Assembly: GCA_045636465.1 (NCBI GenBank) | Contig: JAZTXP010000044.1 | Coordinates: forward strand, 628 to 64,627 | Length of the DNA stretch: 64,000 nt | Origin: Eubacteriales bacterium | Lineage (GTDB): Bacteria; Bacillota; Clostridia; Oscillospirales; CAG-272 | Reading direction: 5' to 3' | In this document: positions 1-64,000 of the stretch, piece after piece | Numbering within the stretch: the first letter of the stretch is position 1 | Layout of the letters: each line of letters opens with the position of its first letter | Made by a program: the position numbers and the translations under genes | The notes under the pieces: generated by a model | Seen by the model: the letters and a program-made list of their open reading frames with translations, nothing else | The model's database searches: none | What the model was told of the DNA's origin: nothing

Positions 1-81
1 AAAAATACCCCCTCAAAACGCCATTCCCATGGCTTATAGGTGAAGGCGCACCCGTCTTACACTTTTTCAGGAGGTACGAAG

Positions 82-396
82 ATGTTACCACTTAACGCAA
101 TTCGAGAAGATTTGAAGGAGATCCGCTACTACTACGCACGCAAGGAGATTTTCGATGCGGCTATCGGCGGTATCGGGCTTAACAAGGTTTTGGATACGGT
201 GAAAAAATATAACACCGCTGTTCAGAACGCACCGCCGAGGCTCTATGACCTTTATATCTGCCTGTACGTGAAGAACTACACGCAGGAGGGCTTGTCAATC
301 GAGCTTGGATATACCCCCGAATATATCCAGATGCAACACAAAAAGCTCCTGCTTTTCCTTCAATCTTACTTTAAGAGCGAGGACGAAAGAAAATGA
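82..396 (+). CDS. Small sigma-70 region-4-like HTH regulator (ArpU/RinA/DUF1492-like mobile-element transcription factor)
   Basis: AGGAGG lies 7 nt upstream of the ATG at 82, which I prefer over the GTG at 40. The C-terminal segment YTQEGLSIELGYTPEYIQMQHKKLL resembles the region-4 HTH of small phage/ICE sigma-like factors. Confidence 0.5.
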   Translation: MLPLNAIREDLKEIRYYYARKEIFDAAIGGIGLNKVLDTVKKYNTAVQNAPPRLYDLYICLYVKNYTQEGLSIELGYTPEYIQMQHKKLLLFLQSYFKSEDERK

Positions 397-638
397 AGCA
401 GACGCCGGATTTTATGCTAAACGCTACGAACGTTTACCGTACTCCCCACTTTATCGTCAGGCAAAGGCTATCTATCCTTTGCAGCGAGGAAGAAAACAAT
501 GCAGTTATAAGCCGAGATACATTCTATAAAAGAACACCGGCACGTAACGCAGAGTACGAGGAAATTTTCAAAAAGCGTGAGCAGATAGACGGAAAAAGGC
601 TTCCCTCGTCGGGCTACATTCGAGAGTACCGAGAGTAA
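393..638 (+). CDS. Hypothetical small protein, translationally coupled to the upstream regulator
   Basis: ATGA start/stop overlap with the previous ORF. No recognisable motif. Confidence 0.35.
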   Translation: MKQTPDFMLNATNVYRTPHFIVRQRLSILCSEEENNAVISRDTFYKRTPARNAEYEEIFKKREQIDGKRLPSSGYIREYRE

Positions 639-664
639 AAAGACGGGTGCGGCTTCAAAAAACA

Positions 665-697
665 CTTTGGTTTCATTTGGGGTAAAGTTTGGGTAAA
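665..697 (-). repeat. Left iteron array: three tandem 11-bp units (ctttggtttca, tttggggtaaa, gtttgggtaaa), inverted relative to the array at 10700-10732
   Basis: Read directly from the sequence. The reverse complement of 676-697 (tttacccaaactttaccccaaa) matches 10700-10721 with one mismatch. The period is 11 bp. Confidence 0.75.
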
Positions 698-818
698 CAG
701 ATAGATTCTGCAAGTTTAGTTTTGATTACGTTGGGATAGAGTTTCTGGTTTTTGCCCGACAAATACCCTACAATGAAAGCGTAACCGACAGCTACCGATT
801 TACGATTATGGCGCTTGG

Positions 819-844
819 AGCTTGCAAGCTAAGGTGGCCACCTT
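819..844. promoter_or_regulatory. Two adjacent perfect palindromes: agcttgcaagct (819-830) and aaggtggccacctt (831-844). Candidate operator or ssDNA hairpin element.
   Basis: Both palindromes were checked base by base. They lie in the 300-nt non-coding leader upstream of the first gene of the module. Confidence 0.5.
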
Positions 845-952
845 CCATAGCACAATCGCCGGGAACAGAGTTTCAAGGAGCGTTCAGGTTACGAAAACAA
901 CTGAATAGCCTACGGGCAAACAAAATCTACAAATCACAGGAGGATTTTTTAA

Positions 953-1236
953 TGGCTAAAAAGGCAGCCACCGCCGAGGGCGGAAACAAGTACAATCAGC
1001 GCAGATGGGCGATCCCCTCTAAGCGTGCAAAGAACTATGCTGCTGAGCGTAAAGCAAAGGTGCATCAGCGAGGTCCCAAAGAAGGTCGTGAATTAACTGA
1101 TTACGAGGCAGGTATCCGTTCCGGCTACTTGCAGGCACAGACCGACCACGCCGGACTGTATAAGTACAAAAAGGCAATTTCCGAGGGTAAATCCAAGGCA
1201 GAGGCACGTGAAATTTCACAAAGAAAATCAAAATAA
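953..1236 (+). CDS. Small lysine/arginine-rich protein (94 aa), possibly nucleic-acid binding
   Basis: AGGAGG lies 8 nt upstream of the ATG at 953. The longer ORF from 808 has no RBS and crosses the palindromes. The composition is very basic. Confidence 0.55.
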
Positions 1237-1259
1237 TCTAATAGGAGGTATCAAATTTA

Positions 1260-1628
1260 ATGTCTAAAGAAAAGAAGATTTTTGTAGAAAGAGAAACCTA
1301 CACAAAGAACGAAAAGGAGTATTTCACCTATTTTATCAAAGGTAACATCCGTGGCAGAGACGTAAGGATCGCAATTATGCCCCCTGCAGACGGAGCAAAG
1401 GCTGACTTCAACGGCTATATGGTTCTTGATATCGTATTCGGTAATCAGATGAAGGCTGACTTCGTTCTTGAGCCCTTCGAGTTCAAGGATGCCAGCGGCA
1501 GAACTGTATCCGGCAATAAGACGCTCGTCCGTACTGTAGATGAAAACGGCGAAGTTTACGAGTGCGAAATTAAGCCTGCTCGTAAGTCTGACAAAACACT
1601 ACTCAATATGCTTTTGGCACAAGCGTAA
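1260..1628 (+). CDS. Hypothetical soluble 122-aa protein (speculative candidate for an ssDNA-binding or structural role)
   Basis: AGGAGG RBS, no TM segment, and a strong hairpin follows it. The function was not recognised. Confidence 0.55.
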   Translation: MSKEKKIFVERETYTKNEKEYFTYFIKGNIRGRDVRIAIMPPADGAKADFNGYMVLDIVFGNQMKADFVLEPFEFKDASGRTVSGNKTLVRTVDENGEVYECEIKPARKSDKTLLNMLLAQA

Positions 1629-1644
1629 AGCATAATCACACAAC

Positions 1645-1680
1645 ACTTCGGCTTATGAATAGCATTTTATAAGCCGAAGT
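1645..1680. other. Perfect 12-bp stem (acttcggcttat / ataagccgaagt) with a 12-nt loop and no U-tract
   Basis: Read directly. An A-run rather than a T-run follows it on the plus strand, so it is not a canonical intrinsic terminator. Confidence 0.6.
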
Positions 1681-1724
1681 TAAAAAAACAACAATTTTAC
1701 AAACAAGGAGGATTTTTTAATCAA

Positions 1725-3134
1725 ATGAGCAAAGGAAGTATTATAGCAATTATTGCATCGGTACTTTTGGTTATTCTTCTCGTAGGCGGTCTTGCCACTT
1801 GGTTCGGTAACGGTGAAAATCCCTTCGAGGATATCTTCACTCCCGATGATCCCGTGGACGAGCCCATCGTATTCCCCGAGACAGAGTATAATCCCACGTT
1901 CGGTACTAACTTTAAGGAAGATTTTCCTATCGCTAATCTCACACTTAGAGATAATATGCAGGTAGCACCTTACGCATATGTGGATACCACTCTCTTCGCA
2001 GGTAAGAAGATTACCAAGATTGATGCACCCGTAGGTACAGTAAAGGCTGTTGACGAGAATCAGTATTTTACCCTCTGGGTAGTAAAGTCCGAAGCGGTTA
2101 AGGTAGGCGGTGATGTAACAGATTATGCGTACCGTCAGTATAAGATCTATCTTCCCAAGGAAGAGCTTACAGGCACTACCGTTAATAAGTGGATCACTAT
2201 TGACGTTTCCCACCTTAATATCTATGTAGACGAGGATGAAACTCTTGCATTTATGAAGTCTGACGACCCCGTTATCTGTTGCTATGCACAGGGTAAGCTT
2301 AACGATTTCGTTTATGACCTTGCCAATACCGGTAAGATTCAGGCATCTCAGAGCATCTACTACGGTATCTATACCGATGATTACGTAGATCTTGAGGGCA
2401 AGAAGCTCTCCATTCTCGGAGATAGCATTTCTACCTATTCAGGTGTAAGCAATAATGCTACAAGCACAAACAACACTATCGGCTCCAATGCCGTGTATTA
2501 CCCCAAAGCAGATATTAATGCTGCTGATGAAACATGGTGGAAGCAGACCGCAGATTATACGAATATGGACGTACTCGTAAACAACTCTTGGTCCGGTTCC
2601 CGTGTTCTTAATAACAACGGCGCTGCATATATCGACAGATGTGTTCAGCTCCACGATAACACCGGTGAAAATTCCGGTACAAATCCCGATGTAATTGCAG
2701 TTTACATTGGTATTAATGATTTCAACGCAGGTCTTAACTGTGGAGAGTTTAACGAGCTTGCAGACGTATATACCGAAGAAAACGGATATATCACACCTAC
2801 AAGCTTTGCAGAGGCTTATGCAATTATGATCCATAAGATGACCGAGAGATATGCAGATTCCAAGATCTTCATTTTCACTCTCCCTGCAAACGGTACGAAT
2901 AAGTACACAGCTCTTCTCGACGAGTATAATACAGAAATCAGAAAGATAGCAGAATACTTCGATTGTTATCTCGTAGATATCGCTGCTATCGAAGGCTATG
3001 AGTATGCTAAGTACACTAATGACGGTCTCCACCCCAATGAAGCAGGTATGGACCTCATTACAGATCACTTTGCAAGAATGCTCAAGGCTGTTTACGCAAA
3101 AGAGGCAGATAATGCCGACAACACAAACAAATAA
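1725..3134 (+). CDS. Membrane-anchored SGNH/GDSL-family hydrolase (esterase/deacetylase type)
   Basis: N-terminal TM segment IIAIIASVLLVILLVGGLATWF. SGNH blocks in order: LGDSIS (I), NNSWSGS (II), IGINDF (III), DGLHPN (V). Confidence 0.75.
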   Translation: MSKGSIIAIIASVLLVILLVGGLATWFGNGENPFEDIFTPDDPVDEPIVFPETEYNPTFGTNFKEDFPIANLTLRDNMQVAPYAYVDTTLFAGKKITKIDAPVGTVKAVDENQYFTLWVVKSEAVKVGGDVTDYAYRQYKIYLPKEELTGTTVNKWITIDVSHLNIYVDEDETLAFMKSDDPVICCYAQGKLNDFVYDLANTGKIQASQSIYYGIYTDDYVDLEGKKLSILGDSISTYSGVSNNATSTNNTIGSNAVYYPKADINAADETWWKQTADYTNMDVLVNNSWSGSRVLNNNGAAYIDRCVQLHDNTGENSGTNPDVIAVYIGINDFNAGLNCGEFNELADVYTEENGYITPTSFAEAYAIMIHKMTERYADSKIFIFTLPANGTNKYTALLDEYNTEIRKIAEYFDCYLVDIAAIEGYEYAKYTNDGLHPNEAGMDLITDHFARMLKAVYAKEADNADNTNK

Positions 3135-3158
3135 TTTTTATAAAGGAGGTACTCATGT

Positions 3159-3401
3159 ATGAGTAAAATCAGCTTAAAAAAGAATTCAGGTCCGAGACAG
3201 ATGTCTCGTAGAAAGTCCGATCTCATGGATGCTTATGATATCGGCTTTGCAAAGGGTTGGGACGATGCGTATCTCATCCCCAAGCGTATGGGTGCTCGCT
3301 CTAAGGCGGCAGAAGGCTACAAGAAGGGTATCAAGTCCCGTAGAATTGTAGACAAGTACATGGCTCAGTACAATCAGGGCAAATCCAAAATCAAGATGTA
3401 A
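3159..3401 (+). CDS. Small basic protein (80 aa) sharing a D-x-Y-x-x-G-x-x-x-G-[YW]-like motif with the 953-1236 product
   Basis: AGGAGG lies 9 nt upstream. Rich in K and R. Motif similarity: LMDAYDIGFAKGW versus LTDYEAGIRSGY. Confidence 0.55.
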   Translation: MSKISLKKNSGPRQMSRRKSDLMDAYDIGFAKGWDDAYLIPKRMGARSKAAEGYKKGIKSRRIVDKYMAQYNQGKSKIKM

Positions 3402-3423
3402 TTAAAAGGAGGTATCAAAACTA

Positions 3424-4482
3424 ATGATTAAACTTAACGAAAACCAGAGATTTATAGCACTTGCCGTAGCTGTGGTACTCCTCTTTGCAGGAGTATTCGC
3501 TTCGGTGGCTATGGATATCGCACAGACACAGGCTATCAATAACCTTGAAAAGGCACATTATGACCTTGACGACGTAACCGGTATGCTTAAGGCGGAGGAT
3601 TTCGAAACAGAAGTTCAGGCAGAGGCTATGTCCCGTGTAAAGATCAAGGCATCCACTCCTCGCCTTATGTCTAACCCCGATGCAGGTGTAGCAACCGTAG
3701 CTGAAACCTACGTAGCTCAGGAGCTTACTGCTACCATTTTCCCCAATACTGCAAGTAACATTCTTGTGGATTGGTCTGTAGCTTGGGAATCTACTTCTCA
3801 GACTGCGGATATCAATCAGTATATCACTCTCAATCCCACCTATGCAGGCTCTCGTGTATGCGAGGTAAGATGTCATAAGGCTCTTCCCGGCAACGCAGTA
3901 ATTACCGTAACCACAAGAGATGGCGGTCATACCGCTAAGTGTACTGTTAAGTTCGTAGGTATTCCTACCACTATGACAGTAACTAACTCTACTCTTGACA
4001 AAGATACCAGCGGTAATTACAAGGTTCCTATGTTCAAGCGTCAGACCTACAACTTCGATATTAACCTCGGTAATATCTTTAATTCTGTAGGTACAACTTA
4101 CAAGAACTATTCCGTAGTTTCCGTAACACCTTTCGGTAACATTATGGCAGGTTCTCAGTGTGATTACGGTGACGGTACAATAGATTGGTCCAGCGTAGTT
4201 AAGACCCCTCTTACTACCTATAAGAGCGACTTTACTGCAACTATTACCGGTTCTACTCTTAAGGTAAATATCCCTAACGTTAGCGGTCTTTACACTAACT
4301 ACAGCGAAACCTCTTCCGAGACAATGTATGACGATTACTTCTACAGTGCTATCGAGGGTGAGACCTGCGGCGTAACTGTTGTTGTAAAGAACACTTCCGG
4401 CCTTACTGCTACTGTAAAGATCGTCTTTGACTCTGATGCGGTTGTAAGTGTAAGCCTTGACGAGTCCAGCCTTACTTTCTAA
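3424..4482 (+). CDS. Membrane-anchored protein with a bacterial Ig-like (Big_2-type) domain
   Basis: N-terminal TM segment FIALAVAVVLLFAGVFASVAM. The segment LTATIFPNTASNILVDWSVAW...AVITVTTRDGGHTAKCTVKF follows the Big_2 pattern. Confidence 0.6.
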   Translation: MIKLNENQRFIALAVAVVLLFAGVFASVAMDIAQTQAINNLEKAHYDLDDVTGMLKAEDFETEVQAEAMSRVKIKASTPRLMSNPDAGVATVAETYVAQELTATIFPNTASNILVDWSVAWESTSQTADINQYITLNPTYAGSRVCEVRCHKALPGNAVITVTTRDGGHTAKCTVKFVGIPTTMTVTNSTLDKDTSGNYKVPMFKRQTYNFDINLGNIFNSVGTTYKNYSVVSVTPFGNIMAGSQCDYGDGTIDWSSVVKTPLTTYKSDFTATITGSTLKVNIPNVSGLYTNYSETSSETMYDDYFYSAIEGETCGVTVVVKNTSGLTATVKIVFDSDAVVSVSLDESSLTF

Positions 4483-4501
4483 TTAAGGAGGGGAGCAAGA
4501 A

Positions 4502-5071
4502 ATGAGTAGTAACGCAAAAACAATTATTGTCGCTATCATTTCTTTGCTTCTGCTCGTAGGCGCACTTGGACTCATAATTCACTTCACCGGGGGTGGTACC
4601 CACGACTTTGCCACGTTCTACCTTACTTATGGTGATCAGACAATAATGGATACCACTTCCGGCTTTGTTCTTAATCAGTACGAGGGCAATAGGTTTGACG
4701 TACACTATACCTTCGACGAGAGCAAGAAGAACGCTTACGACGTAGAAATTAAAGGAAATGATAAATACTCCTTTACCTATACCGTAGATGGTGAGGAATA
4801 CGAGTTTAACGGCGACACAGACTACACAGGATTCTTTGACGTAGTAGAATACGAAGACTATTTCACAGTAAATGGCTTGTATTCAATCAAGACTATACTT
4901 GTTGAAAGACATAATGGAGCTGAGGTAGAAATACCCGAGAGTGTCCCGGAGCACGCAGAGTTCTTCATTATGACGGTTAAATCAACAACTCAGGATTCCA
5001 AGATCACAATCTATCTGAAGACTGCTCCGATCCTTGACGAGATAGTTCTTCCCGAAGAGATCCTGTTCTAA
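4502..5071 (+). CDS. Single-pass membrane protein, unknown function
   Basis: GGAGG RBS. N-terminal TM segment TIIVAIISLLLLVGALGLIIHF. Confidence 0.55.
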   Translation: MSSNAKTIIVAIISLLLLVGALGLIIHFTGGGTHDFATFYLTYGDQTIMDTTSGFVLNQYEGNRFDVHYTFDESKKNAYDVEIKGNDKYSFTYTVDGEEYEFNGDTDYTGFFDVVEYEDYFTVNGLYSIKTILVERHNGAEVEIPESVPEHAEFFIMTVKSTTQDSKITIYLKTAPILDEIVLPEEILF

Positions 5072-5084
5072 GGGGGAGATGCAT

Positions 5085-7088
5085 ATGAGAACAGTAATAA
5101 CAAAAGCTTTATCGCTTCTCTCAATCGTATGCATCTTATTCTCTCTATTCACGTTAGGCGTTAGTGCCGAAACGGTAAAAAAAGAGGTCGTTACGGACTT
5201 TAGCAAAACTAACGTTCTTGACGACCTCGAGTCCTCAACTGTTAACGGTCAGTTATTTGATATAACAGATTATCCGTATTCAGAGCAGTTGGATATTAAG
5301 CTCATAACTATGGTTGAATATTGCTACTCCTTTGAGTCGGATAATCTCGACCATTACGGTCTATATCTTTACATCTACAATCCAAGAAACCTTACTATTG
5401 ATACAAGCAGCGGTGCTAATAAAATACAAATGGCAACTGCTTACGATAGCAAGGGTGTACCTACAAGGTATGATAAGTTCAATCTTCAATTCTGTAACAC
5501 CGTTGAGTCCGGCAACTACAAAAACCTTTTCTATAAGTTCAAAATAGTTGAAAAGGAGATCAACGGCACTACCTTTTACGATAGAGTTAATTCTAACGGC
5601 AGAAGGTACGATATCACAGGTATTGAGCTTAAGACTAAAGGTGCTACGAACGCTACCGAGTATTTTGTAGGCGGTACGTATATCTTCTCGGGATATGCTA
5701 AAGGCTTCGGTCCTGACAAAGAGGCAGAGTCCAATCTTACTTGTGTGGTAGAGGAGCTTGAAACCTTAAAGCTTTCGGTTCATCATACCAACTACAGAAC
5801 GGGCGTATCCGACAAAGGCGAGGACTACTACAACGAGGTAAACACCGTATATTTCTCAGTACCCGAAAGAGTATTCGAGCAATACGGCAACTTGCAGAAG
5901 ATCCGCGCCGAATGGTGGGAGTACAAGACTAAGATGGCTACTGTCACTTCAAACCAAGACTTCTATAATCAGCTTTTACAGTATGTAGGAACTGACGTAG
6001 GACAGTATAGTTCAAGCGTACCCGTCAAAATCTATTCGGGTTATGACGGAAGAGCATCCACAGGACCGGGCATTCCAACGTATCACGATTATCATTGGGT
6101 GTATAACGTAAATCTTGACACACAATATACATCCTTCGGTTCTATCTTTTCTGTTAGTAGTACAGATAAGCAATCAACAATTATGCCTTATGCTTTCTAT
6201 GCACCTGTTACAGACGTGGGTGGAGTCTTTGACTTTCTATCCTCAGATCCGGTTGCAGGTAGTGTATCAAGCAGCGTAGTTAGAGATTGGATATATAACT
6301 ATTCAAATAGTTTAGGACACGGCTACGTTGATTGCAACGGCAGACAGTTAAGCAAGGACTTGTTCGAGGATAGTGTTGACTCCGGTAGAACTATGGGCTA
6401 CAACGATAAGACCATAGACATGGGGGACACCTTCGATTTACTTAGCTATGACAGTAATCACTCTTGGTGGGAAAAACTATGGGACTATGGATTTTCGTGG
6501 CCCACAACAGACGAACAACACAAGGGAGTAATGCCTATCCATATTCTTGAAGCAGGAGACCTTATTGGCACTAATGCTACCATTTCGCAAAGGCTATTGG
6601 TTAAAGAGGACGACGTGGCGGCATTGAAGGAGTTTTACAAAACCGAAACAGCCAACGGTAATAGGGTTGTAATATTCCGTTTTGCAAGCACCGAGTATTA
6701 TTGCGCCCCGGCATTCACTTCGGCAGGCAGTAATATGGTAAGCTGCGATACATACGTAGCACAGCAGACGGTATTCTTCGACTTTGACATCATAGAGCTT
6801 ACCTTCAACAATGACGGTGCATACAGAGTTATTCCCGTTGTTTCAAGCCCTATAGATATAGTCAATGAATTCCAGCCACCGCCCGAGGAAGAACTTTTCG
6901 GCAACACCTCAGCCTTTTGGATGATAATTATAGCCATCATTATGCTTGTAATTATTATCATCATAGGACAGCCGGCACTTAACCTTCTTGTAGAACTTCT
7001 TATATGGATAGTGATGCTACCCATAAGGCTTATACAAGCCATAATTGACCTAATAACAGGAGGTGGGGATATCCCACCTGACGTATAG
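5085..7088 (+). CDS. Large secreted protein with a C-terminal membrane anchor (candidate adsorption / receptor-binding protein)
   Basis: Signal-peptide-like N-terminus ending GVSA/ET. The C-terminal 60 aa are strongly hydrophobic (FWMIIIAIIMLVIIIIIG...LLIWIVMLPI). I prefer the second ATG (5085) because of its spacing to GGGGGAG. Confidence 0.6.
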   Translation: MRTVITKALSLLSIVCILFSLFTLGVSAETVKKEVVTDFSKTNVLDDLESSTVNGQLFDITDYPYSEQLDIKLITMVEYCYSFESDNLDHYGLYLYIYNPRNLTIDTSSGANKIQMATAYDSKGVPTRYDKFNLQFCNTVESGNYKNLFYKFKIVEKEINGTTFYDRVNSNGRRYDITGIELKTKGATNATEYFVGGTYIFSGYAKGFGPDKEAESNLTCVVEELETLKLSVHHTNYRTGVSDKGEDYYNEVNTVYFSVPERVFEQYGNLQKIRAEWWEYKTKMATVTSNQDFYNQLLQYVGTDVGQYSSSVPVKIYSGYDGRASTGPGIPTYHDYHWVYNVNLDTQYTSFGSIFSVSSTDKQSTIMPYAFYAPVTDVGGVFDFLSSDPVAGSVSSSVVRDWIYNYSNSLGHGYVDCNGRQLSKDLFEDSVDSGRTMGYNDKTIDMGDTFDLLSYDSNHSWWEKLWDYGFSWPTTDEQHKGVMPIHILEAGDLIGTNATISQRLLVKEDDVAALKEFYKTETANGNRVVIFRFASTEYYCAPAFTSAGSNMVSCDTYVAQQTVFFDFDIIELTFNNDGAYRVIPVVSSPIDIVNEFQPPPEEELFGNTSAFWMIIIAIIMLVIIIIIGQPALNLLVELLIWIVMLPIRLIQAIIDLITGGGDIPPDV

Positions 7089-7098
7089 AGGAGGAAAA

Positions 7099-7194
7099 AT
7101 GAAAACGATTAAGAGAATTATTGCAGTATTTCTCCTATTCGTGCTTCTCTGGGTGGTCGGTTATCTGATCTTTACAGGTAACCGATTACCTTAA
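7099..7194 (+). CDS. 31-aa single-TM peptide (MKTIKRIIAVFLLFVLLWVVGYLIFTGNRLP), candidate minor or major coat-like peptide
   Basis: Not in the ORF track because it is under 60 aa. GAGGAGG lies 5 nt upstream. It fills the gap between two genes exactly. Confidence 0.45.
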   Translation: MKTIKRIIAVFLLFVLLWVVGYLIFTGNRLP

Positions 7195-7213
7195 AGCAGA
7201 GAGGAGGAATGTT

Positions 7214-9346
7214 ATGAAAGCAAAAATAGACGTTAAAAAGATGATTTGTATTATTGCTTCGGTGATTTTTACAATTTTCTTCATATACCTTGCCATATCC
7301 CACTTCAGTAATTCTTATCTAAGACTTGGAGAGACATTCGGTGACCTTTGGAACTCAATGAAATACTATTTCTTTGAGATATTCGAGATGGATCACGATA
7401 CGGTCGCCACAGTCAAAGATTATTCAGAGATTATGAAGTGGGATGTTTCTATTCCCGAGACTCCCGAAGATGCAAAGGTTGATATAGATAACTATATGAA
7501 TCTGCTTGTAGATAAAGAAAACCTTAACTATTACAACTACACCGTAGGAGTAAAGATAGGAGATTTTGCGAGGCTATTACTAATTTTGCTCCCGTTTGGA
7601 GTATTACTTGTAATTTTGATTAAGATGCTTTATCTGAGACCTAACCACAAGCATGGCAAGGAAACAATGCCGCTTATAGTGTTTAAGACTATAACAAAAT
7701 ATACATATCACCCGGTAAAACGAGTGATTTTAGGGTATTGGAGCTTCTTACAGGAAAACAGAAACATACTAAACCTATGGCTTATAATTTGGCTTATGAA
7801 CCTGAACCTTATGAGCATTATTGTAGCCTTCGTTGCTTACTATCTCTACTTCTCGGTAAGCTGCGATATTTTAGGCTTATACGGTCAGTTGGTAAAGCTA
7901 ATACTCGACCTTGAGGTAGCAGTTAAAACGGTGCCACTCTACATATTTCTTCCGTTCCTTTGGGTAATGTTTGAGAATTTCAGACGGACAATAGCCGCCG
8001 GTATTCTTAATCACTTTGAAATGAAGAATAGAGGCTTTATTAACTCACTCCCCATTGTGTCTATGACCTGCGGCAGTATGGGTAAGAAGAAAACAACGCT
8101 TATTACAGATATGGCTCTATCCCAAGAGGTAATGTTCAGACAAAAAGCGTACGAGCTACTAAAGGTAAACGATATGCGCTTTCCCAACTTCCCTTGGATA
8201 TGCTTTGAGTTAGACCTTCGTACTGCTATGGATTACGGACAAGTCTATAATTTAGCCACCGTAAGAGAATGGGTTGAGAAGAAGCGAGCAAGATACGAAA
8301 AGCATGGTGATCCAAAGAAAAGACTCTACGGATATGACGTTCAGAGGTACGGTGAATGGTATGACGATAACCTCAAAATATGGCATATTTATGACGTGCT
8401 ATATAACTATGCACAGTTATACTTTATCTACGTTATAGAATCCTCGCTTATTGTTTCAAACTATTCCATAAGGACGGATAACGAGCTAATTGATGCAGGT
8501 AATTTTCCCAAATGGGCTTGCGATTTCTTCCCGGAGTTCACCAACGATGAAGGACGCTATTCCCATATCCTTGACTTTGACGTTCTCAGGCTCGGCAAGA
8601 AGGTTATTGAGAACAACCCCAACGCAGGCAGCTTTGAGTTCGGTGTAGTAGTAATATCCGAGGTAGGTAAAGAGCGAGGTAATAACCTTGAGAATAGAGA
8701 GATTAAACGGAATACCGATCAGACAAATCAGAAAAACGACCTTTTCAACTCTTGGCTTAAGATGTGTAGGCATTCTGCGACCGTAGATAACTATCCCTTC
8801 ATTAAGGTATTTACTGACGAGCAAAGACCTGAAAGCTGGGGTGCAGATGCAAGAGATCTCTGCGACATCCTCTACATAGAATCTAACGGCAAACAGAAGC
8901 TTGCCATGCCTTTCTATACCATAGAGGAAATGCTTGTGGAATGGGCTTTCAAGGGCTTTATTAACCTTTATTATATGATGCGTTATCTTCGTGGAGATAC
9001 TACGCTTTTCATATACGTATTAAAGCTCATAACCTCTTGGCTCTACCAAAGGAACGCAGGACTTTACAACCGCTTTGGATACTGTCTTACACATATAGCA
9101 AAAGAGCGAGGAACGATGGATGGCGAGGCTGAAAAGAAGAAATATTACGTAATTAACAAGAAGATATACAGTAGAAGATTTACAACAGACTGCTTTAGCG
9201 ATTACTTTAATGAACTTGCGAGAAAATCTCATATAGGACTTAACGATTATATTGAATACGAAACCGAACGAGCGAGTGTAGAGGAACTTAAAATGCAGAA
9301 CAGCTATTTTATTAACGCACTATATTCAAACGCAGGCTCTAACTGA
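7214..9346 (+). CDS. Polytopic membrane protein with a C-terminal deviant P-loop NTPase-like domain (candidate assembly/extrusion ATPase, Zot/pI-like in function)
   Basis: About five hydrophobic helices lie in residues 1-255. They are followed by GSMGKKKTT (nt 8072-8098), a Walker-B-like VVVISE, and MCRHS...VFTDEQ, which resembles the HRH...TQ segment of Zot-family ATPases. Confidence 0.45.
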   Translation: MKAKIDVKKMICIIASVIFTIFFIYLAISHFSNSYLRLGETFGDLWNSMKYYFFEIFEMDHDTVATVKDYSEIMKWDVSIPETPEDAKVDIDNYMNLLVDKENLNYYNYTVGVKIGDFARLLLILLPFGVLLVILIKMLYLRPNHKHGKETMPLIVFKTITKYTYHPVKRVILGYWSFLQENRNILNLWLIIWLMNLNLMSIIVAFVAYYLYFSVSCDILGLYGQLVKLILDLEVAVKTVPLYIFLPFLWVMFENFRRTIAAGILNHFEMKNRGFINSLPIVSMTCGSMGKKKTTLITDMALSQEVMFRQKAYELLKVNDMRFPNFPWICFELDLRTAMDYGQVYNLATVREWVEKKRARYEKHGDPKKRLYGYDVQRYGEWYDDNLKIWHIYDVLYNYAQLYFIYVIESSLIVSNYSIRTDNELIDAGNFPKWACDFFPEFTNDEGRYSHILDFDVLRLGKKVIENNPNAGSFEFGVVVISEVGKERGNNLENREIKRNTDQTNQKNDLFNSWLKMCRHSATVDNYPFIKVFTDEQRPESWGADARDLCDILYIESNGKQKLAMPFYTIEEMLVEWAFKGFINLYYMMRYLRGDTTLFIYVLKLITSWLYQRNAGLYNRFGYCLTHIAKERGTMDGEAEKKKYYVINKKIYSRRFTTDCFSDYFNELARKSHIGLNDYIEYETERASVEELKMQNSYFINALYSNAGSN

Positions 9347-9390
9347 CGGCGTTACGGTTAAATCCAAAGGTCTGCGTAAAAAGGAGGTAT

Positions 9391-10464
9391 ATGGCTTATG
9401 CCGAAGCGAAGGTCTATTTTGATGGGAGTCACTATATAGCGATACCCCACACAACAAGACCATCAAAAGCAAGATGCTCACCATTGGAAGAAAGAGTTGA
9501 GGTTAAAGCCGACACTCTTAAAGACAAATTTATTGAAAATGCGACAGAAAGCACGGCCCCTTTACCGGGGTACGTGCCTTTTGAGCTGGAAGAAATTGAA
9601 GTTGATGATATTGAAGATGTTTTTGGAGCATTTGAAAATAATGAAACTGATGAATCTGATAATAACGCCCCCGAATCCCCTTCACCAAGATTTGCTACTA
9701 AAAAAGAAATTTTTGAAGAGCATTACAAAGAGTGTTGTCATATGCGAAGGCACGAACGCAAAAAGGCTTTGATAGAAAGGATGCGTCCGTATTTTGATAC
9801 GGAGGAAAAAACACGACTTTACGTTACTGTCAACATTGAGCGAAAACTGCGTAATCTTATTTGCAGAAGAATAAGGCTTTCAAGGAAGGCAAATCTACAA
9901 GAGTTCAATTATTTCTGCACGTTTACTTACAATGATAAACTCCACGACGAAGAAAGCTTTAAGAGAAAGCTAAGACATACCATCTCGAATTTCAGCAAAA
10001 GAAAAGCGTGGAAATACATAGGTGTATGGGAACGCTCTCCCGAAAAGAAACGCCTTCATTTTCACGGTCTATTTTATATTCCTGATGGCACGATGCCGGG
10101 CATTTTAATTCAAAAAGAAGATTATAATTTTAATACCAGAAGGCGACAGATAACCAATCAAAACACCTATTTTAACGAAAAGTTTGGTAGGTCAGACTTT
10201 GAGAGTATTGACGAACCGAGTCGAAAAGGTACAGCATTAGCGTATATAATCAAGTATATTGAAAAAACAGGAGAGAAAATCGTTTACTCTAAAGGACTGC
10301 CTCAATTTTTCATCTCAGATATTCTCGAAAGTGATGTTGTAACTACCATAGGATCAGAAGATACAAAGCTGTTATTATTTGATGATTTCAGCTGCATTGA
10401 CGAGGGGTGCTATATAGGTGTCGTAAGCTCTGACGTGATAGAGCAACTTCGTAAAGCCAACTAA
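9391..10464 (+). CDS. Rolling-circle replication initiator (HUH endonuclease, two-tyrosine phiX174-A-like type)
   Basis: Motifs in canonical order: FCTFTY (I), RLHFHGLFYI (HUH, II), AYIIKYIEK (III, Y285 and Y289 at nt 10243 and 10255). Compare the phiX174 A protein motif YVAKYVNK. Confidence 0.75.
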   Translation: MAYAEAKVYFDGSHYIAIPHTTRPSKARCSPLEERVEVKADTLKDKFIENATESTAPLPGYVPFELEEIEVDDIEDVFGAFENNETDESDNNAPESPSPRFATKKEIFEEHYKECCHMRRHERKKALIERMRPYFDTEEKTRLYVTVNIERKLRNLICRRIRLSRKANLQEFNYFCTFTYNDKLHDEESFKRKLRHTISNFSKRKAWKYIGVWERSPEKKRLHFHGLFYIPDGTMPGILIQKEDYNFNTRRRQITNQNTYFNEKFGRSDFESIDEPSRKGTALAYIIKYIEKTGEKIVYSKGLPQFFISDILESDVVTTIGSEDTKLLLFDDFSCIDEGCYIGVVSSDVIEQLRKAN

Positions 10465-10532
10465 AAATCAAAAATTACATAAGGGCTCAAACAAAGGTTT
10501 TAACAACGCAACTTTTAACCGACAGAAGAAAC

Positions 10533-10572
10533 AACGGGCGAGTCGGCAAGCGGTTTAGCGCCGCCGCCCGTT
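10533..10572 (+). terminator. GC-rich hairpin (aacgggcg / cgcccgtt, 24-nt loop) followed by a T-rich tract. Possible rep terminator or ori-associated structure.
   Basis: Read directly. It lies 70 nt downstream of the rep stop codon. Confidence 0.35.
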
Positions 10573-10618
10573 CTTTGTCGGTATTGCGTTTCCTTTGTTC
10601 CGTTTGTTTTTGTTTTTT

Positions 10619-10681
10619 GGGCGTGTGCTTGGCTCGGCGGAGCGCAGCGACTCCGACTTGTATCAAGACAAGCACACGCCC
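10619..10681. promoter_or_regulatory. Candidate plus-strand origin: 13-bp perfect GC-rich stem (gggcgtgtgcttg / caagcacacgccc) with a 37-nt loop containing ACTTG/TATCAAG
   Basis: The stem was verified base by base. It is markedly GC-rich in an AT-rich locus. It lies directly between rep and the iterons, the usual RCR ori layout. Confidence 0.5.
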
Positions 10682-10699
10682 TGTAGTCACACACCTAAC

Positions 10700-10732
10700 T
10701 TTACCCAAACTTTTCCCCAACTTTACCCAAAC
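10700..10732 (+). repeat. Right iteron array: tttacccaaac, ttttccccaac, tttacccaaac (3 x 11 bp)
   Basis: Read directly. It sits 19 nt downstream of the GC-rich hairpin and is an inverted copy of 665-697. Confidence 0.75.
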
Positions 10733-10783
10733 TGTAACTGACATAAAAAAAGGGAGAGCTTTTTACACTCTCCCTATCAAGTA

Positions 10784-11098
10784 TTACGTTGTAAATAGAC
10801 CATAGATTTTATCGTATAGCGTAATCGCTTTACAAGGTCGCTCTTGATATGTCATTTCCTGTATTTCGGGTTTACCTTTATCAATTGCACGAAGCATTAT
10901 TTTGTTCGATAACTCTTTAAGTGTCGGGAAGGTGCTTTCGATAATGTTCTCATTAGCACCGACTTCAAGTATCTTGAAGCCTTTTTGCACGAGGTATGAG
11001 CTGAACTGCCAAAGCTTCTCAAACATACCGTTTGAGTCAAGTATCACCGATATATCTTTTTCTGGGTGATACGCTGTAATTCTAAAGTAATTTGCCAT
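10784..11098 (-). CDS. Hypothetical protein (104 aa), last gene of the minus-strand accessory operon
   Basis: AGGAGG RBS 7 nt upstream. No motif recognised. Confidence 0.5.
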   Translation of the reverse strand: MANYFRITAYHPEKDISVILDSNGMFEKLWQFSSYLVQKGFKILEVGANENIIESTFPTLKELSNKIMLRAIDKGKPEIQEMTYQERPCKAITLYDKIYGLFTT

Positions 11099-11111
11099 TT
11101 GTAAGTCCTCC

Positions 11112-12425
11112 TTATGCGGCTATTTTCTTTAACTGCCTTTTTGCGTATGGCAGCCATTTGGTGTTTATGTATGTAGTAATGTCATCTGCCGGCTTTGTAT
11201 TGCCGTTTGCATAACATTGTAGTATCTTCTTTGATCTCAACGAGTATTCCATAGTAACAAGTGGAACGTCTGGTGCGTCTGCACTACGAATAAAGAATAT
11301 AAGCGTTTCTTCACGAGCGAATTTTTGCTCATATCCCATTCTTCCGACACAGTGGTGTAATGCTTCACCTTCAGCCTTAAGCTCCGCCGGACTCTTTGCT
11401 ATGATAACAAGATAAGCAGTATTTTTGTCCTTTTGCATAGGCAGATACTTTTCTGCAACAGCATTAAACTTTTCGTAAAACTCAGCACGTTCCTTTTTAT
11501 CGTTTTCGATCCTTAATGCGTTGGCTTCATCAACACGAATGTCGTGCCAATGCATAAAATCATGTGGATAACGATTTTTAGGCTCGTCCATATTCAAGCC
11601 GAGATATATACAAGCCTTTGCGTAGTCAAGATATAATCTATGCGACAGTTTTTTACTGCGGATATATTCAAAGTATTTCTTGTAATCACCCTTAATGACG
11701 TCACGAATAGGCTTAAAATCTTTCTCTCGACAGAAGCATTTTTTCTCTTGCTCGAATTTTTGTGTTTCGTCAAGAGGTGTACCTCTGCGATAGGATGCGA
11801 GGATTGTGGAAACGTAATAGTAATTTCTTTTTAGTTCATCACGGTTACGGGCAATCCATTTTCTGAACTTCTTATCCTTGCCGAGCTTTTGGAGAAGTTG
11901 TATACTATCTGCATATCTTTCAAGACCGAGCTTAACAACATATTCAACCTGCGGATATTTATTATAGATGCGAAGATATTTGAGAATATCTAAGTATGGA
12001 TACTGCTCCCAAGCGGCATATTTGTATTCCGGTAATTTTGCAAGGTATTCTTTATTTACTAAGGGAGCCCATGGATCAAAGTATTTATCATAGTTCCACC
12101 CCCATTCTTTATCTTCATACCATCTCGGAGTTTTTGAAAGTCCTTCTTCATACCAACCTACAGAAAGCGTCCCCATAAAGTGTCGGCACAGGTCTTTTAC
12201 AAAGCATATATCCGAGTCAATGCCGTGTATAGCAACCTGTTTGTAATGCCAATCGTTTCTGTTGTTTCTGACAGCTACTGTAACTTTAACAAGCTCACCG
12301 TCATTTTTAGTAAGATATGAATAAAATCTTACTTGCTTTGTAGGTTTTTTTACTTGCTGATTATCCAGCTTTTTGATCTTTTCAACTATATATTTAGGAA
12401 CGGGCTTAATCTTTTCCATCTTCAT
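11112..12425 (-). CDS. PcfJ-like protein
   Basis: The C-terminal EGEALHHCVGRMGYEQKF...LIFFIRS...VTMEYSL...ILQCYANGN matches the PcfJ-domain signature. TAATG overlap with the upstream PcfK-like gene, as in pCF10-type pairs. Confidence 0.65.
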   Translation of the reverse strand: MKMEKIKPVPKYIVEKIKKLDNQQVKKPTKQVRFYSYLTKNDGELVKVTVAVRNNRNDWHYKQVAIHGIDSDICFVKDLCRHFMGTLSVGWYEEGLSKTPRWYEDKEWGWNYDKYFDPWAPLVNKEYLAKLPEYKYAAWEQYPYLDILKYLRIYNKYPQVEYVVKLGLERYADSIQLLQKLGKDKKFRKWIARNRDELKRNYYYVSTILASYRRGTPLDETQKFEQEKKCFCREKDFKPIRDVIKGDYKKYFEYIRSKKLSHRLYLDYAKACIYLGLNMDEPKNRYPHDFMHWHDIRVDEANALRIENDKKERAEFYEKFNAVAEKYLPMQKDKNTAYLVIIAKSPAELKAEGEALHHCVGRMGYEQKFAREETLIFFIRSADAPDVPLVTMEYSLRSKKILQCYANGNTKPADDITTYINTKWLPYAKRQLKKIAA

Positions 12426-13417
12426 TACAATCTCACCTCCAAGTCATTACCAAACAATCCTGATATAGCAGCGATAAGCTCTTTTTCTTCACGCTTACGC
12501 TTTTCGTCAATGCTTTCATTTTTGCTTTCTTCTTCGGGCATTTCAATTACTTCTCCCGTTTCTATATTTACAGTACCTTTAACCGCGGATTTTACAGTAA
12601 GGTCATCGTTTTCTGCTATAATCAAGGTCAAGCCCTTATCGGTCAACTTATCGTAATAAACGTCTGCTCTATGATAGGGGAATCCAACCATCGGGACTCT
12701 GTGTTTTAGTCCCATATCACGACTTGTAAGAGTAAGCTCTATAAGTTCGCTTACTTGTACTGCGCCATAACCGAACACTTCATAAAAATCTCCAATACGC
12801 ATACAAACCACGTAATCGGGATATTGATTCTGAATAGCCATATATTTTTGGAACAGCGGCGAGCCTTTTGGATCTTCTTCTACGACCACCTCTACCGGCT
12901 CTGCTATGGGTTCTTCAACTACCGTTTCAATAGTTTCTTCAACGACTTCTTTAACCGTTTCTTCCGTATCATTAACAACGGGAGTATCGTTTGAAAAATC
13001 AAAGAGCGATAACTGTTCCGACTCCGGCTTTTTAGCTACGGGCGGTGTATATGTAGTTGTAAGTGTTGTAGTTGTTTTCTTAACAACAGGCTTCGGTGCT
13101 TTATACTCGCTGCCGTCCTCGTTGTAGAGCATACCAATGATGCTTTCTTCCTCGAAATAGTGGATAGCCCAACCGAAAACAACGTCGCTTCTGACACAAG
13201 CCGCTGAAGCACCTTTTTCTGCTTGCTTTCTTGCTTCATCTGTTGCATATTTCATAAAGCCATCAAGCGTTTTTTTGTTGATAAGAGTTTTACCGTCTTT
13301 TTCAATATGGACACCGTTATTTATCTTTTCTGCAAGCGTTTCACTTGCATTTTCTTCAAGATATTTCTTAATAAGTTCTTGTTCTGTACCTTTTGCGGTG
13401 AGATTTAATGTAATCAT
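12425..13417 (-). CDS. Fusion protein: PcfK/AcrIIA9-like N-terminal domain, acidic T/V/E-rich linker with a QLSLF beta-clamp-binding motif, and MutS domain I (mismatch-binding domain)
   Basis: N-terminus: LIKKYLEENASE...ACVRSDVVFGWAIHYFEEESI (PcfK-like). QLSLF at nt 13001-13015. Residues 185-270 (SPLFQKYMAIQNQYPDYVVCMRIGDFYEVF...VPMVGFPYHRADVYYDKLTDKGLTLIIAE) align colinearly with E. coli MutS [30 protein letters not shown]...[29 protein letters not shown]. Confidence 0.75.
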   Translation of the reverse strand: MITLNLTAKGTEQELIKKYLEENASETLAEKINNGVHIEKDGKTLINKKTLDGFMKYATDEARKQAEKGASAACVRSDVVFGWAIHYFEEESIIGMLYNEDGSEYKAPKPVVKKTTTTLTTTYTPPVAKKPESEQLSLFDFSNDTPVVNDTEETVKEVVEETIETVVEEPIAEPVEVVVEEDPKGSPLFQKYMAIQNQYPDYVVCMRIGDFYEVFGYGAVQVSELIELTLTSRDMGLKHRVPMVGFPYHRADVYYDKLTDKGLTLIIAENDDLTVKSAVKGTVNIETGEVIEMPEEESKNESIDEKRKREEKELIAAISGLFGNDLEVRL

Positions 13418-13720
13418 TTATAAGTCCTCCTTTTTATTGTTTTTCGTAAAAGAACAAAAAGCCCCTTTCTGTTTCCAGAAGGGTACTTCATGCCAGATGC
13501 CATCTCTGAACTCTGACTTCTTTATTGGTATGATAACCCACTCGGGCTTTTTAAGCGGGCGATTAGATAAGGTTGCCAACGACGGAAAGCGTAAATACAT
13601 TTCTTTCATCTCCTTAGCTTCTCTATAAGTGCGAGTAATAAACCGTCTTATGTAGTTTTTACAGCCTTTTTCTTTATAGCAGACCTTATAGCCATACGGA
13701 TTATGTAAATTAGGCTTCAT
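13418..13720 (-). CDS. Small strongly basic hypothetical protein (100 aa)
   Basis: ATGA overlap with the upstream gene. Basic composition within an otherwise acidic operon. Confidence 0.45.
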   Translation of the reverse strand: MKPNLHNPYGYKVCYKEKGCKNYIRRFITRTYREAKEMKEMYLRFPSLATLSNRPLKKPEWVIIPIKKSEFRDGIWHEVPFWKQKGAFCSFTKNNKKEDL

Positions 13721-14253
13721 ACAACACCGTATAACCTTTCTGCCACTCTTGGCAAAGCCGAGTAGAAGTTAGTATTCATAATCGTGTTATGCAGCTCTCG
13801 ATCGTGAGCAAAGTAGTTTCTATCGGCAAACTCATAACCCTTTTTAGTAAGTTTTTTAAGCTCATAGCTGTCCGAACCGTCGTGATGATGTCCAGAAATG
13901 AAAAAATGACCGTTTTCATCATAGAACTTAACAAAGTCCAAATGACGAATACAGTCAAGCAGATCATCTATACTACGAATAAACTTACCACCACGAGAAG
14001 GACCGTCCCACCTACCACACGTTCCTGTAAGCAGGTAACAATCCTTTTCGAGTAAATACTCAAGATCGGCTCTGAAGTCATCCCAATCTCGGCGCTGCTG
14101 TTCTTCCATCTCGTGATAAACTACGCAGTCGGGAATCTCTTCTTCTGATATCCAGCCTTCTTCTTCGGCAAAAGTTTCAAACAGATAATTCTTAACCGAG
14201 TTAAAGCTTTGAACGTCGTTATCATCATAAAATACAGTGGTTTTAGTTTTCAT
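13717..14253 (-). CDS. Hypothetical acidic protein (178 aa)
   Basis: AAAGGAG RBS. No motif recognised. Confidence 0.5.
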   Translation of the reverse strand: MKTKTTVFYDDNDVQSFNSVKNYLFETFAEEEGWISEEEIPDCVVYHEMEEQQRRDWDDFRADLEYLLEKDCYLLTGTCGRWDGPSRGGKFIRSIDDLLDCIRHLDFVKFYDENGHFFISGHHHDGSDSYELKKLTKKGYEFADRNYFAHDRELHNTIMNTNFYSALPRVAERLYGVV

Positions 14254-14268
14254 TTTTATTCTCCTTTC

Positions 14269-14520
14269 TTATAAAATATCTTGCATAGCACTAAGGATTT
14301 CACCTTCTAAGTCAAATTCGTTAAGCTCTTCTTCGATAATTTCCTTAACATAATCTTCTAAGATAGGATCAATATCGACCTTATCAACTTTACTACGAAT
14401 AGCATCGGTGACAAGTCCTTCAATATCAAGTCTATCCAGAGCATTGTCTATAGCTTCTTCAAAATCAAAGCTATCAACAGCTTCGTGTATTTTTCTGCTG
14501 AGTTTTTCTTTGAATGTCAT
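14269..14520 (-). CDS. Small highly acidic hypothetical protein (about 83 aa)
   Basis: The start at the fifth codon (14520) avoids overlap with the upstream stop at 14523. Rich in D and E. Confidence 0.45.
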   Translation of the reverse strand: MTFKEKLSRKIHEAVDSFDFEEAIDNALDRLDIEGLVTDAIRSKVDKVDIDPILEDYVKEIIEEELNEFDLEGEILSAMQDIL

Positions 14521-14522
14521 TT

Positions 14523-15149
14523 TTAGTCCCATCCTTTCTCTTTGAATATCGGGAATATTTCTGCATAATTGTCTGTTGCCAAGGGAGAATTATCTTCAAT
14601 GCTTATTTCATCCCACGCCCACATTCCAACAAGGTCTGAAGAAGAATCATCGCTGTGATAAGTGTAATCTCCACCACCGAGTCCGTTACCTACACAAGTA
14701 AGTAAAGGGAGTGGGTGTAAACACCAGCCTTCACCCATAACGCTGTCGTTATAGTAGTTTGAACAGGTTATGTATTCTTTCTTAGTATGATTTATGAGAT
14801 ATTTTCCCTCAAGCGTAAATTCGGTTGTAGGAATGGCTATTGACGTATCTGGTTCACACCAACATCTCGTGTGATAATGCTTTATTTTCTTTTTCGTGAG
14901 TCCATTGTGAGGCTCAACAAGGTTATCTGCAAATTGGTCTGCATAATCGCCCATCCAAATAATACGAGAGCGTTTTGCATTTTCGTATATACTCTGACAA
15001 ACTGCATTGACAAAGGGGTTATACCACCACGAGTGTTCTGTGAGTTTTGCCATCATATATTCTTCTTTTCCGTCAACGATTATATTGCGGTTATAAACGG
15101 TAAGCTTTCCGTTACCTTCTTTTTTAAGTGCCTTGTAATATTGTCCCAT
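14523..15149 (-). CDS. Hypothetical protein (208 aa)
   Basis: AAAGGAG RBS 7 nt upstream. Contains GNGLGGGDY. Function not recognised. Confidence 0.5.
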   Translation of the reverse strand: MGQYYKALKKEGNGKLTVYNRNIIVDGKEEYMMAKLTEHSWWYNPFVNAVCQSIYENAKRSRIIWMGDYADQFADNLVEPHNGLTKKKIKHYHTRCWCEPDTSIAIPTTEFTLEGKYLINHTKKEYITCSNYYNDSVMGEGWCLHPLPLLTCVGNGLGGGDYTYHSDDSSSDLVGMWAWDEISIEDNSPLATDNYAEIFPIFKEKGWD

Positions 15150-15167
15150 TTTATATCTCCTTTCTGA

Positions 15168-15575
15168 TTAAACAACTCTCATTATGCCTCCACCCATACT
15201 TCTAACACCTATTGTGCCGAACTCTGAGCAGTAGTCATCGTCTTTATTCCAAACGTAAGAAAAAGCGTAATGTATTCCACCTTCTGTATAGCAAAGTTTT
15301 TTCCATTCGCTCTTGTAATTAGTAACTATAAGGAAAGAGTAAAGCTCACCAAACTCTGTAAATTCGTGAGTAATGGCGTAAACGGTGCAGTTGTGTTCTT
15401 TTTCAATTTCCTTCATTTTGTTGTAAAGCTCGGGTTCCTGATCAACCCAAAAGCCGCCGAACATTTCAAAGAAGCATACTTGGTCTTTCTTCTCAAAGCC
15501 GATTATGTAGGGCTTATAAATATCCATCTGCTTCAAAATCTCAATACCTTTTACTTTTCTTTCTTCGTGTGTCAT
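15168..15575 (-). CDS. Hypothetical protein (135 aa)
   Basis: AAGGAG lies 8 nt upstream of the internal ATG at 15575, which I prefer over 15605. Confidence 0.5.
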   Translation of the reverse strand: MTHEERKVKGIEILKQMDIYKPYIIGFEKKDQVCFFEMFGGFWVDQEPELYNKMKEIEKEHNCTVYAITHEFTEFGELYSFLIVTNYKSEWKKLCYTEGGIHYAFSYVWNKDDDYCSEFGTIGVRSMGGGIMRVV

Positions 15576-15591
15576 TTTTAATACTCCTTTT

Positions 15592-16155
15592 TTAATAAAT
15601 TTCAATTAAACCTTCTGAATACTCGGTAATATCACCATCGTATTGGAACGATTCGCCGTATGCCTTGAAGTCGAAATAGTCAAGTATCCAATTTTCAACC
15701 TCATAACCCATATTTTCAAATGTTTCACGACCGTAATCTTCCCAATCGTAGTTTTTATATAGACGGATATCGTCATCCCATCTACTTCCGTATTTATCAA
15801 CACGGTCTTTGAATTCGTTATAGCCTCTGACTTCGATAAAAGCCATCATAACGTCATATTTACCGGGATCGTCTAAAACGTCAGCTTCTTGCAGTAACTC
15901 AAAGAACTCCTGCGGATTAACGTAATCCCAATTAGCAGCTCCCGAGGGGAAGTTATCTACGTCCTGTATGAACAATTCTTCATCCATACCGTCAAGCTCA
16001 AAGCCTTCTGCTTTAAGTTCTTCTTCAATTTCATCCCAATCAGAGTAATCTGCAAGGTCAAGCCATTTAGAACCATAAGCTCTTTCGTTACATTCGTTAT
16101 ATGAGCCCCAAGAGCCGATAACGATTTTTATTTCATTACTTACTGTTGTAAGCAT
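15592..16155 (-). CDS. ardA: ArdA-type antirestriction protein (DNA mimic)
   Basis: The N-terminal IVIGSWGSYNECNERAYGSKWLDL and C-terminal YFDFKAYGESFQYDGDITEYSEGLIEIY match Tn916 Orf18/ArdA (YIANLGKYNEGELVG... and YIDYQAYGRDLDLSGTFISTNHGIFEI). Very acidic. AAGGAGGTG RBS before the ATG at 16155. Confidence 0.75.
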   Translation of the reverse strand: MLTTVSNEIKIVIGSWGSYNECNERAYGSKWLDLADYSDWDEIEEELKAEGFELDGMDEELFIQDVDNFPSGAANWDYVNPQEFFELLQEADVLDDPGKYDVMMAFIEVRGYNEFKDRVDKYGSRWDDDIRLYKNYDWEDYGRETFENMGYEVENWILDYFDFKAYGESFQYDGDITEYSEGLIEIY

Positions 16156-16246
16156 CAAAATCACCTCCTTCCAATTCCAATTTTTCTTCAATTCTGTCTT
16201 TTGCTTCTTCAAGCAATTCTTCTAAATCAATGATAGGCTTTGTCAT
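16136..16246 (-). CDS. Possible 36-aa acidic peptide (MTKPIIDLEELLEEAKDRIEEKLELEGGDFDAYNSK)
   Basis: TAATG coupling to the upstream gene and an AAGGAG RBS. It overlaps the ardA start by about 20 nt. Below the ORF-track size cut-off. Confidence 0.3.
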   Translation of the reverse strand: MTKPIIDLEELLEEAKDRIEEKLELEGGDFDAYNSK

Positions 16247-16479
16247 TACTTTATCTCCTTAAAGTCGTTTATATTGATTTTTGTGTATTCACAACCATAT
16301 TCGAAGTAATAACCGTTTTCGTCCTGGTAGAGATCGTATGTAATAACGGAAATCTTACCTCTATTTGTAACGGCTACGGATATTTCATTTTTAAGCTCGT
16401 TAAGGTCAACGATATTGAAGGTGATCCAAGCTTCACCGTCGTGAATCTTAAATTCGTGTAAATAGAACTTGTTTTTCAT
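16246..16479 (-). CDS. Small hypothetical protein (77 aa)
   Basis: ORF with an RBS in operon context. No motif recognised. Confidence 0.45.
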   Translation of the reverse strand: MKNKFYLHEFKIHDGEAWITFNIVDLNELKNEISVAVTNRGKISVITYDLYQDENGYYFEYGCEYTKININDFKEIK

Positions 16480-16497
16480 TTTTTATATCTCCTTTTC

Positions 16498-16800
16498 TTA
16501 TTCTTCGATGATTTTATACCAGATTTTATAATCAAGTTGAACTTCACGTTTTTCGTAATTATCTTTACCGGTGTCGATATCGATTTCACGGATTTCGTAA
16601 TATCCACCTTGATATTCGTTAGGTCTGTAGGGGATAGGATGACAATCTTTGACACAATCTTCAAAGACTCTGATATACGGTTTGTTATTTTGACTTATAC
16701 AAGCGATAACTAAATCCGTATCGGTTATATAACCGACTCCTTTCTGTTCGATCATTTCATTTTTTTTGTACCTTTTTACTGAGTAATAAACTTTTTTCAT
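16498..16800 (-). CDS. Small hypothetical protein (100 aa), first gene of the minus-strand operon
   Basis: AGGAGG lies 9 nt upstream of the ATG at 16800. The upstream extension to 16848 lacks an RBS. Confidence 0.5.
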   Translation of the reverse strand: MKKVYYSVKRYKKNEMIEQKGVGYITDTDLVIACISQNNKPYIRVFEDCVKDCHPIPYRPNEYQGGYYEIREIDIDTGKDNYEKREVQLDYKIWYKIIEE

Positions 16801-17198
16801 TTTGGAATACCTCCTGATTTTTTTATTTTGCCTTTCGGCAGGGGCCAAGTAGCACTGTTCGGGTATTCATCTTGTCCCTTTGGATTCTTGTGTGAAAATG
16901 TCAACGAGCTGTATTCTGACTCATTTTAATGCTCGATTAAAGAAAAAATATTACGTTTGTATAAAGAAAAAAGCCAAGTATTGCTACTTGACTTGTAAGG
17001 TGATTTATATAGGTTTTCAGTCATATTTTTTCGCGTTGACTTTTTCGAGAACTGTGCTACGATTAGCCACCACGAAAGGCAAAAAAATCAGGCTTCGTAT
17101 AAAGCCCGATAAAAGAAAAAAGCCCATAGCTCCTTGTAAAGAGGCTACGGGCTATATTGATTATTTTGGGTGAATTGTGATGCCGAAATACTCCGCAT

Positions 17199-17238
17199 TA
17201 AAAAACAAAACGAACTCCGATTTCTCAAAGTTCGTTTT
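17199..17238 (-). terminator. Rho-independent terminator downstream of tRNA-Ser
   Basis: 10-bp perfect stem (aaaacgaact / agttcgtttt) followed by a T-run on the minus strand. Confidence 0.7.
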
Positions 17239-17247
17239 ATTTCCTTT

Positions 17248-17339
17248 TGGCGGAGAGAAAGGGATTCGAACCCTTGAAACCGTATTAGGGTTTACACGAT
17301 TTCCAGTCGTGCGCCTTAGACCAACTCGGCCATCTCTCC
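17248..17339 (-). tRNA. tRNA-Ser (anticodon GGA), encoded CCA end, long variable arm
   Basis: I folded the reverse complement GGAGAGATGGCCGAGTTGGTCTAAGGCGCACGACTGGAAATCGTGTAAACCCTAATACGGTTTCAAGGGTTCGAATCCCTTTCTCTCCGCCA by hand. It gives a 7-bp acceptor stem, the anticodon stem CACGA/TCGTG with loop CTGGAAA, a variable stem AAACC/GGTTT and a T arm AAGGG/CCCTT. Confidence 0.9.
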
Positions 17340-17453
17340 TCGCGACTCCTATATTATAGCAGATGATTTCCAAAAAGTCAATAGGAAATTTTAATAAATA
17401 TTAATTTTTTTCAATTTTTTTAATAAAAAGTGATTTTTACTGCAACTTTTATG

Positions 17454-17482
17454 TTGACATTTTTCTACAAATTTCATATAAT
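17454..17482 (+). promoter_or_regulatory. Consensus sigma-A promoter for aspartate kinase (TTGACA, 17 nt, TATAAT)
   Basis: Read directly: TTGACA at 17454-17459 and TATAAT at 17477-17482, about 30 nt upstream of the ATG. Confidence 0.7.
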
Positions 17483-17512
17483 ATAAGTAATCTTTGTTTT
17501 AGGAGATTTTTT

Positions 17513-18829
17513 ATGAATCTGAAAGTGTTGAAATTTGGAGGTAGCTCTCTTGCTGACGCAGATCATTTCCGCCGAGTGGCGAAGATAATTGAAAGCGATC
17601 CCGACAGACGGTACGTCGTTGTATCCGCTCCGGGCAAGCGCTTTAGTGACGACAACAAGGTTACCGACCTTCTTTACAAATGCTATGATATAGCAACAAA
17701 CGAGGGTGACATCTCCGACGTTTTTGAAGAGATCAAGGGGAGATTTAATTCCATTATCAAGGATCTCGGAGTTGATATTGATTTTACTCAGTATTACGAA
17801 AAGATAAAGACCTCACTTTTGCATAGCACTGGACGTGATTATATTGCTTCTCGCGGTGAATACCTGAATGCAATGCTTCTTGCTAAATATTTAGGCTATA
17901 GCTTCATCGATGCGAAAAAGGTTATTTTCTTTAACGAGGACGGTAGTTTTAACGCAGAGAAGACCGACAGTGTGATGCGCGAGTATCTTTCCGAGCATGA
18001 GCGCGCCGTTATACCCGGATTTTACGGCTCTATGCCTAACGGTACTGTTAAGACCTTTACACGCGGTGGCTCCGATATTACCGGCTCTATAGTAGCAAGA
18101 GCAGTTTCGGCATCCCTTTATGAGAACTGGACTGACGTTCCTGGTGTTTTGATGGCAGATCCTCGTGTGATTGATAATCCTAAGGTTATTGACATAATAA
18201 CTTACAAGGAGCTGAGAGAACTGTCATATATGGGCGCAACTGTACTTCATGAGGATGCGATATTCCCGGTAAGATATTCTAAGATCCCAATCAACATTCG
18301 TAGCACCAATGATCCGGAAGGGAAGGGAACCTTCATCGTTCCGTTCACCGATAAGCCCAATAACAGCATCGTCACCGGTATAGCAGGCAAGACAGGCTTT
18401 TCTACAATTACAATAGAAAAGGATATGATGAAATCCGAGCTTGGCTTTGCAAGAAGAATTATGCAGGTTATCGAAGAAAACGGCATTCCATTCGAGCATT
18501 TTCCATCTGGGATTGATACTATGACTCTGGTTGTATCTACCGAACTTCTAGATAAAAAAAGAGGAGATGTTATCGCAGGAATATGCAGAAAGGTAAATCC
18601 CGACAACATATTCGTGGAGGATAACCTATCGCTTATCGCCGTAGTTGGACGAGGAATGATAAAAGCGAAGGGAACTGCCGCAAGGGTATTCACATCGTTG
18701 GCTAATGCTGATATAAACGTAAGGATGATCGATCAGGGCTCAAGCGAGCTTAATATCATAATCGGCGTAGATTCAAACGATTATGTCGCTGCGTTGAATG
18801 CAATTTACAACGAATTTGTAAAAGAGTAA
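17513..18829 (+). CDS. Aspartate kinase
   Basis: The N-terminal KFGGSSLAD...VVVSAPGKRFSDDNKVTDLL and the C-terminal ACT-like repeats are typical of monofunctional aspartokinases. Confidence 0.85.
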   Translation: MNLKVLKFGGSSLADADHFRRVAKIIESDPDRRYVVVSAPGKRFSDDNKVTDLLYKCYDIATNEGDISDVFEEIKGRFNSIIKDLGVDIDFTQYYEKIKTSLLHSTGRDYIASRGEYLNAMLLAKYLGYSFIDAKKVIFFNEDGSFNAEKTDSVMREYLSEHERAVIPGFYGSMPNGTVKTFTRGGSDITGSIVARAVSASLYENWTDVPGVLMADPRVIDNPKVIDIITYKELRELSYMGATVLHEDAIFPVRYSKIPINIRSTNDPEGKGTFIVPFTDKPNNSIVTGIAGKTGFSTITIEKDMMKSELGFARRIMQVIEENGIPFEHFPSGIDTMTLVVSTELLDKKRGDVIAGICRKVNPDNIFVEDNLSLIAVVGRGMIKAKGTAARVFTSLANADINVRMIDQGSSELNIIIGVDSNDYVAALNAIYNEFVKE

Positions 18830-18839
18830 AAAGAGAAGA

Positions 18840-18875
18840 GGAGAGAAAAGCTTTGTGTTGCTCTCTCCCCTTTTT
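18840..18875 (+). terminator. Weak intrinsic terminator after aspartate kinase
   Basis: 7-bp stem ggagaga/tctctcc followed by cctttttg. Confidence 0.4.
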
Positions 18876-19173
18876 GCAGAAATATCGGTTTTGTGGTTGT
18901 ATAATAGTAACCGTGTTGATGAATGGTCGACGCGGGAAGGGAGCTTCTTGATAGCCGGAGTAAAATTCACTCAAAAATATCAGTAACATAGATATAATAT
19001 AGGGCAGAGTAGATATTCCCTTGTGTTTTTGCATGTAAGGCTAAAACTTTCTCCTGTTTTTAATGATTAGAGAATAATAATATTTTCAGGACAGTAAAGT
19101 CACCCCATTTCTGCATTTTTAACGTTTATTCGACTCAAAAAGGTAACTAACAGGCATATTCGGGGATACTTAC

Positions 19174-19203
19174 AATTATACAAAATGGAAATTTTGTATA
19201 ATT
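19174..19203. promoter_or_regulatory. Perfect 13-bp inverted repeat aattatacaaaat-ggaa-attttgtataatt made of extended -10-like TGTATAAT boxes. A third copy lies at 19243-19257.
   Basis: Verified base by base. It lies in an 840-bp ORF-free AT-rich spacer between convergent genes. Confidence 0.45.
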
Positions 19204-19672
19204 TGGGGTAGTTAAAATGGGGTTTTGCTTTATTTTATGTCCATTTTTGTATAATTTTTATTATTTATGTATTTTTTGCTTTATATTTCTGCGATCCGTT
19301 TATTTTGGTTTGTTTTTTCTAAAATCATAATATCCGTATGTGAAAATCAAATTAAATAATTGCGCGATTATGATATGATCATAACATTTTTAAAATTATT
19401 AAAGATAATCTTATTATTATGATTATAATAATACATACCTTTAATTAAATAACTATTTGAGAGCAAAAACGACATAAATAAAGATAATCTATGTATCAAT
19501 CATAAATTCTTCAAAATATCATAATAATAAAATGCTTTAGTTTTTACGTTATAAACGATGTGATATAAAAGTGATATAACTATTGAAAAAATATCAAACT
19601 GTGAAAAATTACGAAATAAGGAATAGGATGAGAAACAGCAGGGCAGTCCTCTTCCCTTCTAAAAATCGCGTT

Positions 19673-19939
19673 TTATTTACGGTACATTCGTTTGAGCATG
19701 TATTTTTGTCTTGTAGCCTCGCCGCCGCGTATATGTCGTTCCAGTTTATTCTGATCAAGTATCGTTCTTACGTTTTCATATAACGTGGGATTGGTGTATC
19801 TAAGCTTATAAGTCAGATCCTTATGTACGGTGCTTTTGCTGATGCAAAAATATGCAGCCGCGGCACGCACCGTGGCTCCTGTGTCAATAACGTATGCTGC
19901 TATCAGCTCAGCTCTGTCCTTTCCAAATTTATTTAACAT
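19673..19939 (-). CDS. spoIIID: Stage III sporulation protein D (mother-cell transcription regulator)
   Basis: GATVRAAAAYFCISKSTVHKDL...ERHIRGGEATRQKY matches the B. subtilis SpoIIID HTH and its C-terminal basic region. Confidence 0.85.
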   Translation of the reverse strand: MLNKFGKDRAELIAAYVIDTGATVRAAAAYFCISKSTVHKDLTYKLRYTNPTLYENVRTILDQNKLERHIRGGEATRQKYMLKRMYRK

Positions 19940-19999
19940 AAAATTCCCTTTCCAAGTAATTAATGAACTATTAAACTATATGAAAGGTCTTAAACCAAA

Positions 20000-20776
20000 A
20001 TGCAAAAAGAAGACATTAAATTTTTAGATTCTACAGTTTTTGAGGGAATGACCTCTATAAGAGCGATTATCAATGCAGGCAATGAAGGCATCAATGATCG
20101 CAAGATCGAGAAAATACTTTTTGACAAAGAAAGACTTCCTAAAATACATAAGGAGATTGGCTATCTTCGCGCTATTTCCGAGGAGAAAAAATTCGCGCTT
20201 ATCCCAAGCACAAAGGAGGAGCTTGACGGTATAACTCTTGGCTCATCCCACGGCGGTATTGTGGCTATAACCGGCGATAGAACACTTCCCTTCTTGGATG
20301 AAAACATCGACATTGAGCCAGACGGTTTCTATGCTATGATACAAGGAATTGAGGATCCATATAACTTTGGTTACTCATTGAGATCTCTTTACGCTACGGG
20401 CTGCTCGGGCATAATTCTCCCCGAGCGAAATTGGATGAGCGCCGCGGGAGTTGTTGCAAGAAGCTCTGCAGGAGCATCTGAGATGTTCAAAATGTACAGA
20501 GCCGAGCCCTTGGAAGCGGCTAAGATATTCAAATCAAAGGGATACAAGATAGTATGCGCCGATGAAAGAACCGATAATATACTTGGCCAATGTGAGCTTA
20601 AAACTCCCCTGCTCCTCATCGTAGGCGGCGAAAAGCGCGGCATATCAAGAGCGCTGGTAGATAATGCGGATATATTGGTGAAAATCAATTATGCAAGGGA
20701 ATTTAAGGCTTCCCTTTCCGCCGCTTCCGCTACTACGATGTTCGCTTATGAAATAATGCGCCAGAATAGCAACTGA
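20000..20776 (+). CDS. TrmH/SpoU-family RNA 2'-O-methyltransferase
   Basis: GIEDPYNFGYSLRSLYATGCSGIIL and LLIVGGEKRGIS are SpoU-methylase motifs. Confidence 0.75.
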   Translation: MQKEDIKFLDSTVFEGMTSIRAIINAGNEGINDRKIEKILFDKERLPKIHKEIGYLRAISEEKKFALIPSTKEELDGITLGSSHGGIVAITGDRTLPFLDENIDIEPDGFYAMIQGIEDPYNFGYSLRSLYATGCSGIILPERNWMSAAGVVARSSAGASEMFKMYRAEPLEAAKIFKSKGYKIVCADERTDNILGQCELKTPLLLIVGGEKRGISRALVDNADILVKINYAREFKASLSAASATTMFAYEIMRQNSN

Positions 20777-20824
20777 GGTATTATAAAGGCTTTATCAGTT
20801 AGAATGAATAATATGTTATCAATG

Positions 20825-20856
20825 AAAAAGAGGCTATCTCACAGGAGATGGCCTCT
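20825..20856. terminator. Hairpin between convergent genes (agaggctatctc / gagatggcctct, one G-U pair). An A-run precedes it, so it works best as a minus-strand terminator.
   Basis: Read directly. Confidence 0.45.
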
Positions 20857-20890
20857 TTGCAGTTAAAGCGACTCTTTCGCTTTAACTGCT

Positions 20891-21751
20891 TTAATTATTG
20901 TTTTTGCCTGTGCAACCGCATCCGCCGGATCTTGAGGGGATGTTCATATCGGGTCTGTTGTCCGTTCCTCTGAACTGAGAAATGGGGAAAGCCATTGTCC
21001 TGAAGAGGGTGCAGGGGTTATCGTCGTTGCCTCTGGGAGAGCATTCCTTATCAGGAACGCTGTAATCTGTTGCCTGAACCAAAAGCTGGGTAGGTCTTTG
21101 AAGTATGATCACCGAGAAGATGCCGAAGGATACGTATATTCTCGGGCCTGTTGTGTTAACAACAAAGTCGCAGCTGCCGAAAATATTTCTTATAGAATCG
21201 GGAAAATCAATATTTTCGGAGCAAGGGCAAGGACTGCACTCGCTTACGTTTGTGGAGAGAACGATGGGCTCTACGGCCTCTACTATAGCTACAGGATCGT
21301 TTGATCCTCTGTTTGCCGTTGTCATATCGCAGTAGCCGCCTGATGTGTCAGAGGCGAAGCTTAATGCTCTTCCCTCGCCGCCGTAAAGGATTACTTCCTT
21401 TTCAAGAACTGCAAGGCCCTTAAAGCTCTGGCTTCTGCCCATGCCCATACAAGCCTCAAATTCAAGCTCAACGTAATATCTTATAGCGATCTGATAAAAT
21501 CCGTTATTAAAGGGAACCTCTTCGACGCCCACGTAGGCTGAGAGTATCTTTGCGCATCTCGTTCTCACGTTAGTAGAATTTGCAAGGATTTCCTGTCCGC
21601 AGGTAGTAAGGTATACTCTGGTATCCTGGAAGCAGTCTCTGTCGCGGCAACAATCAAGAACTCGGTTCGTGTTAATACAAACCGTGCCTCTGCTGTCACC
21701 ACTTGAAAGCGAAAACGGTGTATTTCTGTTTTCTTGCATTGTTATAACCAT
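20891..21751 (-). CDS. Cysteine-rich hypothetical protein (286 aa), possibly spore-associated
   Basis: Long ORF with clustered Cys residues (RVLDCCRDRDC, CSPCPC, GGCGC). The start is uncertain (21751 or 21739). Function not recognised. Confidence 0.5.
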   Translation of the reverse strand: MVITMQENRNTPFSLSSGDSRGTVCINTNRVLDCCRDRDCFQDTRVYLTTCGQEILANSTNVRTRCAKILSAYVGVEEVPFNNGFYQIAIRYYVELEFEACMGMGRSQSFKGLAVLEKEVILYGGEGRALSFASDTSGGYCDMTTANRGSNDPVAIVEAVEPIVLSTNVSECSPCPCSENIDFPDSIRNIFGSCDFVVNTTGPRIYVSFGIFSVIILQRPTQLLVQATDYSVPDKECSPRGNDDNPCTLFRTMAFPISQFRGTDNRPDMNIPSRSGGCGCTGKNNN

Positions 21752-21920
21752 TCCTTATGCATAATTGAAGTATAGGTCCTCTATACTTACTAGCATTATA
21801 TGTTAAAGCACAAAAAATGACAATGATATGCGCTAAATTCAGGAAACGGATGTTAAAACAAGGCAAAAACAAAAGAGTACAGTATTTTTTCGATAATGTA
21901 CTCTTTTTTCAATATCTTCT

Positions 21921-22394
21921 TTAATGTTTCTTGATGGCGAGATACTCTTTTGCATTAACGCTTAATAATACTACATCTCCTTTGTTGACGTAACCCTTTT
22001 TTTGCGAAGCTTTTCGTATGTGTGCCAAGGCATTTTTCTTGAATGGATCGAAATAATATCTTAATAGCTTTTTCAGCTTTTTGGTATAATATTCTTCCGT
22101 CCATTCTTTATAGCGAATTTCTCGCCTGCAAATTCCTTTTTTGTATTTATTAAATTCGATATCATTTTCGCATGAATCATACCCGTCGAACATGTTGTTG
22201 AGTTTTCTTTCCTCATCATTATGTATTGCTTTTATGCAGAAGTTATACATCAAAAAGGTTATATCATATACGGACGCAAAGCCGGAGCATACGATCACGT
22301 CGTCTAAATCTAAATAGTAATACTTCCCCACTTTTACAAAGCCGTATTCTTCATATACTTTGGTGGTCACTTGTTTTAACTGTTTTTTATCCAT
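21921..22394 (-). CDS. Hypothetical protein, DUF4304-like (immunity-protein-like fold suspected)
   Basis: The N-terminal pattern YEEYGFVKVGKYYYLDLDDVIV resembles DUF4304 proteins. This is a weak assignment. Confidence 0.4.
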   Translation of the reverse strand: MDKKQLKQVTTKVYEEYGFVKVGKYYYLDLDDVIVCSGFASVYDITFLMYNFCIKAIHNDEERKLNNMFDGYDSCENDIEFNKYKKGICRREIRYKEWTEEYYTKKLKKLLRYYFDPFKKNALAHIRKASQKKGYVNKGDVVLLSVNAKEYLAIKKH

Positions 22395-22502
22395 TTGTTT
22401 ATTTCTAAAATCTTATAAGTATATTAATTCCTCGACAGTTTTGATTCCTTCGGGAAATCTGAAATAGTTATTGTCGAGCTTTAGTATTTTTATTTTTACA
22501 CC

Positions 22503-23129
22503 TTAGAGTATTTCCATATCGAGCAAAATCTTTTTTGCTTTTGTTTTTATATTTTGTGCTTTAATCATAATCCAGCCGAAAGAGTTAGAATAGGTTTCTG
22601 CGTCTGTTTCGTATGCGTTTTCTACAAATTCTTCAAGGCTATCGTCGTTTTTAATTTTAACCGTAAATGTGGCAAGACCATCCGTATCCTTTTTCCAAAC
22701 TATAGGGGCAAAGTCATATACCACGACGTCATACTCGCTTTCTCTTTCGGGAGTAACGGCATCGTAGCCGTGAAAACGAGAGTCGAATAGTATATATTCT
22801 TTGCCACATACGGCGCATTTTACCTTAACGATCTCAGTGTAATCAAGCTGCTTGTATTCAAGCTTTTCAAGAATTTTTTCGCCAAACAAGCCCTTTATTC
22901 CGTATAGATAGGAAGCGCCATTTTCATCGCCGAAGCGTATGCGACTATATTTTTTATTAAAGGCATTGTATGCTGACTCGTATGCTGCTTCTTCTGCGGA
23001 ACGCACGATAACGTTTTTATATCCAATAAAATACCTTGCGCCACATTCGCAAACAACGTCACATTCAATCTCTCCGTGCTTGTCCTTTGTTATGGAGAGT
23101 ATATTTTCTATGTATTTTGGTTTCAACAT
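22503..23129 (-). CDS. Hypothetical protein with CxC...CxxC zinc-ribbon-like cysteines
   Basis: ORF with CDVVCEC and CAVCGK pairs. No family recognised. Confidence 0.45.
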   Translation of the reverse strand: MLKPKYIENILSITKDKHGEIECDVVCECGARYFIGYKNVIVRSAEEAAYESAYNAFNKKYSRIRFGDENGASYLYGIKGLFGEKILEKLEYKQLDYTEIVKVKCAVCGKEYILFDSRFHGYDAVTPERESEYDVVVYDFAPIVWKKDTDGLATFTVKIKNDDSLEEFVENAYETDAETYSNSFGWIMIKAQNIKTKAKKILLDMEIL

Positions 23130-23187
23130 ATTTAGTCCTCGAAATAAAATAGGCTACCCCTAGGATAGCCTATAATTATATTTGTTA

Positions 23188-23589
23188 TTAGATATAAGCC
23201 TTGATTCCTTCAGGGCACTCTTCTACTGTGATAGAAGATGTCATAACGAGATTGATATCGTTTGTGATACCCTTAAGTCTGCCGAGCAATGCCTCGAAAG
23301 CAACAGTATCGTTGCCGCAGATCTTAAGAGCGGAATCAACGAAGATATCAGTAATATCAGAGTTAGATGCAAGGATACCTGCGATAAAGCCGTAAAGGTC
23401 TTCAGCATCGTTTACAGCATAAGCATCGGTATTGATGAGTCTTGCATTATATGTAACGTTGTGGCGGAGCTTTTCGCCCTTCTCAATGCAAATAACGTTA
23501 CCGTTAGAAGTTGTTACTGCACTGTTAACCATATCAATGAGTGTCTTGGTTTTGCCGGAGCCTTTGCCGCCAATAAATAATTTTATCAT
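23188..23589 (-). CDS. Small stand-alone P-loop protein (133 aa)
   Basis: Walker A GGKGSGKT at the N-terminus. A Walker-B-like DIFVD follows. Confidence 0.55.
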   Translation of the reverse strand: MIKLFIGGKGSGKTKTLIDMVNSAVTTSNGNVICIEKGEKLRHNVTYNARLINTDAYAVNDAEDLYGFIAGILASNSDITDIFVDSALKICGNDTVAFEALLGRLKGITNDINLVMTSSITVEECPEGIKAYI

Positions 23590-23717
23590 GATTGAAATCC
23601 TCCTATGTTTTGAGATAAAATTCTCTTACATATATATTACACTAAATTTTCAAAAAATGCAATAGTTTTTTTGAAAAAATATTAAGAAAATATATATTTT
23701 ACAGTATATTAACAATA

Positions 23718-25058
23718 TTAATTGCCAAGTCTTGCTTCAAGCTCGCGGCGAAGCTCCTCATAACCGGGCTTTCCGAGAAGTGCAAACATATTTTTCTTAT
23801 ACGCCTCAACACCGGGCTGGTCGAAGGGGTTAACACCCATCAGGTAACCGGACATTGCGCAAGCAAACTCGAAGAAGTAAACGATATAGCCAAAGGAATA
23901 CGCGCTTCTGTCGTCAAGCTCGATAAGAATATTGGGAACGCCGCCGTCCTTGTGCGCCATAAGAGTTGCAAGCATAGCAGTCTTGTTTACGTGATCAAGC
24001 TGCTGACCTGCGATGAAGTTAAGTCCGTCAACGTTGAGAGGATCGTGAGGAATTTCAAATTTTGCGCCGCTATCCTTTACGTTAAGAACCGTCTCAAAGA
24101 GAACTCTTTGGCCCTCTTGAATGTACTGACCGAGAGAATGAAGGTCTGTAGAGAAAATAACAGATGCCGGGAAGAGCCCCTTGTTGTCCTTTCCGTCGCT
24201 CTCGCCGTAAAGCTGCTTCCACCACTCGTTGAACATAAGAAGGAAGGGCTCGTAGCCAACGAGAATTTCGGTAGTCTTCCCTTTTCTCATAAGGATATTT
24301 CTGATAACCGCATACTTGAGGGCATCGTTGTTATCAATAGAGCTGTTGGAATATGCCGCTCTTGCATCGCGAGCGCCCTGCATCATCTGGTCGATGTCAA
24401 TACCTGCGCAAGCGATAGGAAGAAGACCAACTGCTGTAAGCACAGAATATCTTCCGCCTACATCATCGGGAACAACGAAGGTCTCATATCCTGCCTCATC
24501 GGAGAACTTCTTAAGAGTTCCGCGTGCCTTGTCGGTAGTAACAAAGATACGCTCGCGAGCGCCTTCCTCGCCGTACTTTTCAATAAGAAGAGACTTGAAT
24601 ACTCTGAATGCGATAGCGGGTTCTGTGGTGGTTCCGGATTTGGAAATAACGTTTACAGAGATATCCTTGCCTTCGCAGATAGAGAGAAGCTCGACCAAAG
24701 CTGTAGGAGAAATATTATTACCCGCGAAATAGATATCGGGGGTATCCTTCTTAAGATTGTTATAAAGAGGGCTCTTAACAAATTCAATTGCCGCTCTCGC
24801 GCCAAGGTAAGATCCGCCGATACCGATAACTACAAGAATATCGGAGTTCTTCTTGATCTTTTCTGCCGCAACCTTGATTCTTGCGAATTCTTCCTTATCA
24901 TAGTTTTCGGGAAGATCTACCCATCCGTGGAAGTCATTTCCGGGGCTTACTCCGGTCTTAAGCAGATCGTAGGCAACCTTAGCTGCAGGCTGCATATATT
25001 CGACTTCGTGGTCAGATACAAAGCCTGACAAAAAGTCTGTTTTAAGCTTTAAGCTCAT
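23718..25058 (-). CDS. pgi: Glucose-6-phosphate isomerase
   Basis: [10 protein letters not shown] and a typical Firmicute Pgi sequence throughout. AAAGGAA RBS before the ATG at 25058, so the upstream 20 codons were rejected. Confidence 0.9.
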
Positions 25059-25146
25059 ATTTTTAATTCCTTTCAAAAAAGATTCTTTAATAACGGTTAT
25101 ATTATACAATAAATTCAAGGATTTTTCAAGAGCATTTTAAATATAT

Positions 25147-26322
25147 TTACACCCCTGAAATAATTTTTTTTATTATCCTGCCGACTACGTCAAAAAGATT
25201 GATTTTTTCCACAGGGGATTCTACGTAAATTTCAGCTTCGCCTATCACAGTGTCGCCAATCTTATATGTGATCTTCCCTACCCTCTGCTCCGATTCCAAG
25301 GGAGCGATCAGACATTCGGGAATTTCATAAATTTCTTCCACCTTGCCTCCGCTCGATTTGTCTATAACAGCAGAAAATCCGGTGCTATATAGCATGGCGG
25401 TGTCTGTTTTCCCACCTTTTACGTAAGCATTTTCAAGGAATCCTGCCTTTGATTCAAACAGAGTGTAATTTGCAAAACCGTAGTCTAAAAGCTCTCTTGC
25501 AGCCAAGTTACGCTCATCCTTTGTTTTAGCACCTAAAACAACTGCGATAAGCTGCATATCACCGCGCTTTGCAGTAACGCTGATGCAGAAGCCCGCTTTA
25601 TCGGTAGAGCCCGTTTTCAAGCCGTTACAGCCATCGTAATATCTGATTAGCCTATTTGTATTGGTGAGAGTCATCTCACCGCCTCTGATGGAATCCTGCC
25701 AGGTGGAGCTATACTTCAGGATAAGATCGTATTTTATAAGCTCTCTTGAGATAGTTGCCACATCCTTCGCGCAGCTATGGTGTTTTTCCGTTGTATCGTC
25801 AAGTCCGGTCGTATTTTCAAAATATGTATTAACAAGATTTAACTGCCCTGCTTTTTCATTCATTTTCTTGACAAACAGCTTTTCGCTACCCGAAACTAGT
25901 TCAGCTAATGCAACCGATGCATCATTTGCGCTGGCGATAACTGCGCACTTTATAAGCTCTTCAACAGTAATAGCCTCGCCTTCCTCAAGAAAGACCTGGC
26001 TCCCACCCATAGATGCTGCATTTTTGCTGACATATACAATGTCATTGAGCTCAAATCTTCCCTCCTCAAGTGCCTCCATAACCAAAAGCAGAGTCATAAC
26101 CTTTGTAACCGATGCTATCTCGCAGCCCTCGCTTGCATTCATTTCAAATAGCTCTGTGTTTGTGCTTGCCTCTATCAAATACGCACTTTTTACGTCATGA
26201 TCATTGCCTCTTAAAACTGAGCTATGATCAACCTCTGGAAGTTCGCAAGCGGGAGTATTGAACCCGGGAAACAAGGTTGTAGCTGTTAACACCAAAGCGA
26301 CAAGTGTTCGTAGAATTTGCAT
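25147..26322 (-). CDS. Serine-type D-Ala-D-Ala carboxypeptidase (PBP5/DacB-DacF class)
   Basis: SVTK (SxxK), SANDA (SxN) and KTGST (KTG) motifs. Signal peptide present. GGAG RBS before the ATG at 26322. Confidence 0.85.
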   Translation of the reverse strand: MQILRTLVALVLTATTLFPGFNTPACELPEVDHSSVLRGNDHDVKSAYLIEASTNTELFEMNASEGCEIASVTKVMTLLLVMEALEEGRFELNDIVYVSKNAASMGGSQVFLEEGEAITVEELIKCAVIASANDASVALAELVSGSEKLFVKKMNEKAGQLNLVNTYFENTTGLDDTTEKHHSCAKDVATISRELIKYDLILKYSSTWQDSIRGGEMTLTNTNRLIRYYDGCNGLKTGSTDKAGFCISVTAKRGDMQLIAVVLGAKTKDERNLAARELLDYGFANYTLFESKAGFLENAYVKGGKTDTAMLYSTGFSAVIDKSSGGKVEEIYEIPECLIAPLESEQRVGKITYKIGDTVIGEAEIYVESPVEKINLFDVVGRIIKKIISGV

Positions 26323-26462
26323 AAAATCTTCTCCAATCATTGTTTTAGTAGATTCTATGCGGCTGTATGTAAATTATGAAAATGATATTGCATTTTGTCG
26401 GGAAAAAGTAGCTATGAATATAAAAAGGGCTATCACGCTTTCATTGTAATAGCCCCAAAAAA

Positions 26463-27230
26463 CTAATTCAGTTCATCAAGTGTTCCAAATTCATATCCCA
26501 TCTCCCGCCACTTCGTAATCAGTGACGGAAGAATATCCGCGTTGGTTTTCGAGGTGGGATGAAGAAGAATTATTGCACCGTTATGAGTATTGTCCAGTAT
26601 TTTTTTCATTGCCGCTTCGGCAGATGGTTGCCTTGAATTATCCCAGTCTGCATAAGCGAAGCTCCAAAAAACGGTTTTGTAGCCCATGTCGTTTACACAC
26701 CGAAGGGCATTCTCACTGTATTTACCCTCGGGAAATCTGAAGTATTTTGCCATTTCATATCCCGTATATTCGCGATAAATATCCTCCAGCTTCGTCAGAT
26801 CGGCTATGATGACTTCTCTACTGGCCCCGGCAAGATTTTTATGATTTTTCGTGTGGTTGCAAACATAATGACCGCCCTCTGCAATTCTCTTTACAAGATC
26901 CGTATTATCGATTATCAGGTGATCAAGAACAAAAAATGCGCCCTTTATATTTTCAGCATCCAGGGTATTCAAAATTCTTTCAATGTTTCCGTTTTCATAT
27001 CCTGCATCAAAGGTCAGATATAATTTCTTTTCTCCGTCGCACAAATTATCGTTAATATAATAGGTATTATATTTTTTTAGCATCTGATAATCGGGTGGCG
27101 GCGCGGGCGGCAGGTTGCCATTTCTTTTAATATACCATGATTTGCATTCCGAGCTTGCGTAGCATACGGAGGATGTAACGGTTGCGCATAGTAAGAAAAA
27201 GATTGTTATTTTATTTATAAATTTTATCAT
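26463..27230 (-). CDS. pdaA: Delta-lactam-biosynthetic de-N-acetylase (polysaccharide deacetylase, PdaA type)
   Basis: WYIKRNGNLPP...LYLTFDAGYENG...FFVLDHLI...CNHTKNH...ILLHP runs colinear with B. subtilis PdaA. Confidence 0.75.
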   Translation of the reverse strand: MIKFINKITIFFLLCATVTSSVCYASSECKSWYIKRNGNLPPAPPPDYQMLKKYNTYYINDNLCDGEKKLYLTFDAGYENGNIERILNTLDAENIKGAFFVLDHLIIDNTDLVKRIAEGGHYVCNHTKNHKNLAGASREVIIADLTKLEDIYREYTGYEMAKYFRFPEGKYSENALRCVNDMGYKTVFWSFAYADWDNSRQPSAEAAMKKILDNTHNGAIILLHPTSKTNADILPSLITKWREMGYEFGTLDELN

Positions 27231-27421
27231 CGCATAAATTCCTTTGAAAAAAGATTTGTCACATATATTTTTTCCATAGCGATAATAAAAATTCGAAAAA
27301 CTAAATATTTCGCGTCTGCAGTTTTTTGGCAGAAATCTTATTTGTCGTATTGGTTAAATCCGTATAAAAGGCGGAAACTTTACCGAAAAAGCTCCCGCCG
27401 ATTTTTATATAAACAAATTAA

Positions 27422-28186
27422 TTACCAATAGGTGTGTTGATCCAGCGGAAAAGGCGTATATTTATCCTTATAGGCAATACCGAGCGCCGCACCCATTATC
27501 TTCTTTGCGCCGAGCGAGCGGATAAGCATTGCCGCTTCTCCCATAGAGGCACCGCTTGTCACAATATCGTCGATTATCAATACTGTCTTTCCTGAAAGAT
27601 CGATTTCTTGGATCACGGAAAACTTTGCATTTTGCTTTCTTGATTCTCCGTGTAGCTTTTTCTGCTCCACTTTAATATCTGATTTTAAAATCTTTTCGTA
27701 CTTTGCTCCGATCCTTTTTGCTACTTCTTTGGCTAGCATTTCTGCATGATCATAGCCGTATTTAACTATGGAGTTATTGCTTCTGGGAACGTTTGTGACT
27801 ATGTAGCGCTCAGCTTTTGGAAAAGCATTATTGATCGATTTTACCATCTCCGACGCGCAAAACTCAAGAACATCCTTTCTGTTATGTCGCTTCAGACTGT
27901 ATATAGGAGCATTCAGCGGCAGCATATCCTCTCTTTGCATATAGCGGAATGACTTCGCCAGACGTCTTACATAATGCCCCTCGAGATATTCATTAGAGCA
28001 AATGCATTTATCAAGCTTTTTGTTACACCTTGCGCAGCTGCGGAATTTCATCTTTTCTCGCTTATCGATACATTTTTCGCATAAAGCGGATTCGGATATT
28101 TTCAGCCTTGTTTTGCAGCATACACAGGTGGGAACAGATACGTAAAAAAGTATCCGTTCCCATAACTCTGCTATATTAATTTTCAT
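27422..28186 (-). CDS. comFC: ComF-family protein (ComFC-type phosphoribosyltransferase domain)
   Basis: N-terminal Cys-rich zinc finger and the PRTase motif VLIIDDIVTSGAS. Confidence 0.75.
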   Translation of the reverse strand: MKINIAELWERILFYVSVPTCVCCKTRLKISESALCEKCIDKREKMKFRSCARCNKKLDKCICSNEYLEGHYVRRLAKSFRYMQREDMLPLNAPIYSLKRHNRKDVLEFCASEMVKSINNAFPKAERYIVTNVPRSNNSIVKYGYDHAEMLAKEVAKRIGAKYEKILKSDIKVEQKKLHGESRKQNAKFSVIQEIDLSGKTVLIIDDIVTSGASMGEAAMLIRSLGAKKIMGAALGIAYKDKYTPFPLDQHTYW

Positions 28187-29853
28187 TTTGTGTTTTTCGG
28201 GAAGCTGTCCTTAAGGCCAACTATTCTGTTAAATACACCCTCGTGCTTTGTGTCCTTAACAAAGTATCCGCATCTTACAAACTGGAATCTGTCTCCGCCT
28301 TTTGCACTGTTGAGAGATTCCTCTATCTTACAGCCGGAAAGCCTGATTGCGGAATTGTGATTAAGATAATCGTCGTAGGTCTTTCCCTCGGGAATATCGC
28401 CTGTGTTTTCGATATCGAAGAGGAAGTCGTAGAGCATAATATCGGTATCCTTCGCGTAAGCGGAGGAGAGCCAATGAATAGTTCCCTTCACCTTTCTACC
28501 GTCGATTGGCATACCGTTTCCGGTCTCCAGATCGGCAGTACAATGGATCTCGACAATGTTTCCTTCGTTATCTTTGATTATTTCGTTGCACTTAACGATG
28601 TATGCGCCCATAAGACGAACCTCTCCGCCGGGCTTCATTCTGAAGAACTTTGGAGGAGGTACCTCGGCAAAGTCATCGCTGTCAATATAAAGCTCTCTTG
28701 TGAAGGGGAGCTTTCTTGTGCCTACATCGGGATGGTTAGGATTATTAGATACCTCGAAGTATTCGAGCCTATCCTCGGGATAGTTTGTGATAACTACCTT
28801 TATAGGATGAAGTATGGCAATTCTTCTTTCTGCGGTATCATTAAGCTCCTCTCTTATGCAATGCTCCAGAAGCTCGTAATCAACTACGCTATAAGACTTA
28901 GCAACGCCTGCTCTTGCAACAAAATCAAAGATTGCCGCGGGAGTATATCCTCTTCTGCGCAAACCGCAGAGAGTGGGCATTCTGGGATCATCCCAGCCGT
29001 CAACAAGCTTTTCTTCAACAAGGCGTCGAAGATATCTCTTTGACATTACAGTGTGAGTCACGTTAAGTCTTGCGAACTCTCTCTGCTTGGGAGCAACTGC
29101 GAGAGGAGGATTAAACCTTACGTTCTCGATAACCCAATCGTAAAGAGGTCTGTGGTTTTCAAACTCTATGGAGCAAAGGGAATGTGTTATTCTCTCCGTA
29201 GCATCCTGGATAGGATGAGCATAATCGTAAAGAGGATAAATGCACCACTTATTACCCTGTCTATGATGGCTTGTGTGGACTATACGGTAGATGGCAGGAT
29301 CTCGCATATTCATATTAGATGAAGCCATATCGATCTTTGCGCGGAGTGTCTTTGCACCGTCGGGGAATTCACCATTCTTCATTCTCTCGAAAAGATCAAG
29401 GTTCTCTTCAACGCTTCTGTTGCGATAGGGGCTGTTCTTTCCGGGCTCTGTAAGAGTTCCGCGGTATTCTCTCATCTCATCGGCATTAAGGTCACAAACA
29501 TATGCTTTGCCGTCCTTGATTAGTCCTACTGCGTATTCGTAGCACATATCAAAGTAATCAGAGCCGTAGAATATTCCTCCCGTAGGCTCACATCCAAGCC
29601 ACATAAGATCCTCATAAATACTCTCTACGTACTCGTTATCCTCCTTGGAGGGGTTGGTATCGTCATATCTGAGATTAAAGCTTCCGCCATACTTTTTAGC
29701 AGTCATAGCATTGATCCAGATAGCCTTGGCAGAGCCTATATGGAGGTATCCGTTAGGCTCGGGTGGGAAACGGGTATGGATCTTAAGCTCGGGATTTTTT
29801 TCAAGATCCTCGTCGATAAGATCGTGTATGAAATTACTTCTTAATTCTTCCAT
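28183..29853 (-). CDS. glnS: Glutamine--tRNA ligase
   Basis: HIGH motif (PEPNGYLHIGSAK), VMSKR (the KMSKS motif), and overall GlnRS-like sequence and size. The start at internal M31 avoids overlap with the upstream gene. Confidence 0.85.
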   Translation of the reverse strand: MEELRSNFIHDLIDEDLEKNPELKIHTRFPPEPNGYLHIGSAKAIWINAMTAKKYGGSFNLRYDDTNPSKEDNEYVESIYEDLMWLGCEPTGGIFYGSDYFDMCYEYAVGLIKDGKAYVCDLNADEMREYRGTLTEPGKNSPYRNRSVEENLDLFERMKNGEFPDGAKTLRAKIDMASSNMNMRDPAIYRIVHTSHHRQGNKWCIYPLYDYAHPIQDATERITHSLCSIEFENHRPLYDWVIENVRFNPPLAVAPKQREFARLNVTHTVMSKRYLRRLVEEKLVDGWDDPRMPTLCGLRRRGYTPAAIFDFVARAGVAKSYSVVDYELLEHCIREELNDTAERRIAILHPIKVVITNYPEDRLEYFEVSNNPNHPDVGTRKLPFTRELYIDSDDFAEVPPPKFFRMKPGGEVRLMGAYIVKCNEIIKDNEGNIVEIHCTADLETGNGMPIDGRKVKGTIHWLSSAYAKDTDIMLYDFLFDIENTGDIPEGKTYDDYLNHNSAIRLSGCKIEESLNSAKGGDRFQFVRCGYFVKDTKHEGVFNRIVGLKDSFPKNTK

Positions 29854-29866
29854 TTTGTATGTCCTC

Positions 29867-30472
29867 TTAAATGTATAAGTGTTTTTTGTATTCTGAAATT
29901 GTCGTACTGTCTCCGTGTCCCGGATATAATACGGTGTCATCATCTAAGGCAATGATTTTTTTCAGGGATAAACGCATCGAATTTGTATTTCCGCTCGGAA
30001 GATCGCATCGTCCGTATCCGCCACCTGCAAAGGCAACGTCCCCGACGAAGGCCGATTTACCTACCGTATATACTACAGATCCTGCTGTATGACCGGGATA
30101 TTCCTCCACCAATATAGATTCATTTCCCAAAGTTAGAGTGTCGCCCGACTTCACTACTCTTACATCGCCCTCGTATCCTTTGTTCTGATAGAGGAAGATT
30201 GAATAACAATTCTTATATGAATCGGAAAGCGCATCAGCATCTTTCACGGAGATTATAACCTTCGCGCTTGTGGCAGATACCCAGGAGTCTATTTCAAGAA
30301 AATGGTCAAAATGACCGTGTGTAAGAAGAATATACTTGAGGACTCTTCCTTCGAGGATATCATCCGAATACGGTGCTGAGGGATCTATTACAGCACATTC
30401 ATCGCCGGAAGAGATGAGATACGTGTTTGATGCGTATGGAACTGTAGCCTTAAGCTTTTTTATTTCGATCAT
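29867..30472 (-). CDS. MBL-fold metallo-hydrolase
   Basis: THGHFDH metal-binding motif. About 200 aa, glyoxalase-II-like. Confidence 0.8.
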   Translation of the reverse strand: MIEIKKLKATVPYASNTYLISSGDECAVIDPSAPYSDDILEGRVLKYILLTHGHFDHFLEIDSWVSATSAKVIISVKDADALSDSYKNCYSIFLYQNKGYEGDVRVVKSGDTLTLGNESILVEEYPGHTAGSVVYTVGKSAFVGDVAFAGGGYGRCDLPSGNTNSMRLSLKKIIALDDDTVLYPGHGDSTTISEYKKHLYI

Positions 30473-30692
30473 AGCTGCTCCGCAAAAAAATCGTTTCTAT
30501 AAGTATACCACATATAAAGGAAAAAGTCTAGCATTTTTTGCATAAAAATTTAACTTTTTTATATTTTTAGCATAAAATAATAGTATCATCGAAAGAAAAG
30601 CAGGCTATGCTTGCTTTGATTATTCCCTTATGTGAGCGAGGTGTTCGGGCATAAAATACGTTTTAATATCTGTCAGTACTCCCACCTATGCA

Positions 30693-30866
30693 ATGAAGGT
30701 CAAAAGAATACTGCGTAACATAGGAATAAACGGAGAAATAATAAAAATAAATTCGGATATGGGTAAGGGCTGTACTCACGCCGTTAAAATCAACCGTGAT
30801 TTTCTTTACAAGGCGGCACAGATGCTGCGCCAAAATAATATCCCGTATTCCGTATTTGAGGGATAA
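30693..30866 (+). CDS. DUF3343-like small protein (putative S/Se-carrier partner of the downstream desulfurase). Its true start may be an ATA at 30651.
   Basis: Not in the ORF track. The in-frame upstream extension IKYVLISVSTPTYAMKVKRIL matches the usual DUF3343 N-terminus, and GAGGTG lies 7 nt before the ATA. Confidence 0.5.
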   Translation: MKVKRILRNIGINGEIIKINSDMGKGCTHAVKINRDFLYKAAQMLRQNNIPYSVFEG

Positions 30867-30869
30867 CAA

Positions 30870-32000
30870 ATGATTTACTTTGATAATGGAGCGACCACCT
30901 ATCCTAAGCCAAAATGCGTGATAAATGGCGTTAATTCCTGCATAAGACACAGAGGTGGAAATCCTTCTCGCAGCTCTCATAAGCTTTCGCTGTTGGCAGG
31001 CGAGGAGGTATATAAAACAAGAGAGGCAGTCGCTAAGCTGATCAATGCTCCTTTTGCGGAAAACGTAGTATTTACCTACAATGCCACATATGCTCTTAAT
31101 ATGGCGATAAAAACCATGATAACCGAAAAATGCCACGTAATTACATCGGATATTGAGCATAATTCTGTTATCAGGCCGTTGAAGATTCTTGAAAAAAAGG
31201 TAGGCATCGATATAAGTGAATACAACAGTGATCTGCCACTAAATGAAGCAATAATACCCATGATAAAACCTGACACGAGAGTGATTGTTTCAACACTTGC
31301 ATCAAACGTAACGGGTAAGGAAATTGATTTTTTCATATTATCCGATATCGCAAGAAAGTATTCGCTGAAGCTGATAATTGATGCATCTCAGGCGGCAGGA
31401 CACAAGATGATCGATATTTCCAAATGCGACTGCGATGTAATATGCGCACCTGCTCATAAGGCATTATTCGGCATACAGGGCGCGGGTTTCGCATACTTTA
31501 AGGATAGATATCGCAATGGTGATTTTATAGAGGGAGGAAGCGGGACCAATAGTCTCGAGCCAGCCATGCCAATGTTACTCCCGGAGGGATACGAGGCGGG
31601 AACCTTAGGGACACCGAGTATAGCTGCGCTGAGATATGGGATTGAATTTATAAATGATATCGGTATTGAAAATATCGAGCATCATCTGAATAAGCTCAGA
31701 ATGCTTACAACAGAAGGTCTGAGAGGGATAGAGGGGGTAGCGCTCTACAAATCCTACGGAGGAAACGTAATATTCAACCTGTGGGATATGTCGTCACATA
31801 CCTTGGCGGAAATTTTAAATGAAAATGATATTTATACCCGCGGGGGGCTTCAGTGCGCGCCGTCTGCCCATATCAAGCTGGGAACTTTGAATCGCGGTGC
31901 TGTCAGAGTATCCTTCTCGATCATGAACACCGGTGACGAGGTTGAGCATTTCTTGAAGATAATAAAGCGAATATCCGAAAAATACCAAGCTATTATCTAA
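30870..32000 (+). CDS. Cysteine desulfurase-family aminotransferase (class V)
   Basis: IYFDNGATTYPKP at the N-terminus, and a PLP-lysine region AHKALFG. Confidence 0.8.
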   Translation: MIYFDNGATTYPKPKCVINGVNSCIRHRGGNPSRSSHKLSLLAGEEVYKTREAVAKLINAPFAENVVFTYNATYALNMAIKTMITEKCHVITSDIEHNSVIRPLKILEKKVGIDISEYNSDLPLNEAIIPMIKPDTRVIVSTLASNVTGKEIDFFILSDIARKYSLKLIIDASQAAGHKMIDISKCDCDVICAPAHKALFGIQGAGFAYFKDRYRNGDFIEGGSGTNSLEPAMPMLLPEGYEAGTLGTPSIAALRYGIEFINDIGIENIEHHLNKLRMLTTEGLRGIEGVALYKSYGGNVIFNLWDMSSHTLAEILNENDIYTRGGLQCAPSAHIKLGTLNRGAVRVSFSIMNTGDEVEHFLKIIKRISEKYQAII

Positions 32001-32144
32001 AGATGCTATGCATAGAAATTAAAGAAATCATTAATAACAAGAAAGCGAGCATAAGGACGGAAGATGATTAAATCGGAGCAAACCCGAGATAACTCATCGT
32101 CCGTCAAAATGCTCGTTTTTTATGTTTTACTCAAGTAGCTTACC

Positions 32145-32672
32145 TTATTCAGTGCTACTATTTATCAGCTCCTCGATTTTGGAGAGAGTCATATGTTGGT
32201 ATTTCATAAAGCTGTTGCCGTTACAGTTTATCTTAATGTCGGCGTATTTTTCTAAAAGCGGGATCCTCTCATCAAACATATCCTTGATTGTTTTGCCGTT
32301 TTGGAGAACGACACCGCGTGAAGAAAAATCTCCCAAGCGCTCTGTTATGACAGGGATTCCGGCATACAGATAAATAACCTTGCCAAGAGACTTGAAGTGA
32401 GCCATTACGTCATCGTAGTATATGGCGCTTCCGCCGGGAGTTACAATAGCATTATCATCGTTTATTGAAAGAAGCGCACTGCGCTCAATTTCCTTGAAGG
32501 CATCGAGCCCTTCGGTATTAATGATGTCCTGAAGCTTTTGTCCGGTTTTCTGTATTATCAGCTTATCTCCGTCTATATGCTTCATATGGAGCTTCTTGGC
32601 AAGTATTTTGCCCATGCAGCTTTTGCCCACACCGGGCATTCCGATTATAGTAAAGGTCATAAGATTTCCCAT
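32145..32672 (-). CDS. aroK: Shikimate kinase
   Basis: GMPGVGKSCMGKILAKKL Walker A, followed by DGD and TPGGS motifs. The start is either 32672 or 32660. Confidence 0.8.
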   Translation of the reverse strand: MGNLMTFTIIGMPGVGKSCMGKILAKKLHMKHIDGDKLIIQKTGQKLQDIINTEGLDAFKEIERSALLSINDDNAIVTPGGSAIYYDDVMAHFKSLGKVIYLYAGIPVITERLGDFSSRGVVLQNGKTIKDMFDERIPLLEKYADIKINCNGNSFMKYQHMTLSKIEELINSSTE

Positions 32673-32800
32673 TCAATAGCATAAACTGCTGAAAAATATC
32701 AAATGAATTTTGAGAGTTTTTCTGTTTTTTATAATAAAATGATCGCCTTGATTTATATTCACCTTCAATGAATACAAAAATCCAAGGCGATCCTTTTATA

Positions 32801-35269
32801 TTAAATCTTTATCTTATTTATAGGAATTGCGTGCCAGATCTCGTCTGCATATTTGTTGATGCTGTTATCGGATGCAAACACACCGCTGGTAGCAGTATTC
32901 ATAAGCGACATTCTGGACCAACGCTCGGTATCTGCGTAGTCAAGAAGCGCGCGTCTGTATGTGTTATAGTATGCATCGAAATCAGCAAGACACATATAAG
33001 GATCGGCAACGCCGTATCCTCCACCGATGAGGTAGTCCGCAATGTGAGCAAAATTCTGTCCTCCGATAGGAGAATAGAATCTGTCGATAACTCTACGCAG
33101 TCTTTCTGATCTGTGGCAGTAATCTCTGGCGATGTATCCGTTTCTCCAAAGCTCCTCGGCTTCGTTGGTATTGAGACCGAAGATGTAGATGTTATCCTTA
33201 CCGCATGCTTCAAGAATCTCAACGTTAGCGCCGTCAAGAGTACCCATGGTAATAGCGCCGTTCATCATAAGCTTCATACAGCCTGTTCCGCTGGCTTCCT
33301 TACCTGCAAGAGAGATCTGCTCGGAAATATCTGCCGAAGGAATGAGATTTTCCGCAACTGTTACGTTATATTCTTCCATAAATACGATCTTGAGCCTATC
33401 TCTGGTGAGAGGATTGGATTCTAGCTCCTTTGCGAGGAACCATATGAGCTTGATAATCTTCTTTGCCATTACATATCCGGGAGCGGCCTTACATCCAAAG
33501 ATAAAGGTCTGGGGAGGAATGTTGCAGTTAGGATTATCAATGATATCATTGTAAAGGGCGATGATCTTCAGAACGTTCAGAAGCTGACGTTTATACTCAT
33601 GCATTCTCTTTATCTGCACGTCGAATACAGAGCTTGTATCAATTCTCTTGCCTGTTCTGTTATAAGCATAATAAGCAAAGTGCTCTTTATTATGATGCTT
33701 GATATCCTTGATCTTCTCGAGCACCGTAAGATCGTCCTTGTAATCTACCAGCTTGATAAGATGAGATGCATCTTCCCTAAATTCGCTGCCGATAAGATCG
33801 TCGAGCAACGAAGCAAGGGCAGGGTTGGAATTATTAAGCCATCTGCGATGCACAACGCCGTTAGTTACGTTCGTGAATTTCCAGGGGGTCATCTTATAGA
33901 AGTCCTTAAATATAGTCTTCTTAAGAATATCGCTGTGAAGCTTGGAAACTCCGTTTACGGTATGAGAACCAACGATGGAGAGGTTAGCCATTCTAACCTG
34001 GTTGTATGCAACGATAGACATACGGGAAATTCTGTCCCAATCTCCGGGATAAAGCTTCCAGAGATCTGCTGTAAATCTGCGGTTGATCTCGTTTACTATC
34101 ATGAAGATTCGGGGGAGCTTCATACTGAAGAGGTCAACTCTCCAGCACTCCAGCGCCTCGGGAAGAACCGTATGGTTAGTGTAGGATACGGTCCTGCAAA
34201 CGATCGCCCAGGCATCATCCCAGGAATATGAATATACGTCCATAAGGATTCGCATAAGCTCAGGGATGCAAAGCGCAGGGTGAGTATCATTGATATGGAT
34301 CGCTACCTTATCTTCAAATCCCTTGAGAGATCCGTGCTCAGAGAGATAATCGTTAATGATGCTCTGCAGAGATGCGGAAACAAGGAAATACTGCTGTGTA
34401 AGTCTTAATAGCTTACCCTCGTCATAGTTATCCGGCGGATAAAGCTGCTTTGTTATAGACTCCGCCAAAATACTGTCGGAGAGCTTCTTGAAGTAGTTGG
34501 ACTGAGTTGAGAAGGTAGAGATAGAGGGAGATGTTTCTCTCGCTCTCCAGAGTCTGATGTAGTTTACAGAGTCGGTGGTTGTTCCGGGGATCATAAGATC
34601 GTAAGGAACGGCATTTACCTCATCGTATTCGTAATTAGCGACAGTATATCTGCCATTCTCCCACTTCTCTTCTATACGGCCGCCAAAGCGCACGTTGATG
34701 CTCTTATCATTTCTTGGAACGAGCCAAACGCCGCCGCTTGCAAGCCATTCGTCTGTAAGCTCAACCTGTTCACCATCAACGATTTTTTGCTTGAACAATC
34801 CGTTTTCATAAAGAAGTGAGTATCCGCTGGCATAATAATCCTGTGCGGTGAGAGAATCCATAAAGCAAGCGGCAAGTCTTCCAAGACCACCGTTGCCAAG
34901 GCCGGGATCTACTTCACATTCATAAATTTTTTCAAATGAAGTTCCATAGGTTTTAAGTATTTCGCAAAGATCATCGTAGATTCCAAGATTTTTGGTATCG
35001 TTCTTCAGAGAACGTCCTACAAGGAATTCCATGCAAAGATAGCAGATCTTTTTGCCGTCCGTTGCCTTGATTCGCTTTTTGAATTTCGATCTGTACTCAA
35101 GCATTAGCTCCTTTATGATTGAAACGGTTGCCTGATATATTTGATCATTGGTTGCAGATGCAGGATTTGCGATTCCGCGAGTAAGAAGCTTAGACTCTAT
35201 TCTTTCGGCAAGCTCTTCTTTGCTGATGATCGTTTTAAGTCCTGACGTGGTTGAGTTTTGATTTATCAT
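32801..35269 (-). CDS. glgP: Glycogen/starch phosphorylase
   Basis: An 822-aa GT35 protein with the PLP-lysine region EASGTGCMKLMMNGA. Confidence 0.9.
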   Translation of the reverse strand: MINQNSTTSGLKTIISKEELAERIESKLLTRGIANPASATNDQIYQATVSIIKELMLEYRSKFKKRIKATDGKKICYLCMEFLVGRSLKNDTKNLGIYDDLCEILKTYGTSFEKIYECEVDPGLGNGGLGRLAACFMDSLTAQDYYASGYSLLYENGLFKQKIVDGEQVELTDEWLASGGVWLVPRNDKSINVRFGGRIEEKWENGRYTVANYEYDEVNAVPYDLMIPGTTTDSVNYIRLWRARETSPSISTFSTQSNYFKKLSDSILAESITKQLYPPDNYDEGKLLRLTQQYFLVSASLQSIINDYLSEHGSLKGFEDKVAIHINDTHPALCIPELMRILMDVYSYSWDDAWAIVCRTVSYTNHTVLPEALECWRVDLFSMKLPRIFMIVNEINRRFTADLWKLYPGDWDRISRMSIVAYNQVRMANLSIVGSHTVNGVSKLHSDILKKTIFKDFYKMTPWKFTNVTNGVVHRRWLNNSNPALASLLDDLIGSEFREDASHLIKLVDYKDDLTVLEKIKDIKHHNKEHFAYYAYNRTGKRIDTSSVFDVQIKRMHEYKRQLLNVLKIIALYNDIIDNPNCNIPPQTFIFGCKAAPGYVMAKKIIKLIWFLAKELESNPLTRDRLKIVFMEEYNVTVAENLIPSADISEQISLAGKEASGTGCMKLMMNGAITMGTLDGANVEILEACGKDNIYIFGLNTNEAEELWRNGYIARDYCHRSERLRRVIDRFYSPIGGQNFAHIADYLIGGGYGVADPYMCLADFDAYYNTYRRALLDYADTERWSRMSLMNTATSGVFASDNSINKYADEIWHAIPINKIKI

Positions 35270-35291
35270 CGGTTTAATTTCCTATTGTGTA

Positions 35292-36710
35292 TTATTGAGT
35301 TAATTTGTTGTAAATCTTGATATATTTTAAGGCAGAATTCTTCCAAGTGAAGTCCGACTTCTTAGCAGCAACTACAAGCTTTGCCCATTCCTTTTTATCT
35401 CTGTAAAGGCTTACGGCATTTTTGATGGAATAAAGAAGGTCGTGAGCATTGTAGTTATCGAATCTGAAGCCGTTTCCGCCTTCTGTGCCCCAAGGCTTGA
35501 TAGAGTCGTAAAGTCCGCCTACAGATCTTACGATCGGAACGGTTCCGTATGAGCAAGCGATCATCTGTGCAAGACCGCAGGGCTCGCTCTTGGAGGGCAT
35601 AACGAATATATCGGCAGATGCGTACATCTTCTTAGAGATAACGCGGTCGAACTTAATAAGAGCTGCGAGATTATTATGGCGCTCTGCCATTTCTGCAATT
35701 CTTATCTCATATTCCTTATCGCCTGTTCCGAGAATAGCAACCTGAACGTCCTCGCGAAGAACCTCCTCGAGAATATGGAGAACAAGGTCTATTCCCTTGC
35801 CTGCTGTAAGACGGGTGATCATGACAAGGAGAGGAACGTCGGGGCGAACCTCAAGTCCAAGCTCCTCCTGAAGTGCCTTTTTGTTGGCTGCCTTGCCGCT
35901 TTTTACTGTTCTTAAGTTGTATTTTTTTACTATATCACCGCCGGTTTCTGGAGAGAAATAATTATAGTCAATACCGTTGATTACGCCGGCGATCTTATAT
36001 TTTGCCGCCTTTATCATTGGCGAGAGACCGAATGAGAAGAAATCGTATTCCAGCTCATTTGCATAGTTCGGGCTTACGGTAGTGATATAATCGGATACTA
36101 CGATAGCGCCCTTCATAAGGTTAACGCATCCGTCATATTCGAGAACGCCCATATATTTTCCGTTGATACCGAATACATCGCCAAGAACATCATATCCAAA
36201 CTTTCCCTGGTATTCAATATTATGGATTGTAAATACTGTTTTTATACCGGAAAGGGCGGGATGCTCCGAAAATTCTGTTTTCAGATAAACAACGGTAAGA
36301 GCTGTCTGCCAGTCGTTTGCATGGAGAACATCGGGAACGTTGCCGCTCTGAAGCATAAATTCAATTACAGCCTTAGAGAAGAATGCAAAGCGCTCTGCAT
36401 CGTCCTGCTCGCCGTAAAGACGTCCTCTTGTGAAATATCTGTGGTTTTCTACAAAGTAGTAGGTTACGCCGTTATGGTCTATTTTGAAAACGGATGCACC
36501 AGTTTCTCTCCAGGAGAGCTTGAAGCTTATATCGATAACCTTTTCAAGCTTGCATCTATGCTCCTCCCTAACGGCATCGTAAAGGGGCATAATAACGCTA
36601 GCTTCAACTCCCTCCTCGCGTACTGATAAGGGAAGCGCGCCCATTACGTCGCCAAGTCCGCCGCTGGCGGCGAAGGGATTGGCTTCACTTGTTACGTAAA
36701 GTATTTTCAT
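35292..36710 (-). CDS. glgA: Glycogen synthase (ADP-glucose type)
   Basis: The N-terminal KILYVTSEANPFAASGGLGDV is diagnostic. Confidence 0.9.
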   Translation of the reverse strand: MKILYVTSEANPFAASGGLGDVMGALPLSVREEGVEASVIMPLYDAVREEHRCKLEKVIDISFKLSWRETGASVFKIDHNGVTYYFVENHRYFTRGRLYGEQDDAERFAFFSKAVIEFMLQSGNVPDVLHANDWQTALTVVYLKTEFSEHPALSGIKTVFTIHNIEYQGKFGYDVLGDVFGINGKYMGVLEYDGCVNLMKGAIVVSDYITTVSPNYANELEYDFFSFGLSPMIKAAKYKIAGVINGIDYNYFSPETGGDIVKKYNLRTVKSGKAANKKALQEELGLEVRPDVPLLVMITRLTAGKGIDLVLHILEEVLREDVQVAILGTGDKEYEIRIAEMAERHNNLAALIKFDRVISKKMYASADIFVMPSKSEPCGLAQMIACSYGTVPIVRSVGGLYDSIKPWGTEGGNGFRFDNYNAHDLLYSIKNAVSLYRDKKEWAKLVVAAKKSDFTWKNSALKYIKIYNKLTQ

Positions 36711-36729
36711 AATTTATTACCCTTACAAA

Positions 36730-37863
36730 TTATACTTTTCTGCCCTTTTGAACATAGAAAGGCATATTTTCATTACCGGAAAGTGTTACGCCGTCTGTGA
36801 TCTGAACGTCCTTGTCGGTAACGATGCAATTAAGATTAGCATTCTTGCCAACGGTAGTACCGTGGAAAAGAACCGAGTTCTTTACAACTGCGCCCTTTTC
36901 AATCTTAACATCTCTGAAGATGATAGAATTGATAACTGTACCCTCGATCTCGCACTCGTCAGCAATAAGAGAATTCTCTACGTGAGCCGCAGTTCTGTGA
37001 GCCGTAGGAGAGGAGTTATGAACTCTTGTGAAGATGGGGGCTTCTCTTTTCCAAAGAAGAGATTTTCTTGCTTCCTCGCTATGTGCAAGCTCCATAGAAT
37101 ACTTGTAGTAATCAAGGAAGCTGGATACGGAGGCTGCAAAGCCTGTGAAGTTATATACACCGTAGTGAGATGTTTTGCAATTCTGAAGAAGAATGCCGGT
37201 GAAGCTATTAAGATTATATGCTACCGCCTGCTCGATGAGTGTACGGAGATAATCCGTTCTCATAACGAATATACCAAGAGAAAGCTCGGGTACGCCTGCG
37301 CTGTACTTTGCGTTCATCGCCATATCGGTAACCTTGCCATCCTTGGAGGAAAGCATGAGTTTGGGAGTCTTGGAGGAGAAATCCTCGCCGATAGTTCTTG
37401 TAACTACTGTTACGGATGCTCCGGACTTCTCGTGAGTTCTTATAACGTCGGCGATATCAATATTAAGAGCTGTATCGGAGTCCATCATTACAACGTAATC
37501 TTCCTTGAACTCTCTGATATATTCCTTCATGCTCTTAAGAGCTTCCATGTGTGTAGAATACATCTTTGCTTCGTTCTGATTCATAGCTGTAAGGAAGGGG
37601 GAGATGAAGTTTACACCGTTTTCTCTGCGGGCAAGATCCCAGTCCTTACCGCTACCGATATGCTCAAGAAGCGAACGGTAGTTGTAGTTAGCGATAATGC
37701 TGATGTTTGAAATATTTGCATTTACCATATTGGAGAGGCAGAAATCGATAAGTCTGTATCTGCATGCGAAGGGGATCGCAGCGACTGTTCTGTCGCTTGT
37801 AAGTCTTGATAATGTGCTTGTGTTAAGACTGGAGAAAATAATACCTGCTGCACTGATAGCCAT
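36730..37863 (-). CDS. glgD: Glucose-1-phosphate adenylyltransferase, GlgD subunit
   Basis: A GlgC paralogue lacking the GGxGxRL motif, positioned after glgC as in Bacillus. C-terminal LbH repeats. Confidence 0.8.
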   Translation of the reverse strand: MAISAAGIIFSSLNTSTLSRLTSDRTVAAIPFACRYRLIDFCLSNMVNANISNISIIANYNYRSLLEHIGSGKDWDLARRENGVNFISPFLTAMNQNEAKMYSTHMEALKSMKEYIREFKEDYVVMMDSDTALNIDIADVIRTHEKSGASVTVVTRTIGEDFSSKTPKLMLSSKDGKVTDMAMNAKYSAGVPELSLGIFVMRTDYLRTLIEQAVAYNLNSFTGILLQNCKTSHYGVYNFTGFAASVSSFLDYYKYSMELAHSEEARKSLLWKREAPIFTRVHNSSPTAHRTAAHVENSLIADECEIEGTVINSIIFRDVKIEKGAVVKNSVLFHGTTVGKNANLNCIVTDKDVQITDGVTLSGNENMPFYVQKGRKV

Positions 37864-37877
37864 ATTTCACTACCTCC

Positions 37878-39035
37878 TTATATTTCCTTGGAAGCAGAAA
37901 CTACGCTTCCGTGTGCAATAACTGCTATGCTGTCCTTGCCGGCGCCGTCCTTACCAACGGTAACGCTCTCTTCAACAATGGAGTCAGCATCAATAATGGA
38001 TGTGAATACTCTAGCATCCTTTTTGACATGAACGTCATCCATGATAACGGAATCCTTAACTATAGCGCCCTCTTCAACTATTACGCCACCGGAAAGAACG
38101 GAGTTCTCTACCGTACCGTAAATTCTGCAGCCCTCGGAAACAAGAGAGTTGGTTATCTTGCTGTTAGGACCAAGATACTGAGGAGCGCGAGCATTGTTTT
38201 TGGAATAGATCTTGAAGTTCTTGTCAACGGGGTTGAGGATGGGATCATCGCCTATAAGGTCCATATTAGCTTCCCAAAGAGAAGAAATAGTTCCAACGTC
38301 CTTCCAATAACCTTCAAATCTATAGGAGAAGAGCTTTTCTCCGTTGTTAAGGAAGTTGGGGATGATGTTCTTACCAAAGTCATTGGAGGACTTAGGATCT
38401 GCCTCATCGTCCTCAAGATATTTGATGAGAAGCTTGGTATTGAAGATATAAATACCCATAGATGCCTGGTTATTCTTAGGCTGCTTTGGCTTCTCTTCAA
38501 ATTCATAAATAGAGCCGTCGGGATTGGTGTTACAGATACCGAATCTGCTCGCCTCCTCCATGGGAACGGTTATCGTTGCAACAGTGCAAGCTGCACCTGT
38601 AGCCTTATGAGCATCGAGCATCTTTCTGTAATCCATACGGTATATATGGTCACCCGAAAGGATGAGCACGTAATCGGGATCATACTGCTTAATAAAGTTT
38701 ATGTTCTGGTAAATAGCATTAGCTGTGCCCTTGTACCAATCAGAGCTTTTGCTTCCCTGATAAGGAGGAAGAACTGAAAGGCCGCCTCTCATGCGGTCGA
38801 GATCCCAAGGAGCGCCGTTGCAAACATATTCGTTAAGCGCTAAGGGCTGATACTGTGTGAGAACACCTACGGTATCAATACCGGAATTGATGCAGTTTGA
38901 GAGAGGGAAATCGATGATTTTGTACTTACCTCCAAAGGAAACTGCGGGTTTTGCGATTTTCTTGGTTAAGTCGTATAAGCGGGAGCCCTGTCCACCGGCA
39001 AGAAGCATCGCTATACATTCTTTTTTACAATACAT
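37878..39035 (-). CDS. glgC: Glucose-1-phosphate adenylyltransferase
   Basis: [10 protein letters not shown] motif, an NTP-transferase fold and LbH repeats. Confidence 0.9.
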
Positions 39036-39057
39036 GGCCTGTCTCTCCTTTTATATA

Positions 39058-40887
39058 TTAATAATTAATTTGTTTGATAATGATTCCGCTGTATTTTGCC
39101 ATTGTGATATTAGCAAAATAACAATTGTCTGAGTGATAAATATCTATATTTCTTCCGCCGACAAGGTTGCCGGTGTCAAATATAACTTGATAAGTGCCGT
39201 TCGAATCTGCGGGAACGGTAACCGCTTGATCTGTGCCAGAAAAGTTGAGAATGACTGCGATCTCACTGCCACACAATGATCTTCTCTTGAATGCAACCAG
39301 ATTTTTCTCTGCTTCGTCGGGATATAGCCAGGAAAATCCATCTTCCCTGAAATCAATTTGCCATAGCTCCGGTGTCTGCAAATAAAAGTGATTAAGTGCG
39401 GACGTGTAGTTCTTGAAATCGCTGTGTTTTGGAAATTTCAGCATAAACCATTCAAGCTCATGATCATAGTCCCATTCTCTGAACTGCGCAAACTCAGTTC
39501 CCATGAATAAAAGCTTCTTTCCGGGATAGGTCATCATAAGCATAAGTGACAGCCGCGCCATAGCTAGCTTGTCCTCAAGGCTTCCGTACATTTTGTCCGT
39601 AAATGATCGTTTTCCACGTGAAACATCATCGTGGGAAATAGGCAAGCAATACCGCTCGTTAAATGCATAGACGAGAGGGAAATTCAAAGCGCTATGCTTA
39701 TATTTTCGGAAAACGGGATCTGTAGCAACATAATCGTAAAAATCGTGAGCCCAGCCCATATTCCATTTCATACTGAAGCCGAGACCTCCCTCGCAGATTG
39801 GTGCAGTTATTCCATTGTAAGCAGTGGATTCTTCTGCTATGATCATTACGTCGGGAAATTCCTCAGAGATGGCAAGATTCAATTTTTTGAAGAACTTTAT
39901 ACCGTCGAGATTTTCTTTTTCTTCACCTCTTAGATATAGCATAGACGAAACTGCATCAACTCGTAATCCGTCGATATGAAATTCTCTCAAAAAATACAGA
40001 GCATTGGAAATGAGGAAGGACTGTACCTCAGGCTTTGAAATATCGAAAAGACTTGTTTCCCAATAGGACGCTTCCCTTTTATCCGAATCTGTATATTCGT
40101 ATAGATAGCTTCCGTCAAATCTTGAAAGCCCCCAGTCATCCTCCGGAAAATGCGCGCAAACCCAATCAAGAATTACGCCTATTCCTGCGGAGTGTAATGC
40201 ATCAATGAGATGCCTGAATTCATCGGGATCGCCAAATCTTGAGGTCGGCGCAAAAAATCCGCAAGCCTGATATCCCCAAGAGCCGTCATACGGATACTCC
40301 TGGATCGGTAAAAATTCTACATGGGTATACCCCATCTCCTTAAGGTATGAAGGGAGAATTTCTGCAAGCTGAGTGTAAGAATAGTATTTGTTGTCAAAAT
40401 GTCGTATAAAGCTGCCAAGGTGAATTTCGTAAATGTTGATTGGGACGGATAAATATTCTCTATCTCCAAACAATTTCTGCCGTCTTTGGGTAAGCCATGC
40501 CTCATCAGACCAAGCAAAGCGCCTTTCTGCAAAGATCAATGAAGCACCATCCCATCCGCCTCTTGAAAAAGCGGCATAGGGATCTCCTTTATCGAAAACA
40601 CTGACGCCGGTGAAAATTCTGAATTTATATGACTTTCTCTCTAAGGAATAATTAGATTTGTAGATTAACTCAAAAACTCCGTTTTGAGTGACTCTGGTCA
40701 TATACACAGGGTGTTCCCATCCCGAAAAATCCGAAATAAGCCCTACTGCATGCGCATTCGGCGCCCATGCGCGAAACGTGTATGTATAGATCCCATCTGA
40801 TATGTCAAGGTTAACACCGAGGTATTCATATGAGCGATAATTAGTTCCTTCGTGAAACAGATACGAAGGATAGCTTATATCTGTCAT
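39058..40887 (-). CDS. glgB: 1,4-alpha-glucan branching enzyme
   Basis: GH13 motifs (DWVCAHF, GLRVDAV, IAEEST). GGGAGGTG RBS before the ATG at 40887, so the GTG at 40911 was rejected. Confidence 0.9.
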   Translation of the reverse strand: MTDISYPSYLFHEGTNYRSYEYLGVNLDISDGIYTYTFRAWAPNAHAVGLISDFSGWEHPVYMTRVTQNGVFELIYKSNYSLERKSYKFRIFTGVSVFDKGDPYAAFSRGGWDGASLIFAERRFAWSDEAWLTQRRQKLFGDREYLSVPINIYEIHLGSFIRHFDNKYYSYTQLAEILPSYLKEMGYTHVEFLPIQEYPYDGSWGYQACGFFAPTSRFGDPDEFRHLIDALHSAGIGVILDWVCAHFPEDDWGLSRFDGSYLYEYTDSDKREASYWETSLFDISKPEVQSFLISNALYFLREFHIDGLRVDAVSSMLYLRGEEKENLDGIKFFKKLNLAISEEFPDVMIIAEESTAYNGITAPICEGGLGFSMKWNMGWAHDFYDYVATDPVFRKYKHSALNFPLVYAFNERYCLPISHDDVSRGKRSFTDKMYGSLEDKLAMARLSLMLMMTYPGKKLLFMGTEFAQFREWDYDHELEWFMLKFPKHSDFKNYTSALNHFYLQTPELWQIDFREDGFSWLYPDEAEKNLVAFKRRSLCGSEIAVILNFSGTDQAVTVPADSNGTYQVIFDTGNLVGGRNIDIYHSDNCYFANITMAKYSGIIIKQINY

Positions 40888-40943
40888 ATTACACCTCCCG
40901 AATAATGTCACCTTAAATATTATAATACTAATATTTTATTTTG

Positions 40944-41441
40944 TCAAGGGGGGCGATGACCATTTATTTGAGCATTTTTCGTACTTTTTCTCAACATTGC
41001 TTTCTTTTTTGTTTCTCTAACCGCTTTTTCGAGTAATTTCCACATACCAAAGCAAATCTTATAAGCGTAACCTAAAATCATAACATGCAATTTACTTATT
41101 ACGAATTTGTCGACTATTCTAAAACTGAAAATTGATAACAGTAAGGGATACAGTCTAAGATTTCCGTCAAGGGTAGCATATGAGAAAATCGAAAAACCGA
41201 TGCCGAAAATCAGTATTCCAAATGCAGTATAGATCGGAGACTTCCATTCAGAGGATGACTGCGCAACGTCCACTTTTTTATCTGTCATACACCCTTGCTT
41301 TTTGGCAGTAAAACCGAAGAACGGAATTTTGATTAAATCAAAGAAAAGCGATACCAAACCTGCAATTACTGAAAAATACACCCCATATAATAAGGCAGAA
41401 ATTATAACAGTCAACGTACTAAGTATGCCGTGATTTACCAT
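40944..41441 (-). CDS. yabQ: Spore cortex biosynthesis protein YabQ-like membrane protein
   Basis: Multi-TM protein immediately downstream of yabP and overlapping it. Conserved synteny. Confidence 0.6.
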   Translation of the reverse strand: MVNHGILSTLTVIISALLYGVYFSVIAGLVSLFFDLIKIPFFGFTAKKQGCMTDKKVDVAQSSSEWKSPIYTAFGILIFGIGFSIFSYATLDGNLRLYPLLLSIFSFRIVDKFVISKLHVMILGYAYKICFGMWKLLEKAVRETKKKAMLRKSTKNAQINGHRPP

Positions 41442-41704
41442 TTGAAAAGCTTCTTAAGTGCGGTTTCTCCCTTTTTCTCTTCCGACAGGAATACCCCTTT
41501 GCATTTACCGTTTATACATATTTCTCCGCCATCCTTCGTCAGGCTTTCAATCTTCATGCCCTCGCCTTCTATGACCACTCTGCCAAAATCACACGAGAGG
41601 ATCACACATCTCTCATCAAATCCTACGATATGATCGACGCCGTTTAGAGTGACAGTCTCGCAGTTCATAATTGATATAAGTCTTTCTTTCTTCTTTTCTT
41701 CCAT
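41435..41704 (-). CDS. yabP: Sporulation protein YabP
   Basis: VTLNGVDHIVGFDERCVILSCDFGRVVIEGEGMKIESL matches the YabP family pattern. Confidence 0.8.
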   Translation of the reverse strand: MEEKKKERLISIMNCETVTLNGVDHIVGFDERCVILSCDFGRVVIEGEGMKIESLTKDGGEICINGKCKGVFLSEEKKGETALKKLFKW

Positions 41705-41761
41705 ATACCCTCCATAAAAAACGCATACTCCTAGTTCAAGAGTATGCGCAAAATTATTTTT

Positions 41762-42016
41762 TTATGAATTGGTTTCTGCTATGACCTCATACATACCGAC
41801 AGCTTCGGTCTTTTTTGTTGTCTCTTTTATCTCCAAAACTCTTACGGTAACCGCTTTAGTACCAAAGGCTATTGTGATCTCATCGCCTATCTTAACGTTA
41901 TAAGATGCCTTCTGAACTTTGCCGTTTACCGTGATTCTTTCAGAATCGCACACCTCGTTAGCTACGGTGCGGCGCTTAATGAGCCTTGAGACCTTCAAAT
42001 ATTTATCGAGCCTCAT
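41762..42016 (-). CDS. S4-domain RNA-binding protein (YabO/Hsp15-like)
   Basis: [19 protein letters not shown]...V.VNGK is the S4 motif. Confidence 0.8.
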
Positions 42017-42017
42017 A

Positions 42018-42293
42018 TTATCCGTTTATATGATCCTTGAGTGCCTGCGCAGATGTGAAGTGCGCCTTCTTGTGCGCATCGATTTTGATGGCTTCTCCGG
42101 TCTTGGGATTACGTCCGTCACGAGCTTCTACAGCCTTTGTCTCGAATGTTCCAAAGCCAAGAAGTTGAACCTTATCGCCCTCCTTAAGAGCATTGGATAC
42201 TGCTGCCAAGGTAGCATTGATAACAGCCTTAACATCCTTTTCGGAGAGGCTTGTTTCTGCCATTACAACATTTACAAGATCAGTTTTATTCAT
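42018..42293 (-). CDS. hup: HU-family DNA-binding protein
   Basis: MNKTDLV...[26 protein letters not shown] is a canonical HU sequence. Confidence 0.9.
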
Positions 42294-42419
42294 AGTAAAA
42301 TTCCTTTCGTGTGTTTTTGATACACTTAATTATAGCATTTTTCGAAACAAAATGCAATATATCTTTGAATTTACTTGATAAAAAGATTATTTTTAGCTAT
42401 TTTTCATAATTTCGAACCA

Positions 42420-43979
42420 TCATATTTGTGCATTTTGCTTCTTAAGGTAAGATTTCAGTTTTAAGTTCCCTTCAAGAGCATTAATTGCAATATATATCAT
42501 GATACTCAGAATAACCGATATCATGAATGCTATTATCCAATTCATCTTTGTGATTACGTAAGAATATAGCGGGTAAATCAGATATATTGAAATGAAGGAA
42601 TTAATAAGCGGTAAAAACGCCGGCTTAACGATTGACATAACAATTCCACGCTTTTTATAAGCAATTATCAAAGATGTTATTAGTGCCGAACCGTAAAATA
42701 TAAGCGTACTGATTGGCGCGCCCAGTATTCCAAATTCCCTATTGCCGATCAATACGTATCCCGAAATGATCTTGAATATTCCGCCCACAAGCATAGATAT
42801 CATAGGAACCTTTACATCTCCTATCGCCTCTAGTGTGCAGTTTGTTACAGTTAACGGTATAAGAAAAAAGATGGACAACATCAAATATATCAATAACCTG
42901 CTTCCAACAAACACGCCGCGATCGTCAAAAAGCAATAACAATATTTCTTCGGAATATATGCAAAGCCCAACGGTAAACGGTATAAAGATAAGGAATGAGA
43001 CATTTAGCTCCTCTTTCATAACATCCATGAGCTTATTCTTATCTGCTCTCGCCTTTATGAGGGATGGCATAAATGCTACGGTTATTGATGTGAATAATGA
43101 AATAACTGAATTGAAGATCGGCGTTGCGAAGGTGGTGTAATTACCGTACAAGGAGGTGGCAGCAGATGATGAATAGCCAAGTGAAATCAGCCTTCTCATA
43201 ACTATTCCTAAATCGATAATGTTGGTTATACTCATGATCATAGCACCCATAGCTATTGGAAGTGATATTTTTATTATTCGTGAAATTATCAACATTTTTT
43301 CATCAATAGTCGATTTCTGCCTGTTAATTTTATCTTTTTTTGAGGTTTTTGCTGAGATATGAAGATATAAAAGGCTGCAAAGGCTCCCCAAGGTAGTGCC
43401 AAGTATTGCGAAGGCAGAAACGATATTTAATGCGGCTTTAGCATAAGAAGAAACCATGGCAAGTATAAGGCCGAATATCAGTTTGCCTGCTCCTTCTATA
43501 ATTTGTGATAGCGCAACATGAACAAATCTTACCTTAGCACTGAAGTACCCTCTGAATACGCCGGATACGGCAGAAAATAGTATAGATGGCGCTATGAATA
43601 TCATTGAAACATACGCATTTAAGCTTCCGATCAATTTTGATATAGGCATAGATAAAAATGAAAATACTATGCTGAGGGATATGCCGACAATCACAAAAAA
43701 TGCTAATGCAGAGTTGATTATTTTCTGCTCTTCTTTTTTATCACCGTCCGCATCTGCACATAATAGCATAATAGCCTTTGGAACTCCTGCGGTACATAGC
43801 AAAAAGAAAAATGAATAGACTGTATATGCCGAGTTGAAGTATCCCATTCCCTCCTCGCCTAAAACGTGAGAAATCGGAACCTTGTATATTGCGCCCAGTA
43901 TTTTTACTATTATTGTAGCAATAGTTAACGATAGCGCGCCTTCCAGTACCTTGCTTTTTCCATTTGCATTATCTTGCAT
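42420..43979 (-). CDS. MOP-superfamily flippase (SpoVB/YabM/MurJ-like polysaccharide biosynthesis protein)
   Basis: A 519-aa polytopic membrane protein in the position held by yabM/spoVB-type genes. Confidence 0.65.
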   Translation of the reverse strand: MQDNANGKSKVLEGALSLTIATIIVKILGAIYKVPISHVLGEEGMGYFNSAYTVYSFFFLLCTAGVPKAIMLLCADADGDKKEEQKIINSALAFFVIVGISLSIVFSFLSMPISKLIGSLNAYVSMIFIAPSILFSAVSGVFRGYFSAKVRFVHVALSQIIEGAGKLIFGLILAMVSSYAKAALNIVSAFAILGTTLGSLCSLLYLHISAKTSKKDKINRQKSTIDEKMLIISRIIKISLPIAMGAMIMSITNIIDLGIVMRRLISLGYSSSAATSLYGNYTTFATPIFNSVISLFTSITVAFMPSLIKARADKNKLMDVMKEELNVSFLIFIPFTVGLCIYSEEILLLLFDDRGVFVGSRLLIYLMLSIFFLIPLTVTNCTLEAIGDVKVPMISMLVGGIFKIISGYVLIGNREFGILGAPISTLIFYGSALITSLIIAYKKRGIVMSIVKPAFLPLINSFISIYLIYPLYSYVITKMNWIIAFMISVILSIMIYIAINALEGNLKLKSYLKKQNAQI

Positions 43980-43992
43980 TATTAACCTCCAA

Positions 43993-44026
43993 ATTAAAAG
44001 ACTCGCTACATCTTATTAGCGAGTCT
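43993..44026 (-). terminator. Intrinsic terminator after hemZ
   Basis: 9-bp perfect stem agactcgct/agcgagtct followed by a T-run on the minus strand. Confidence 0.55.
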
Positions 44027-44046
44027 TTATTAATATAAATATTAAA

Positions 44047-45564
44047 TTAATTTTCTTCGAAAAATTCCATAATTTCTTTATTACGTTTTTCTTTCTTTAT
44101 GTGTGCCTCTTCGCTTTCGTCGGTGGCATCTCTTAAATACTCATAAGGGTACTTGGGCTTGAAAAGCCTTTTGATTATGGTTTCGGTATCTTTATCCTTA
44201 TGGTGTTTATGCTTTACCAGCTTTGTCACCGCCCCTGCGCCAACTGCGAATATCGTTTGTATTTCTTCCATCATATATATGTTGTAAAGTCCTTCATGAC
44301 CTTCGACAGAAAAACCTACATTTTCAAGATTTCCTACGGTATTCTTTTGTCTGTACATATAATAAGGCTTATATCCTGCAAATTTAGTTTTCAACTGGGA
44401 ATAAGAAATGCTCTTCGCGGCATCACCACCGCTAAGCGAGTAAACATCCGAATTTTTTCTCAAAGCATCCGATGCTTTTTTTACACAGAAGGTGTGAACG
44501 GTAATATTGGTCGGGGCAAGATCTATTATAGAATCGATTGTCTCGGAAAAGTTCTTGAAATCATCCCCCGGAAGTCCGGCGATCAGATCCACGTTAATAT
44601 CTCGAATGCCACTTTTAAGCGCTAAATCATATGCTCTGTAAAAGTCTTCTGTAGTGTGACGTCTGCCAATATCCTTGAGAATGCTATCGTTAAGAGTCTG
44701 GGGATTTACGCTTATTCTGGTAATACCGTATTTTTTAGCTACGGCAAGTTTCTCCTCGGTAATAGTGTCGGGTCTGCCTGCTTCAAGGGTAAATTCCGCC
44801 AGTGAATCGGTGTCTATATGCTCACTAACAACCGAAAGCAAACGCTCCATCTGCTCCGGAGATAAGGTTGTGGGGGTGCCGCCGCCTATGTAGATGGTGC
44901 TGATGCTCATGTTTAATCTTTTTATGGTTTCGAAAGTTTCCCGAAGATCGATAATAAGAGCATCTAGATAATCACCTATCATCGATAAAAGTCTTGGCGT
45001 AGTATATGAAACAAAGCTGCAGTATGCGCATCTGGTCGGGCAAAACGGTATGGAAATATAAAGCGAGCAGCTATTTTGCGGTACTTTTTTTGTAATTTTT
45101 CTCTCTACATTGGCAACATTTACTGCAAGAGATGCCTTTTGAGGATTGAGCATATACTCATCTCTCAGTATCTTCTTGGTTTTCAAAACACCTCTGCCGG
45201 ATGATAAGAGAGCACCCGCTACCTTAGCAGGTCTAACACCGGTTAAAATACCCCACGGCGGAATATGGCCGAGAAGTTCCTTTCCTGCGGCAAATAAAGC
45301 TCTTCCTACTGCAAGGGATGCATGAGTTGCAATAGTAATTTCTTCTGAATACCATACCGTACTGGTGGACATGCATGAGCTATCGTTGAGCTTGATCTCA
45401 ACCTCAGCCCTGACCGATTCCGCAAGGGGCACTATATCTACCGTAACCTCGGGAACTCCGTCACCGGGAACTTCATTTTCTCCGAACGTAGATCCCGGAA
45501 AGAAAATCATGCAAAGGGTTTGCACATAATATCGGTTTATATCACCGTTGATTTTTAAGATCAT
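44047..45564 (-). CDS. hemZ: Radical-SAM coproporphyrinogen dehydrogenase HemZ-like protein
   Basis: CPTRCAYCSF radical-SAM cluster motif. About 500 aa with a HemN-like C-terminus. Confidence 0.7.
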   Translation of the reverse strand: MILKINGDINRYYVQTLCMIFFPGSTFGENEVPGDGVPEVTVDIVPLAESVRAEVEIKLNDSSCMSTSTVWYSEEITIATHASLAVGRALFAAGKELLGHIPPWGILTGVRPAKVAGALLSSGRGVLKTKKILRDEYMLNPQKASLAVNVANVERKITKKVPQNSCSLYISIPFCPTRCAYCSFVSYTTPRLLSMIGDYLDALIIDLRETFETIKRLNMSISTIYIGGGTPTTLSPEQMERLLSVVSEHIDTDSLAEFTLEAGRPDTITEEKLAVAKKYGITRISVNPQTLNDSILKDIGRRHTTEDFYRAYDLALKSGIRDINVDLIAGLPGDDFKNFSETIDSIIDLAPTNITVHTFCVKKASDALRKNSDVYSLSGGDAAKSISYSQLKTKFAGYKPYYMYRQKNTVGNLENVGFSVEGHEGLYNIYMMEEIQTIFAVGAGAVTKLVKHKHHKDKDTETIIKRLFKPKYPYEYLRDATDESEEAHIKKEKRNKEIMEFFEEN

Positions 45565-46031
45565 ATAGCACCTCTTTCCTTTTTCAAAAGAACATAGGAA
45601 TCCATCATAACGGTAACGGGGCCATCCGTTGACATAATAGTTTGCATATCAGCACCAAAAATTCCTGCCTCGCATTTTCCTATTCTTTTTGCAATTTCTT
45701 GATTAAAGAATCGGTATAATTCCTTTGCTCTTTCAGGCGTTTCGGCATTGAAATAATCAGGTCTGTTGCCATGGGCATAGTTAGCACAAAGCGTAAAATT
45801 GGAAACGGAAAGCACCTCTCCGCAAACGTCGGTAACTGAAAGATTCATCTTACCGTTCTCATCGCTGAATATTCGTAACTTTGATATTTTTTCGGCCAGT
45901 GAGGTGGCATCGCTTTCGGCATCGCCCTTTTCTACCCCAAGGAGAATATAAAGTCCTTTGTCAATCTTTCCCGACGGTATACCGTCAGCAATCACCTCTG
46001 CAGAATTTACACGTTGAATAACGGCAATCAT
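45561..46031 (-). CDS. dtd: D-aminoacyl-tRNA deacylase
   Basis: MIAVIQRV N-terminus and the SNFTL...G.RP motif. Confidence 0.85.
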   Translation of the reverse strand: MIAVIQRVNSAEVIADGIPSGKIDKGLYILLGVEKGDAESDATSLAEKISKLRIFSDENGKMNLSVTDVCGEVLSVSNFTLCANYAHGNRPDYFNAETPERAKELYRFFNQEIAKRIGKCEAGIFGADMQTIMSTDGPVTVMMDSYVLLKKERGAI

Positions 46032-46078
46032 AATTTTCCTCGCGTATATAATACTTAATGTAACTTGTTTGATAAAAA

Positions 46079-48286
46079 TTAATAAGAAAATCCTCTTGAA
46101 ACGGAGATTACCTTTGGGACTCCTCTCAGGCGTGAGACGATTGAGTCAAAATGGGATGTATTCTTGCACTGAATTACGATATTGATAGCCACGTCGCCGC
46201 TCTTGAGGGGAGACGTATTGATCTGTGAGATCGATACGCGCATATCAAGAAGAACGGCGGAGAGACCTGCGATAATGCCGATTCCATCCTCGGTAATGAC
46301 CTGGATTGCCGCTTCGTAAACGTCCTGACGGGATTCTTCCGCGGTCTTTTCCCATTCCGCTCTTACCCAACGGGCGAGATTTTCTTCATTTCTTCTGGAC
46401 TGTGCCACATTTGGACAATCCGACTGGTGGATGGAAACACCGAAGCCTCTGGTGATAAAACCAACAATTTTATCTCCGGGAAGCGGGTTACAGCATCTTG
46501 CAAATTTGACCTGACAACCGGGCTCTCCGTCGATAATAATACCGTTTGAGGATTTTGTTCTCTTATTTGTAGCAAGCTTGATCTTTGAGATCTCGTCCTC
46601 ATGTGTAGTTGGCTCGTCATTTGCGTGGAGCTTTTCTATTTCCTCTTTTATCTTGGGGATGAAGCGCTGCAGTGATACACCGCCAAAGCCTAAAGTATTA
46701 TAGAAGTCCTCGGCAGTGTTTACCCCTATCCGCTTTGCAATAGTTGTGATGATCTCGTTCATCTCGGCATCGGTACAATTTTTATTTATGCGCTTAAATT
46801 CACGCTCTACCTCCGCTTTACCGACCTGAATATTCTCCGGACGCTTTTCCTTTTTGAACCATTGTCTGATTTTACTTCTAGCCTGACCGGTTTTTACAAT
46901 TTTTAGCCAATCACGGCTGGGGCCCTTTGATGCCTGGGAAGTGATGATCTCGATAATATCACCATTTTTAGGCGTTTTATCAATTGGAACGATCACGCCG
47001 TTGATCTTCGCACCCATCATCTTGTTTCCTACCTCGGAATGGATGGCATAGGCAAAGTCAATTGTGGTAGAGCCCTGGGGAAGAGATATTACATCTCCCT
47101 TAGGCGTAAATACAAAGGTCTCATCGTGGAAAATATCGGTTTTGAATGAATGGATAAATTCATCGGGATCGCGAGTGCTTTCATCCGATTCCAAAAGCTG
47201 AGCTATCCACTTAAGCTTATCGTCAATATTTTTAGCGGCTCTCTCTCCGGATTTATATTTCCAGTGAGCAGCAATACCGAATTCAGCCTCCTCGTGCATC
47301 TCACGCGTTCTGATTTGCACCTCGAACGGGATACCGGAGTTTCCTATTACTGTGGTATGGAGAGAACGGTAAAGGTTGGGCTTGGGAGTAGAAATATAAT
47401 CCTTGAATCGGCCGGGAACCGATTTGAACATTTCGTGAACGTATGCAAGCGCGGTATAACATTCTACCTCGCTTTCAACGATTATTCTAACGGCATAAAA
47501 GTCATATATTTCATCGAAGGATTTATTAAAGGAATACATCTTTCTATAAAGGCTGTATACTGACTTTACGCGTCCCTCGAGCTTGAAATGAATGTTATGC
47601 TCCCTAAGCTTTTCGGAAAGCATTTTTTTTGCTTCCTCCATAAAGCCGCCGCTTTGACCGTACTTTCTTTCGATAGCCTCGTGAACTTCTTGATAACCGA
47701 CGTTGTCAAGATAATAGAGACTTATATTCTCAAGCTCCTGCTTGATCCTCTGGATACCAAGACGGTGTGCCAGAGGAGCATAAATATACATGGTTTCAAG
47801 AGCGATCGCTCTCTGGCGATCCTCCTTCTTTGCAGAAAGAGTTCTCATATTATGAAGTCTGTCACATAGCTTGATGAATATTACTCTGATATCACGGTTC
47901 ATGGCGAGAAGCATTTTTCTGATATTCTCAATATGGGCTTCCTCTTTATCTGCTACCTGAACCTGGATTATCTTCGTAAGTCCGTCAACAAGCATAGATA
48001 TATCGCTGCCGAACATTTTGGATATGGTCTCAAGGTTTGTCTTGTCGGAGCAATCCTCTACCGTATCGTGAAGTAGCGCAGCACATATCGAATCCGTATC
48101 AAGGCCAAGCTCTGATACGATCTTGGCAACCTGAACCGGATGGCTGATATAGGGCTCGCCGCTTAATCTGTACTGTCCCTCGTGAAGCTTGGCAGCGTAC
48201 AGATAAGCATTTTTTATTTTTTCTATGTCATAGTTTCTCTCGTTATTTTCAATAACGTCGAGAAGTGGTTGTAAATTCTTATACAT
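46079..48286 (-). CDS. relA: Bifunctional (p)ppGpp synthetase/hydrolase
   Basis: HD domain (HPVQVA...LLHDTVED), the synthetase motif YRSLHTTV, and TGS and ACT domains. Confidence 0.9.
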   Translation of the reverse strand: MYKNLQPLLDVIENNERNYDIEKIKNAYLYAAKLHEGQYRLSGEPYISHPVQVAKIVSELGLDTDSICAALLHDTVEDCSDKTNLETISKMFGSDISMLVDGLTKIIQVQVADKEEAHIENIRKMLLAMNRDIRVIFIKLCDRLHNMRTLSAKKEDRQRAIALETMYIYAPLAHRLGIQRIKQELENISLYYLDNVGYQEVHEAIERKYGQSGGFMEEAKKMLSEKLREHNIHFKLEGRVKSVYSLYRKMYSFNKSFDEIYDFYAVRIIVESEVECYTALAYVHEMFKSVPGRFKDYISTPKPNLYRSLHTTVIGNSGIPFEVQIRTREMHEEAEFGIAAHWKYKSGERAAKNIDDKLKWIAQLLESDESTRDPDEFIHSFKTDIFHDETFVFTPKGDVISLPQGSTTIDFAYAIHSEVGNKMMGAKINGVIVPIDKTPKNGDIIEIITSQASKGPSRDWLKIVKTGQARSKIRQWFKKEKRPENIQVGKAEVEREFKRINKNCTDAEMNEIITTIAKRIGVNTAEDFYNTLGFGGVSLQRFIPKIKEEIEKLHANDEPTTHEDEISKIKLATNKRTKSSNGIIIDGEPGCQVKFARCCNPLPGDKIVGFITRGFGVSIHQSDCPNVAQSRRNEENLARWVRAEWEKTAEESRQDVYEAAIQVITEDGIGIIAGLSAVLLDMRVSISQINTSPLKSGDVAINIVIQCKNTSHFDSIVSRLRGVPKVISVSRGFSY

Positions 48287-48302
48287 AACTTAAATTCCAA
48301 AA

Positions 48303-50495
48303 TTAATCTCTTGAAAGCTGCGAGCGCAATCTCCTGAGAAGATTTGATTTATCAAGATCGGTTTTGCTTGAAGTATAGTGAATGTTAAAGGTATATACCT
48401 CGTCCTCCGGTTCATCCAGAGTAACTAAATTCAGTTCTCTCATTACCATAATAATGAATTTGAGCTTTATATATCCAATCCTTTTGCTCGAATGCACATG
48501 GTTGATTCGGGAAAGAATGTCTCTGTGCGAGAGTCTGTTTACTCCCGATCTCAGGTTAGATAAAAGAAGCTTGTAAACTACAGCGAAGTCATCTCTGCTT
48601 GGAATTACATCCTCGTTTCTCAAAATCGGTGCACCGCCCTTTATCAGTTCAAATCTTTCGCGATCAGAAATAGCTTCGTTTTTCTGAGAAACAGAGGTTT
48701 TGATATCCCTTATGATGAGCTGTACACTTCTTCTTCCGCCCCATTCGTTTACATCAATGTTAAACAGAACATCCACCTTATCGCCAACGTAAATATCCAG
48801 CGAGTCGGGAGAATTTGAGAAGTACATTGCAGAAATAGTATGTTTGCCATCACCAAAAACAAGCTTCGTGTGCTTGGATTCGCTGATTCCGGTAAGTTCG
48901 TTTACATTAACACCCTTCATAGCAAATACAGGAATAGGGTTACCTACTCCGTACGGCTCAAGGATCTGCAGGCTCTCTGCCAGGGAAAGAGAAACGTCCG
49001 AGAAATTAATGACGGAATCAATTTCCATCGTGGGAATCATATCATCTTCTGAAAGATTCTTTCTGGCATATTCGTTGATCAGCTCTCTGAACTTGTCCAG
49101 CTCGCATCTTTTTACGGACAAGCCCGCCGCAAGCTCGTGGCCGCCGAATTTGACCAGATGGTCACTGCAATAGCAAAGGGCATCGACAAGGTTCATCCCC
49201 TTCACACTTCGGCCTGATCCCTTTCCCACGTTTTCTTCAAAGGGTACGTCAGGCTCGTTGCCTTCGAATGAAACTAAAATAGATGGGCGGCAGTACTTCT
49301 CTGTTATTCTGGAGGATACGATACCTATTACGCCGTGATGCCAATGATCGGCATCAAGAACGATAACGGGATTGGTTTCCACGTCATACTTCTCTATCAT
49401 GCCATATGCTTCCTGCATAATACTATTCTCTTCGTTCTGGCGCTCTTTATTCGTTCTGCAGAGTTCCTCGGCGATTCTCATTGCTTCTTCCTTATCTTCG
49501 GATAAGAAGAGCTCTACTGCCATAGAAGCGGTCTTAATTCGTCCTGCAGCATTTATTCTGGGGGCGATGGTGTAGCCAATATAGCCTGAGGTTATCTTGG
49601 TCTTTTTTCTTCTGCGATCGTTTCTCTGAGCATCGGTTTTCGCATAGGAGGCTTCAATTAACGCAGAAAGTCCGATGCGGTGGGTGTTCTCTATCATCTT
49701 CAAGCCGTAGCTTACAATGATGCGGTTTTCATTCTTGATAGGCATAACATCTGCTATTGTACCGATAGCAACAAAGTCTGCATATTCCGAGAATATCTTC
49801 ATGGCAACCTCGCTGCGCTTCACACGAGTGGTATATTCCTCGTACGCACAAACGAATTTGAATACAACGCCTACTCCTGCCAGCTCTTTGAACGGATATT
49901 CGCAATCAGGACGATGGGGATTAATAACCGCAACTGCATCCGGAAGCTCAGAGCGGCATTCGTGGTGGTCTGTCACAATGACGTCAATTCCAAGAGTTTT
50001 AGCATATTCTACCTCTTCATTAGCGGTAATTCCCGTATCAACGGTAATTATAAGTTTAGTTCCGCCATCACTTATGCTATCGATAGCAGCGCAAGAAACA
50101 CCGTAGCCTTCACCGGCGCGATTGGGAATATAGTAGTCTACATTTGCCCCTTTAGACTTAAGATAGAGATAAATTGTGCAAACGGAAGTTACACCGTCCA
50201 CGTCGTAGTCACCGTAAATGGTGATCTTCTCCTTGTTTTCAATGGCAGACATAACTCTTTTTATTCCGAGCTCCATATCCTTCATCAAAAACGGACTGGA
50301 AAGCATCTCGCTTTCCATATAGATGAATGATTTTGCGGACATAACATCGGTATACCCGCGGTTGTAAAGAAGTTTGGCAATAATCGGGTTTATACCAAGC
50401 TCATCGGCTATTTCTTTGACCTTGATCAAGCCTTCCTTGGTATCTTTTGATTTTAAGATCCAATTCTTCTCCTTTGTTTCTTTGAATTTTTTCAT
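48303..50495 (-). CDS. recJ: Single-stranded-DNA-specific exonuclease RecJ
   Basis: DHH motifs (YGDYDVDG, TVDTG, VTDHH) and the DHHA1 motif GGHELAAG. The start at internal M41 avoids overlap with the upstream gene. Confidence 0.9.
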   Translation of the reverse strand: MKKFKETKEKNWILKSKDTKEGLIKVKEIADELGINPIIAKLLYNRGYTDVMSAKSFIYMESEMLSSPFLMKDMELGIKRVMSAIENKEKITIYGDYDVDGVTSVCTIYLYLKSKGANVDYYIPNRAGEGYGVSCAAIDSISDGGTKLIITVDTGITANEEVEYAKTLGIDVIVTDHHECRSELPDAVAVINPHRPDCEYPFKELAGVGVVFKFVCAYEEYTTRVKRSEVAMKIFSEYADFVAIGTIADVMPIKNENRIIVSYGLKMIENTHRIGLSALIEASYAKTDAQRNDRRRKKTKITSGYIGYTIAPRINAAGRIKTASMAVELFLSEDKEEAMRIAEELCRTNKERQNEENSIMQEAYGMIEKYDVETNPVIVLDADHWHHGVIGIVSSRITEKYCRPSILVSFEGNEPDVPFEENVGKGSGRSVKGMNLVDALCYCSDHLVKFGGHELAAGLSVKRCELDKFRELINEYARKNLSEDDMIPTMEIDSVINFSDVSLSLAESLQILEPYGVGNPIPVFAMKGVNVNELTGISESKHTKLVFGDGKHTISAMYFSNSPDSLDIYVGDKVDVLFNIDVNEWGGRRSVQLIIRDIKTSVSQKNEAISDRERFELIKGGAPILRNEDVIPSRDDFAVVYKLLLSNLRSGVNRLSHRDILSRINHVHSSKRIGYIKLKFIIMVMRELNLVTLDEPEDEVYTFNIHYTSSKTDLDKSNLLRRLRSQLSRD

Positions 50496-50566
50496 TATAT
50501 AAACCGTTAGTGGGACAAAAGTCCCCCTTCCATAATAATATGCAAATTCGGGTCGCAGTCTGAATT

Positions 50567-52192
50567 TCACCTGCGAATAATAGGTTTGAACTCGGACATG
50601 AGTGCGATAGCACATTTGAGTCCATCAATGGCGGCACTTGTTATTCCGCCTGCATATCCTGCGCCTTCACCCGCCGGATAAAGATTTTCATATCCCAAGG
50701 CAAGCTTGGTTTCGTTATTTCGGAGTATTCTCACCGGAGCACTGGTTCTTGTTTCCGCGCCAGTCAAAATGGCCTCTTTTCGTGCAAATCCATTTATTTT
50801 TCTGTCGAATGCTACCAGAGCCGTTTTTATGGACTCGGTAACAAAATTAGGTAAATATTTATCGGGAGATGCCAGTGATACATTGTTCCCGTTCATATAT
50901 GTGGGAGTTATGGCTGTAGGTGAAGTTTTACATTCACCGTTAAGGAAATCGCCGACTGTAATAATTGGAGCTTTGTAATCTCCTCCTGCCGCAATGAAGG
51001 CGCGGCGCTCGATATTCCTTTGAAATTCTATAGCTTTTTCGGGAGAGGCTCCGTAGTCATCCTTGAAAACTGAACAAACCACGGCACAATTCGAATTCGG
51101 TCCGTCACGCTTACTGTAGCTCATACCGTTTACTACAGTTCCGTACTCTTCACTGGTAGCTGCAACCACCTCGCCGCCGGGGCACATACAAAATGTGTAA
51201 ACGCCGCGAACCTTGGTGTTGTGAGAAAGGTTGTATTCCGCGTGACCAAGCAAGGGGTGACCGGCAAAATCACCGTAAAGAGATTTATCTATGTCGCTTG
51301 CCAAATGCTCGATTCTCATTCCTACGGAAAAATCTTTGGGTTCTATAAACATATTTTTTCGCAAAAGCATCTGATAGGTGTCTCTTGCGCTATGGCCTAT
51401 TGCCAATATCATTGCTCCGGCTTCAATCCGACATTTATCGGTAATAACCGCCTTAACATGACCTCCATCACATTCGAAATCGGTCATTTTTGTGTTGTAC
51501 ATAACCTTTCCGCCCAGTTCGGTGATACGGTTAAGGATATTATCTACAACCTTTGCCAGAACGTCTGTGCCAACGTGAGGCTTTGCGATGTATTTTATTT
51601 CTTTCTGCGCTCCAAATTCGACTAGGCGATCGAGAACGTAGGATGAAAGCGGATCATTGGTTCTGGTTACAAGCTTGCCGTCGGAAAAAGTACCCGCCCC
51701 TCCGGCACCAAACTGAATATTAGTGTCTTTATCTAAGACGTGTGTCAAATTGAATTTATTTACAGCGGCAACCCGATCCTTGATACAAGAGCCGCGCTCA
51801 ATTAAAATTGGAGCATATCCCATTTCTGCCAGGATAAGTCCGGCATACATACCTGCCGGGCCGGATCCTACGATAATCGGGGGGGCTGACATTGGCATCG
51901 TGCCGATGCTGAACTCGTTTGATCGATCTGAGATCAAAATCGCTCCATATCTTGCAAGAACGGCAGCATCCGGCTTATTCACACCACATCTTATCGCAAT
52001 TGAGTAAACAAACTGTATGCTATTTTTGTTTCTGGCATCAATGCTGCGCTTGTAAACATACGGTTTATTCTCGCCGCAGCTCAGCCCTAAAGCTTTTAGC
52101 TTCTTCCTTGCAACCGAAAACGCCTCTTGTACAGAGGCGTCGAACGGTAATTTTATATTGTTAAAAACAATAATGGGATTTTGACTACTCAT
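50567..52192 (-). CDS. FAD-dependent oxidoreductase (COG2509-type)
   Basis: The dinucleotide-binding motif IIVGSGPAGMYAGLILAEMG sits after an N-terminal extension. Confidence 0.7.
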   Translation of the reverse strand: MSSQNPIIVFNNIKLPFDASVQEAFSVARKKLKALGLSCGENKPYVYKRSIDARNKNSIQFVYSIAIRCGVNKPDAAVLARYGAILISDRSNEFSIGTMPMSAPPIIVGSGPAGMYAGLILAEMGYAPILIERGSCIKDRVAAVNKFNLTHVLDKDTNIQFGAGGAGTFSDGKLVTRTNDPLSSYVLDRLVEFGAQKEIKYIAKPHVGTDVLAKVVDNILNRITELGGKVMYNTKMTDFECDGGHVKAVITDKCRIEAGAMILAIGHSARDTYQMLLRKNMFIEPKDFSVGMRIEHLASDIDKSLYGDFAGHPLLGHAEYNLSHNTKVRGVYTFCMCPGGEVVAATSEEYGTVVNGMSYSKRDGPNSNCAVVCSVFKDDYGASPEKAIEFQRNIERRAFIAAGGDYKAPIITVGDFLNGECKTSPTAITPTYMNGNNVSLASPDKYLPNFVTESIKTALVAFDRKINGFARKEAILTGAETRTSAPVRILRNNETKLALGYENLYPAGEGAGYAGGITSAAIDGLKCAIALMSEFKPIIRR

Positions 52193-52350
52193 ATAAGCCC
52201 CTCGGAGATCAACTCAAAAAGCATAGCTGCCGATTCTCCGCTGATCTTCAAATTATATTTGGCCAAAACCCAAACTGCGATTGCGGCAATCATGCATAAG
52301 ATCACCGTCACAACCGTACCGATTCTTATTCCAAAGTTTTTCTTATTCAT
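52189..52350 (-). CDS. Possible 53-aa single-TM protein (MNKKNFGIRIGTVVTVILCMIAAIAVWVLAKY...) in the position where cdaR usually sits
   Basis: Below the ORF-track cut-off. ATGA overlap with the downstream gene. It lies 18 nt after the cdaA stop. Confidence 0.35.
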   Translation of the reverse strand: MNKKNFGIRIGTVVTVILCMIAAIAVWVLAKYNLKISGESAAMLFELISEGLI

Positions 52351-52367
52351 ATTTGCTCCGATAAAAA

Positions 52368-53207
52368 TTATTCAATATCAGAATCCTGTAAAATATTAGT
52401 TACCAAGAATTTTCTCAAGGTATCCGGTGTATAATCACGTGTAAGAGAATAATCCATTGCCACAGAGATCGTTCCCGTCTCCTCGGAAACAACAATGATG
52501 ATAGCATCGCTGATCTCACTGAGTCCGATCGCAGCCTTATGCCTTGTTCCGAGATCGCCGTCAAATTCTTTACGGCGTGTCATGGGGAGAATACAGCCAG
52601 CAGATACTATTCTTCCCTCATCTATAACGATTGCGCCGTCGTGAAGAGGAGCTTTATTGTAGAAAAGATTCCTCAAAAGATAGGAATTTACATCCGCATT
52701 GATTTTTACACCTGTGCTTGTAACGTCGTCAAGCTGAGTTGTTCGTGCTATAACAATGAGCGCGCCGGTCTTAGTAGCCGAAAGCTCACGTACAGCCGAG
52801 CATACATTATCAACTATCTGGTAATTCAGCTTGCTTGTAGCCTCGGACTTAAAAAGCTTCAGCTTGGGATTTGATCCAATCTTTTCAAATAAGTCACGTA
52901 TTTCAGTGTGGAAAAGCACCACAAAAGAGAGTGTACCTATGCGGAGCATGGATGATGCAATCAACGATACACCGGGAAGCGGAAGGATTGAAGCAATAGC
53001 AAAGAAGAGATAAAACAACCCCATCCCCATCATTGCTGAGTTTATCATCTTTCTTCTTGCAAAGGTTACAAACAAAGAAAAAGCAACTGTAAGGAGAAGG
53101 ATATCTATAATATCGTATATCCCAAGCTCCATGTTTTTCAAAAAATCTATGAAATCTTTGATTCTATCAAATATATTGCCATAATTTGCGTATAACAGCT
53201 GTGACAT
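52368..53207 (-). CDS. cdaA: Diadenylate cyclase CdaA
   Basis: N-terminal TM helices and a DAC domain (GALIVI, PLHDGAIVI, GTRHKAAIGLSE, SEETGTISVA). GAGGT RBS before the ATG at 53207. Confidence 0.9.
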   Translation of the reverse strand: MSQLLYANYGNIFDRIKDFIDFLKNMELGIYDIIDILLLTVAFSLFVTFARRKMINSAMMGMGLFYLFFAIASILPLPGVSLIASSMLRIGTLSFVVLFHTEIRDLFEKIGSNPKLKLFKSEATSKLNYQIVDNVCSAVRELSATKTGALIVIARTTQLDDVTSTGVKINADVNSYLLRNLFYNKAPLHDGAIVIDEGRIVSAGCILPMTRRKEFDGDLGTRHKAAIGLSEISDAIIIVVSEETGTISVAMDYSLTRDYTPDTLRKFLVTNILQDSDIE

Positions 53208-53349
53208 ATTATACCTCACAAACAAAAAAGTAGCCTAAAACCATAAAAATATAATTTTACTTTTATAGTATAGCATAATTTTTTTAAAAATGCAATGGTT
53301 TTGCAATAGTTTTTTTGCGAAATTTGTTTGTATTTTTCCAAAAAAGGTC

Positions 53350-53378
53350 TTGAAAAGGTTGAAATTTTATGGTATCAT
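53350..53378 (+). promoter_or_regulatory. Candidate sigma-A promoter for the RpiR regulator (TTGAAA, 17 nt, TGgTATCAT)
   Basis: Read directly: -35 at 53350-53355 and an extended -10 at 53371-53378. Confidence 0.4.
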
Positions 53379-53410
53379 AAATTAGTATGCAATATTGGCG
53401 GAGGTATCAA

Positions 53411-54250
53411 ATGGCTATAGGCATTTCAGTAAGAATCCGTAACATTTATCATGATCTTTCTAAGGGGCATAAGCGAGTTGCCAATATCGTTTTGCGCGAG
53501 CCATCAAAGGCCAAAGAGTATTCCTCTTTAAGACTTGCAAATGCTGCAGGTGTATCAGAATCAACAGTGCTGAGATTCATAAAAAAAGTTGGTTTTGAGA
53601 GCTATGTTGAATTTAGGCAAGCAATTCTGAATGAAATACAAGCCAGGATGGATCCAAACGAAAAATTAGTTACCCCTGCGCCCGGTGTTATGCGAGTGGA
53701 TATCTTGAAGAAAACTCTTGCAATGGATATGAGTAATATAAAGTATACCATTGATCATCTCGACTCCCGCATATTTAGTGACGTGGTAGACTTATCCATC
53801 AGATCAAAAAGAAAATACATTGTTGCCTTTGGCAGTGATGCGTTGCCGGCCAAGTTGTTATATGATAATTTTGTTACGATCTTCGAAAACGTAACTCTGC
53901 TTACATCTTCGGACGATTATTTTGCTCATTTATTATCCCTTGTCAAGAATGATCAGGTGATTATTTTCTCTGTATCTGACAAATCTAAGAGCTTGCTGGG
54001 GCTGACAAAATACATAAAAAGCAAAAAGCCTGATATTGTTGTTATTGCAGGGCATGCTTCTTCCCCACTTGCGGAATATGCCGATTATCTTATGGTTGCA
54101 CGGTCAGAAACACCTTCGTTCATTGAATCATTTGCATCTGTGTCCGGCATAATCAATGCTCTTACCTTGGAAATTATAAGAAAAGATAGAATAAGGGTTA
54201 CGGCAAGATATAAACAAATTGAAAAATTACGTACCGATTTTGCAAAATAA
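53411..54250 (+). CDS. MurR/RpiR-family transcriptional regulator (HTH_6 + SIS)
   Basis: N-terminal HTH (LSKGHKRVANIVL...RLANAAGVSESTVLRFIKKVGF). C-terminal SIS-like region. GGAGGT RBS before the ATG at 53411. Confidence 0.8.
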   Translation: MAIGISVRIRNIYHDLSKGHKRVANIVLREPSKAKEYSSLRLANAAGVSESTVLRFIKKVGFESYVEFRQAILNEIQARMDPNEKLVTPAPGVMRVDILKKTLAMDMSNIKYTIDHLDSRIFSDVVDLSIRSKRKYIVAFGSDALPAKLLYDNFVTIFENVTLLTSSDDYFAHLLSLVKNDQVIIFSVSDKSKSLLGLTKYIKSKKPDIVVIAGHASSPLAEYADYLMVARSETPSFIESFASVSGIINALTLEIIRKDRIRVTARYKQIEKLRTDFAK

Positions 54251-54264
54251 AGTTTAAGGTCAAT

Positions 54265-55494
54265 ATGAAAGATATAAAATTATGTGTAATTGGCGGCGGC
54301 GCTGCAGGTATGATGGCAGCCGGTACTGCCGCACTGTACGGTGCTGATGTCACGATATTTGAATCTACGAACCGGCTCGGCAAAAAGCTCGCGATAACCG
54401 GAAAAGGACGCTGCAACGTGACTAACGCCTGTACAACTAACGAATTCCTTGAAAATGTTACAAAAAATCCCAGATTCCTTTATGGCGCACTCAATGCTTT
54501 TTCTACCGAGGATACAATGAGCTTCTTTGAATCGTTGGGGGTGAAACTAAAGACCGAAAGAGGAAAAAGGGTATATCCTACAACAGATAAGGCGAAGGAT
54601 ATAGTAGATGCAATGAAAAAATATGCATCATCTGCCGCCATTATCTACAAAAAAATAACCTCAGTCCAATACCGAGACGGAATTTTTACGGTTATTGCCG
54701 GAGGCGAAGCTCATGATTTTGATAAGGTCATCTTAGCTACCGGAGGTAAATCCTATCCTCTTACCGGATCGGATGGCTCGGGATACAGAATTGCTAATAA
54801 ACTCGGACATAAAGTCACAGAGCTTATTCCCTCTTTAATTCCTTTGGAATCCGACTCAGCTTTATGCTCGGATATGCAGGGGTTATCATTAAAAAACATT
54901 GCAATAAGAGTCCTGGATGAAAACAATAAAGCTCTTTACAGTGACTTTGGTGAAATGATGTTTGCCCATTTCGGTGTTACCGGCCCGGTGATCCTCTCGT
55001 CATCGGCACATCTCAGAGGAATTGATATTTCGAAGCTCACGCTTTCGATCGATCTGAAGCCTGCACTTGATGAAAAAACTCTTGATGCAAGATTACTTTC
55101 GGATTTTAAAGAGAAGAATAACAAAGATCTGATCAATGCAATGGGGGATCTTCTGCCCTCAAAAATGATAACACCTTTTATCGAATGCACAGGCATCGAC
55201 GAGAGAAAAAAGGTAAATTCATTGACAAAAGAAGAAAGATACAAAATTCTGACTCTGCTGAAGGATTTTAGAATACCGCTTACGGGATTCCGTCCAATTG
55301 AGGAGGCCATAGTAACCTCCGGCGGAATTGATGTCAAGGAGATATCTCCAAAGACAATGGAATCTAAGATTATACCCGGTTTATACTTTGCCGGAGAGAT
55401 GATTGACGTGGATGCATATACCGGTGGATTCAATCTTCAAATTGCATTCTCTACCGGATATTTAGCCGGAAAAAGCGCGGCAGAAATATATTAA
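54265..55494 (+). CDS. HI0933/BaiN-family FAD flavoprotein
   Basis: VIGGGAAGMMAAG...GKKLAITGKGRCNVTN is the family signature. Confidence 0.8.
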   Translation: MKDIKLCVIGGGAAGMMAAGTAALYGADVTIFESTNRLGKKLAITGKGRCNVTNACTTNEFLENVTKNPRFLYGALNAFSTEDTMSFFESLGVKLKTERGKRVYPTTDKAKDIVDAMKKYASSAAIIYKKITSVQYRDGIFTVIAGGEAHDFDKVILATGGKSYPLTGSDGSGYRIANKLGHKVTELIPSLIPLESDSALCSDMQGLSLKNIAIRVLDENNKALYSDFGEMMFAHFGVTGPVILSSSAHLRGIDISKLTLSIDLKPALDEKTLDARLLSDFKEKNNKDLINAMGDLLPSKMITPFIECTGIDERKKVNSLTKEERYKILTLLKDFRIPLTGFRPIEEAIVTSGGIDVKEISPKTMESKIIPGLYFAGEMIDVDAYTGGFNLQIAFSTGYLAGKSAAEIY

Positions 55495-55507
55495 TTTGGA
55501 GAAAAAC

Positions 55508-56944
55508 ATGATTAGAATAGCAATCGACGGACCGGGCGGCGCAGGCAAATCCAGCGTTGCAAAGGCCGTAGCATCAAGACTTCAGATCGTATACGTTGAC
55601 ACAGGTGCTTTGTACCGTACTATCGGTATGTATATGCTCAAATCAGGTGTAGATCTCAAAAACAACAATGACGTTATAGAGAATCTCGACAAATTTACTC
55701 TTGACCTTAAGTTCATCGACGGAAAACAGGTAATATTGCTCGACGGGATTGATGTGGGGGATGATATCAGAACTCCCGAGGTTTCCATGGCTGCTTCTTG
55801 CGTAAGTGCTATACCCGAGGTAAGGCAGTTCCTTCTTGATATGCAAAGAAATATTGCCAAAAGCAATAGCGTTATCATGGATGGCAGAGATATAGGTACT
55901 GTTATCCTCCCCGATGCTGAAGTAAAAATCTTCCTCACTGCCAGCCCCGAGGCGAGAGCAAGAAGAAGATATGAAGAACTTATATCTAAAGGCAAAGACG
56001 TCACTTATGAGGACGTTTACAGGGCAATGGTAGAAAGAGACCACAACGATACCAATCGCACTATTGCCCCCTGCGTTCCTGCAGATGATGCTATCATTTT
56101 AGACAACTCCGACTTTGACCCTATCGAGACAGTCGAAGAGGTTGTCAGACTTATAACCGAAAAGCAAAAAAGTTTTGATGCGAAAAGCACTTCAGAAACA
56201 CAAAACGATGATGAGATATCAAATAACTTAGAAATCAAGAATAATATCGAGGCAGAAAACTCAATAGAAGCGCCAGAAAAAACGTTTTATATGAAGGCGC
56301 ACAGAATTCTTGCTCCTTTCTTCAGATGGATCTTGCGTCTAAATCCCCACGGGCTAGAGAATATCCCGAGTGAAGGCGGAGTAATATTCTGTTCAAATCA
56401 CATTGGCGCACTTGACGTTATTTCAATTGCAGCATGCACCGAAAGGCAAGTGACATTCGTAGCCAAAAAGGAGCTGTTCTCGATTCCTCTGCTTGGAAGG
56501 CTTATTACTGCTCTCGGCGCAATAAAAATCGACAGGGGGGGAAATGATATAGGCGCTATCAAGGCTTCAATCAACGCAGCTAAGGATGGGAGTGCCGTCG
56601 CTATATTCCCCGAGGGACATAGGTACCCCGGTATCAATCCTGCAACAACTCCAAAGCGAAACGGCGCGGCTCTTATCGCATACCGCTCGGGATGCGATAT
56701 CGTTCCCGTTTGTATTCAGATGAAGAATGCTAAATACGGTCTTTTCCGTAAAATTGACGTAATGTTCGGCGAGGTTATCGAAAATTCATCTCTTGGATTT
56801 GAAAATGGAGGCCACGATGAATACGAGGTGGCTACTGAGAAAATATTCAATGAGATTGTGAAGCTTTCAGACTATGCTTCCCTTCCCTCGTACGATCCTG
56901 AAAAGGACAAGCATAACAAAAAGGCAAATAAGAAAAAGAGGTAA
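55508..56944 (+). CDS. cmk: Fusion of cytidylate kinase and 1-acyl-sn-glycerol-3-phosphate acyltransferase
   Basis: N-terminal IAIDGPGGAGKSSVAK...DTGALYR (Cmk). An acidic low-complexity linker follows. C-terminal NHIGALD (HX4D) and FPEGHR acyltransferase motifs. Confidence 0.8.
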   Translation: MIRIAIDGPGGAGKSSVAKAVASRLQIVYVDTGALYRTIGMYMLKSGVDLKNNNDVIENLDKFTLDLKFIDGKQVILLDGIDVGDDIRTPEVSMAASCVSAIPEVRQFLLDMQRNIAKSNSVIMDGRDIGTVILPDAEVKIFLTASPEARARRRYEELISKGKDVTYEDVYRAMVERDHNDTNRTIAPCVPADDAIILDNSDFDPIETVEEVVRLITEKQKSFDAKSTSETQNDDEISNNLEIKNNIEAENSIEAPEKTFYMKAHRILAPFFRWILRLNPHGLENIPSEGGVIFCSNHIGALDVISIAACTERQVTFVAKKELFSIPLLGRLITALGAIKIDRGGNDIGAIKASINAAKDGSAVAIFPEGHRYPGINPATTPKRNGAALIAYRSGCDIVPVCIQMKNAKYGLFRKIDVMFGEVIENSSLGFENGGHDEYEVATEKIFNEIVKLSDYASLPSYDPEKDKHNKKANKKKR

Positions 56945-56949
56945 TCGCC

Positions 56950-59001
56950 TTGAATATTATCCTTTCTGAATATGGCGGCTTTTGCCCCGGAGTAAAGCGC
57001 GCGGATAAAGAGATCCGCAGGCTGCTCAGGGAAAGGCTACCGGGTGAAAAGGTTTACATTATAGGTCAATTAATTCACAATGATATTTACAACCGCGAGC
57101 TTATGTCTCTCGGTGCAAATATAATTTCTTTTGACAGTATCAAAAAAATAATTGAAGATAAGAGTCTAATTCACAGATTTGTTATTCGCACTCACGGTAT
57201 CACTAAGGAGCAATATGACACACTTCTTAGTCTCGAGTCCGAAAATAACAACATAAGAATATCTGATCTGACTTGTCCGTCGGTCAAAAAGATACACAAA
57301 ATTGCCGAAGAGAAAACAGGTGGCAATACGTTTTTTGTTCTTTACGGCAATGCAAATCATGATGAAGCTATCGGTAATATTTCCTATGCCAAAGGAAAAA
57401 AGGCCATTATTTCTTCATTAGAAGAGACAGAAGTCTTGAATTTTGAAGGGAAAACTCCGATTTTATGCTCTCAAACCACCCAAAATCTGTGGGAATACAA
57501 AAAAATAAAAAAATTTTTAAAAAAGGACTATACAAATTCAATTTTTTATGATACAATATGTAGTGTCACTGAAAATCGACAGACCGAGGCGATGAAAATC
57601 GCTGAGCAGTCCGATGTGATGATAGTTATTGGAGATCGTAGCAGCGCTAATTCAAACAGGCTCTATGAGCTATGTAAGAGTGTTTGCCCGAATACCCAAT
57701 TTATCGAATCGACAGCAGGATTAATAACTGATTTTCCTGACAACGCAAAAAGCGTAGGAATAACCGCTGGTGCTTCCACACCTGACGGTATAATATTGGA
57801 GGTTTTAAAGACTATGGATAACTTTAGTCAAATGCTGGAAGGCTCACTCAAAACTTTACATACAGGAGAAACAGTTACCGGTACCGTGTTCACCATCAGT
57901 GAAAACGAAATCAAGCTTGACCTTGGCGCTAAGTTCACCGGCGTTCTTGCAAAAGAACAGATCACAGACGATCCCACTGTAAAGCTCGCTGATATGTTCA
58001 AGATCGGCGATGAGGTTGATGTCTTCGTAATCAGAGTTGAGGACGGTAAGGGCCTCGCAACCGTATCTAAGAAGAGAGTTGATGCGGACAATAGCTGGAC
58101 AATCCTTAAGGATGCTTTCGACAACGGTGTTGTTCTCGAAGGTAAGGTTGTATCAGTAGTAAAGGGCGGCGTTGTTCTTGTAACAACAGGTAACAATTCC
58201 GTATTCGTACCTGCTTCCCAGACAGGCGTAGCAAGAGGCGGTGATCTCTCCACTCTCGTAGGTACAACACAGAGAGTTAAGCTCATTGAGTTTGACGTTG
58301 CAAAGAAGAGAGCTCTCGGCTCTATCAAGACCATTCTCGTTGCTGAGAAGAAGGCTAAGGAAGATGCTATCTGGGCTACTCTTGAGGTTGGCAAGCACTA
58401 TATGGGTACTGTAAAGAACTTTGCAGCTTACGGTGCATTTGTTGACATCGGCGGTGTTGACGGTATGGTTCACAACACCGAGCTTTCCTGGAAGAGAATC
58501 AAGCATCCTTCTCAGATTCTTTCTATCGGCCAGGAAATCGACGTATTCATTAAAGATCTTGACGTTGAGAAGAAGCGCATTTCTCTCGGCTACAAGACAC
58601 AGGAAATGGATACTTGGTATCAGTTCACTCAGAAGTTCAATGTAGGCGATATCGTTCCTGCTAAGATCGTTTCCATTATGCCCTTCGGCGCATTCGCTGA
58701 GGTTTATGAGGATGTTGACGGTCTTATTCACATCTCAAGAATCTCTACTCAGAGAATCAACTCACCCGCCGAAGTTCTTTCTGTAGGACAGGTTGTTGAC
58801 GTTAAGATCGTAGAGATCGACGATGAGAACAGAAAGCTCGCTCTTTCTATCCGCGCTATCACTGAGGCGGCTGAAAAGGCTGCAGCAGAAGAAGCGGCAG
58901 CGGCTGAAAAGGCTGCTCTTGAGGCAGAAGAAGCTGCTGAGGCTGAAAGACTCGCTCAGGAAAGAGCTGATATGGCTCCCTATATTGTAGGTTCTATCTA
59001 A
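56950..59001 (+). CDS. ispH: Fusion of 4-hydroxy-3-methylbut-2-enyl diphosphate reductase and ribosomal protein S1
   Basis: TTG start with an AAGAGGT RBS. N-terminal GFCPGVKRA (IspH), followed by four S1 repeats (G..V.G.V..I..FGAFV) and an Ala/Glu-rich tail. Confidence 0.85.
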   Translation: MNIILSEYGGFCPGVKRADKEIRRLLRERLPGEKVYIIGQLIHNDIYNRELMSLGANIISFDSIKKIIEDKSLIHRFVIRTHGITKEQYDTLLSLESENNNIRISDLTCPSVKKIHKIAEEKTGGNTFFVLYGNANHDEAIGNISYAKGKKAIISSLEETEVLNFEGKTPILCSQTTQNLWEYKKIKKFLKKDYTNSIFYDTICSVTENRQTEAMKIAEQSDVMIVIGDRSSANSNRLYELCKSVCPNTQFIESTAGLITDFPDNAKSVGITAGASTPDGIILEVLKTMDNFSQMLEGSLKTLHTGETVTGTVFTISENEIKLDLGAKFTGVLAKEQITDDPTVKLADMFKIGDEVDVFVIRVEDGKGLATVSKKRVDADNSWTILKDAFDNGVVLEGKVVSVVKGGVVLVTTGNNSVFVPASQTGVARGGDLSTLVGTTQRVKLIEFDVAKKRALGSIKTILVAEKKAKEDAIWATLEVGKHYMGTVKNFAAYGAFVDIGGVDGMVHNTELSWKRIKHPSQILSIGQEIDVFIKDLDVEKKRISLGYKTQEMDTWYQFTQKFNVGDIVPAKIVSIMPFGAFAEVYEDVDGLIHISRISTQRINSPAEVLSVGQVVDVKIVEIDDENRKLALSIRAITEAAEKAAAEEAAAAEKAALEAEEAAEAERLAQERADMAPYIVGSI

Positions 59002-59024
59002 TACAATATACAGTTAAACACAAA

Positions 59025-59048
59025 AGCCTCGCCGATGCGGGGCTTTTT
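59025..59048 (+). terminator. Intrinsic terminator after ispH-rpsA
   Basis: Stem agcctcgc/gcggggct (one G-U pair), tetraloop, T-run. Confidence 0.6.
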
Positions 59049-59054
59049 CTTATA

Positions 59055-59095
59055 CAAAAAACAGAGGCAATGTGATTTCTGCCTCTGTTTTTTTC
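59055..59095. terminator. Bidirectional terminator (acagaggca / tgcctctgt flanked by an A-run and a T-run)
   Basis: 9-bp perfect stem read directly, located between convergent genes. Confidence 0.7.
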
Positions 59096-59116
59096 GCTAT
59101 ATTAGTAATATTAATC

Positions 59117-59647
59117 TTATTTTAACGCAATCCAAAACCTTTTTAGGTATTCATTTTCGTTTGGTTCGTATACGGTGGATTCATAAACACCACCATTTGC
59201 GAGAATTGTCTTTTCACTACCAATATTCTCCTCAATACAAGTAATCAGTATCTTTTCAATACCTAAACTGCGGCAGAAAGGCATGACCATTTTAAGCATT
59301 TCTTTTGCATATCCCTTGCGCCTCTCGCTGGGCCTCACCGAATAACCTATATTACCTGCATATTTTTCGAGATAATCATTAAAATAATGTCTTACTTGAA
59401 TCATTCCAACAAGTCTATTATCATTCTTTCTGACAAGCATAAATTGGGTTGCCAAGACCTTGTCAGGAGGCAAAGTTTCCGGCGATTCATAATCAATGCA
59501 TTTTTGTATAAACTCCAAGGGGTTCTCTATTCTTCGGAGCGAGCCGCATCCGTCCATAGAATCCCCTGCATCGAGGAATTCTTGCCTATATTCTGCTATT
59601 TGATTTGCATATCCACTTGTTGGACGTATTAATAGTAATTCTTCCAT
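59117..59647 (-). CDS. GNAT-family N-acetyltransferase
   Basis: The acetyl-CoA-binding region RRKGYAKEML is typical of GNAT proteins. The start at the internal Met avoids overlap. Confidence 0.75.
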   Translation of the reverse strand: MEELLLIRPTSGYANQIAEYRQEFLDAGDSMDGCGSLRRIENPLEFIQKCIDYESPETLPPDKVLATQFMLVRKNDNRLVGMIQVRHYFNDYLEKYAGNIGYSVRPSERRKGYAKEMLKMVMPFCRSLGIEKILITCIEENIGSEKTILANGGVYESTVYEPNENEYLKRFWIALK

Positions 59648-59658
59648 AACTTTTTCAT

Positions 59659-60108
59659 TTATTTTAACTCGTATAACCATTTTTTGCCCTTTTTATAATA
59701 GAAAAACTCACTTAAATCATCTTCTAAGAAGACGCGAAGCATATCCTTCATATCGTTTGAAAGCTTGAGATTAGGAAGATTATCAATATTTTCCCACCAT
59801 ACCTTTCCTTCATTCGAAGAAACAAGCTCCCCTTCAAAATGAGAGGTTTTATAGAATAGAACTACATACCTGCACTCGTTTTCATACCAATCCTTTATTC
59901 CGCATAATTGAGGTGAGGAAATCTCCAGACCGGTTTCTTCGCGGACCTCGCGAATTACAGCATCTGTAAAGGATTCTCCAAGCTCCACGTGGCCTCCCGG
60001 GAAGGTAATTCCAGGCCAGTCATTCTTTTGTCTGTCTATGACTACAACTTTATCGCCTTCATAAACCATACACATATTCGTAAATTCAACTTTTTCTATT
60101 TTTGACAT
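59659..60108 (-). CDS. NUDIX hydrolase
   Basis: Nudix box GGHVELGESFTDAVIREVREETGL. Confidence 0.85.
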   Translation of the reverse strand: MSKIEKVEFTNMCMVYEGDKVVVIDRQKNDWPGITFPGGHVELGESFTDAVIREVREETGLEISSPQLCGIKDWYENECRYVVLFYKTSHFEGELVSSNEGKVWWENIDNLPNLKLSNDMKDMLRVFLEDDLSEFFYYKKGKKWLYELK

Positions 60109-60111
60109 CTC

Positions 60112-60303
60112 TTACTCCTGATCAAAACAAAATGGATTTTTGATGTTTTCTGCACCGAATGCTTTGGTGGCCATCCTGTACATCGCTTTCGCATGGATGC
60201 GGTCGTGCCAGATGAAACGACGGATGACCTTGCGGAGTGACCAGGACTCGCCGTAGCTGACTTTTCTCTTTCTCTGCACGTCACATAGTGCATTTTTAAT
60301 CAA
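60112..60303 (-). CDS. 63-aa ORF with a DinB-like C-terminal helix motif. Either a small coupled gene or a gene remnant.
   Basis: ATGA overlap with the upstream methyltransferase gene. WSLRKVIRRFIWHDRIH resembles the last His-containing helix of DinB-superfamily proteins. This is a weak assignment. Confidence 0.3.
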   Translation of the reverse strand: MIKNALCDVQRKRKVSYGESWSLRKVIRRFIWHDRIHAKAMYRMATKAFGAENIKNPFCFDQE

Positions 60304-60845
60304 ATAATGATGGGCTTCTTGGCATCAATAATGATTGATACCATACCTAATCTTCCGTCCTTGTTTCGCGTATCAAAACGCAAGGAGCGACCTATTTTCC
60401 CATCAAGCTCGTTCCAATATTTATAATGAAATGTTCCGCTTTCATCACAATATTCAAGGAGTTCAACGGTAAAACCGGCTTTTTCAAACACTGAAGAGAG
60501 GGTTTTGTAGTCATATACGATTTTATGAGTGTATGCCGGATGGTTAGGATCTCCATTGCCACCGACTTTAACCATATTTTGATACCATTCGTTTCTGAAA
60601 TTAGCATCCGGTACGGCGACTCTGACGTATCCTCCGGGCGCAAGATAGTTATAGCAATTTTTCGCCGCGAGAATTCCCTCTTCAAGCGTCAAATGCTCCC
60701 ATACATGCTCTGCCAAGAATGCGTCAGCTTTACTTCCCTTCAGTTTTTTTTCAAAATCTTCCGAATTTATGATATTAAACTCGTCTATTTGAGTGCTTTG
60801 CCAGCCGTCAAAATAGGTATTGCCTGCACCTATTATAATTTTCAT
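60300..60845 (-). CDS. Class I SAM-dependent methyltransferase-like protein
   Basis: IIGAGNTYFDGWQSTQID...AEHVWEHLTLEEG...LAPGGYVRVAVPD follows the Methyltransf_11/23 pattern. Confidence 0.6.
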   Translation of the reverse strand: MKIIIGAGNTYFDGWQSTQIDEFNIINSEDFEKKLKGSKADAFLAEHVWEHLTLEEGILAAKNCYNYLAPGGYVRVAVPDANFRNEWYQNMVKVGGNGDPNHPAYTHKIVYDYKTLSSVFEKAGFTVELLEYCDESGTFHYKYWNELDGKIGRSLRFDTRNKDGRLGMVSIIIDAKKPIII

Positions 60846-60870
60846 ATATTTATTCCTTTAGTAACCGAAT

Positions 60871-61995
60871 TTATAAACCAAGCAATAAACTGAAGCTCTC
60901 GGGAAGGATTAAACGCCAGGATTCTTCGTTATGAGGCTTTTGCATATCATAAGTTTCATATATTTTATCTTCCGGATATCCGTGTTTTGCCAAAAGCTTC
61001 TTCATTCCCTTAGCGGAAGGCAAAAGCATACGCTCTAGCATATCTCCGCCACCGCAATAAATATGTATTTGAGGGAGAATGTCTTTGCTCTTCTCAAATT
61101 CTTTTTTACTGAAGTAGTTATCGAATGCGCTCATATCGTAAAGGCCGAATGCGGGAGAATAAGAAAGAACGTATTTATAAAATCCTTGTTCCTTTAGTCC
61201 ACAGTAAAATGCCGCTATTCCTCCCATTGAAGAGCCGCCTATGCCTATGTTTGCTTCGCTTACGTTGTAATTTTCTTTTATAAAGGTGTGTAACGTGCTT
61301 ACCATAAAGTCAGATAAGCCATCGAGATATCCTTTGGAGAAATCATCATCGGGTATTGCTGTTGCCATGGGAGAAAGCTTACCGAATTTGTTATGATCCA
61401 TAAATAGCTCGTGACTGCGGTATTCGTCTGCGTTATCAATACCGACAACGATTATTTTCTTTCCATACTGACTATATATTTCATCTAAAACCATGTCTAC
61501 CTGCCAGGAGCCGTATGGATCACCGTTTTCAGTGTATTCACCCGAATTGCAGAATAAATTCTGGGCGTCAAAGAAATAGAGCAGATCGTATGCTGTATTG
61601 CCGTTGTAGTCCGTAGGAAGAAAAACGCTGATTTTCTTAGATTTGTCACTTCGGTAGGCGAGATTTTTTTCGTCTGTCAGAGTGTAATTCTCTACTCTGC
61701 CTGAGTTTGTGCCTTTATTTAAGAAAAGGTAGGTAAGGTCGTGCGCCTTATTTTCGTTATACTTATATTCTACACCCAAAGAAAGCGCACCGGGATATAC
61801 CTTTCCGGTTCTTTTGCCTAATCCGCCACTGAAATACAGATAATCAAATTTTTCATTGTCGAAATCAATCTCGTATAATCCGTCGGAATTCTTTTCTTTT
61901 AATTCGAATGACTTTTTTATGATATTGTCTTTTATACCGCAAATTGCTTTTACGGTTTTCCATTCTTTTGTATTTCGAAAGTATATCATATTCAT
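60871..61995 (-). CDS. Alpha/beta-hydrolase esterase (putative esterase family) with an N-terminal beta-sandwich-like region
   Basis: Nucleophile elbow GGSSMGG and the VFLPTDY...YFFDAQNLF pattern. The start at 61995 was chosen because the longer ORF overlaps the upstream gene. Confidence 0.7.
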   Translation of the reverse strand: MNMIYFRNTKEWKTVKAICGIKDNIIKKSFELKEKNSDGLYEIDFDNEKFDYLYFSGGLGKRTGKVYPGALSLGVEYKYNENKAHDLTYLFLNKGTNSGRVENYTLTDEKNLAYRSDKSKKISVFLPTDYNGNTAYDLLYFFDAQNLFCNSGEYTENGDPYGSWQVDMVLDEIYSQYGKKIIVVGIDNADEYRSHELFMDHNKFGKLSPMATAIPDDDFSKGYLDGLSDFMVSTLHTFIKENYNVSEANIGIGGSSMGGIAAFYCGLKEQGFYKYVLSYSPAFGLYDMSAFDNYFSKKEFEKSKDILPQIHIYCGGGDMLERMLLPSAKGMKKLLAKHGYPEDKIYETYDMQKPHNEESWRLILPESFSLLLGL

Positions 61996-62008
61996 AGTCT
62001 TGCCCCCA

Positions 62009-62560
62009 TTATAAAGAGAATTTTTCTTTGATGATTTCTGCGACATCTTGCGGTGCCAGATTTGTGTTATCGATCTTGATATAATTTTCAAACGGCAGCT
62101 CGCCTTCAAAACTTTCAAAACGATGGTTTTCGTCATCAATTTCAAGTCTGCGCTCTGAAGCAGCAAGATCGCGTTTTGATGCTTTATGAGCCAGGCGATT
62201 TTCGGTAGTATTTCTTTCGTGTCGCGCTTCTTTCGAAGCAACAAGCTCAACGTAATAGAACTCGGTATTGTAGGGCTCGAATATTTTGTGAACAGAGTCA
62301 ACGTAATCCCAATCTGCTTTGGAGTCAAAGGCCCACATAAAGGTGAAGATCAGGCCGTATTTATCGCTTTTCGCAAATTCTTCAAATATAGTTTTTCTGA
62401 GCTTGCCTATTACCGCTGAATTAAATTCACCGAATATCTCCAGCACCAGCTCTATAGTCATATGGTTGTGAAACAAACGCAGATCCGTTATTTTCATAAG
62501 CTCCTGACCTACCGTCATTTTACCTACTGCACCGTTTCCAAATATAAATACCAGTTTCAT
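62009..62560 (-). CDS. Small P-loop kinase-like (AAA-type) ATP-binding protein
   Basis: Walker A FGNGAVGKMT at the N-terminus. 183 aa. Confidence 0.6.
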   Translation of the reverse strand: MKLVFIFGNGAVGKMTVGQELMKITDLRLFHNHMTIELVLEIFGEFNSAVIGKLRKTIFEEFAKSDKYGLIFTFMWAFDSKADWDYVDSVHKIFEPYNTEFYYVELVASKEARHERNTTENRLAHKASKRDLAASERRLEIDDENHRFESFEGELPFENYIKIDNTNLAPQDVAEIIKEKFSL

Positions 62561-62569
62561 TTAGACCTC

Positions 62570-63187
62570 CTATTTTAACACTTCTGCAATTTCTGCCAGA
62601 TTATAAATTGTGTAATTTACAAATTTATTACCATATCTATCATTTTGTAGCTTTGATAGACCATTTTTGATCCATATTGTTTTCATACCTAGACTGCTTG
62701 CCGGAATAATATCGTTATCCAGTCTGTCTCCTACCATCATGCATTCCTCAGGACGGCATTTTGCTCTTCTTATAGCCTCCTTGAAAATTCCGATATCCGG
62801 TTTTGATATACCAATATCCGAAGAAGAAACTACTATATCAAAGCATTCTAAAATTCCCCACTTATCCAGTCGTTCATTTAGTCCGGCCACTTGGTTTGCA
62901 ATTATTCCAAGGCGATATCCCGAATTCTTTAATTGCTTTAATGCGGATTCTGCATCACTGTATAATATCTCATCTTCGGTATGCCACGGCGTTTTTGAAA
63001 GGCCAAAGAAGTCGATAGCGGCAGAGTTACCATCTAAGCCCAGAACCGCCAGTTCTTTGCGTTTTTTATCGAATTCCTCAAAGGTAATATCTGTATCTTT
63101 GATCATATCAAATACACGATGATCGTAGGCTTTTGTTTCGTCTACCAAAGTAGAGCCTACATCAAAGAAAATCCATTTAAGTTCCAT
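62570..63187 (-). CDS. HAD-family hydrolase
   Basis: Motif I FFDVGSTLVD and motif IV MVGDRLDNDI. Confidence 0.8.
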   Translation of the reverse strand: MELKWIFFDVGSTLVDETKAYDHRVFDMIKDTDITFEEFDKKRKELAVLGLDGNSAAIDFFGLSKTPWHTEDEILYSDAESALKQLKNSGYRLGIIANQVAGLNERLDKWGILECFDIVVSSSDIGISKPDIGIFKEAIRRAKCRPEECMMVGDRLDNDIIPASSLGMKTIWIKNGLSKLQNDRYGNKFVNYTIYNLAEIAEVLK

Positions 63188-63190
63188 ATT

Positions 63191-64000
63191 TTAATAATAA
63201 AATTTTTCATCAATAATCAAGTCTATCAATCGGGTTATTTCTGCAGTGCTTACTCCGAAATAAAAAGAAATGGAAAGGCCAATTTCTTCTTCAGAGCTGT
63301 TAACTATATTATTTTTCATATCCTCGAAAGTGCAATCTTCGGTATAAAAATCGTTAAGATAATCATTCACTCCATACACTTCAAAGAAATATCCTCCAAA
63401 TTTATTGAAGTTAAAATCGATCGCATCCTCGCGTTTAAGCTTTGTACTAATTGTGAATTTTTCTAAAGATACTTCTATATCGCAAATACCCTTTAACTCT
63501 ATAACAGGTATTGGATATGCCTCTCTTACCCATTCTTTTTTTATGTTTTTATGATAATGTCCATTATACCATCCCCAGGTTAGTCCGGGATGTAACGTTG
63601 ATAATTGCCTTGATATTTCCAAGCATTTGTTTTCGAGAGTGCTATATACAGAATTGATAATTGCCTCTTTTGAAACGGCAAGAGTATCGATCAGCTTTTT
63701 TGCTTCTTTATATAGTAAAGGCGAGGTTTGGGGATAAGTTAAATTATCTGGCAAGGTTTCAAAAACGGCTATTTCTTTCATTTCACTATCAGGCATTTCG
63801 CCCAAAGTATGTACTATTGCAAGAAAAACCATACCGTTTGCGCTACTAACAGAATTGTAGCCTAAATAATCACAAACCGGATAAATTTCCGCATCTCGAA
63901 TTCCGCTTTCCTCAAAAAGCTCTCGCTTTGCGCATTCAAGCGGCGTTTCACCGTCTTCAATGTGACCGCCTTGAGTTTCCCAAGTGTTGCGGCTCTTATG
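63191..64000 (-). CDS. NUDIX hydrolase fused to an unrecognised C-terminal domain of about 170 aa (5' end outside the window)
   Basis: The ORF stays open in frame up to the window edge. Translating 63833-64000 gives the Nudix box GGHIEDGETPLECAKRELFEESG upstream of the Met listed in the ORF track. Confidence 0.7.
   Translation of the reverse strand, partial: HKSRNTWETQGGHIEDGETPLECAKRELFEESGIRDAEIYPVCDYLGYNSVSSANGMVFLAIVHTLGEMPDSEMKEIAVFETLPDNLTYPQTSPLLYKEAKKLIDTLAVSKEAIINSVYSTLENKCLEISRQLSTLHPGLTWGWYNGHYHKNIKKEWVREAYPIPVIELKGICDIEVSLEKFTISTKLKREDAIDFNFNKFGGYFFEVYGVNDYLNDFYTEDCTFEDMKNNIVNSSEEEIGLSISFYFGVSTAEITRLIDLIIDEKFYY

Follow-up and report, generated by a model that had tools for sequence, protein, structure and literature searches.

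A probable rolling-circle replicon joined to an undescribed membrane-protein module within a tRNA-associated mobile element of gut Clostridia

In a stretch of 64,000 nucleotides of clostridial DNA (the window), we examined a 10-kb block of co-oriented genes that most likely constitutes the core of a mobile element, temperate and at least 17.2 kb long. To judge from its homologues, this element is a Clostridia member of a big and unstudied gut family, whose membrane proteins are unlike known virus or conjugation machinery. The element is most likely temperate and non-lytic, exporting rolling-circle DNA via a new membrane apparatus.

An earlier note on this DNA had proposed an integrated mobile element of a Gram-positive host, which was borne out, the host belonging to the Clostridia. 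It had also treated the block as self-contained, but positions 665 and 10732 are not its ends: the shared synteny runs leftwards to the window edge and rightwards, via a 6.5-kb minus-strand arm that the earlier layout omitted (PcfJ, PcfK-MutS_I, ArdA), to the tRNA-Ser gene at 17248-17339, where the larger element that holds this core ends. The features are as follows, TM denoting transmembrane and aa amino acids.

82..396, plus strand: 104-aa probable regulator at the module head, with weak sigma-70 region-4 likeness (NCBIfam sigma70-ECF, E 0.016)
393..638, plus strand: 81-aa conserved protein, its position kept in 17-45 loci
952..1236, plus strand: 94-aa protein, strongly basic (24 K+R), candidate DNA binder
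1260..1628, plus strand: 122-aa highly conserved soluble protein, candidate ssDNA-binding protein or nucleoprotein
1725..3134, plus strand: 469-aa membrane-anchored SGNH/GDSL esterase, accessory (N-terminal TM; GDSL_2 PF13472, 2e-16)
3159..3401, plus strand: 80-aa protein, strongly basic (21 K+R), with positional orthologues 69-99 aa long
3424..4482, plus strand: 352-aa protein with N-terminal TM anchor (segment 7-35) and beta-rich ectodomain
4502..5071, plus strand: 189-aa protein with N-terminal TM anchor (segment 1-33) and acidic ectodomain
5079..7088, plus strand: 669-aa secreted multi-beta-sandwich protein with C-terminal TM anchor, candidate adsorption/adhesion protein
7099..7194, plus strand: 31-aa TM peptide (43 aa from the GTG at 7063), conserved directly upstream of the NTPase gene
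7214..9346, plus strand: 710-aa protein with helical membrane domain (about 1-278) and C-terminal P-loop NTPase, the family signature gene
9391..10464, plus strand: 357-aa HUH rolling-circle Rep with two tyrosines (YIIKYIEK; PF23343, 1.1e-10)
10529..10576, no strand assigned: hairpin 1 with covarying stem and loop AAGCGGTTTAGCG, candidate single-strand origin (ssoA-like)
10619..10681, no strand assigned: hairpin 2, 16-nt arms around CTTGTATCAAG, candidate double-strand origin/nick site
10694..10733, no strand assigned: three iterons, directly repeated at 11-nt spacing, putative binding site of Rep
10751..10775, minus strand: terminator-like hairpin, end of the minus-strand arm
10784..11098, minus strand: conserved 104-aa protein encoded by the arm's last gene (orthologues in 26-39 loci)
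11112..12425, minus strand: PcfJ-like protein (PF14284, 1e-29; phrog_8470, 3.5e-40)
12425..13417, minus strand: PcfK-like domain fused to MutS domain I (PF01624, 9e-21; PF14058, 6e-8)
13418..15605, minus strand: five small to medium arm genes (100, 178, 87, 208 and 145 aa)
15592..16212, minus strand: ArdA anti-restriction protein (PF07275, 5e-13)
16246..16848, minus strand: two small genes (77 and 116 aa), start of the arm
17248..17339, minus strand: tRNA-Ser(GGA), integration target and right boundary (ARAGORN and Rfam)

All ORFs in 952-10464 lie on the plus strand, as had been stated, although they number 10, and the twelve counted earlier are reached only with those at 82-396 and 393-638. 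An exact AGGAGG stands 3-13 nt ahead of 10 of these 12 starts, and intergenic gaps between 3135 and 9390 measure 7-44 nt, in agreement with the ribosome-binding sites and tight spacing noted before; so do the two small, very basic proteins. The membrane and signal features listed in the note are likewise present, yet in six products rather than seven. Searches with Pfam, PHROGs and NCBIfam found no capsid, portal, terminase, T4SS ATPase or relaxase, just as the note had it, and a capsid protein of jelly-roll or HK97 type did not turn up either.

The order 94 / 122 / 352 / 189 / 669 / 31 / 710 / Rep (proteins named by length) is repeated in 50-100 contigs, and its occurrence in about 100 independent contigs is more than chance; on the basis of this recurrent order, the block from the 94-aa gene to rep most likely acts as one functional unit. 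The 94-aa protein has orthologues in 55 loci (median identity 78%), and the 122-aa protein has 411 homologues, all unnamed and all from Clostridia, with a mean column identity of 66% in their alignment and no match in PDB, Pfam or PHROG. At the module head, orthologues of the 104-aa protein occupy the same position in 31-35 loci and an identical protein occurs in 51 collection blocks, while family searches with the 81-aa protein gave no match. In 92 of 101 loci the NTPase gene is linked to rep, and the two are always neighbours in the same orientation. This very tight linkage argues against the idea that the membrane operon does not serve DNA transfer and is, for example, a surface or secretion island travelling with an integrated rolling-circle replicon. 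That idea is in keeping with uninformative fold searches and with the fact that no component has an experimentally known function, but the whole block travels with integrases into different tRNA genes and cargo goes elsewhere, at a defined hotspot, so that we regard it as the least likely of all the explanations weighed here.

The element is most likely integrated beside the 3' end of tRNA-Ser(GGA): similarity to relative L008 ends 26 nt into this gene, the window past 17.5 kb is housekeeping chromosome, and genes for tRNA-Leu, Val, Ala, Ser and Arg are the end points of the relatives' elements. In one relative, MT835493, an element of about 35 kb is bounded by a 45-nt imperfect att repeat in the tRNA, and a tyrosine integrase, the same module and the arm lie between the repeats; serine recombinases were found in other relatives. 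A tyrosine or serine recombinase is encoded about 10 kb upstream of the NTPase gene in relatives, whose layout runs from recombinase through a LexA-like repressor and the same module to a cargo hotspot past the origin and a minus-strand PcfJ / PcfK-MutS_I / ArdA arm. The window, whose left edge cuts the element, carries no integrase, and the lack of one that the earlier note recorded is probably a product of that edge; the recombinase end most likely lies outside the window. Cargo in relatives is inserted between the terminator-like hairpin (10751..10775) and the origin, with inserts of 3.3-14 kb at this hotspot in five loci (L007, L011, L012, L015 and L016). The family, whose source is gut Clostridia metagenomes, comprises elements of 17 to 35 kb, and MAGs may hold two or three copies. 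None of the fetched contigs, most of whose loci are excerpts of longer contigs, had the terminal overlap that marks a circular contig, which counts against a particle.

PF23343 membership, motifs, covarying hairpins and iterons that track the Rep variant indicate that the locus is most likely a rolling-circle replicon. The Rep scores 42 bits against the PF23343 cut-off of 27.8, and the three HUH motifs claimed for it were recovered (FCTFTY, the HFH of RLHFHGLF, and YIIKYIEK) and are kept in 79-80 of 80 orthologues. The proposed ssDNA-virus type of this protein also holds, since it shares its PF23343 membership with such Reps and its HFH and YxxKY pattern with phiX174 gpA (LHFHAVH and YVAKYVNK); tblastn gave weak matches to Microviridae Reps, and no match was obtained to the plasmid Rep_1, Rep_2 and Rep_trans models. 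Outside the family, its sole relatives are ssDNA-phage Reps, which speaks for a particle. Downstream of rep, the hairpin and iterons described earlier were confirmed (10619-10681; 10694-10733). The arm motif of hairpin 2 recurs in 63 of 70 loci, and the reverse complement of CTTGTATCAAG, CTTGATAC, resembles the phiX174 origin ACTTG/ATAT, the nicked strand being ambiguous from the sequence. The iterons are common only to relatives with a close Rep (L016, 96% identity) and differ in others. Hairpin 1, with compensatory changes in 11 of 13 stem pairs, carries its loop motif in 58 of 70 loci, about 70 nt past the Rep stop, and this loop contains a TAGCG that is similar to the CS-6 element of ssoA, TAGCGT (PMC4598088). 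The locus is therefore like the pC194 and pMV158 plasmids and phiX174-type origins in its HUH Rep, in a hairpin with a nick-site-like CTTG/ATA (strand ambiguous) beside three iterons, and in a separate putative single-strand origin, features that by sequence place it in the phiX174/pC194 superfamily; unlike those plasmids, the replicon sits inside an integrative element of 17-35 kb.

The signature protein of the family is a candidate DNA pump. It is polytopic, with a Walker A motif (GSMGKKKT) at residues 287-294 and invariant residues E483, K486, R488, N490, D535, Q537 and R538, and its family comprises 972 clusters at 50% identity. Neither this protein nor the 669-aa protein matched a known family by sequence or fold, and no Pfam family was found in 48 members of the 710-aa family. 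Its AF2 model (pLDDT 89.4) gave STIV2 B204 and HerA as best Foldseek matches in PDB, both non-significant (E about 1), and neither VirD4/TrwB nor FtsK was in the first 50; the earlier note had named VirD4/TcpA structure hits as evidence against its proposal, and the model shows no such fold match. The modelled, non-significant FtsK-HerA-type likeness would suit a packaging motor and a conjugative pump equally.

Conjugation of a non-canonical kind, in which ssDNA passes directly between cells with neither a particle nor a VirB4-type T4SS, is a reading to be weighed, although we consider it doubtful. The Rep would serve as relaxase, the 710-aa protein as coupling protein and channel ATPase, and the anchored surface proteins in mating contact. 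An N-terminal membrane domain with a C-terminal motor, and the weak fold matches, suit a DNA translocase; HUH Reps have earlier been recruited as relaxases, as in the MOB_T class; and the integrase, tRNA target, LexA-like repressor, UmuC/YolD, defence cargo and PcfJ/PcfK/ArdA arm are frequent in ICEs. Like Tn916-type and other Firmicutes ICEs and MOB_T IMEs, the element family has its integrase and regulators at one end, and it shares with them a membrane ATPase gene, a HUH nuclease gene and an origin in a row, with ArdA nearby, sigma-like small regulators and cargo genes. This adjacency of NTPase, Rep, origin and ArdA recalls the coupling protein, relaxase, oriT and ardA of Tn916-type elements and counts against a particle, as does the near absence of the family from virus collections (two contigs among the 2.9 million of IMG/VR, plus one unverified phage record), which in turn favours conjugation.

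Against conjugation, no VirB4, VirD4, TcpA/FtsK, VirB6, VirB8 or cell-wall hydrolase was found in 48 NTPase homologues or their conserved neighbours, in contrast to those ICEs and IMEs; CagE_TrbE_VirB, AAA_10 and DUF87 matched neither the module nor these homologues, and about 100 loci held no further large conserved protein cluster. T4SS genes adjoin none of the roughly 100 relatives, a neighbourhood that would have spoken against the earlier proposal. Assignment to T4SS-type conjugative elements is not supported, as neither a VirB4-family ATPase nor a VirD4/TcpA/FtsK coupling protein was present in the module or in 48 NTPase homologues. Whereas conjugation modules are usually shared with plasmids, the module, its NTPase included, is absent from 72,556 plasmids, and the Rep is of PF23343, not Rep_trans, with a family that is elsewhere phage-borne. 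Nor is the arm a mark of conjugation alone: 115 phage and 453 plasmid records contain PcfJ homologues, and three arm proteins match PHROG families, among them the 208-aa protein (phrog_3156, 1.7e-15). Orthologues of the PcfK-MutS_I fusion were found in 22 loci and of the 77-aa protein in 12-19.

A helper-dependent IME or satellite, which nicks and replicates itself while borrowing either a T4SS from an ICE in the same cell or a helper phage's capsid, appears quite unlikely. Its membrane proteins would serve exclusion, adhesion or helper docking. IMEs often carry just a Rep-like relaxase and their own coupling ATPase, no complete recognisable transfer or capsid machinery is seen here, and two or three copies per MAG are possible; however, eight to nine conserved syntenic genes over about 9 kb, mostly for membrane proteins, go far beyond the usual load of a hitchhiker, terS-like and capsid-remodelling genes are absent, and the window contains no helper over a distance of 45 kb.

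For a phage-like particle speaks that every conserved non-cytoplasmic protein is TM-anchored, that the ectodomain proteins are the most variable and mosaic, and that the family (48 NTPase homologues, about 100 loci) has no peptidoglycan hydrolase, VirB4 or coupling protein. The missing lysis genes and the lack of the NTPase in the 72,556 plasmids point the same way. The 352-aa type is variable and often duplicated in relatives (75 ORFs in 53 loci, about 30% identity), and orthologues of the 189-aa protein occur in 53-56 loci at about 31% identity. With its signal-like N-terminus and C-terminal TM segment (residues 605-647), the 669-aa protein has the topology of M13 pIII and SpV1 ORF1; it has 927 homologues, all unnamed, and its slot is taken by a 475-aa alternative form in 17 loci. 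Its AF2 model (pLDDT 76.7), with a long C-terminal helix at 611-659, gave only non-significant Ig, pilin and adhesin matches with Foldseek against PDB. The SGNH esterase, which matches PHROG tail-fibre families (1.9e-10) and so favours a particle, is restricted to the 3-4 loci that are the closest relatives.

Filamentous phages assemble from proteins inserted in the membrane beforehand, and here too the non-cytoplasmic proteins are all membrane-inserted. As in these phages, a tiny TM peptide adjoins a membrane NTPase, the element is most likely temperate and has no lysis genes, and the order of DNA-binder candidates, small proteins, large anchored protein, tiny TM peptide and NTPase parallels M13 gV to gI. 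PF23343, the Pfam family of the Rep, also takes in plectrovirus ORF2 and inovirus G2P. Nevertheless, the element lies outside Inoviridae on sequence comparison with the Tubulavirales (Inoviridae, Plectroviridae and Paulinoviridae, including Zot-encoding Enterocloster inoviruses). A pI/Zot-type morphogenesis ATPase is the one gene conserved in all inoviruses (PMC10061712), and Zot (PF05707) matched neither the window's 710-aa protein nor 48 family members at E up to 1. Membership in Inoviridae/Tubulavirales was rejected on this ground despite the G2P/ORF2-type Rep, and the filamentous-phage label of the earlier note falls with it, as the Enterocloster inoviruses of related hosts retain Zot. In hhalign, M13 pI aligned to the 710-aa protein over a 16-residue P-loop only (probability 5%); the latter is twice as long, and its NTPase follows a polytopic membrane domain, whereas in pI the order is reversed. 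That no protein is of a classical Ff type, as had been noted, was upheld for the membrane module.

A convincing major coat protein was not found, a difference from filamentous phages that counts against a particle, as do the lack of Zot/pI homology and the size of the element. The only coat candidate is the TM peptide of 31-47 aa, whose basic end is N-terminal; it has orthologues in 16 of the first 18 loci and a match to phrog_8056 (E 4.6e-4), and no similarity to M13 pVIII. Further unlike filamentous phages, the element family spans 17-35 kb with both strands coding, an anti-restriction arm and a defence-cargo slot, and the element is larger than known inoviruses. A fixed-size capsid is ruled out because of this variation in element size.

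A pleomorphic, membrane-vesicle-type virus comparable to Pleolipoviridae or Plasmaviridae, with the 669-aa protein as spike, small TM envelope proteins, basic proteins that condense the genome and an NTPase that loads it, is in our opinion very unlikely. HRPV-1 offers a parallel in its gene content: an RCR Rep, a spike that bears a signal peptide and is anchored at its C-terminus, small TM ORFs, ORF7 with multiple TM segments, and an ATPase, VP8. Also in keeping with such a virus are two soluble, very basic proteins and the lack of lysis genes. L2 is another small temperate element with anchored spike, small membrane proteins and P-loop ATPase; non-lytic release is common to both viruses, and L2 also integrates. 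Yet the 710-, 122- and 669-aa family profiles matched no protein of HRPV-1 or Acholeplasma phage L2, the 669-aa model has no significant match among solved structures, and L2 replication is not rolling-circle. While HRPV-1 and L2 infect archaea or wall-less bacteria, the hosts here are walled monoderms, in which budding is hard to imagine. Both families were rejected: hmmsearch and hhalign against HRPV-1 gave nothing past the P-loop, and hmmsearch against L2 gave nothing.

The life cycle that we favour would start with silencing by a LexA-like S24 repressor, whose gene is seen in relatives and lies outside the window here. A tyrosine or serine recombinase would excise the element at a tRNA-derived att repeat, as seen in a relative, after which the two-tyrosine Rep would nick the hairpin origin past its own gene and initiate rolling-circle replication, hairpin 1 presumably priming the complementary strand. 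The displaced ssDNA, probably bound by the basic 94-aa and 80-aa proteins and the 122-aa protein, would be handed to the 710-aa protein, with its cytoplasmic P-loop NTPase on a helical membrane domain as pump. The DNA would exit without lysis, with a cap and perhaps a coat of proteins that had been placed in the membrane beforehand, namely the 31-aa peptide, the N-anchored 189-aa and 352-aa proteins and the C-anchored 669-aa protein. In a new cell, the PcfJ / PcfK-MutS_I / ArdA arm may weaken restriction before the element integrates. We prefer a phage-like particle only slightly to cell-to-cell transfer, and give a cell-free, virion-like route somewhat less than an even chance. By either route, the membrane module that would carry out this export is, within everything searchable, so far undescribed.

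The plus-strand block at 952-10464 belongs to an integrative rolling-circle element that carries a new, putative export module. It holds ten ORFs, encoding proteins of 94, 122, 469, 80, 352, 189, 669, 31, 710 and 357 aa, and two extra ORFs (82-396 and 393-638) share its orientation; an exact AGGAGG lies 3-13 nt before the start in 10 of these 12, and the intergenic gaps from 3135 to 9390 measure 7-44 nt. In a hydropathy scan, the 469-, 352- and 189-aa proteins each have a TM segment at the N-terminus, the 669-aa protein combines a signal-like N-terminus with a TM segment at its C-terminus, the core of the 31-aa peptide is a TM stretch, and multiple TM segments fall within residues 1-260 of the 710-aa protein. 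Two proteins, of 94 and 80 aa, are strongly basic; paralogy of the two was considered and rejected, as no relatedness between them was detectable. Family searches over the module yielded 2 assignments only: an SGNH/GDSL esterase domain in the 469-aa protein (2e-16), which PHROG tail-fibre families also match (1.9e-10), and a PF23343 'ORF2/G2P' Rep for the 357-aa protein (1.1e-10, exceeding the curated cut-off). The gene description in an earlier note thus stands overall, with its counts of twelve ORFs and seven membrane-associated products corrected to ten and six, and with a different meaning for its coordinates.

That note had taken 665-10732 as a candidate for the whole element. A self-contained 10-kb prophage with these ends was rejected, because similarity and synteny with relatives run past both sides and the right boundary is a tRNA-Ser gene. 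The module is followed by a minus-strand arm (approximately 10784-16848), and the features up to the tRNA are as follows.

Features between the module and the tRNA gene, in order
Downstream of the module, minus strand: 104-aa gene
Arm, minus strand: PcfJ (family search, 1e-29)
12425-13417, minus strand: fusion of PcfK with MutS domain I (9e-21)
Arm after the PcfK-MutS fusion, minus strand: five genes without assignment
Arm, minus strand: ArdA (5e-13)
Arm after ArdA, minus strand: two further small genes
17248-17339, beyond the arm: tRNA-Ser(GGA)

Module and arm are both kept in relatives, which terminate at varied tRNA genes (Leu, Val, Ala, Ser and Arg). From 17513 to 64000 the window consists of housekeeping chromosome (aspartokinase, GlnRS, a glycogen operon, a MurJ-like flippase, RelA/SpoT, RecJ and IspH-S1), and no prophage or T4SS genes are present in this part. 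Between arm and tRNA lies a 400-nt non-coding stretch (16849-17247) with two terminator-like hairpins. Its ssDNA fold is more stable than that of shuffled sequence (z = -3.9), and it could contain the promoter of the arm, a single-strand promoter or arms of the att site. In the PcfK-MutS fusion, a PcfK-like region at the N-terminus is joined to MutS domain I, the mismatch-binding domain; this unusual combination is kept in 22 relatives, and its role might be to bind DNA that is mismatched or single-stranded at entry, or else to decoy host MutS.

The left side of the element could be read from relatives. Record MT835493.1 is labelled 'UNVERIFIED: Bacteriophage sp.', and its content is a piece of bacterial chromosome (NrdD, thioredoxin reductase, tRNA-Arg) with an integrated family member. 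This element of about 35 kb is flanked by a 45-nt imperfect repeat of the tRNA-Arg 3' half and contains, in order, a tyrosine integrase, an HTH_17 protein, a LexA/UmuD-like S24 protein, a UmuC-like polymerase, the module with Rep, 14 kb of Dnd-like defence genes and the PcfJ/PcfK/ArdA arm. Elsewhere among the relatives there are serine recombinases, regulators of WYL or Cro type, and YolD. Since these recombinases and regulators lie upstream of the module, the window begins within the element and its recombinase end falls outside the window cut; the missing integrase remarked on earlier reflects the position of that cut. In one further locus (L104), ten extra small co-oriented genes without a Pfam hit occupy 3406-8735, between a cI-like HTH gene plus integrase fragment and a sigma-like gene. 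More conserved genes of no known family may lie in the part of the element that precedes the window.

The Rep is intact, its motifs FCTFTY, RLHFHGLF and YIIKYIEK being kept in 79-80 of 80 orthologues and comparing with LHFHAVH and YVAKYVNK in phiX174 gpA; outside the family, tblastn with Rep gave weak matches to Microviridae Reps only. Downstream of rep, the stem of a first hairpin (10529-10576) covaries, with double changes in 11 of 13 pairs, and its loop AAGCGGTTTAGCG, conserved in 58 of 70 loci, holds TAGCG, which resembles TAGCGT, the CS-6 element in single-strand origins of the ssoA type (PMC4598088). A second hairpin (10619-10681), enclosing CTTGTATCAAG, is almost invariant in the family and has compensatory changes in the most distant relative, and three repeats with 11-nt spacing (10694-10733) are common only to relatives with a near-identical Rep. 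Judged from sequence, the two hairpins and the repeats form a complete predicted rolling-circle origin set, and the element has the defining features of a replicon of the phiX/pC194 type.

A nick-site-like motif at 10655-10669 is a near-palindrome, reading ACTTGTATC on the plus strand and TCTTGATAC on the minus strand. Compared with the phiX174 origin (ACTTG/ATAT), the element has ACTTG-TATC on the plus and TCTTG-ATAC on the minus strand; the phiX/pC194-like reading CTTG/ATAC is found on the minus strand, which fits the phiX174 nick context better and whose half of the motif is better conserved in the family. The displaced strand may accordingly be the antisense strand of the module. The CS-6-like TAGCG is located on the plus strand, and with a near-palindromic motif and a phiX-like half on the minus strand, the sequence therefore does not tell which strand is displaced. 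For conjugative DNA, 'leading region' genes transcribable from the transferred strand have been described (PMC11541004); the corresponding polarity argument, in which the arm would be transcribed from the incoming strand, was set aside because of this ambiguity of the nicked strand.

The 710-aa protein (7214-9346) is the product of the family's signature gene. In its AF2 model (pLDDT 89.4) a helical membrane domain (residues ~1-278) runs straight into a P-loop domain, with Walker A at 287-294 and invariant acidic/basic residues at 483-490 and 535-538. No Pfam model matched any of 48 members of this NTPase family, including the Zot, FtsK_SpoIIIE, T4SS-DNA_transf, TraG-D_C and VirB4 families and DUF87, and PDB sequence profiles gave nothing relevant for the 710-aa protein. 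With the full-length model, Foldseek found no PDB match below E 0.001, the top ones being the STIV2 B204 packaging NTPase and HerA (E ~1). The only significant fold match in BFVD was an unnamed protein of 269 aa, A0A894JLK1 (E 4.9e-4, probability 1.0); further BFVD entries, among them A32-like packaging ATPases and RecA-like proteins, were non-significant (E 0.1-1 or above). On the predicted structure, the protein is probably a divergent ASCE-type, membrane-anchored NTPase, possibly near the FtsK-HerA group, and a role as DNA pump would fit this model.

The 669-aa protein is modelled (AF2, pLDDT 76.7) as a chain of beta-sandwich domains with a long TM helix at its end, and a fold search returned non-significant pilin, adhesin and immunoglobulin matches only, of the generic beta-sandwich kind. 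Its topology is the same as that of SpV1 ORF1 (715 aa) and M13 pIII. Family profiles of the 710-, 669- and 122-aa proteins matched nothing in the proteomes of plectrovirus SpV1, plasmavirus L2, pleolipovirus HRPV-1 and M13; that the element is a vesicle-type virus we consider very improbable. A classical inovirus was rejected on the lack of Zot in the 48 NTPase members and on the M13 comparison, and the filamentous-phage label of the earlier note fails on this same sequence test; inoviruses of the related genus Enterocloster keep Zot (PMC10061712). A classical ICE was likewise rejected, as neither VirB4 nor VirD4 was found in the family (48 NTPase members, ~100 loci). The element is thus partly filamentous-phage-like and partly ICE-like, and lacks what defines either.

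This is a large family: at 90% clustering, homologues of the NTPase number more than 3,183 (972 clusters at 50% identity), almost all of them 700-750 aa long, none named and none with a Pfam domain. The homologues of the 669-aa protein (927) and of the 122-aa protein (411) are unnamed as well. Close relatives come from MAGs of Acutalibacteraceae, Eubacteriales and Lachnospiraceae, and a single metagenome scan contained at least 375 relatives, of which the 80 loci kept were mostly from human-gut assemblies. Some 100 loci share one constant gene order: S24 repressor, HTH/sigma-like genes, 104, 81, 94, 122 and (80) aa, 352 aa (1-2 copies), 189 aa, 669 aa or a 475-aa alternative, tiny TM peptide, 710 aa, Rep, origin, cargo, the 104-aa gene on the minus strand, PcfJ, PcfK-MutS_I and further arm genes. 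The SGNH esterase is accessory (3-4 loci). Divergence is greatest in the ectodomain proteins (30-41% identity), compared with 54-57% for Rep and NTPase. That the block is a membrane operon rather than a transfer module is, in our estimate, very improbable.

Comparison with loci L001, L002 and L008 revealed a mosaic: positions 1-1616 of the window are 87% identical in DNA to another lineage, to which the middle genes have ~41-64% identity (protein identity 41% for the 669-aa and 64% for the 710-aa protein). Moreover, the 104-aa protein is found unchanged in 51 collection blocks, where it adjoins the other lineage's module. These patterns imply recombination between lineages. Two MAGs contain 2-3 related copies each (L010 and L012; L011, L014 and L016), which could represent several elements per genome or a strain mixture.

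No VirB4-like, coupling-protein-like, capsid-like or lysis gene clusters accompany the family across the ~100 loci. The NTPase was absent from 72,556 plasmids and, apart from MT835493, from 50,697 phage records; in IMG/VR, two independent motif scans found it in 2 of 2.9 million contigs, and the exact origin 24-mer had no match there. No circular contigs were present among the fetched loci, most of which are excerpts of longer contigs, and distant NTPase representatives lie on contigs of 3 kb only. We found no earlier description of the family in the literature.

The interval at 10690-10798, which separates the origin from the arm's first gene (104-aa), is a cargo hotspot; it is empty in the window and contains inserts of 3.3-14 kb in five relatives (L007, i.e. 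MT835493.1, L011, L012, L015 and L016). Its contents in relatives include type I restriction-modification genes, genes like Dnd and a STAND NTPase-phosphoesterase. The PcfJ/PcfK/ArdA arm was rejected as proof of conjugation: homologues of PcfJ are present in 115 phage records as well as 453 plasmid records and PHROG families match 3 arm proteins, and the arm does not decide between phage and conjugation.

Taken together, these elements integrate at tRNA genes and keep their synteny, and they combine an intact HUH Rep, whose origin is structured and conserved, with a conserved membrane/secreted module containing a P-loop NTPase, an anti-restriction arm and a cargo slot. We propose that derepression and excision would be followed by rolling-circle replication started by Rep, that the NTPase would carry the product over the membrane without lysis, that the anchored proteins would either form a cap or coat on the DNA or else link up with a recipient cell, and that the arm would shield the incoming DNA on arrival. 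Virion-like, non-lytic export is the reading of this scheme that we slightly favour, though at less than an even chance. A phage-like particle is supported by the phage-type Rep, surface proteins that are TM-anchored and not sortase-anchored, the pIII-like topology, the inovirus-like gene order, the tail-fibre-like accessory esterase, the lack of a wall hydrolase or VirB4, and the absence from plasmids. Contact-dependent transfer without a T4SS, which we hold to be rather unlikely, is favoured by the NTPase, through both its topology and its weak fold matches of FtsK-HerA type, by the adjacency of NTPase, Rep, origin and ArdA, by the lack of a clear coat protein and by the near absence of the family from virus collections. 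Dependence of the element on a helper we regard as improbable.

The module has a substantial chance of being a DNA-export machine of a categorically new kind. The element might be the type example of an unrecognised class, to which we give slightly less than an even chance: temperate, non-lytic elements, abundant in human-gut Clostridia, that export rolling-circle DNA by a new membrane NTPase machine unrelated to Zot/pI or VirB4/VirD4. If true, this would be a new virus family or a new Gram-positive mode of DNA transfer. Should the module export DNA, it would constitute a third route for ssDNA over the Gram-positive envelope, besides Zot-driven extrusion and type IV secretion, and several large protein families of unknown function would gain one. 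As plasmid collections lack the family and phage collections all but lack it, these regions of 17-35 kb pass for plain chromosome in current pipelines. The hosts, Acutalibacteraceae, Lachnospiraceae and other Eubacteriales, are dominant in the human colon and, with their defence slot and anti-restriction arm, the elements likely carry immunity and counter-immunity genes between gut commensals.

Follow-up and report, generated by a model that had tools for sequence, protein, structure and literature searches.

Paired inverted arrays of 11-bp repeats at a putative rolling-circle origin and upstream of a promoter-like motif in a temperate element of gut Clostridia

Control of both an origin and a promoter by one initiator is best known from small eukaryotic ssDNA viruses and plasmids. 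The iterons of geminiviruses and CRESS-DNA viruses are short, lineage-specific repeats beside the origin stem-loop, which are bound by the HUH Rep and also control the Rep promoter. In theta iteron plasmids, Rep binds direct iterons at the origin and inverted iteron-like repeats at its own promoter. The OL and OR regions of phage lambda are two mirrored triplets of operators (17-bp palindromes) bridged by the repressor, 2.4 kb apart at divergent promoters. For the small plasmid pMV158, it was found that members of the plasmid family share a conserved nic locus and that three tandem 11-bp direct repeats form the high-affinity bind locus of RepB; no remote second copy of the repeats upstream of a promoter is described there (PMC1851628).

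We identified a locus that resembles the pMV158 origin in a 64,000-nt stretch of DNA (the window): it has an HUH initiator gene (rep), a family-conserved hairpin and, a short distance 3′ of the hairpin, element-specific tandem direct repeats (3 × 11 bp; the right array). A second array of such units (the left array) lies about 10 kb away in inverted orientation (Table 1). Our best reading is that the variant seen here combines origin iterons with a remote copy upstream of a promoter, within a large family of putative temperate rolling-circle elements. Unlike the Rep_2 initiator of pMV158, the Rep found here is a PF23343 protein (phiX gpA/G2P-like) with a two-tyrosine YxxKY motif; its putative origin is downstream of rep, the distance from the base of the hairpin to the repeats is 18 nt (in pMV158, 84 bp counted from the nick), and an integrated temperate element of ~17 kb or more takes the place of the small plasmid. 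The short lineage-specific repeats adjoining an origin stem-loop are also similar to those of geminiviruses and CRESS-DNA viruses, but there the iterons serve origin and promoter from one compact intergenic region, whereas the copies here are ~10 kb apart and inverted. As in theta iteron plasmids, the same putative recognition sequence is found at the origin and at the rep-operon promoter; replication mode and Rep fold are different, and a tandem array upstream of the −35-like motif takes the place of an inverted pair that overlaps the promoter. Similar to lambda OL/OR, there are triple sites, mirrored, at two distant places in a temperate element whose relatives encode an S24-type repressor, but here 11-bp direct repeats form the units, and one of the sites adjoins a putative rolling-circle origin instead of a promoter.

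Table 1. Positions of the arrays, the putative regulatory and origin features, and the surrounding genes in the window.
Feature	Position	Strand	Description
Left array	665-697	+ (G-rich strand)	ctttggtttca / tttggggtaaa / gtttgggtaaa; intergenic, between o393 (393-638) and the o808 gene
Promoter-like element	743-774	+	−35-like TTCTGGT (743-749), 19-nt spacer, −10 TACAAT (769-774)
Leader, conserved, probably structured	779-951	+	~170 nt, from the promoter-like element to the true start of o808
Co-directional gene block between the arrays	952-10464	+	o808, o1260, GDSL-lipase-like gene (1725-3134), o3159, o3424, o4502, o5079, o7214, rep
rep	9391-10464	+	HUH rolling-circle initiator; PF23343 REP_ORF2-G2P, E 1.1e-10
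Second hairpin	10520-10580	+	Loop CAAGCGGyTyAGCG; DNA fold −18.5 kcal/mol, z −3.9
Origin hairpin (putative)	10619-10681	+	63 nt; DNA fold −23.8 kcal/mol, z −3.3
Right array	10700-10732	− (G-rich strand)	tttacccaaac / ttttccccaac / tttacccaaac; starts 18 nt 3′ of the origin hairpin
Intrinsic terminator of the convergent minus-strand block	10751-10775	−	End of the rep-ori block, start of the variable cargo junction
Convergent block	10784-16848	−	104-aa ORF, PcfJ (11112-12425), PcfK+MutS_I fusion (12425-13417), ArdA (15592-16212)
tRNA-Ser(GGA)	17248-17339	−	Probable right element-host junction
Aspartate kinase, host gene	17513-18829		Beside tRNA-Ser

The array pair is real, non-random and functional-looking. 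The left array has two good units (676-686 and 687-697) and a degenerate one (665-675). The right array is the top tandem repeat of the region 600-11000 (Tandem Repeats Finder: 10697-10733, period 11, 3.4 copies, score 60), and the left array is under the threshold of the program because only two of its units are good. The inverted arms (662-697 and 10700-10735; 36 nt, 83% complementary) are the longest inverted pair within 1-13000. A repeat search reproduced the gap of 10,002 nt between the arrays given in the original prediction, and the best units of both arrays point inward, as was also proposed; the inner 22 bp, said to match with one mismatch, differ at two positions (676-697 versus 10700-10721). 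Searching the 64 kb for the 22-mer with up to three mismatches found these two sites only (chance expectation 0.00, from 100 shuffles), in agreement with the claim that there are no further copies, and TTTGGGTAAA occurs exactly three times in the 64-kb window, every time inside the arrays. The left intergenic region matches the post-rep region with a score of 21, compared to 9.3 ± 1.1 for shuffled sequences. The 22-mer was not found in a viral contig collection either, and with the motif confined to the arrays in the window, the suspicion that it might be a dispersed repeat of the host genome does not hold.

Both arrays are also found in related loci (designated here by L numbers). The left array is unchanged in L009, L010, L013 and L019 (the L009 group) and has one change in L084; the right array is kept in L003-L005, and L008 and the four members of the L009 group have a two-unit version of it. 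The arrays are 9.6-9.8 kb apart in the L009 group, 8.4 kb in L017, and 9.1-9.3 kb in L021 and L052; because these other paired lineages span 8.4-9.8 kb, the 10.0-kb spacing seen in the window is incidental.

The region 3′ of rep contains, in this order, the second hairpin, a T-rich tract, the origin hairpin, the right array, and the terminator. The original prediction mentioned a hairpin beside the right array, which we found at the position of the origin hairpin. Its outer stem is ~13-15 bp long (GGGCGTGTGCTTG / CAAGCACACGCCC) and is followed by a covarying inner stem-loop; comparison of more than 50 relatives revealed compensatory changes in 8 out of 21 predicted pairs (at the base of the outer stem and in the inner stem-loop). 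Across these relatives, the hairpin sequence (GCGTGTGCTTGTC...GACAAGCACACGC) hardly varies, even where Rep identity is only ~52-58%. A 13-nt stretch in its 3′ part (ACTTGTATCAAGA, 10656-10668) stays unpaired, and is a candidate for the nick region. The assembler depth over the hairpin (10620-10680) is 115-248x, compared to ~8-25x nearby, with many contig branch points (runs X1, X2, and X5), which means that single gut samples contain many related elements with this hairpin sequence.

The 70 nt after the origin hairpin show a significant self-periodicity of 10-12 nt in 18 out of 54 dereplicated lineages (~2.7 expected by chance), mostly at a shift of 11. The repeated motif differs by lineage; for example, L036 has five copies of AGGGATAATCN, and others have GGGACAC, GTAACCT..TGTGA, or CCTTAC. 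Clear tandem periodicity is limited to about a third of the lineages, and repeats abutting the origin hairpin are found in many lineages without the left array or the internal promoter. Upstream of the origin hairpin (~115 nt from its 3′ arm), the second hairpin is present in 61 of the 67 loci, with an invariant loop and covarying stems; we consider it a candidate for a single-strand (minus-strand) origin or another ssDNA signal. The TAGCG in its loop recalls the CS-6 element of ssoA-type single-strand origins. We also noted an apparent second copy of the origin at the left end of L064 and L075 (a direct match, TGTATCAAGA...); this match is located where a coding region starts, is not continued by further similarity, and was judged to be due to chance.

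The Rep protein has the motifs LHFHG (residues 222-226) and Y285-x-x-K-Y289. Its AF2 model (pLDDT 70) contains an HUH-like core with weak structural matches to the nuclease domains of viral Reps; a Foldseek search of the PDB with this model returned nothing at E ≤ 0.001, and the N-terminal part matches no known DNA-binding fold. The ordered parts of Rep are fairly conserved, and a hypervariable stretch (residues 42-99) is acidic and predicted to be disordered. Since the hypervariable stretch is disordered and the ordered parts are conserved, approximately residues 113-146 would be the only plausible carrier of lineage specificity. In this segment, the window shares 65% identity with the L009 group, which has the same array class, and 21-50% with most others; L082 and L021 do not fit this pattern.

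The left array is located 45 bp upstream of a promoter-like motif, which heads a ~9.5-kb operon that ends in rep. The consensus (T/C)(T/A)(C/G)TGGT-N19-TAnAnT-N6-GTAA(C/T)C recurs in several lineages downstream of their own arrays, and relatives with a short o393-o808 spacer have neither the left array nor the motif. Because a generic sigma-70 scan called no promoter between 639 and 807, we infer promoter function from this conservation. Simple occlusion is unlikely, since the array is 45 bp upstream of the −35-like motif and not over the promoter. The motif is followed by the leader, which is found in nearly all relatives. Its features are a palindrome with covariation (GGTGGCCACC / GAGTGGCCACTC / GAGCGGCCGCTC), a hairpin formed by GGAAAC..GTTTC, and a stretch, ACAACTNAATA, that does not vary; the leader had no Rfam match at E ≤ 1, and is a candidate cis-RNA at the head of the ~9.5-kb operon. 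The true start of o808 is the ATG at 952, with the RBS AGGAGG ~8 nt upstream; the listed ORF (808-1236), which starts at 808, reads through the leader, and this start is probably spurious.

Two small proteins similar to sigma-70 region 4 are encoded before the left array: o40 (40-396), which has a weak match to sigma-70 region 4 (TIGR02937, E 0.016), and an ORF of ~165 aa left of the window start. The second sigma-region-4-like ORF is found just upstream in L009, L010, and L013 (~470-960). Given the non-canonical −35 sequence TTCTGGT, a dedicated sigma-like or activator system is possible. In addition, an 18-nt inverted repeat (17 out of 18 positions; 41-58 and 640-657) flanks o40-o393, each arm being a small hairpin; directly next to the left array, the right arm resembles a terminator of minus-strand transcription.

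All genes between 40 and 10464 are on the plus strand, with rep in the last position. The order o40-o393-[left array]-o808-o1260...o5079-o7214-rep-[hairpin]-[right array] is collinear in about 50 loci of Christensenellales/Clostridia, with or without the left array, and positions 1-1612 of the window share 86-88% identity with the L009 group, uninterrupted across the left array. The left ends of other relatives (L105-L124, L090, L096, and L070) encode a large serine recombinase, a 69-aa ORF, a LexA-like S24 repressor, a UmuD-like S24 protein, a Y-family polymerase (IMS) and YolD, in this order, before o40/o393; in L097 a tyrosine integrase replaces the serine recombinase, and small HTH or sigma-region-4-like proteins are also encoded at the left end of relatives. 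This left-end gene set looks like an SOS-type regulatory and mutagenesis module within the element. To the right of the origin, relatives have variable cargo, followed by the PcfJ block. In our reading, the element is a single integrated, temperate, rolling-circle element of gut Clostridia, ~17 kb or more in length, and the arrays are internal to it, not its borders: they are internal because synteny is conserved on both sides of them, and the ends of the element lie elsewhere, given the recombinase and the LexA-like repressor to the left in relatives and the tRNA-Ser gene to the right, at position ~17.3 kb. A Bacteroidetes conjugative transposon with arm-type integrase sites, considered from the GC content and PcfJ/PcfK, was rejected, as the relatives are all Clostridia/Christensenellales and the arrays are internal. 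We likewise rejected prophage att sites, as the arrays are inverted and internal, the junction is near the tRNA-Ser gene, and the recombinase end is left of the window start in relatives.

Searches with Rep found 238 matches in species-representative genomes, nearly all of them Clostridia/Christensenellales MAGs from guts, and across public data the relatives of Rep form at least 4,822 protein clusters, none of them named; the phage collection contains a single record, unannotated, the plasmid collection has no match, and literature searches returned nothing specific on this element family. The Rfam search of 1-17600 returned the tRNA and sub-threshold noise only. Nine proteins of the element (o40, o393, o808, o1260, o3159, o3424, o4502, o5079, and o7214) have essentially no sequence matches in Pfam, PHROGs, NCBIfam, or PDB. 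Among them, o3424 carries a TM segment at the N terminus, o5079 combines a signal peptide with a TM anchor at the C terminus, and o7214 has a multi-TM N-terminal part (with a weak Nad4L-like match at 162-266), followed by a P-loop-like GSMGKKKT and hhhhSE motifs. The region o3424-o7214 (3424-9346) looks like export, morphogenesis, or transfer machinery without a known family match. The genes of the minus-strand block are templated on the plus strand, just 3′ of the origin hairpin, a layout that recalls a conjugative leading region, or early genes on incoming ssDNA.

We compared the left intergenic region of each locus to the reverse complement of its own post-hairpin 75 nt, with all unrelated loci as controls. 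The window has an inverted self-match of 24, compared to a control maximum of 15 (z 7.9). The inverted self-match beats every control in the L009 group (z 5.3-6.1), L017 (z 5.0), L074 (z 5.4), L021 and L052 (z 7.7-7.9), and L038 and L044 (z 3.0-3.4). In the direct orientation the match never beats the controls, except in L021 (z 3.4), whose motif is partly palindromic. Overall, at least five lineages have matching motifs at both sites by this statistic, and three more by eye (L007, TAAGGG/CCCTTA; L069, TTGGTTT/AACCAAA; and L098, GTAAGAG three times and CTCTTAC twice); the motifs are always inverted. The paired motifs vary by lineage and include TTTGGGGTAAA, ATGGAAAAGTT, TCACATTGAGGTTACA, AATGTTC, and TTTAAC..CCTA..AAC. 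The number and spacing of the units can differ within one element: L009 has three units on the left and two on the right, and the units of L074 and L098 are spaced differently at the two sites. Since unit number and spacing differ between the sites, the similarity resides in single units of the size that a protein would cover and does not amount to a continuous duplex. Five further loci (L115-L117, L100, and L125) carry the promoter motif with no convincing match between their two sites. According to the original prediction, homologous elements lacking the left copy would speak against the pair; many relatives do have no left array, but those that have one carry their own motif at both sites. 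Lineage-specific motifs that change together at both sites, always in inverted orientation, suggest one lineage-specific DNA-binding protein.

The reading we favor, to which we give about an even chance, is that the arrays are origin iterons and a remote operator, that is, two putative sites of one lineage-specific DNA-binding protein in a temperate rolling-circle element. The right array would be the iteron (bind-type) part of the double-strand origin, and the left array a second copy of the same iterons, upstream of the promoter-like motif of the rep operon. The most likely binder would be Rep. From the origin iterons, Rep would be well placed to extrude the hairpin and nick it, in the manner of RepB on pMV158; bound to the left array, it could feed back on the transcription of its own operon and couple expression to the level of the initiator (here we infer binding, binder and sign of regulation alike). 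If the protein must turn the same face to its partner at either site, the constant inversion follows, since the promoter and the hairpin are both on the inner side. We name Rep as the first candidate because of the origin-adjacent repeats in lineages without a left site, the 11-bp direct-repeat format, and the precedents of pMV158 and the CRESS-DNA viruses. Part of the original prediction of Rep-binding iterons is retained in this proposal: tandem repeats beside a conserved hairpin near rep behave like origin iterons, but they are not the limits of a mobile module. Mantel-type tests, which were underpowered, revealed no significant correlation of array similarity with the identity of seven Rep segments (all rho ≤ 0.12); similarly, array similarity was not significantly correlated with o40, o393, o808, o1260, o7214, or whole Rep (rho ≤ 0.12), in tests that were also underpowered. 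The window and the L009 group have the same array class, and share 56-58% identity in Rep and 91-99% in the left block (o40, o393, and o808); a reader encoded in the left block would fit equally well, since the array class is shared between loci with 91-99% identical left blocks despite 56-58% identity in Rep.

Such a reader leads to a less likely but serious alternative: both arrays may be operators of a lineage-specific regulator distinct from Rep. This regulator would act on the promoter of the structural/rep operon and on the origin together, either to silence them in lysogeny or to activate them late. It could be the LexA/CI-like S24 repressor that relatives encode near their left end, o40, or the ~165-aa protein left of the window start. 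The gene set left of o40 in relatives (recombinase, LexA-like S24 repressor, UmuD-like protein, Y-family polymerase, and YolD) is in line with such a regulator, as are the weak sigma-70 region 4 match of o40 and the second sigma-region-4-like ORF in L009/L010/L013, and lambda OL/OR is a precedent for mirrored triple operators at two distant sites. The near-identical left blocks and shared array class of the window and the L009 group, with Reps of 56-58% identity, point the same way, and the fast turnover of the arrays, uncorrelated with Rep, resembles the divergence of immunity regions. The repeats abutting the origin in many lineages without a left array or internal promoter, however, argue for an origin-centred function. 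Dimeric CI/LexA repressors bind palindromes, whereas tandem direct 11-bp units are typical of RCR initiators; moreover, o40 and o393 are present with or without the left array, and o40 similarity does not track array similarity (rho 0.085, p ~0.13). A further reading, which we regard as unlikely, is that the sites form an obligate inverted pair over ~10 kb, with the binder bridging the origin and the operon promoter (looping or handcuffing) or setting polar boundaries, switching the firing of replication and the expression of the structural/transfer operon together; in the boundary form, over-replication from the integrated state would be restricted to the segment between the arrays.

In a related but quite unlikely explanation, the arrays act as a pair, either as polar barriers or as sites for looping (handcuffing), and would confine replication and transcription of the ~10-kb segment or couple the two; one way would be to set the limits of in-situ rolling-circle copying of the integrated element. 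The detected pairs are inverted in every lineage and never direct, with the best units inward, as expected under this explanation, but inward-facing partners (promoter and hairpin) account for the inversion more simply; unit number and spacing differ between the sites, many relatives manage without the left site, and metagenome contigs, a poor test, show no depth step or junction at the arrays. The original prediction also proposed transposon-like termini, a segment that inverts or excises, or two halves of a long ssDNA stem, and the arrays do form an inverted repeat around a block with an HUH protein. We consider this group of explanations very unlikely, since synteny of both flanks with the interior is kept in ~50 loci, some of which have no left array, and the recombinase and the ends of the element lie elsewhere. 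Transposon-like termini are difficult to reconcile with flanks that are 86-88% identical through the left array in the L009 group and a gene order kept in ~50 loci; inversion finds no example among the loci with o393 and o808-rep on one contig, all of which are collinear; and neither an excision nor an inversion junction (665/10732) was found in contigs of four metagenome/metatranscriptome runs over 1-12000, a weak test as it covers contigs only. A long ssDNA stem is unlikely because the similarity is at the level of repeat units, not of extended complementarity: the arms are 83% complementary over 36 nt in the window, and only the unit cores match in L009, L074, and L098. A left copy without function, left over as a relic or similar by chance, is likewise highly improbable: one of its three units is degenerate and many relatives do without it, but zero matches are expected by chance, independent lineages match at the same two positions with different motifs, and four relatives have kept the left array exactly, in surroundings of 86-88% identity.

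The Rep family appears to be abundant in human and animal guts, yet it is undescribed in the collections and literature searched. The paired, co-varying arrays offer a testable handle on which protein sets replication specificity and on how an operon ending in rep is controlled, and they bear on whether iteron specificity keeps related elements apart in one cell. If Rep does bind to the two arrays, they would provide an example from bacteria in which a single initiator governs its origin and also a promoter far away; if the pair is obligate as well, it would represent a long-range device coupling origin and promoter in a large family of temperate rolling-circle elements of gut Clostridia. In addition, the arrays mark a fixed edge beside the cargo junction, which carries defence genes in relatives. 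The cargo hot spot (~10745-10797) is right of the array and the terminator, and compared to the window, L003 has an extra 4.7 kb there, L008 1.2 kb, and L011 7.3 kb. The cargo of L098 includes PC4-like, PAPS-reductase-like, and very large ORFs; in L100, the cargo comprises a type I restriction-modification system, whose hsdS genes shuffle, and a gene for a WYL protein.

Follow-up and report, generated by a model that had tools for sequence, protein, structure and literature searches.

A PcfK-type protein family of gut Clostridia joins a putative sliding-clamp-binding motif to a stand-alone MutS domain I

Why should a short protein encoded on a mobile element carry the mismatch-reading domain of MutS, joined to a PcfK/AcrIIA9-like domain and to a motif of the kind that binds the DNA sliding clamp? 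The question is raised by a gene in the 64,000-nucleotide stretch of DNA analysed here (the window; Table 1), which has a Shine-Dalgarno sequence of its own (AAGGAGGA). A preliminary description of this DNA had read residues 1-100 of the product as PcfK/AcrIIA9-like and residues 185-270 as colinear with MutS domain I, including GDFYE. Profile searches upheld both assignments, PcfK and MutS_I each scoring above their Pfam cut-offs. For PcfK the match (E = 6e-8; 33.3 bits against a gathering threshold of 27) spans residues 43-97, and only positions 27-77 of the 139 in the profile (PF14058) are covered. The N-terminal domain carries the signature VVFGWAIHYFEE. An AlphaFold model of the whole protein gave a pLDDT of ~97 at residues 1-110 and 181-280. 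Foldseek searches of PDB and BFVD with the N-terminal fold, a confident model (pLDDT ~95), found no match at E ≤ 0.001, and a profile search against PDB sequences returned low-complexity noise only.

Table 1. Features of the fusion locus and its surroundings; positions are those of the window.
Feature	Positions	Strand	Remarks
710-aa P-loop protein with membrane segments	7214-9346	plus	convergent with the operon
HUH rolling-circle Rep	9391-10464	plus	Pfam REP_ORF2-G2P; convergent with the operon
Highly structured, GC-rich sequence separating the Rep gene from the operon end	10465-10783		16-nt inverted repeat; three repeats spaced 11 nt
Terminator-like hairpin followed by a T-run, operon end	10751-10775	minus	
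104-aa gene, last of the operon	10784-11098	minus	kept in 60/80 related loci
pcfJ, 437 aa	11112-12425	minus	start overlaps the fusion stop codon (TAATG); Shine-Dalgarno sequence inside the fusion gene
Whole fusion ORF	12425-13417	minus	330 aa; MutS domain I inserted in a PcfK-type scaffold; stop codon 12425-12427
C-terminal module	12428-12589	minus	V-D/N-x-E-T-G-E-V strand-turn, acidic stretch, helix of residues 303-325; ends ...LFGNDLEVRL
MutS domain I, residues 185-276	12590-12865	minus	GDFYE at nt 12779-12793; LTLTSR and PMVGFPYH also kept
Acidic Glu/Val/Thr-rich disordered linker, residues 142-184	12866-12994	minus	net charge -13
QLSLFDF, residues 135-141, putative sliding-clamp-binding-type motif	12995-13015	minus	exact consensus
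Basic Lys/Thr/Pro-rich disordered linker, residues 106-134	13016-13102	minus	net charge +4
Folded N-terminal domain, residues 1-110	13088-13417	minus	Pfam PcfK match at residues 43-97 (nt 13127-13291)
Upstream operon genes p100, p178, p87, p208, p145, ArdA (15592-16212), p77, p116	13418-16848	minus	tightly packed or overlapping
tRNA-Ser(GGA)	17248-17339	minus	~400 nt past the first operon gene

The second folded domain is homologous in sequence and in fold to domain I of bacterial MutS. Its Pfam MutS_I match (E = 9e-21; 74.6 bits, cut-off 20.6) places residues 187-273 on positions 2-88 of 113, residues 183-281 align with residues 8-108 of E. coli MutS (E = 5e-15), and Foldseek superposed the AlphaFold model on E. 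coli MutS domain I at 1.1-1.4 Å over 84-88 residues. Identity is 35% to E. coli MutS and 40-42% to the Listeria and Enterococcus proteins, and GDFYE (Phe-x-Glu; residues 209-213), LTxR and PMxGxPxH are all retained. Unlike bacterial MutS, the fusion protein has no connector, lever, core, DNA-clamp, ABC ATPase or dimerisation domain. Only 57 residues remain after domain I, nothing in the protein resembles MutS domains II-V, no further Pfam MutS domain was found, and the NCBIfam MutS models scored far below their cut-offs (TIGR01070, 85.3 bits against 641.7; PRK05399, 84.6 against 480). Because these domains are absent, the protein cannot form an ATP-driven sliding clamp or recruit MutL, and the earlier conclusion that it could not signal to MutL was right. 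Across 76 diverse fusions, D210 and E213 were conserved in 100% and F211 in 99%, with G209, Y212, LTLTxR, PMxGxPYH and Y254 conserved in 84-100%. Judged from this alignment, domain I is under purifying selection at the residues that MutS uses on DNA.

QLSLF occupies residues 135-139 (nt 13001-13015), and 5e-5 occurrences would be expected by chance from the composition of the protein. The preliminary description had located it correctly, within what it took to be a uniformly acidic linker; the motif sits instead at the junction of the basic and acidic linkers, in the peptide PESEQLSLFDFSND. It conforms to Qφx[L/M]F (consensus QL[S/D]LF), lies in a disordered segment and is conserved at positions 1, 4 and 5, those that matter for clamp binding (bioRxiv 10.64898/2026.05.27.728225). 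The same pentapeptide is the clamp motif of B. subtilis PolC, for which a K_D of 3.1 uM towards B. subtilis DnaN has been measured (bioRxiv 10.64898/2026.05.27.728225); other Firmicutes clamp-binding proteins carry QLSFF (MutS) and QLDLF (Pol Y1). By this resemblance, the fusion protein is predicted to bind the clamp. The surroundings of the motif have a pLDDT of ~50-60 and the linker is otherwise variable, whereas the motif columns of the 76 fusions are near-invariant (Q in 70/76, S/T/N in 76/76, L/I/M/F in 75/76, F in 75/76 and D in 70/76), giving Q-x-[S/T]-[L/I/M]-F-D as the family motif. Bacterial MutS has a motif of the same type near its own C-terminus, as had been pointed out when QLSLF was first recognised as an exact consensus. 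E. coli MutS interacts with the clamp through a bona fide motif, 812-QMSLL-816 (PMC2781695), and we found QMSLFD or QISLLD near the C-terminus of full-length MutS on three human-gut contigs filed as 'Bacteriophage sp.', which are presumably bacterial DNA.

In order to place the fusion among its relatives, we compared it with PcfK proteins of plasmids, phages and integrative elements. BLASTP against PcfK of pCF10 gave E = 1e-7 over ~40 residues. These relatives share with the fusion the core motif VVF-x-W…YF, a basic Lys/Thr/Pro linker followed by Qφ[S/D]LF, an overlapping downstream pcfJ, and ArdA and other small early-type genes as neighbours. The N-terminal part of the pCF10 domain differs from that of the fusion. 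The prototype and the minimal forms end with the motif, whereas in the fusion it is followed by the acidic linker, MutS domain I and a C-terminal helix module, itself common to PcfK-type proteins without MutS_I. These comparisons make the fusion protein a derived PcfK-family member, whose scaffold has received MutS_I as an insert. The clamp motif extends beyond the fusion: Qφ[S/D]LF after a basic linker ends minimal phage PcfK and plasmid PcfK proteins, the pCF10 prototype included (…EQIDLFECV, then the stop), and on this evidence is an ancestral feature of PcfK-type proteins, those free of MutS_I among them. Clamp binding can therefore not have evolved for a role against mismatch repair.

The PcfK-MutS_I fusion is a conserved family. 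The survey that the preliminary description had proposed revealed a recurrent fusion, in at least 79 clusters at 50% identity from at least 80 species of gut Clostridia. Most members have MutS_I inserted in the PcfK scaffold, one (P0171) has it N-terminally and another (P0214) in tandem; that the two were joined in different ways speaks for their working together. Searches by tblastn with the N-domain subfamily of the fusion found no match among PLSDB plasmids and a single one among phage records (MT835493). Other apparent relatives were discarded. Stand-alone MutS_I domains in the 'phage' records MT835489, MT835478 and MT835694 turned out to be ordinary full-length mutS genes of 870-889 aa, and MutS_I matches on Acinetobacter plasmids fell in an unannotated stretch beside insertion sequences that looks like a mutS fragment.

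How might these parts act together? The explanation we prefer, held tentatively and at less than even probability, is that the fusion, tethered to the clamp, binds mismatches without being able to bring about repair and shields the DNA of the element from the host's MutS/MutL. QLSLFD would dock the protein on DnaN clamps loaded on element DNA during copying, be it after single-stranded entry, in rolling-circle replication or at recombination intermediates. Tethering would raise the local concentration, allowing the lone domain I to insert Phe211 and Glu213 at mispaired or unpaired bases, such as those of imperfect origin or promoter hairpins, of heteroduplex with related elements or of replication errors. 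Such sites would be capped, since neither an ATP-driven switch nor MutL recruitment could follow, and the protein would compete with host MutS, whose Firmicutes form reaches the clamp by the same Q-x-S-L-F-D motif. Overall, element DNA would be spared locally both incision by MutS/MutL and the rejection of recombination that depends on MutS. The proposal agrees with how strictly Phe-x-Glu, the motifs by which MutS contacts DNA and a clamp motif of the PolC/MutS type are conserved. The context, an ArdA operon at the edge of an element, transcribed toward an origin-like region beside an HUH Rep, also suits a role early on or in counter-defence.

Recombination between diverged DNA meets a classical barrier in mismatch repair, which in Firmicutes works by incision and is wired to the sliding clamp. 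If the proposal is correct, a clamp-tethered, signalling-dead mismatch binder would be a natural mismatch-repair inhibitor of a mobile element, and a compact tool to suppress repair locally; our literature search turned up no natural inhibitor of MutS from a phage or plasmid, and no paper connecting PcfK or PcfJ with MutS or the clamp. Several points weigh against a mismatch binder. MutS draws most of its DNA-binding energy from the clamp domains (IV) of the dimer, and an isolated domain I may bind mismatches weakly. One relative, P0221, keeps the MutS_I domain and has lost Phe-x-Glu. QLSLF is the motif of the replicative polymerase, so that a strongly expressed protein could be harmful to replication. 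Why an element with site-specific integration should need to evade mismatch repair is not obvious. In E. coli, deletion of the C-terminal clamp motif of MutS did not raise the mutation rate (PMC2781695), and competition for the clamp alone thus need not disable repair. Finally, the clamp motif, linker and PcfJ coupling are common to PcfK proteins without MutS_I, so that what the family does at its core must be something else than opposing mismatch repair.

The fusion gene is, to judge from the overlap of their reading frames, translationally coupled to pcfJ, which lay directly downstream in 72/80 species loci and whose product matched Pfam PcfJ at E = 1e-29. The same overlapping pair is present in pCF10, in other Enterococcus and Streptococcus plasmids, in phage contigs and in clostridial elements. 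PcfK and PcfJ could be imagined as an adaptor for establishment or replication, recruiting or retaining the host clamp on the DNA of the element for second-strand synthesis or rolling-circle replication, with MutS_I targeting mismatched or bulged hairpins of single-stranded origins and without any antagonism of repair. We regard this as possible, if rather unlikely. It would account for a clamp motif and an overlapping pcfK-pcfJ pair found family-wide, and for a motif identical to that of the replicative PolC. The operon also ends beside an HUH Rep and an intergenic region with strong folding as single-stranded DNA (z = -6.4) and with iteron-like repeats, by its sequence features a candidate origin (double-strand origin or oriT), and the layout resembles that of pCF10, where the pcfK-pcfJ operon and the relaxase gene are convergent. 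For MutS-I, Iyer et al. (PMC5512222) proposed that it recognises short single-stranded stretches in the replicating element once this has entered. However, PcfJ showed no recognisable catalytic or DNA-binding domain (Pfam, NCBIfam), no hit with PADLOC and no solved relative among PDB structures (single sequence and 7-member profile), and the N-terminal fold, as noted above, has no structural match. The pcfK-pcfJ pair is likewise present in contigs of tailed phages, whose DNA replicates in double-stranded form (L016), and the strictly kept base-contacting Glu suggests MutS-like reading of mismatches rather than generic binding of hairpins.

The element itself can be delimited tentatively on one side. 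Its likely edge is the tRNA-Ser(GGA) region, beyond which chromosomal genes begin at 17513 (aspartate kinase). No attachment-site repeat of the tRNA-Ser 3' end was found within positions 1-20000, and at its other end the element probably extends past the window. A single-sequence scan of viral contigs with the 710-aa P-loop protein was empty, and a profile picked out a single 84-kb contig carrying this gene block, which gave no clue to the type of element. The preliminary description had spoken of leading-region or anti-defence genes. For the fusion gene such a position, beside oriT on the side transferred first in a conjugative or mobilisable element, is at most a possibility: no relaxase or type IV secretion genes were recognisable within the 64-kb window, an HUH Rep and a structured, origin-like region adjoin the operon end, and the same module lies beside an integrase in a prophage-like contig (L012). 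The operon consists of eleven co-oriented, tightly packed genes, an array conserved in relatives, and the presence of a known anti-defence gene (ArdA) in a same-strand array is a mark of leading-region anti-defence genes. A promoter scan gave 18 hits against 17.6 expected in shuffled sequence, hence no excess. PADLOC returned nothing meaningful for ten proteins of the module and the element. In Samuel et al. 2024, MutS, PcfK and the clamp go unmentioned.

MutS-I has been found outside MutS before, in 'polyvalent' proteins of phages and conjugative elements (Iyer et al. 2017, J Bacteriol, PMC5512222), where it was proposed to bind the DNA of the entering or replicating element. The role proposed in 2017 is a different one, but the earlier suggestion that there was no precedent was too strong; neither PcfK nor the clamp is mentioned there (PMC5512222). 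That proposal serves as a precedent for the clamp-tethered mismatch binder. Like the polyvalent proteins, the fusion places a MutS-derived domain I in a Firmicutes mobile-element protein, and action on element DNA soon after entry was predicted for them (PMC5512222). Unlike them, large multi-domain proteins with ArdC-N in ~80% of cases and often a protease, it has 330 aa, two folded domains, a PcfK scaffold and a clamp motif, and Pfam detected no ArdC-N or protease domain in it.

The same precedent raises the idea that the protein acts, in the manner of ArdC-N, by shielding DNA against restriction, coating irregular or partly single-stranded element DNA against nucleases with the clamp motif serving for localisation only. 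MutS-I and ArdC-N occur together in ~80% of polyvalent proteins and a comparable action has been proposed for the two (PMC5512222), ArdA is encoded in the same operon and is a frequent neighbour of AcrIIA9/PcfK homologues (PMC6739104), and variable defence genes lie just downstream of the module in relatives. We nevertheless consider shielding improbable: one wedge domain per protein is ill-suited to coating DNA, the fusion lacks the ArdC-N and protease domains of the polyvalent proteins, and an invariant Phe-x-Glu indicates specific sites rather than general protection.

Plasmid PcfK proteins are named 'Cas9 inhibitor AcrIIA9 family protein' at NCBI, and Pfam PcfK is the domain of AcrIIA9 (PMC6739104). 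This would make the PcfK domain an inhibitor of Cas9, with MutS_I contributing an affinity for DNA, for instance at protospacers or R-loops. Such an activity is very unlikely here. An NCBIfam scan of the fusion protein at E ≤ 0.01 returned MutS models only and no AcrIIA9-family model, homology to pCF10 PcfK is confined to ~40 residues, and AcrIIA9 homologues are seldom found with type II-A self-targeting spacers or Aca genes (PMC6739104). Inhibition of Cas9 would, moreover, leave a family-wide clamp motif, an obligatory pcfJ partner and a mismatch-binding domain unexplained. Equally far-fetched is a clamp poison or host take-over factor that obstructs the protein-binding cleft of DnaN and thereby halts or diverts replication of the host: phage proteins targeting DnaN exist, the motif is consensus, conserved and exposed, and a second, possibly related one (…LFG…) lies in the tail, but the family resides on stably maintained plasmids and integrated elements, where arrest of the host would be costly, and neither MutS_I nor PcfJ is explained.

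The family-level result may matter more than the fusion, PcfK being very common in plasmids, phages and integrative elements and now annotated as an anti-CRISPR. Distant PcfK members conserve a consensus clamp-binding-type motif on a flexible tail, and a motif found family-wide provides a directly testable hypothesis for the widespread pcfK-pcfJ pair, that of pCF10 included. A broader scenario joins the two levels: the whole PcfK/AcrIIA9 family would be clamp-docking proteins, with Cas9 inhibition secondary or indirect, and the MutS_I subfamily would be the first natural mismatch-repair antagonist of a mobile element, a clamp-tethered cap against MutS/MutL. That both parts hold together is conceivable and, on present evidence, doubtful. 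Members of the PcfK/AcrIIA9 family are encoded on hundreds of Enterococcus plasmids, and also in phages and integrative elements.

Profile searches recovered both domains that the preliminary description had read from the sequence of the 330-aa fusion protein. Pfam PcfK matched residues 43-97 (E=6e-8, exceeding the gathering score) and Pfam MutS_I matched residues 187-273 (profile positions 2-88 of 113, E=9e-21), while phmmer against PDB sequences aligned residues 183-281 with residues 8-108 of E. coli MutS (E=5e-15). An AlphaFold model built from 76 family members contained two confident domains, residues 1-110 and 181-280 (pLDDT about 97 each), separated by a disordered linker (~115-180), and a C-terminal helix (303-325). 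The second domain, which bears GDFYE (residues 209-213), superposed on MutS domain I at 1.1-1.4 Å over 84-88 residues. No structural relative of the N-domain was found in PDB or BFVD. As claimed, the signalling domains of MutS are missing: none besides domain I was found in the fusion protein, which scored 85 bits against NCBIfam MutS equivalogs with cut-offs of 480-642. QLSLF is present at residues 135-139 (chance expectation from protein composition, 5e-5 occurrences); it had been placed in an acidic linker but sits at the junction of a basic (+4) and an acidic (-13) linker. The feature was correctly described in the main, and is real and strongly conserved.

The fusion proved to be a conserved family rather than a single case, since 79 full-length fusions occurred among the best 150 of 253 proteins matched at E<1e-30 in an exhaustive search of 50%-identity representatives. 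At ≥63% identity, a word-indexed search gave at least 120 full-length relatives from Clostridia metagenome-assembled genomes. Fusions occurred in at least 80 species-representative genomes, all 80 loci kept encoding one; their carriers are uncultured human and animal gut Clostridia (Christensenellaceae, Acutalibacteraceae, Eubacteriales, Borkfalkiaceae, Lachnospiraceae, Ruminococcus, Roseburia). Across 76 diverse fusions, D210 and E213 were invariant, F211 was 99% conserved, and G209, Y212, LTLTxR, PMxGxPYH and Y254 were 84-100% conserved; the conserved MutS_I positions are those in common with E. coli MutS. The clamp-type motif was also conserved (Q 70/76, S/T/N 76/76, L/I/M/F 75/76, F 75/76, D 70/76) within a linker elsewhere just 23-33% identical. 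Median identity to the window protein reached 62% in the N-domain against 45% in MutS_I. In the lineage of relative P0096 these values were 95% and 53%, indicating module exchange.

Intermediate relatives of 200-260 aa consist of N-domain, motif, acidic linker and a C-terminal module with the consensus [V/I]-D-x-E-T-G-E-[V/I] … aFD.E.l..L..l[F/L]G[D/N].[L/I/V].[V/L/I]R. The same module stands after MutS_I in the fusions. Sequence comparison indicates that MutS_I is an insertion into a PcfK-type scaffold. Other arrangements were a relative with MutS_I N-terminal to the PcfK domain (P0171) and one with two tandem MutS_I and no PcfK domain (P0214), which may reflect a truncated gene call.

The most useful new point concerns the PcfK family itself. 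We compared the pCF10 prototype (258 aa), four other Enterococcus/Streptococcus plasmid proteins (L109-L112) and eleven viral-contig proteins (L013-L023), which NCBI labels as Cas9 inhibitors. Every one carried a Qφ[S/D]L[F/L]-type motif, C-terminal or on a basic flexible linker, with deviations to EIDLF in one variant and to NFSIF or QLTIS in two. Short viral-contig relatives (120-185 aa) comprise the N-domain, a basic linker and a motif-bearing C-terminus (for example GQISLFDSLFGGVK, EQLSLFALLG or AQISLFDLF), and the alignment to phrog_7445 (138 positions) reaches the motif at the profile's own C-terminal end. Homology of the window protein to pCF10 PcfK covers the core (E=1e-7), and that of its neighbour to pCF10 PcfJ extends over 366 residues (E=2e-16). 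The published clamp motif is Qφx LF, with consensus QL[S/D]LF and positions 1, 4 and 5 mattering most; B. subtilis PolC uses QLSLF (K_D 3.1 uM for B. subtilis DnaN) and MutS uses QLSFF (bioRxiv 10.64898/2026.05.27.728225). Residues 812-QMSLL-816 of E. coli MutS form a genuine clamp-interaction element (PMC2781695), and full-length MutS from human-gut contigs has QMSLFD or QISLLD close to the C-terminus. Given its PcfK-wide occurrence, the published consensus, the identity with PolC and the MutS motifs, reading the linker motif as clamp-binding is well founded on sequence grounds. The same comparison marks a consensus motif of clamp-binding type as characteristic of the PcfK/AcrIIA9 family as a whole; our literature search found no PcfK-clamp link.

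A decoy of this kind is less unprecedented than first claimed. Iyer et al. (PMC5512222) already described MutS-I in mobile-element proteins as its sole occurrence outside MutS, and suggested a role in recognising short stretches of single-stranded DNA in the element as it replicates following entry. AcrIIA9 is also known to carry a PcfK domain (PMC6739104). Only two elements of the architecture are therefore new: its PcfK scaffold and its clamp motif. The study of leading-region anti-defence genes by Samuel et al. 2024 makes no mention of MutS, PcfK or the clamp.

The fusion gene belongs to eleven co-oriented, tightly packed genes in the order p116, p77, ArdA, p145, p208, p87, p178, p100, fusion, PcfJ, p104 (p, product length in aa). 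Some 400 nt separate the start of the operon from a tRNA-Ser, on whose far side chromosomal genes begin; the operon ends at a terminator. Coupling to pcfJ is close: the stop codon of the fusion and the start codon of pcfJ share bases (TAATG), and pcfJ lies downstream in 72/80 species loci. In these loci p104 follows in 60, p145 is present in 48 and ArdA in 37, absences often reflecting contig ends. No repeat of the tRNA-Ser 3' end was found within window 1-20000, so the other element boundary lies outside the window or the attachment site is not tRNA-derived.

How might such a protein act? The motif would tether it to DnaN on element DNA under copying; domain I would then cap mispaired or unpaired bases, unable to recruit MutL, and would compete with host MutS, a user of the same motif. 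This would shield the element's imperfect hairpins or heteroduplex from MutS/MutL. To our knowledge Firmicutes lack MutH; their mismatch repair relies on a clamp-activated MutL endonuclease, and most repair by B. subtilis MutS needs its clamp motif, so the clamp is a reasonable target for attack. We favour this clamp-tethered mismatch cap tentatively; the decoy reading, though plausible, is unproven. Against it, binding by a lone domain I may be weak, the clamp motif is older than the fusion, one fusion has lost Phe-x-Glu (P0221, …ADENSMEIYG…), and E. coli MutS can do without its clamp motif in vivo (PMC2781695). A role with PcfJ in establishment or as a clamp adaptor, with MutS_I directed to origin hairpins, is somewhat unlikely, and ArdC-N-like DNA shielding is more doubtful. 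Clamp poisoning is very improbable, as is anti-CRISPR activity. Homologues of AcrIIA9 often lie next to ArdA; Aca genes and type II-A self-targeting spacers are rare neighbours (PMC6739104).

Two genes converge on the operon, one for an HUH rolling-circle Rep (Pfam REP_ORF2-G2P), the other for a 710-aa P-loop protein whose N-terminal part has several membrane segments. This pair was found in 11/31 loci with sufficient flank, 0.3 to 5.5 kb from the operon. Many Clostridia, and one 84-kb contig of IMG/VR, have the larger block beside the PcfK operon; apart from Rep, it matched nothing in Pfam, PHROGs, NCBIfam or PADLOC. The region between Rep and operon is a candidate replication or transfer origin. 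Were it to contain a nick site, transfer of the plus strand would bring the operon in first, with its genes read toward the nick as in leading regions. The geometry of pCF10 is analogous, with the pcfK-pcfJ operon and the relaxase gene arranged convergently. The window contained no recognisable relaxase or secretion genes, and the element may be a mobilisable island or an unusual rolling-circle-replicating phage. In L012, a prophage-like viral contig, the PcfK module lies beside an integrase, and SSB, DnaD-like and RecE-like genes are also present. The variable cargo site, just downstream of the operon, is empty in the window; in relatives it holds defence-type genes (AbiH, Peptidase_U49, SLFN/AlbA_2, GmrSD with type I HsdM, SMC-like ATPase with helicase).

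Coordinates and sequence features of the fusion gene, its surroundings and compared PcfK proteins
Feature	Location	Details
Fusion ORF	window 12425-13417 (-)	330 aa; sole ORF enclosed
tRNA-Ser(GGA)	window 17248-17339	directly past first operon gene
Conserved block	window 3424-10464; comparison locus L107 5685-13170	352-, 189-, 669-aa proteins, 710-aa P-loop protein, HUH Rep
Rep-operon intergenic region	window 10465-10783	319 nt; GC-rich; strong ssDNA folding (z = -6.4)
16-nt inverted repeat	window 10619-10634 / 10666-10681	within intergenic region
Three copies of CCNAACTTTNCCCAAACT	window 10694-10733	11-nt spacing; within intergenic region
Cargo site in relatives	L007 12871-15708; L009 12879-14009; L107 14103-18572; L001 16949-22772	between p104 and Rep
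pCF10 PcfK	L108, NC_006827, 17208-17984	C-terminus …KKKPTKKSETKSERKEVDEQIDLFECV
E. hirae plasmid PcfK		C-terminus …DGQVSLFEEA
Streptococcus plasmid PcfK		C-terminus …EKQLDLFSDLSVEEGEF
E. faecium plasmid PcfK		C-terminus …GEQLSLLDML
E. faecalis ES-2-1 plasmid PcfK		C-terminus …NNEIDLFEGEDF

Three 'Bacteriophage sp.' records from human faeces (L024, L025, L026; MT835489, MT835478, MT835694) carry an ordinary full-length mutS (870-889 aa), suggesting bacterial DNA within that phage collection. Record L001 (MT835493) likewise mixes the PcfK module with apparently chromosomal genes. The product of window 1725-3134 (469 aa) has a GDSL/SGNH esterase domain and weak matches to phage tail-fibre families, and SASA-domain proteins occupy the equivalent place in L009; these are possibly receptor-binding proteins of a phage-like particle.
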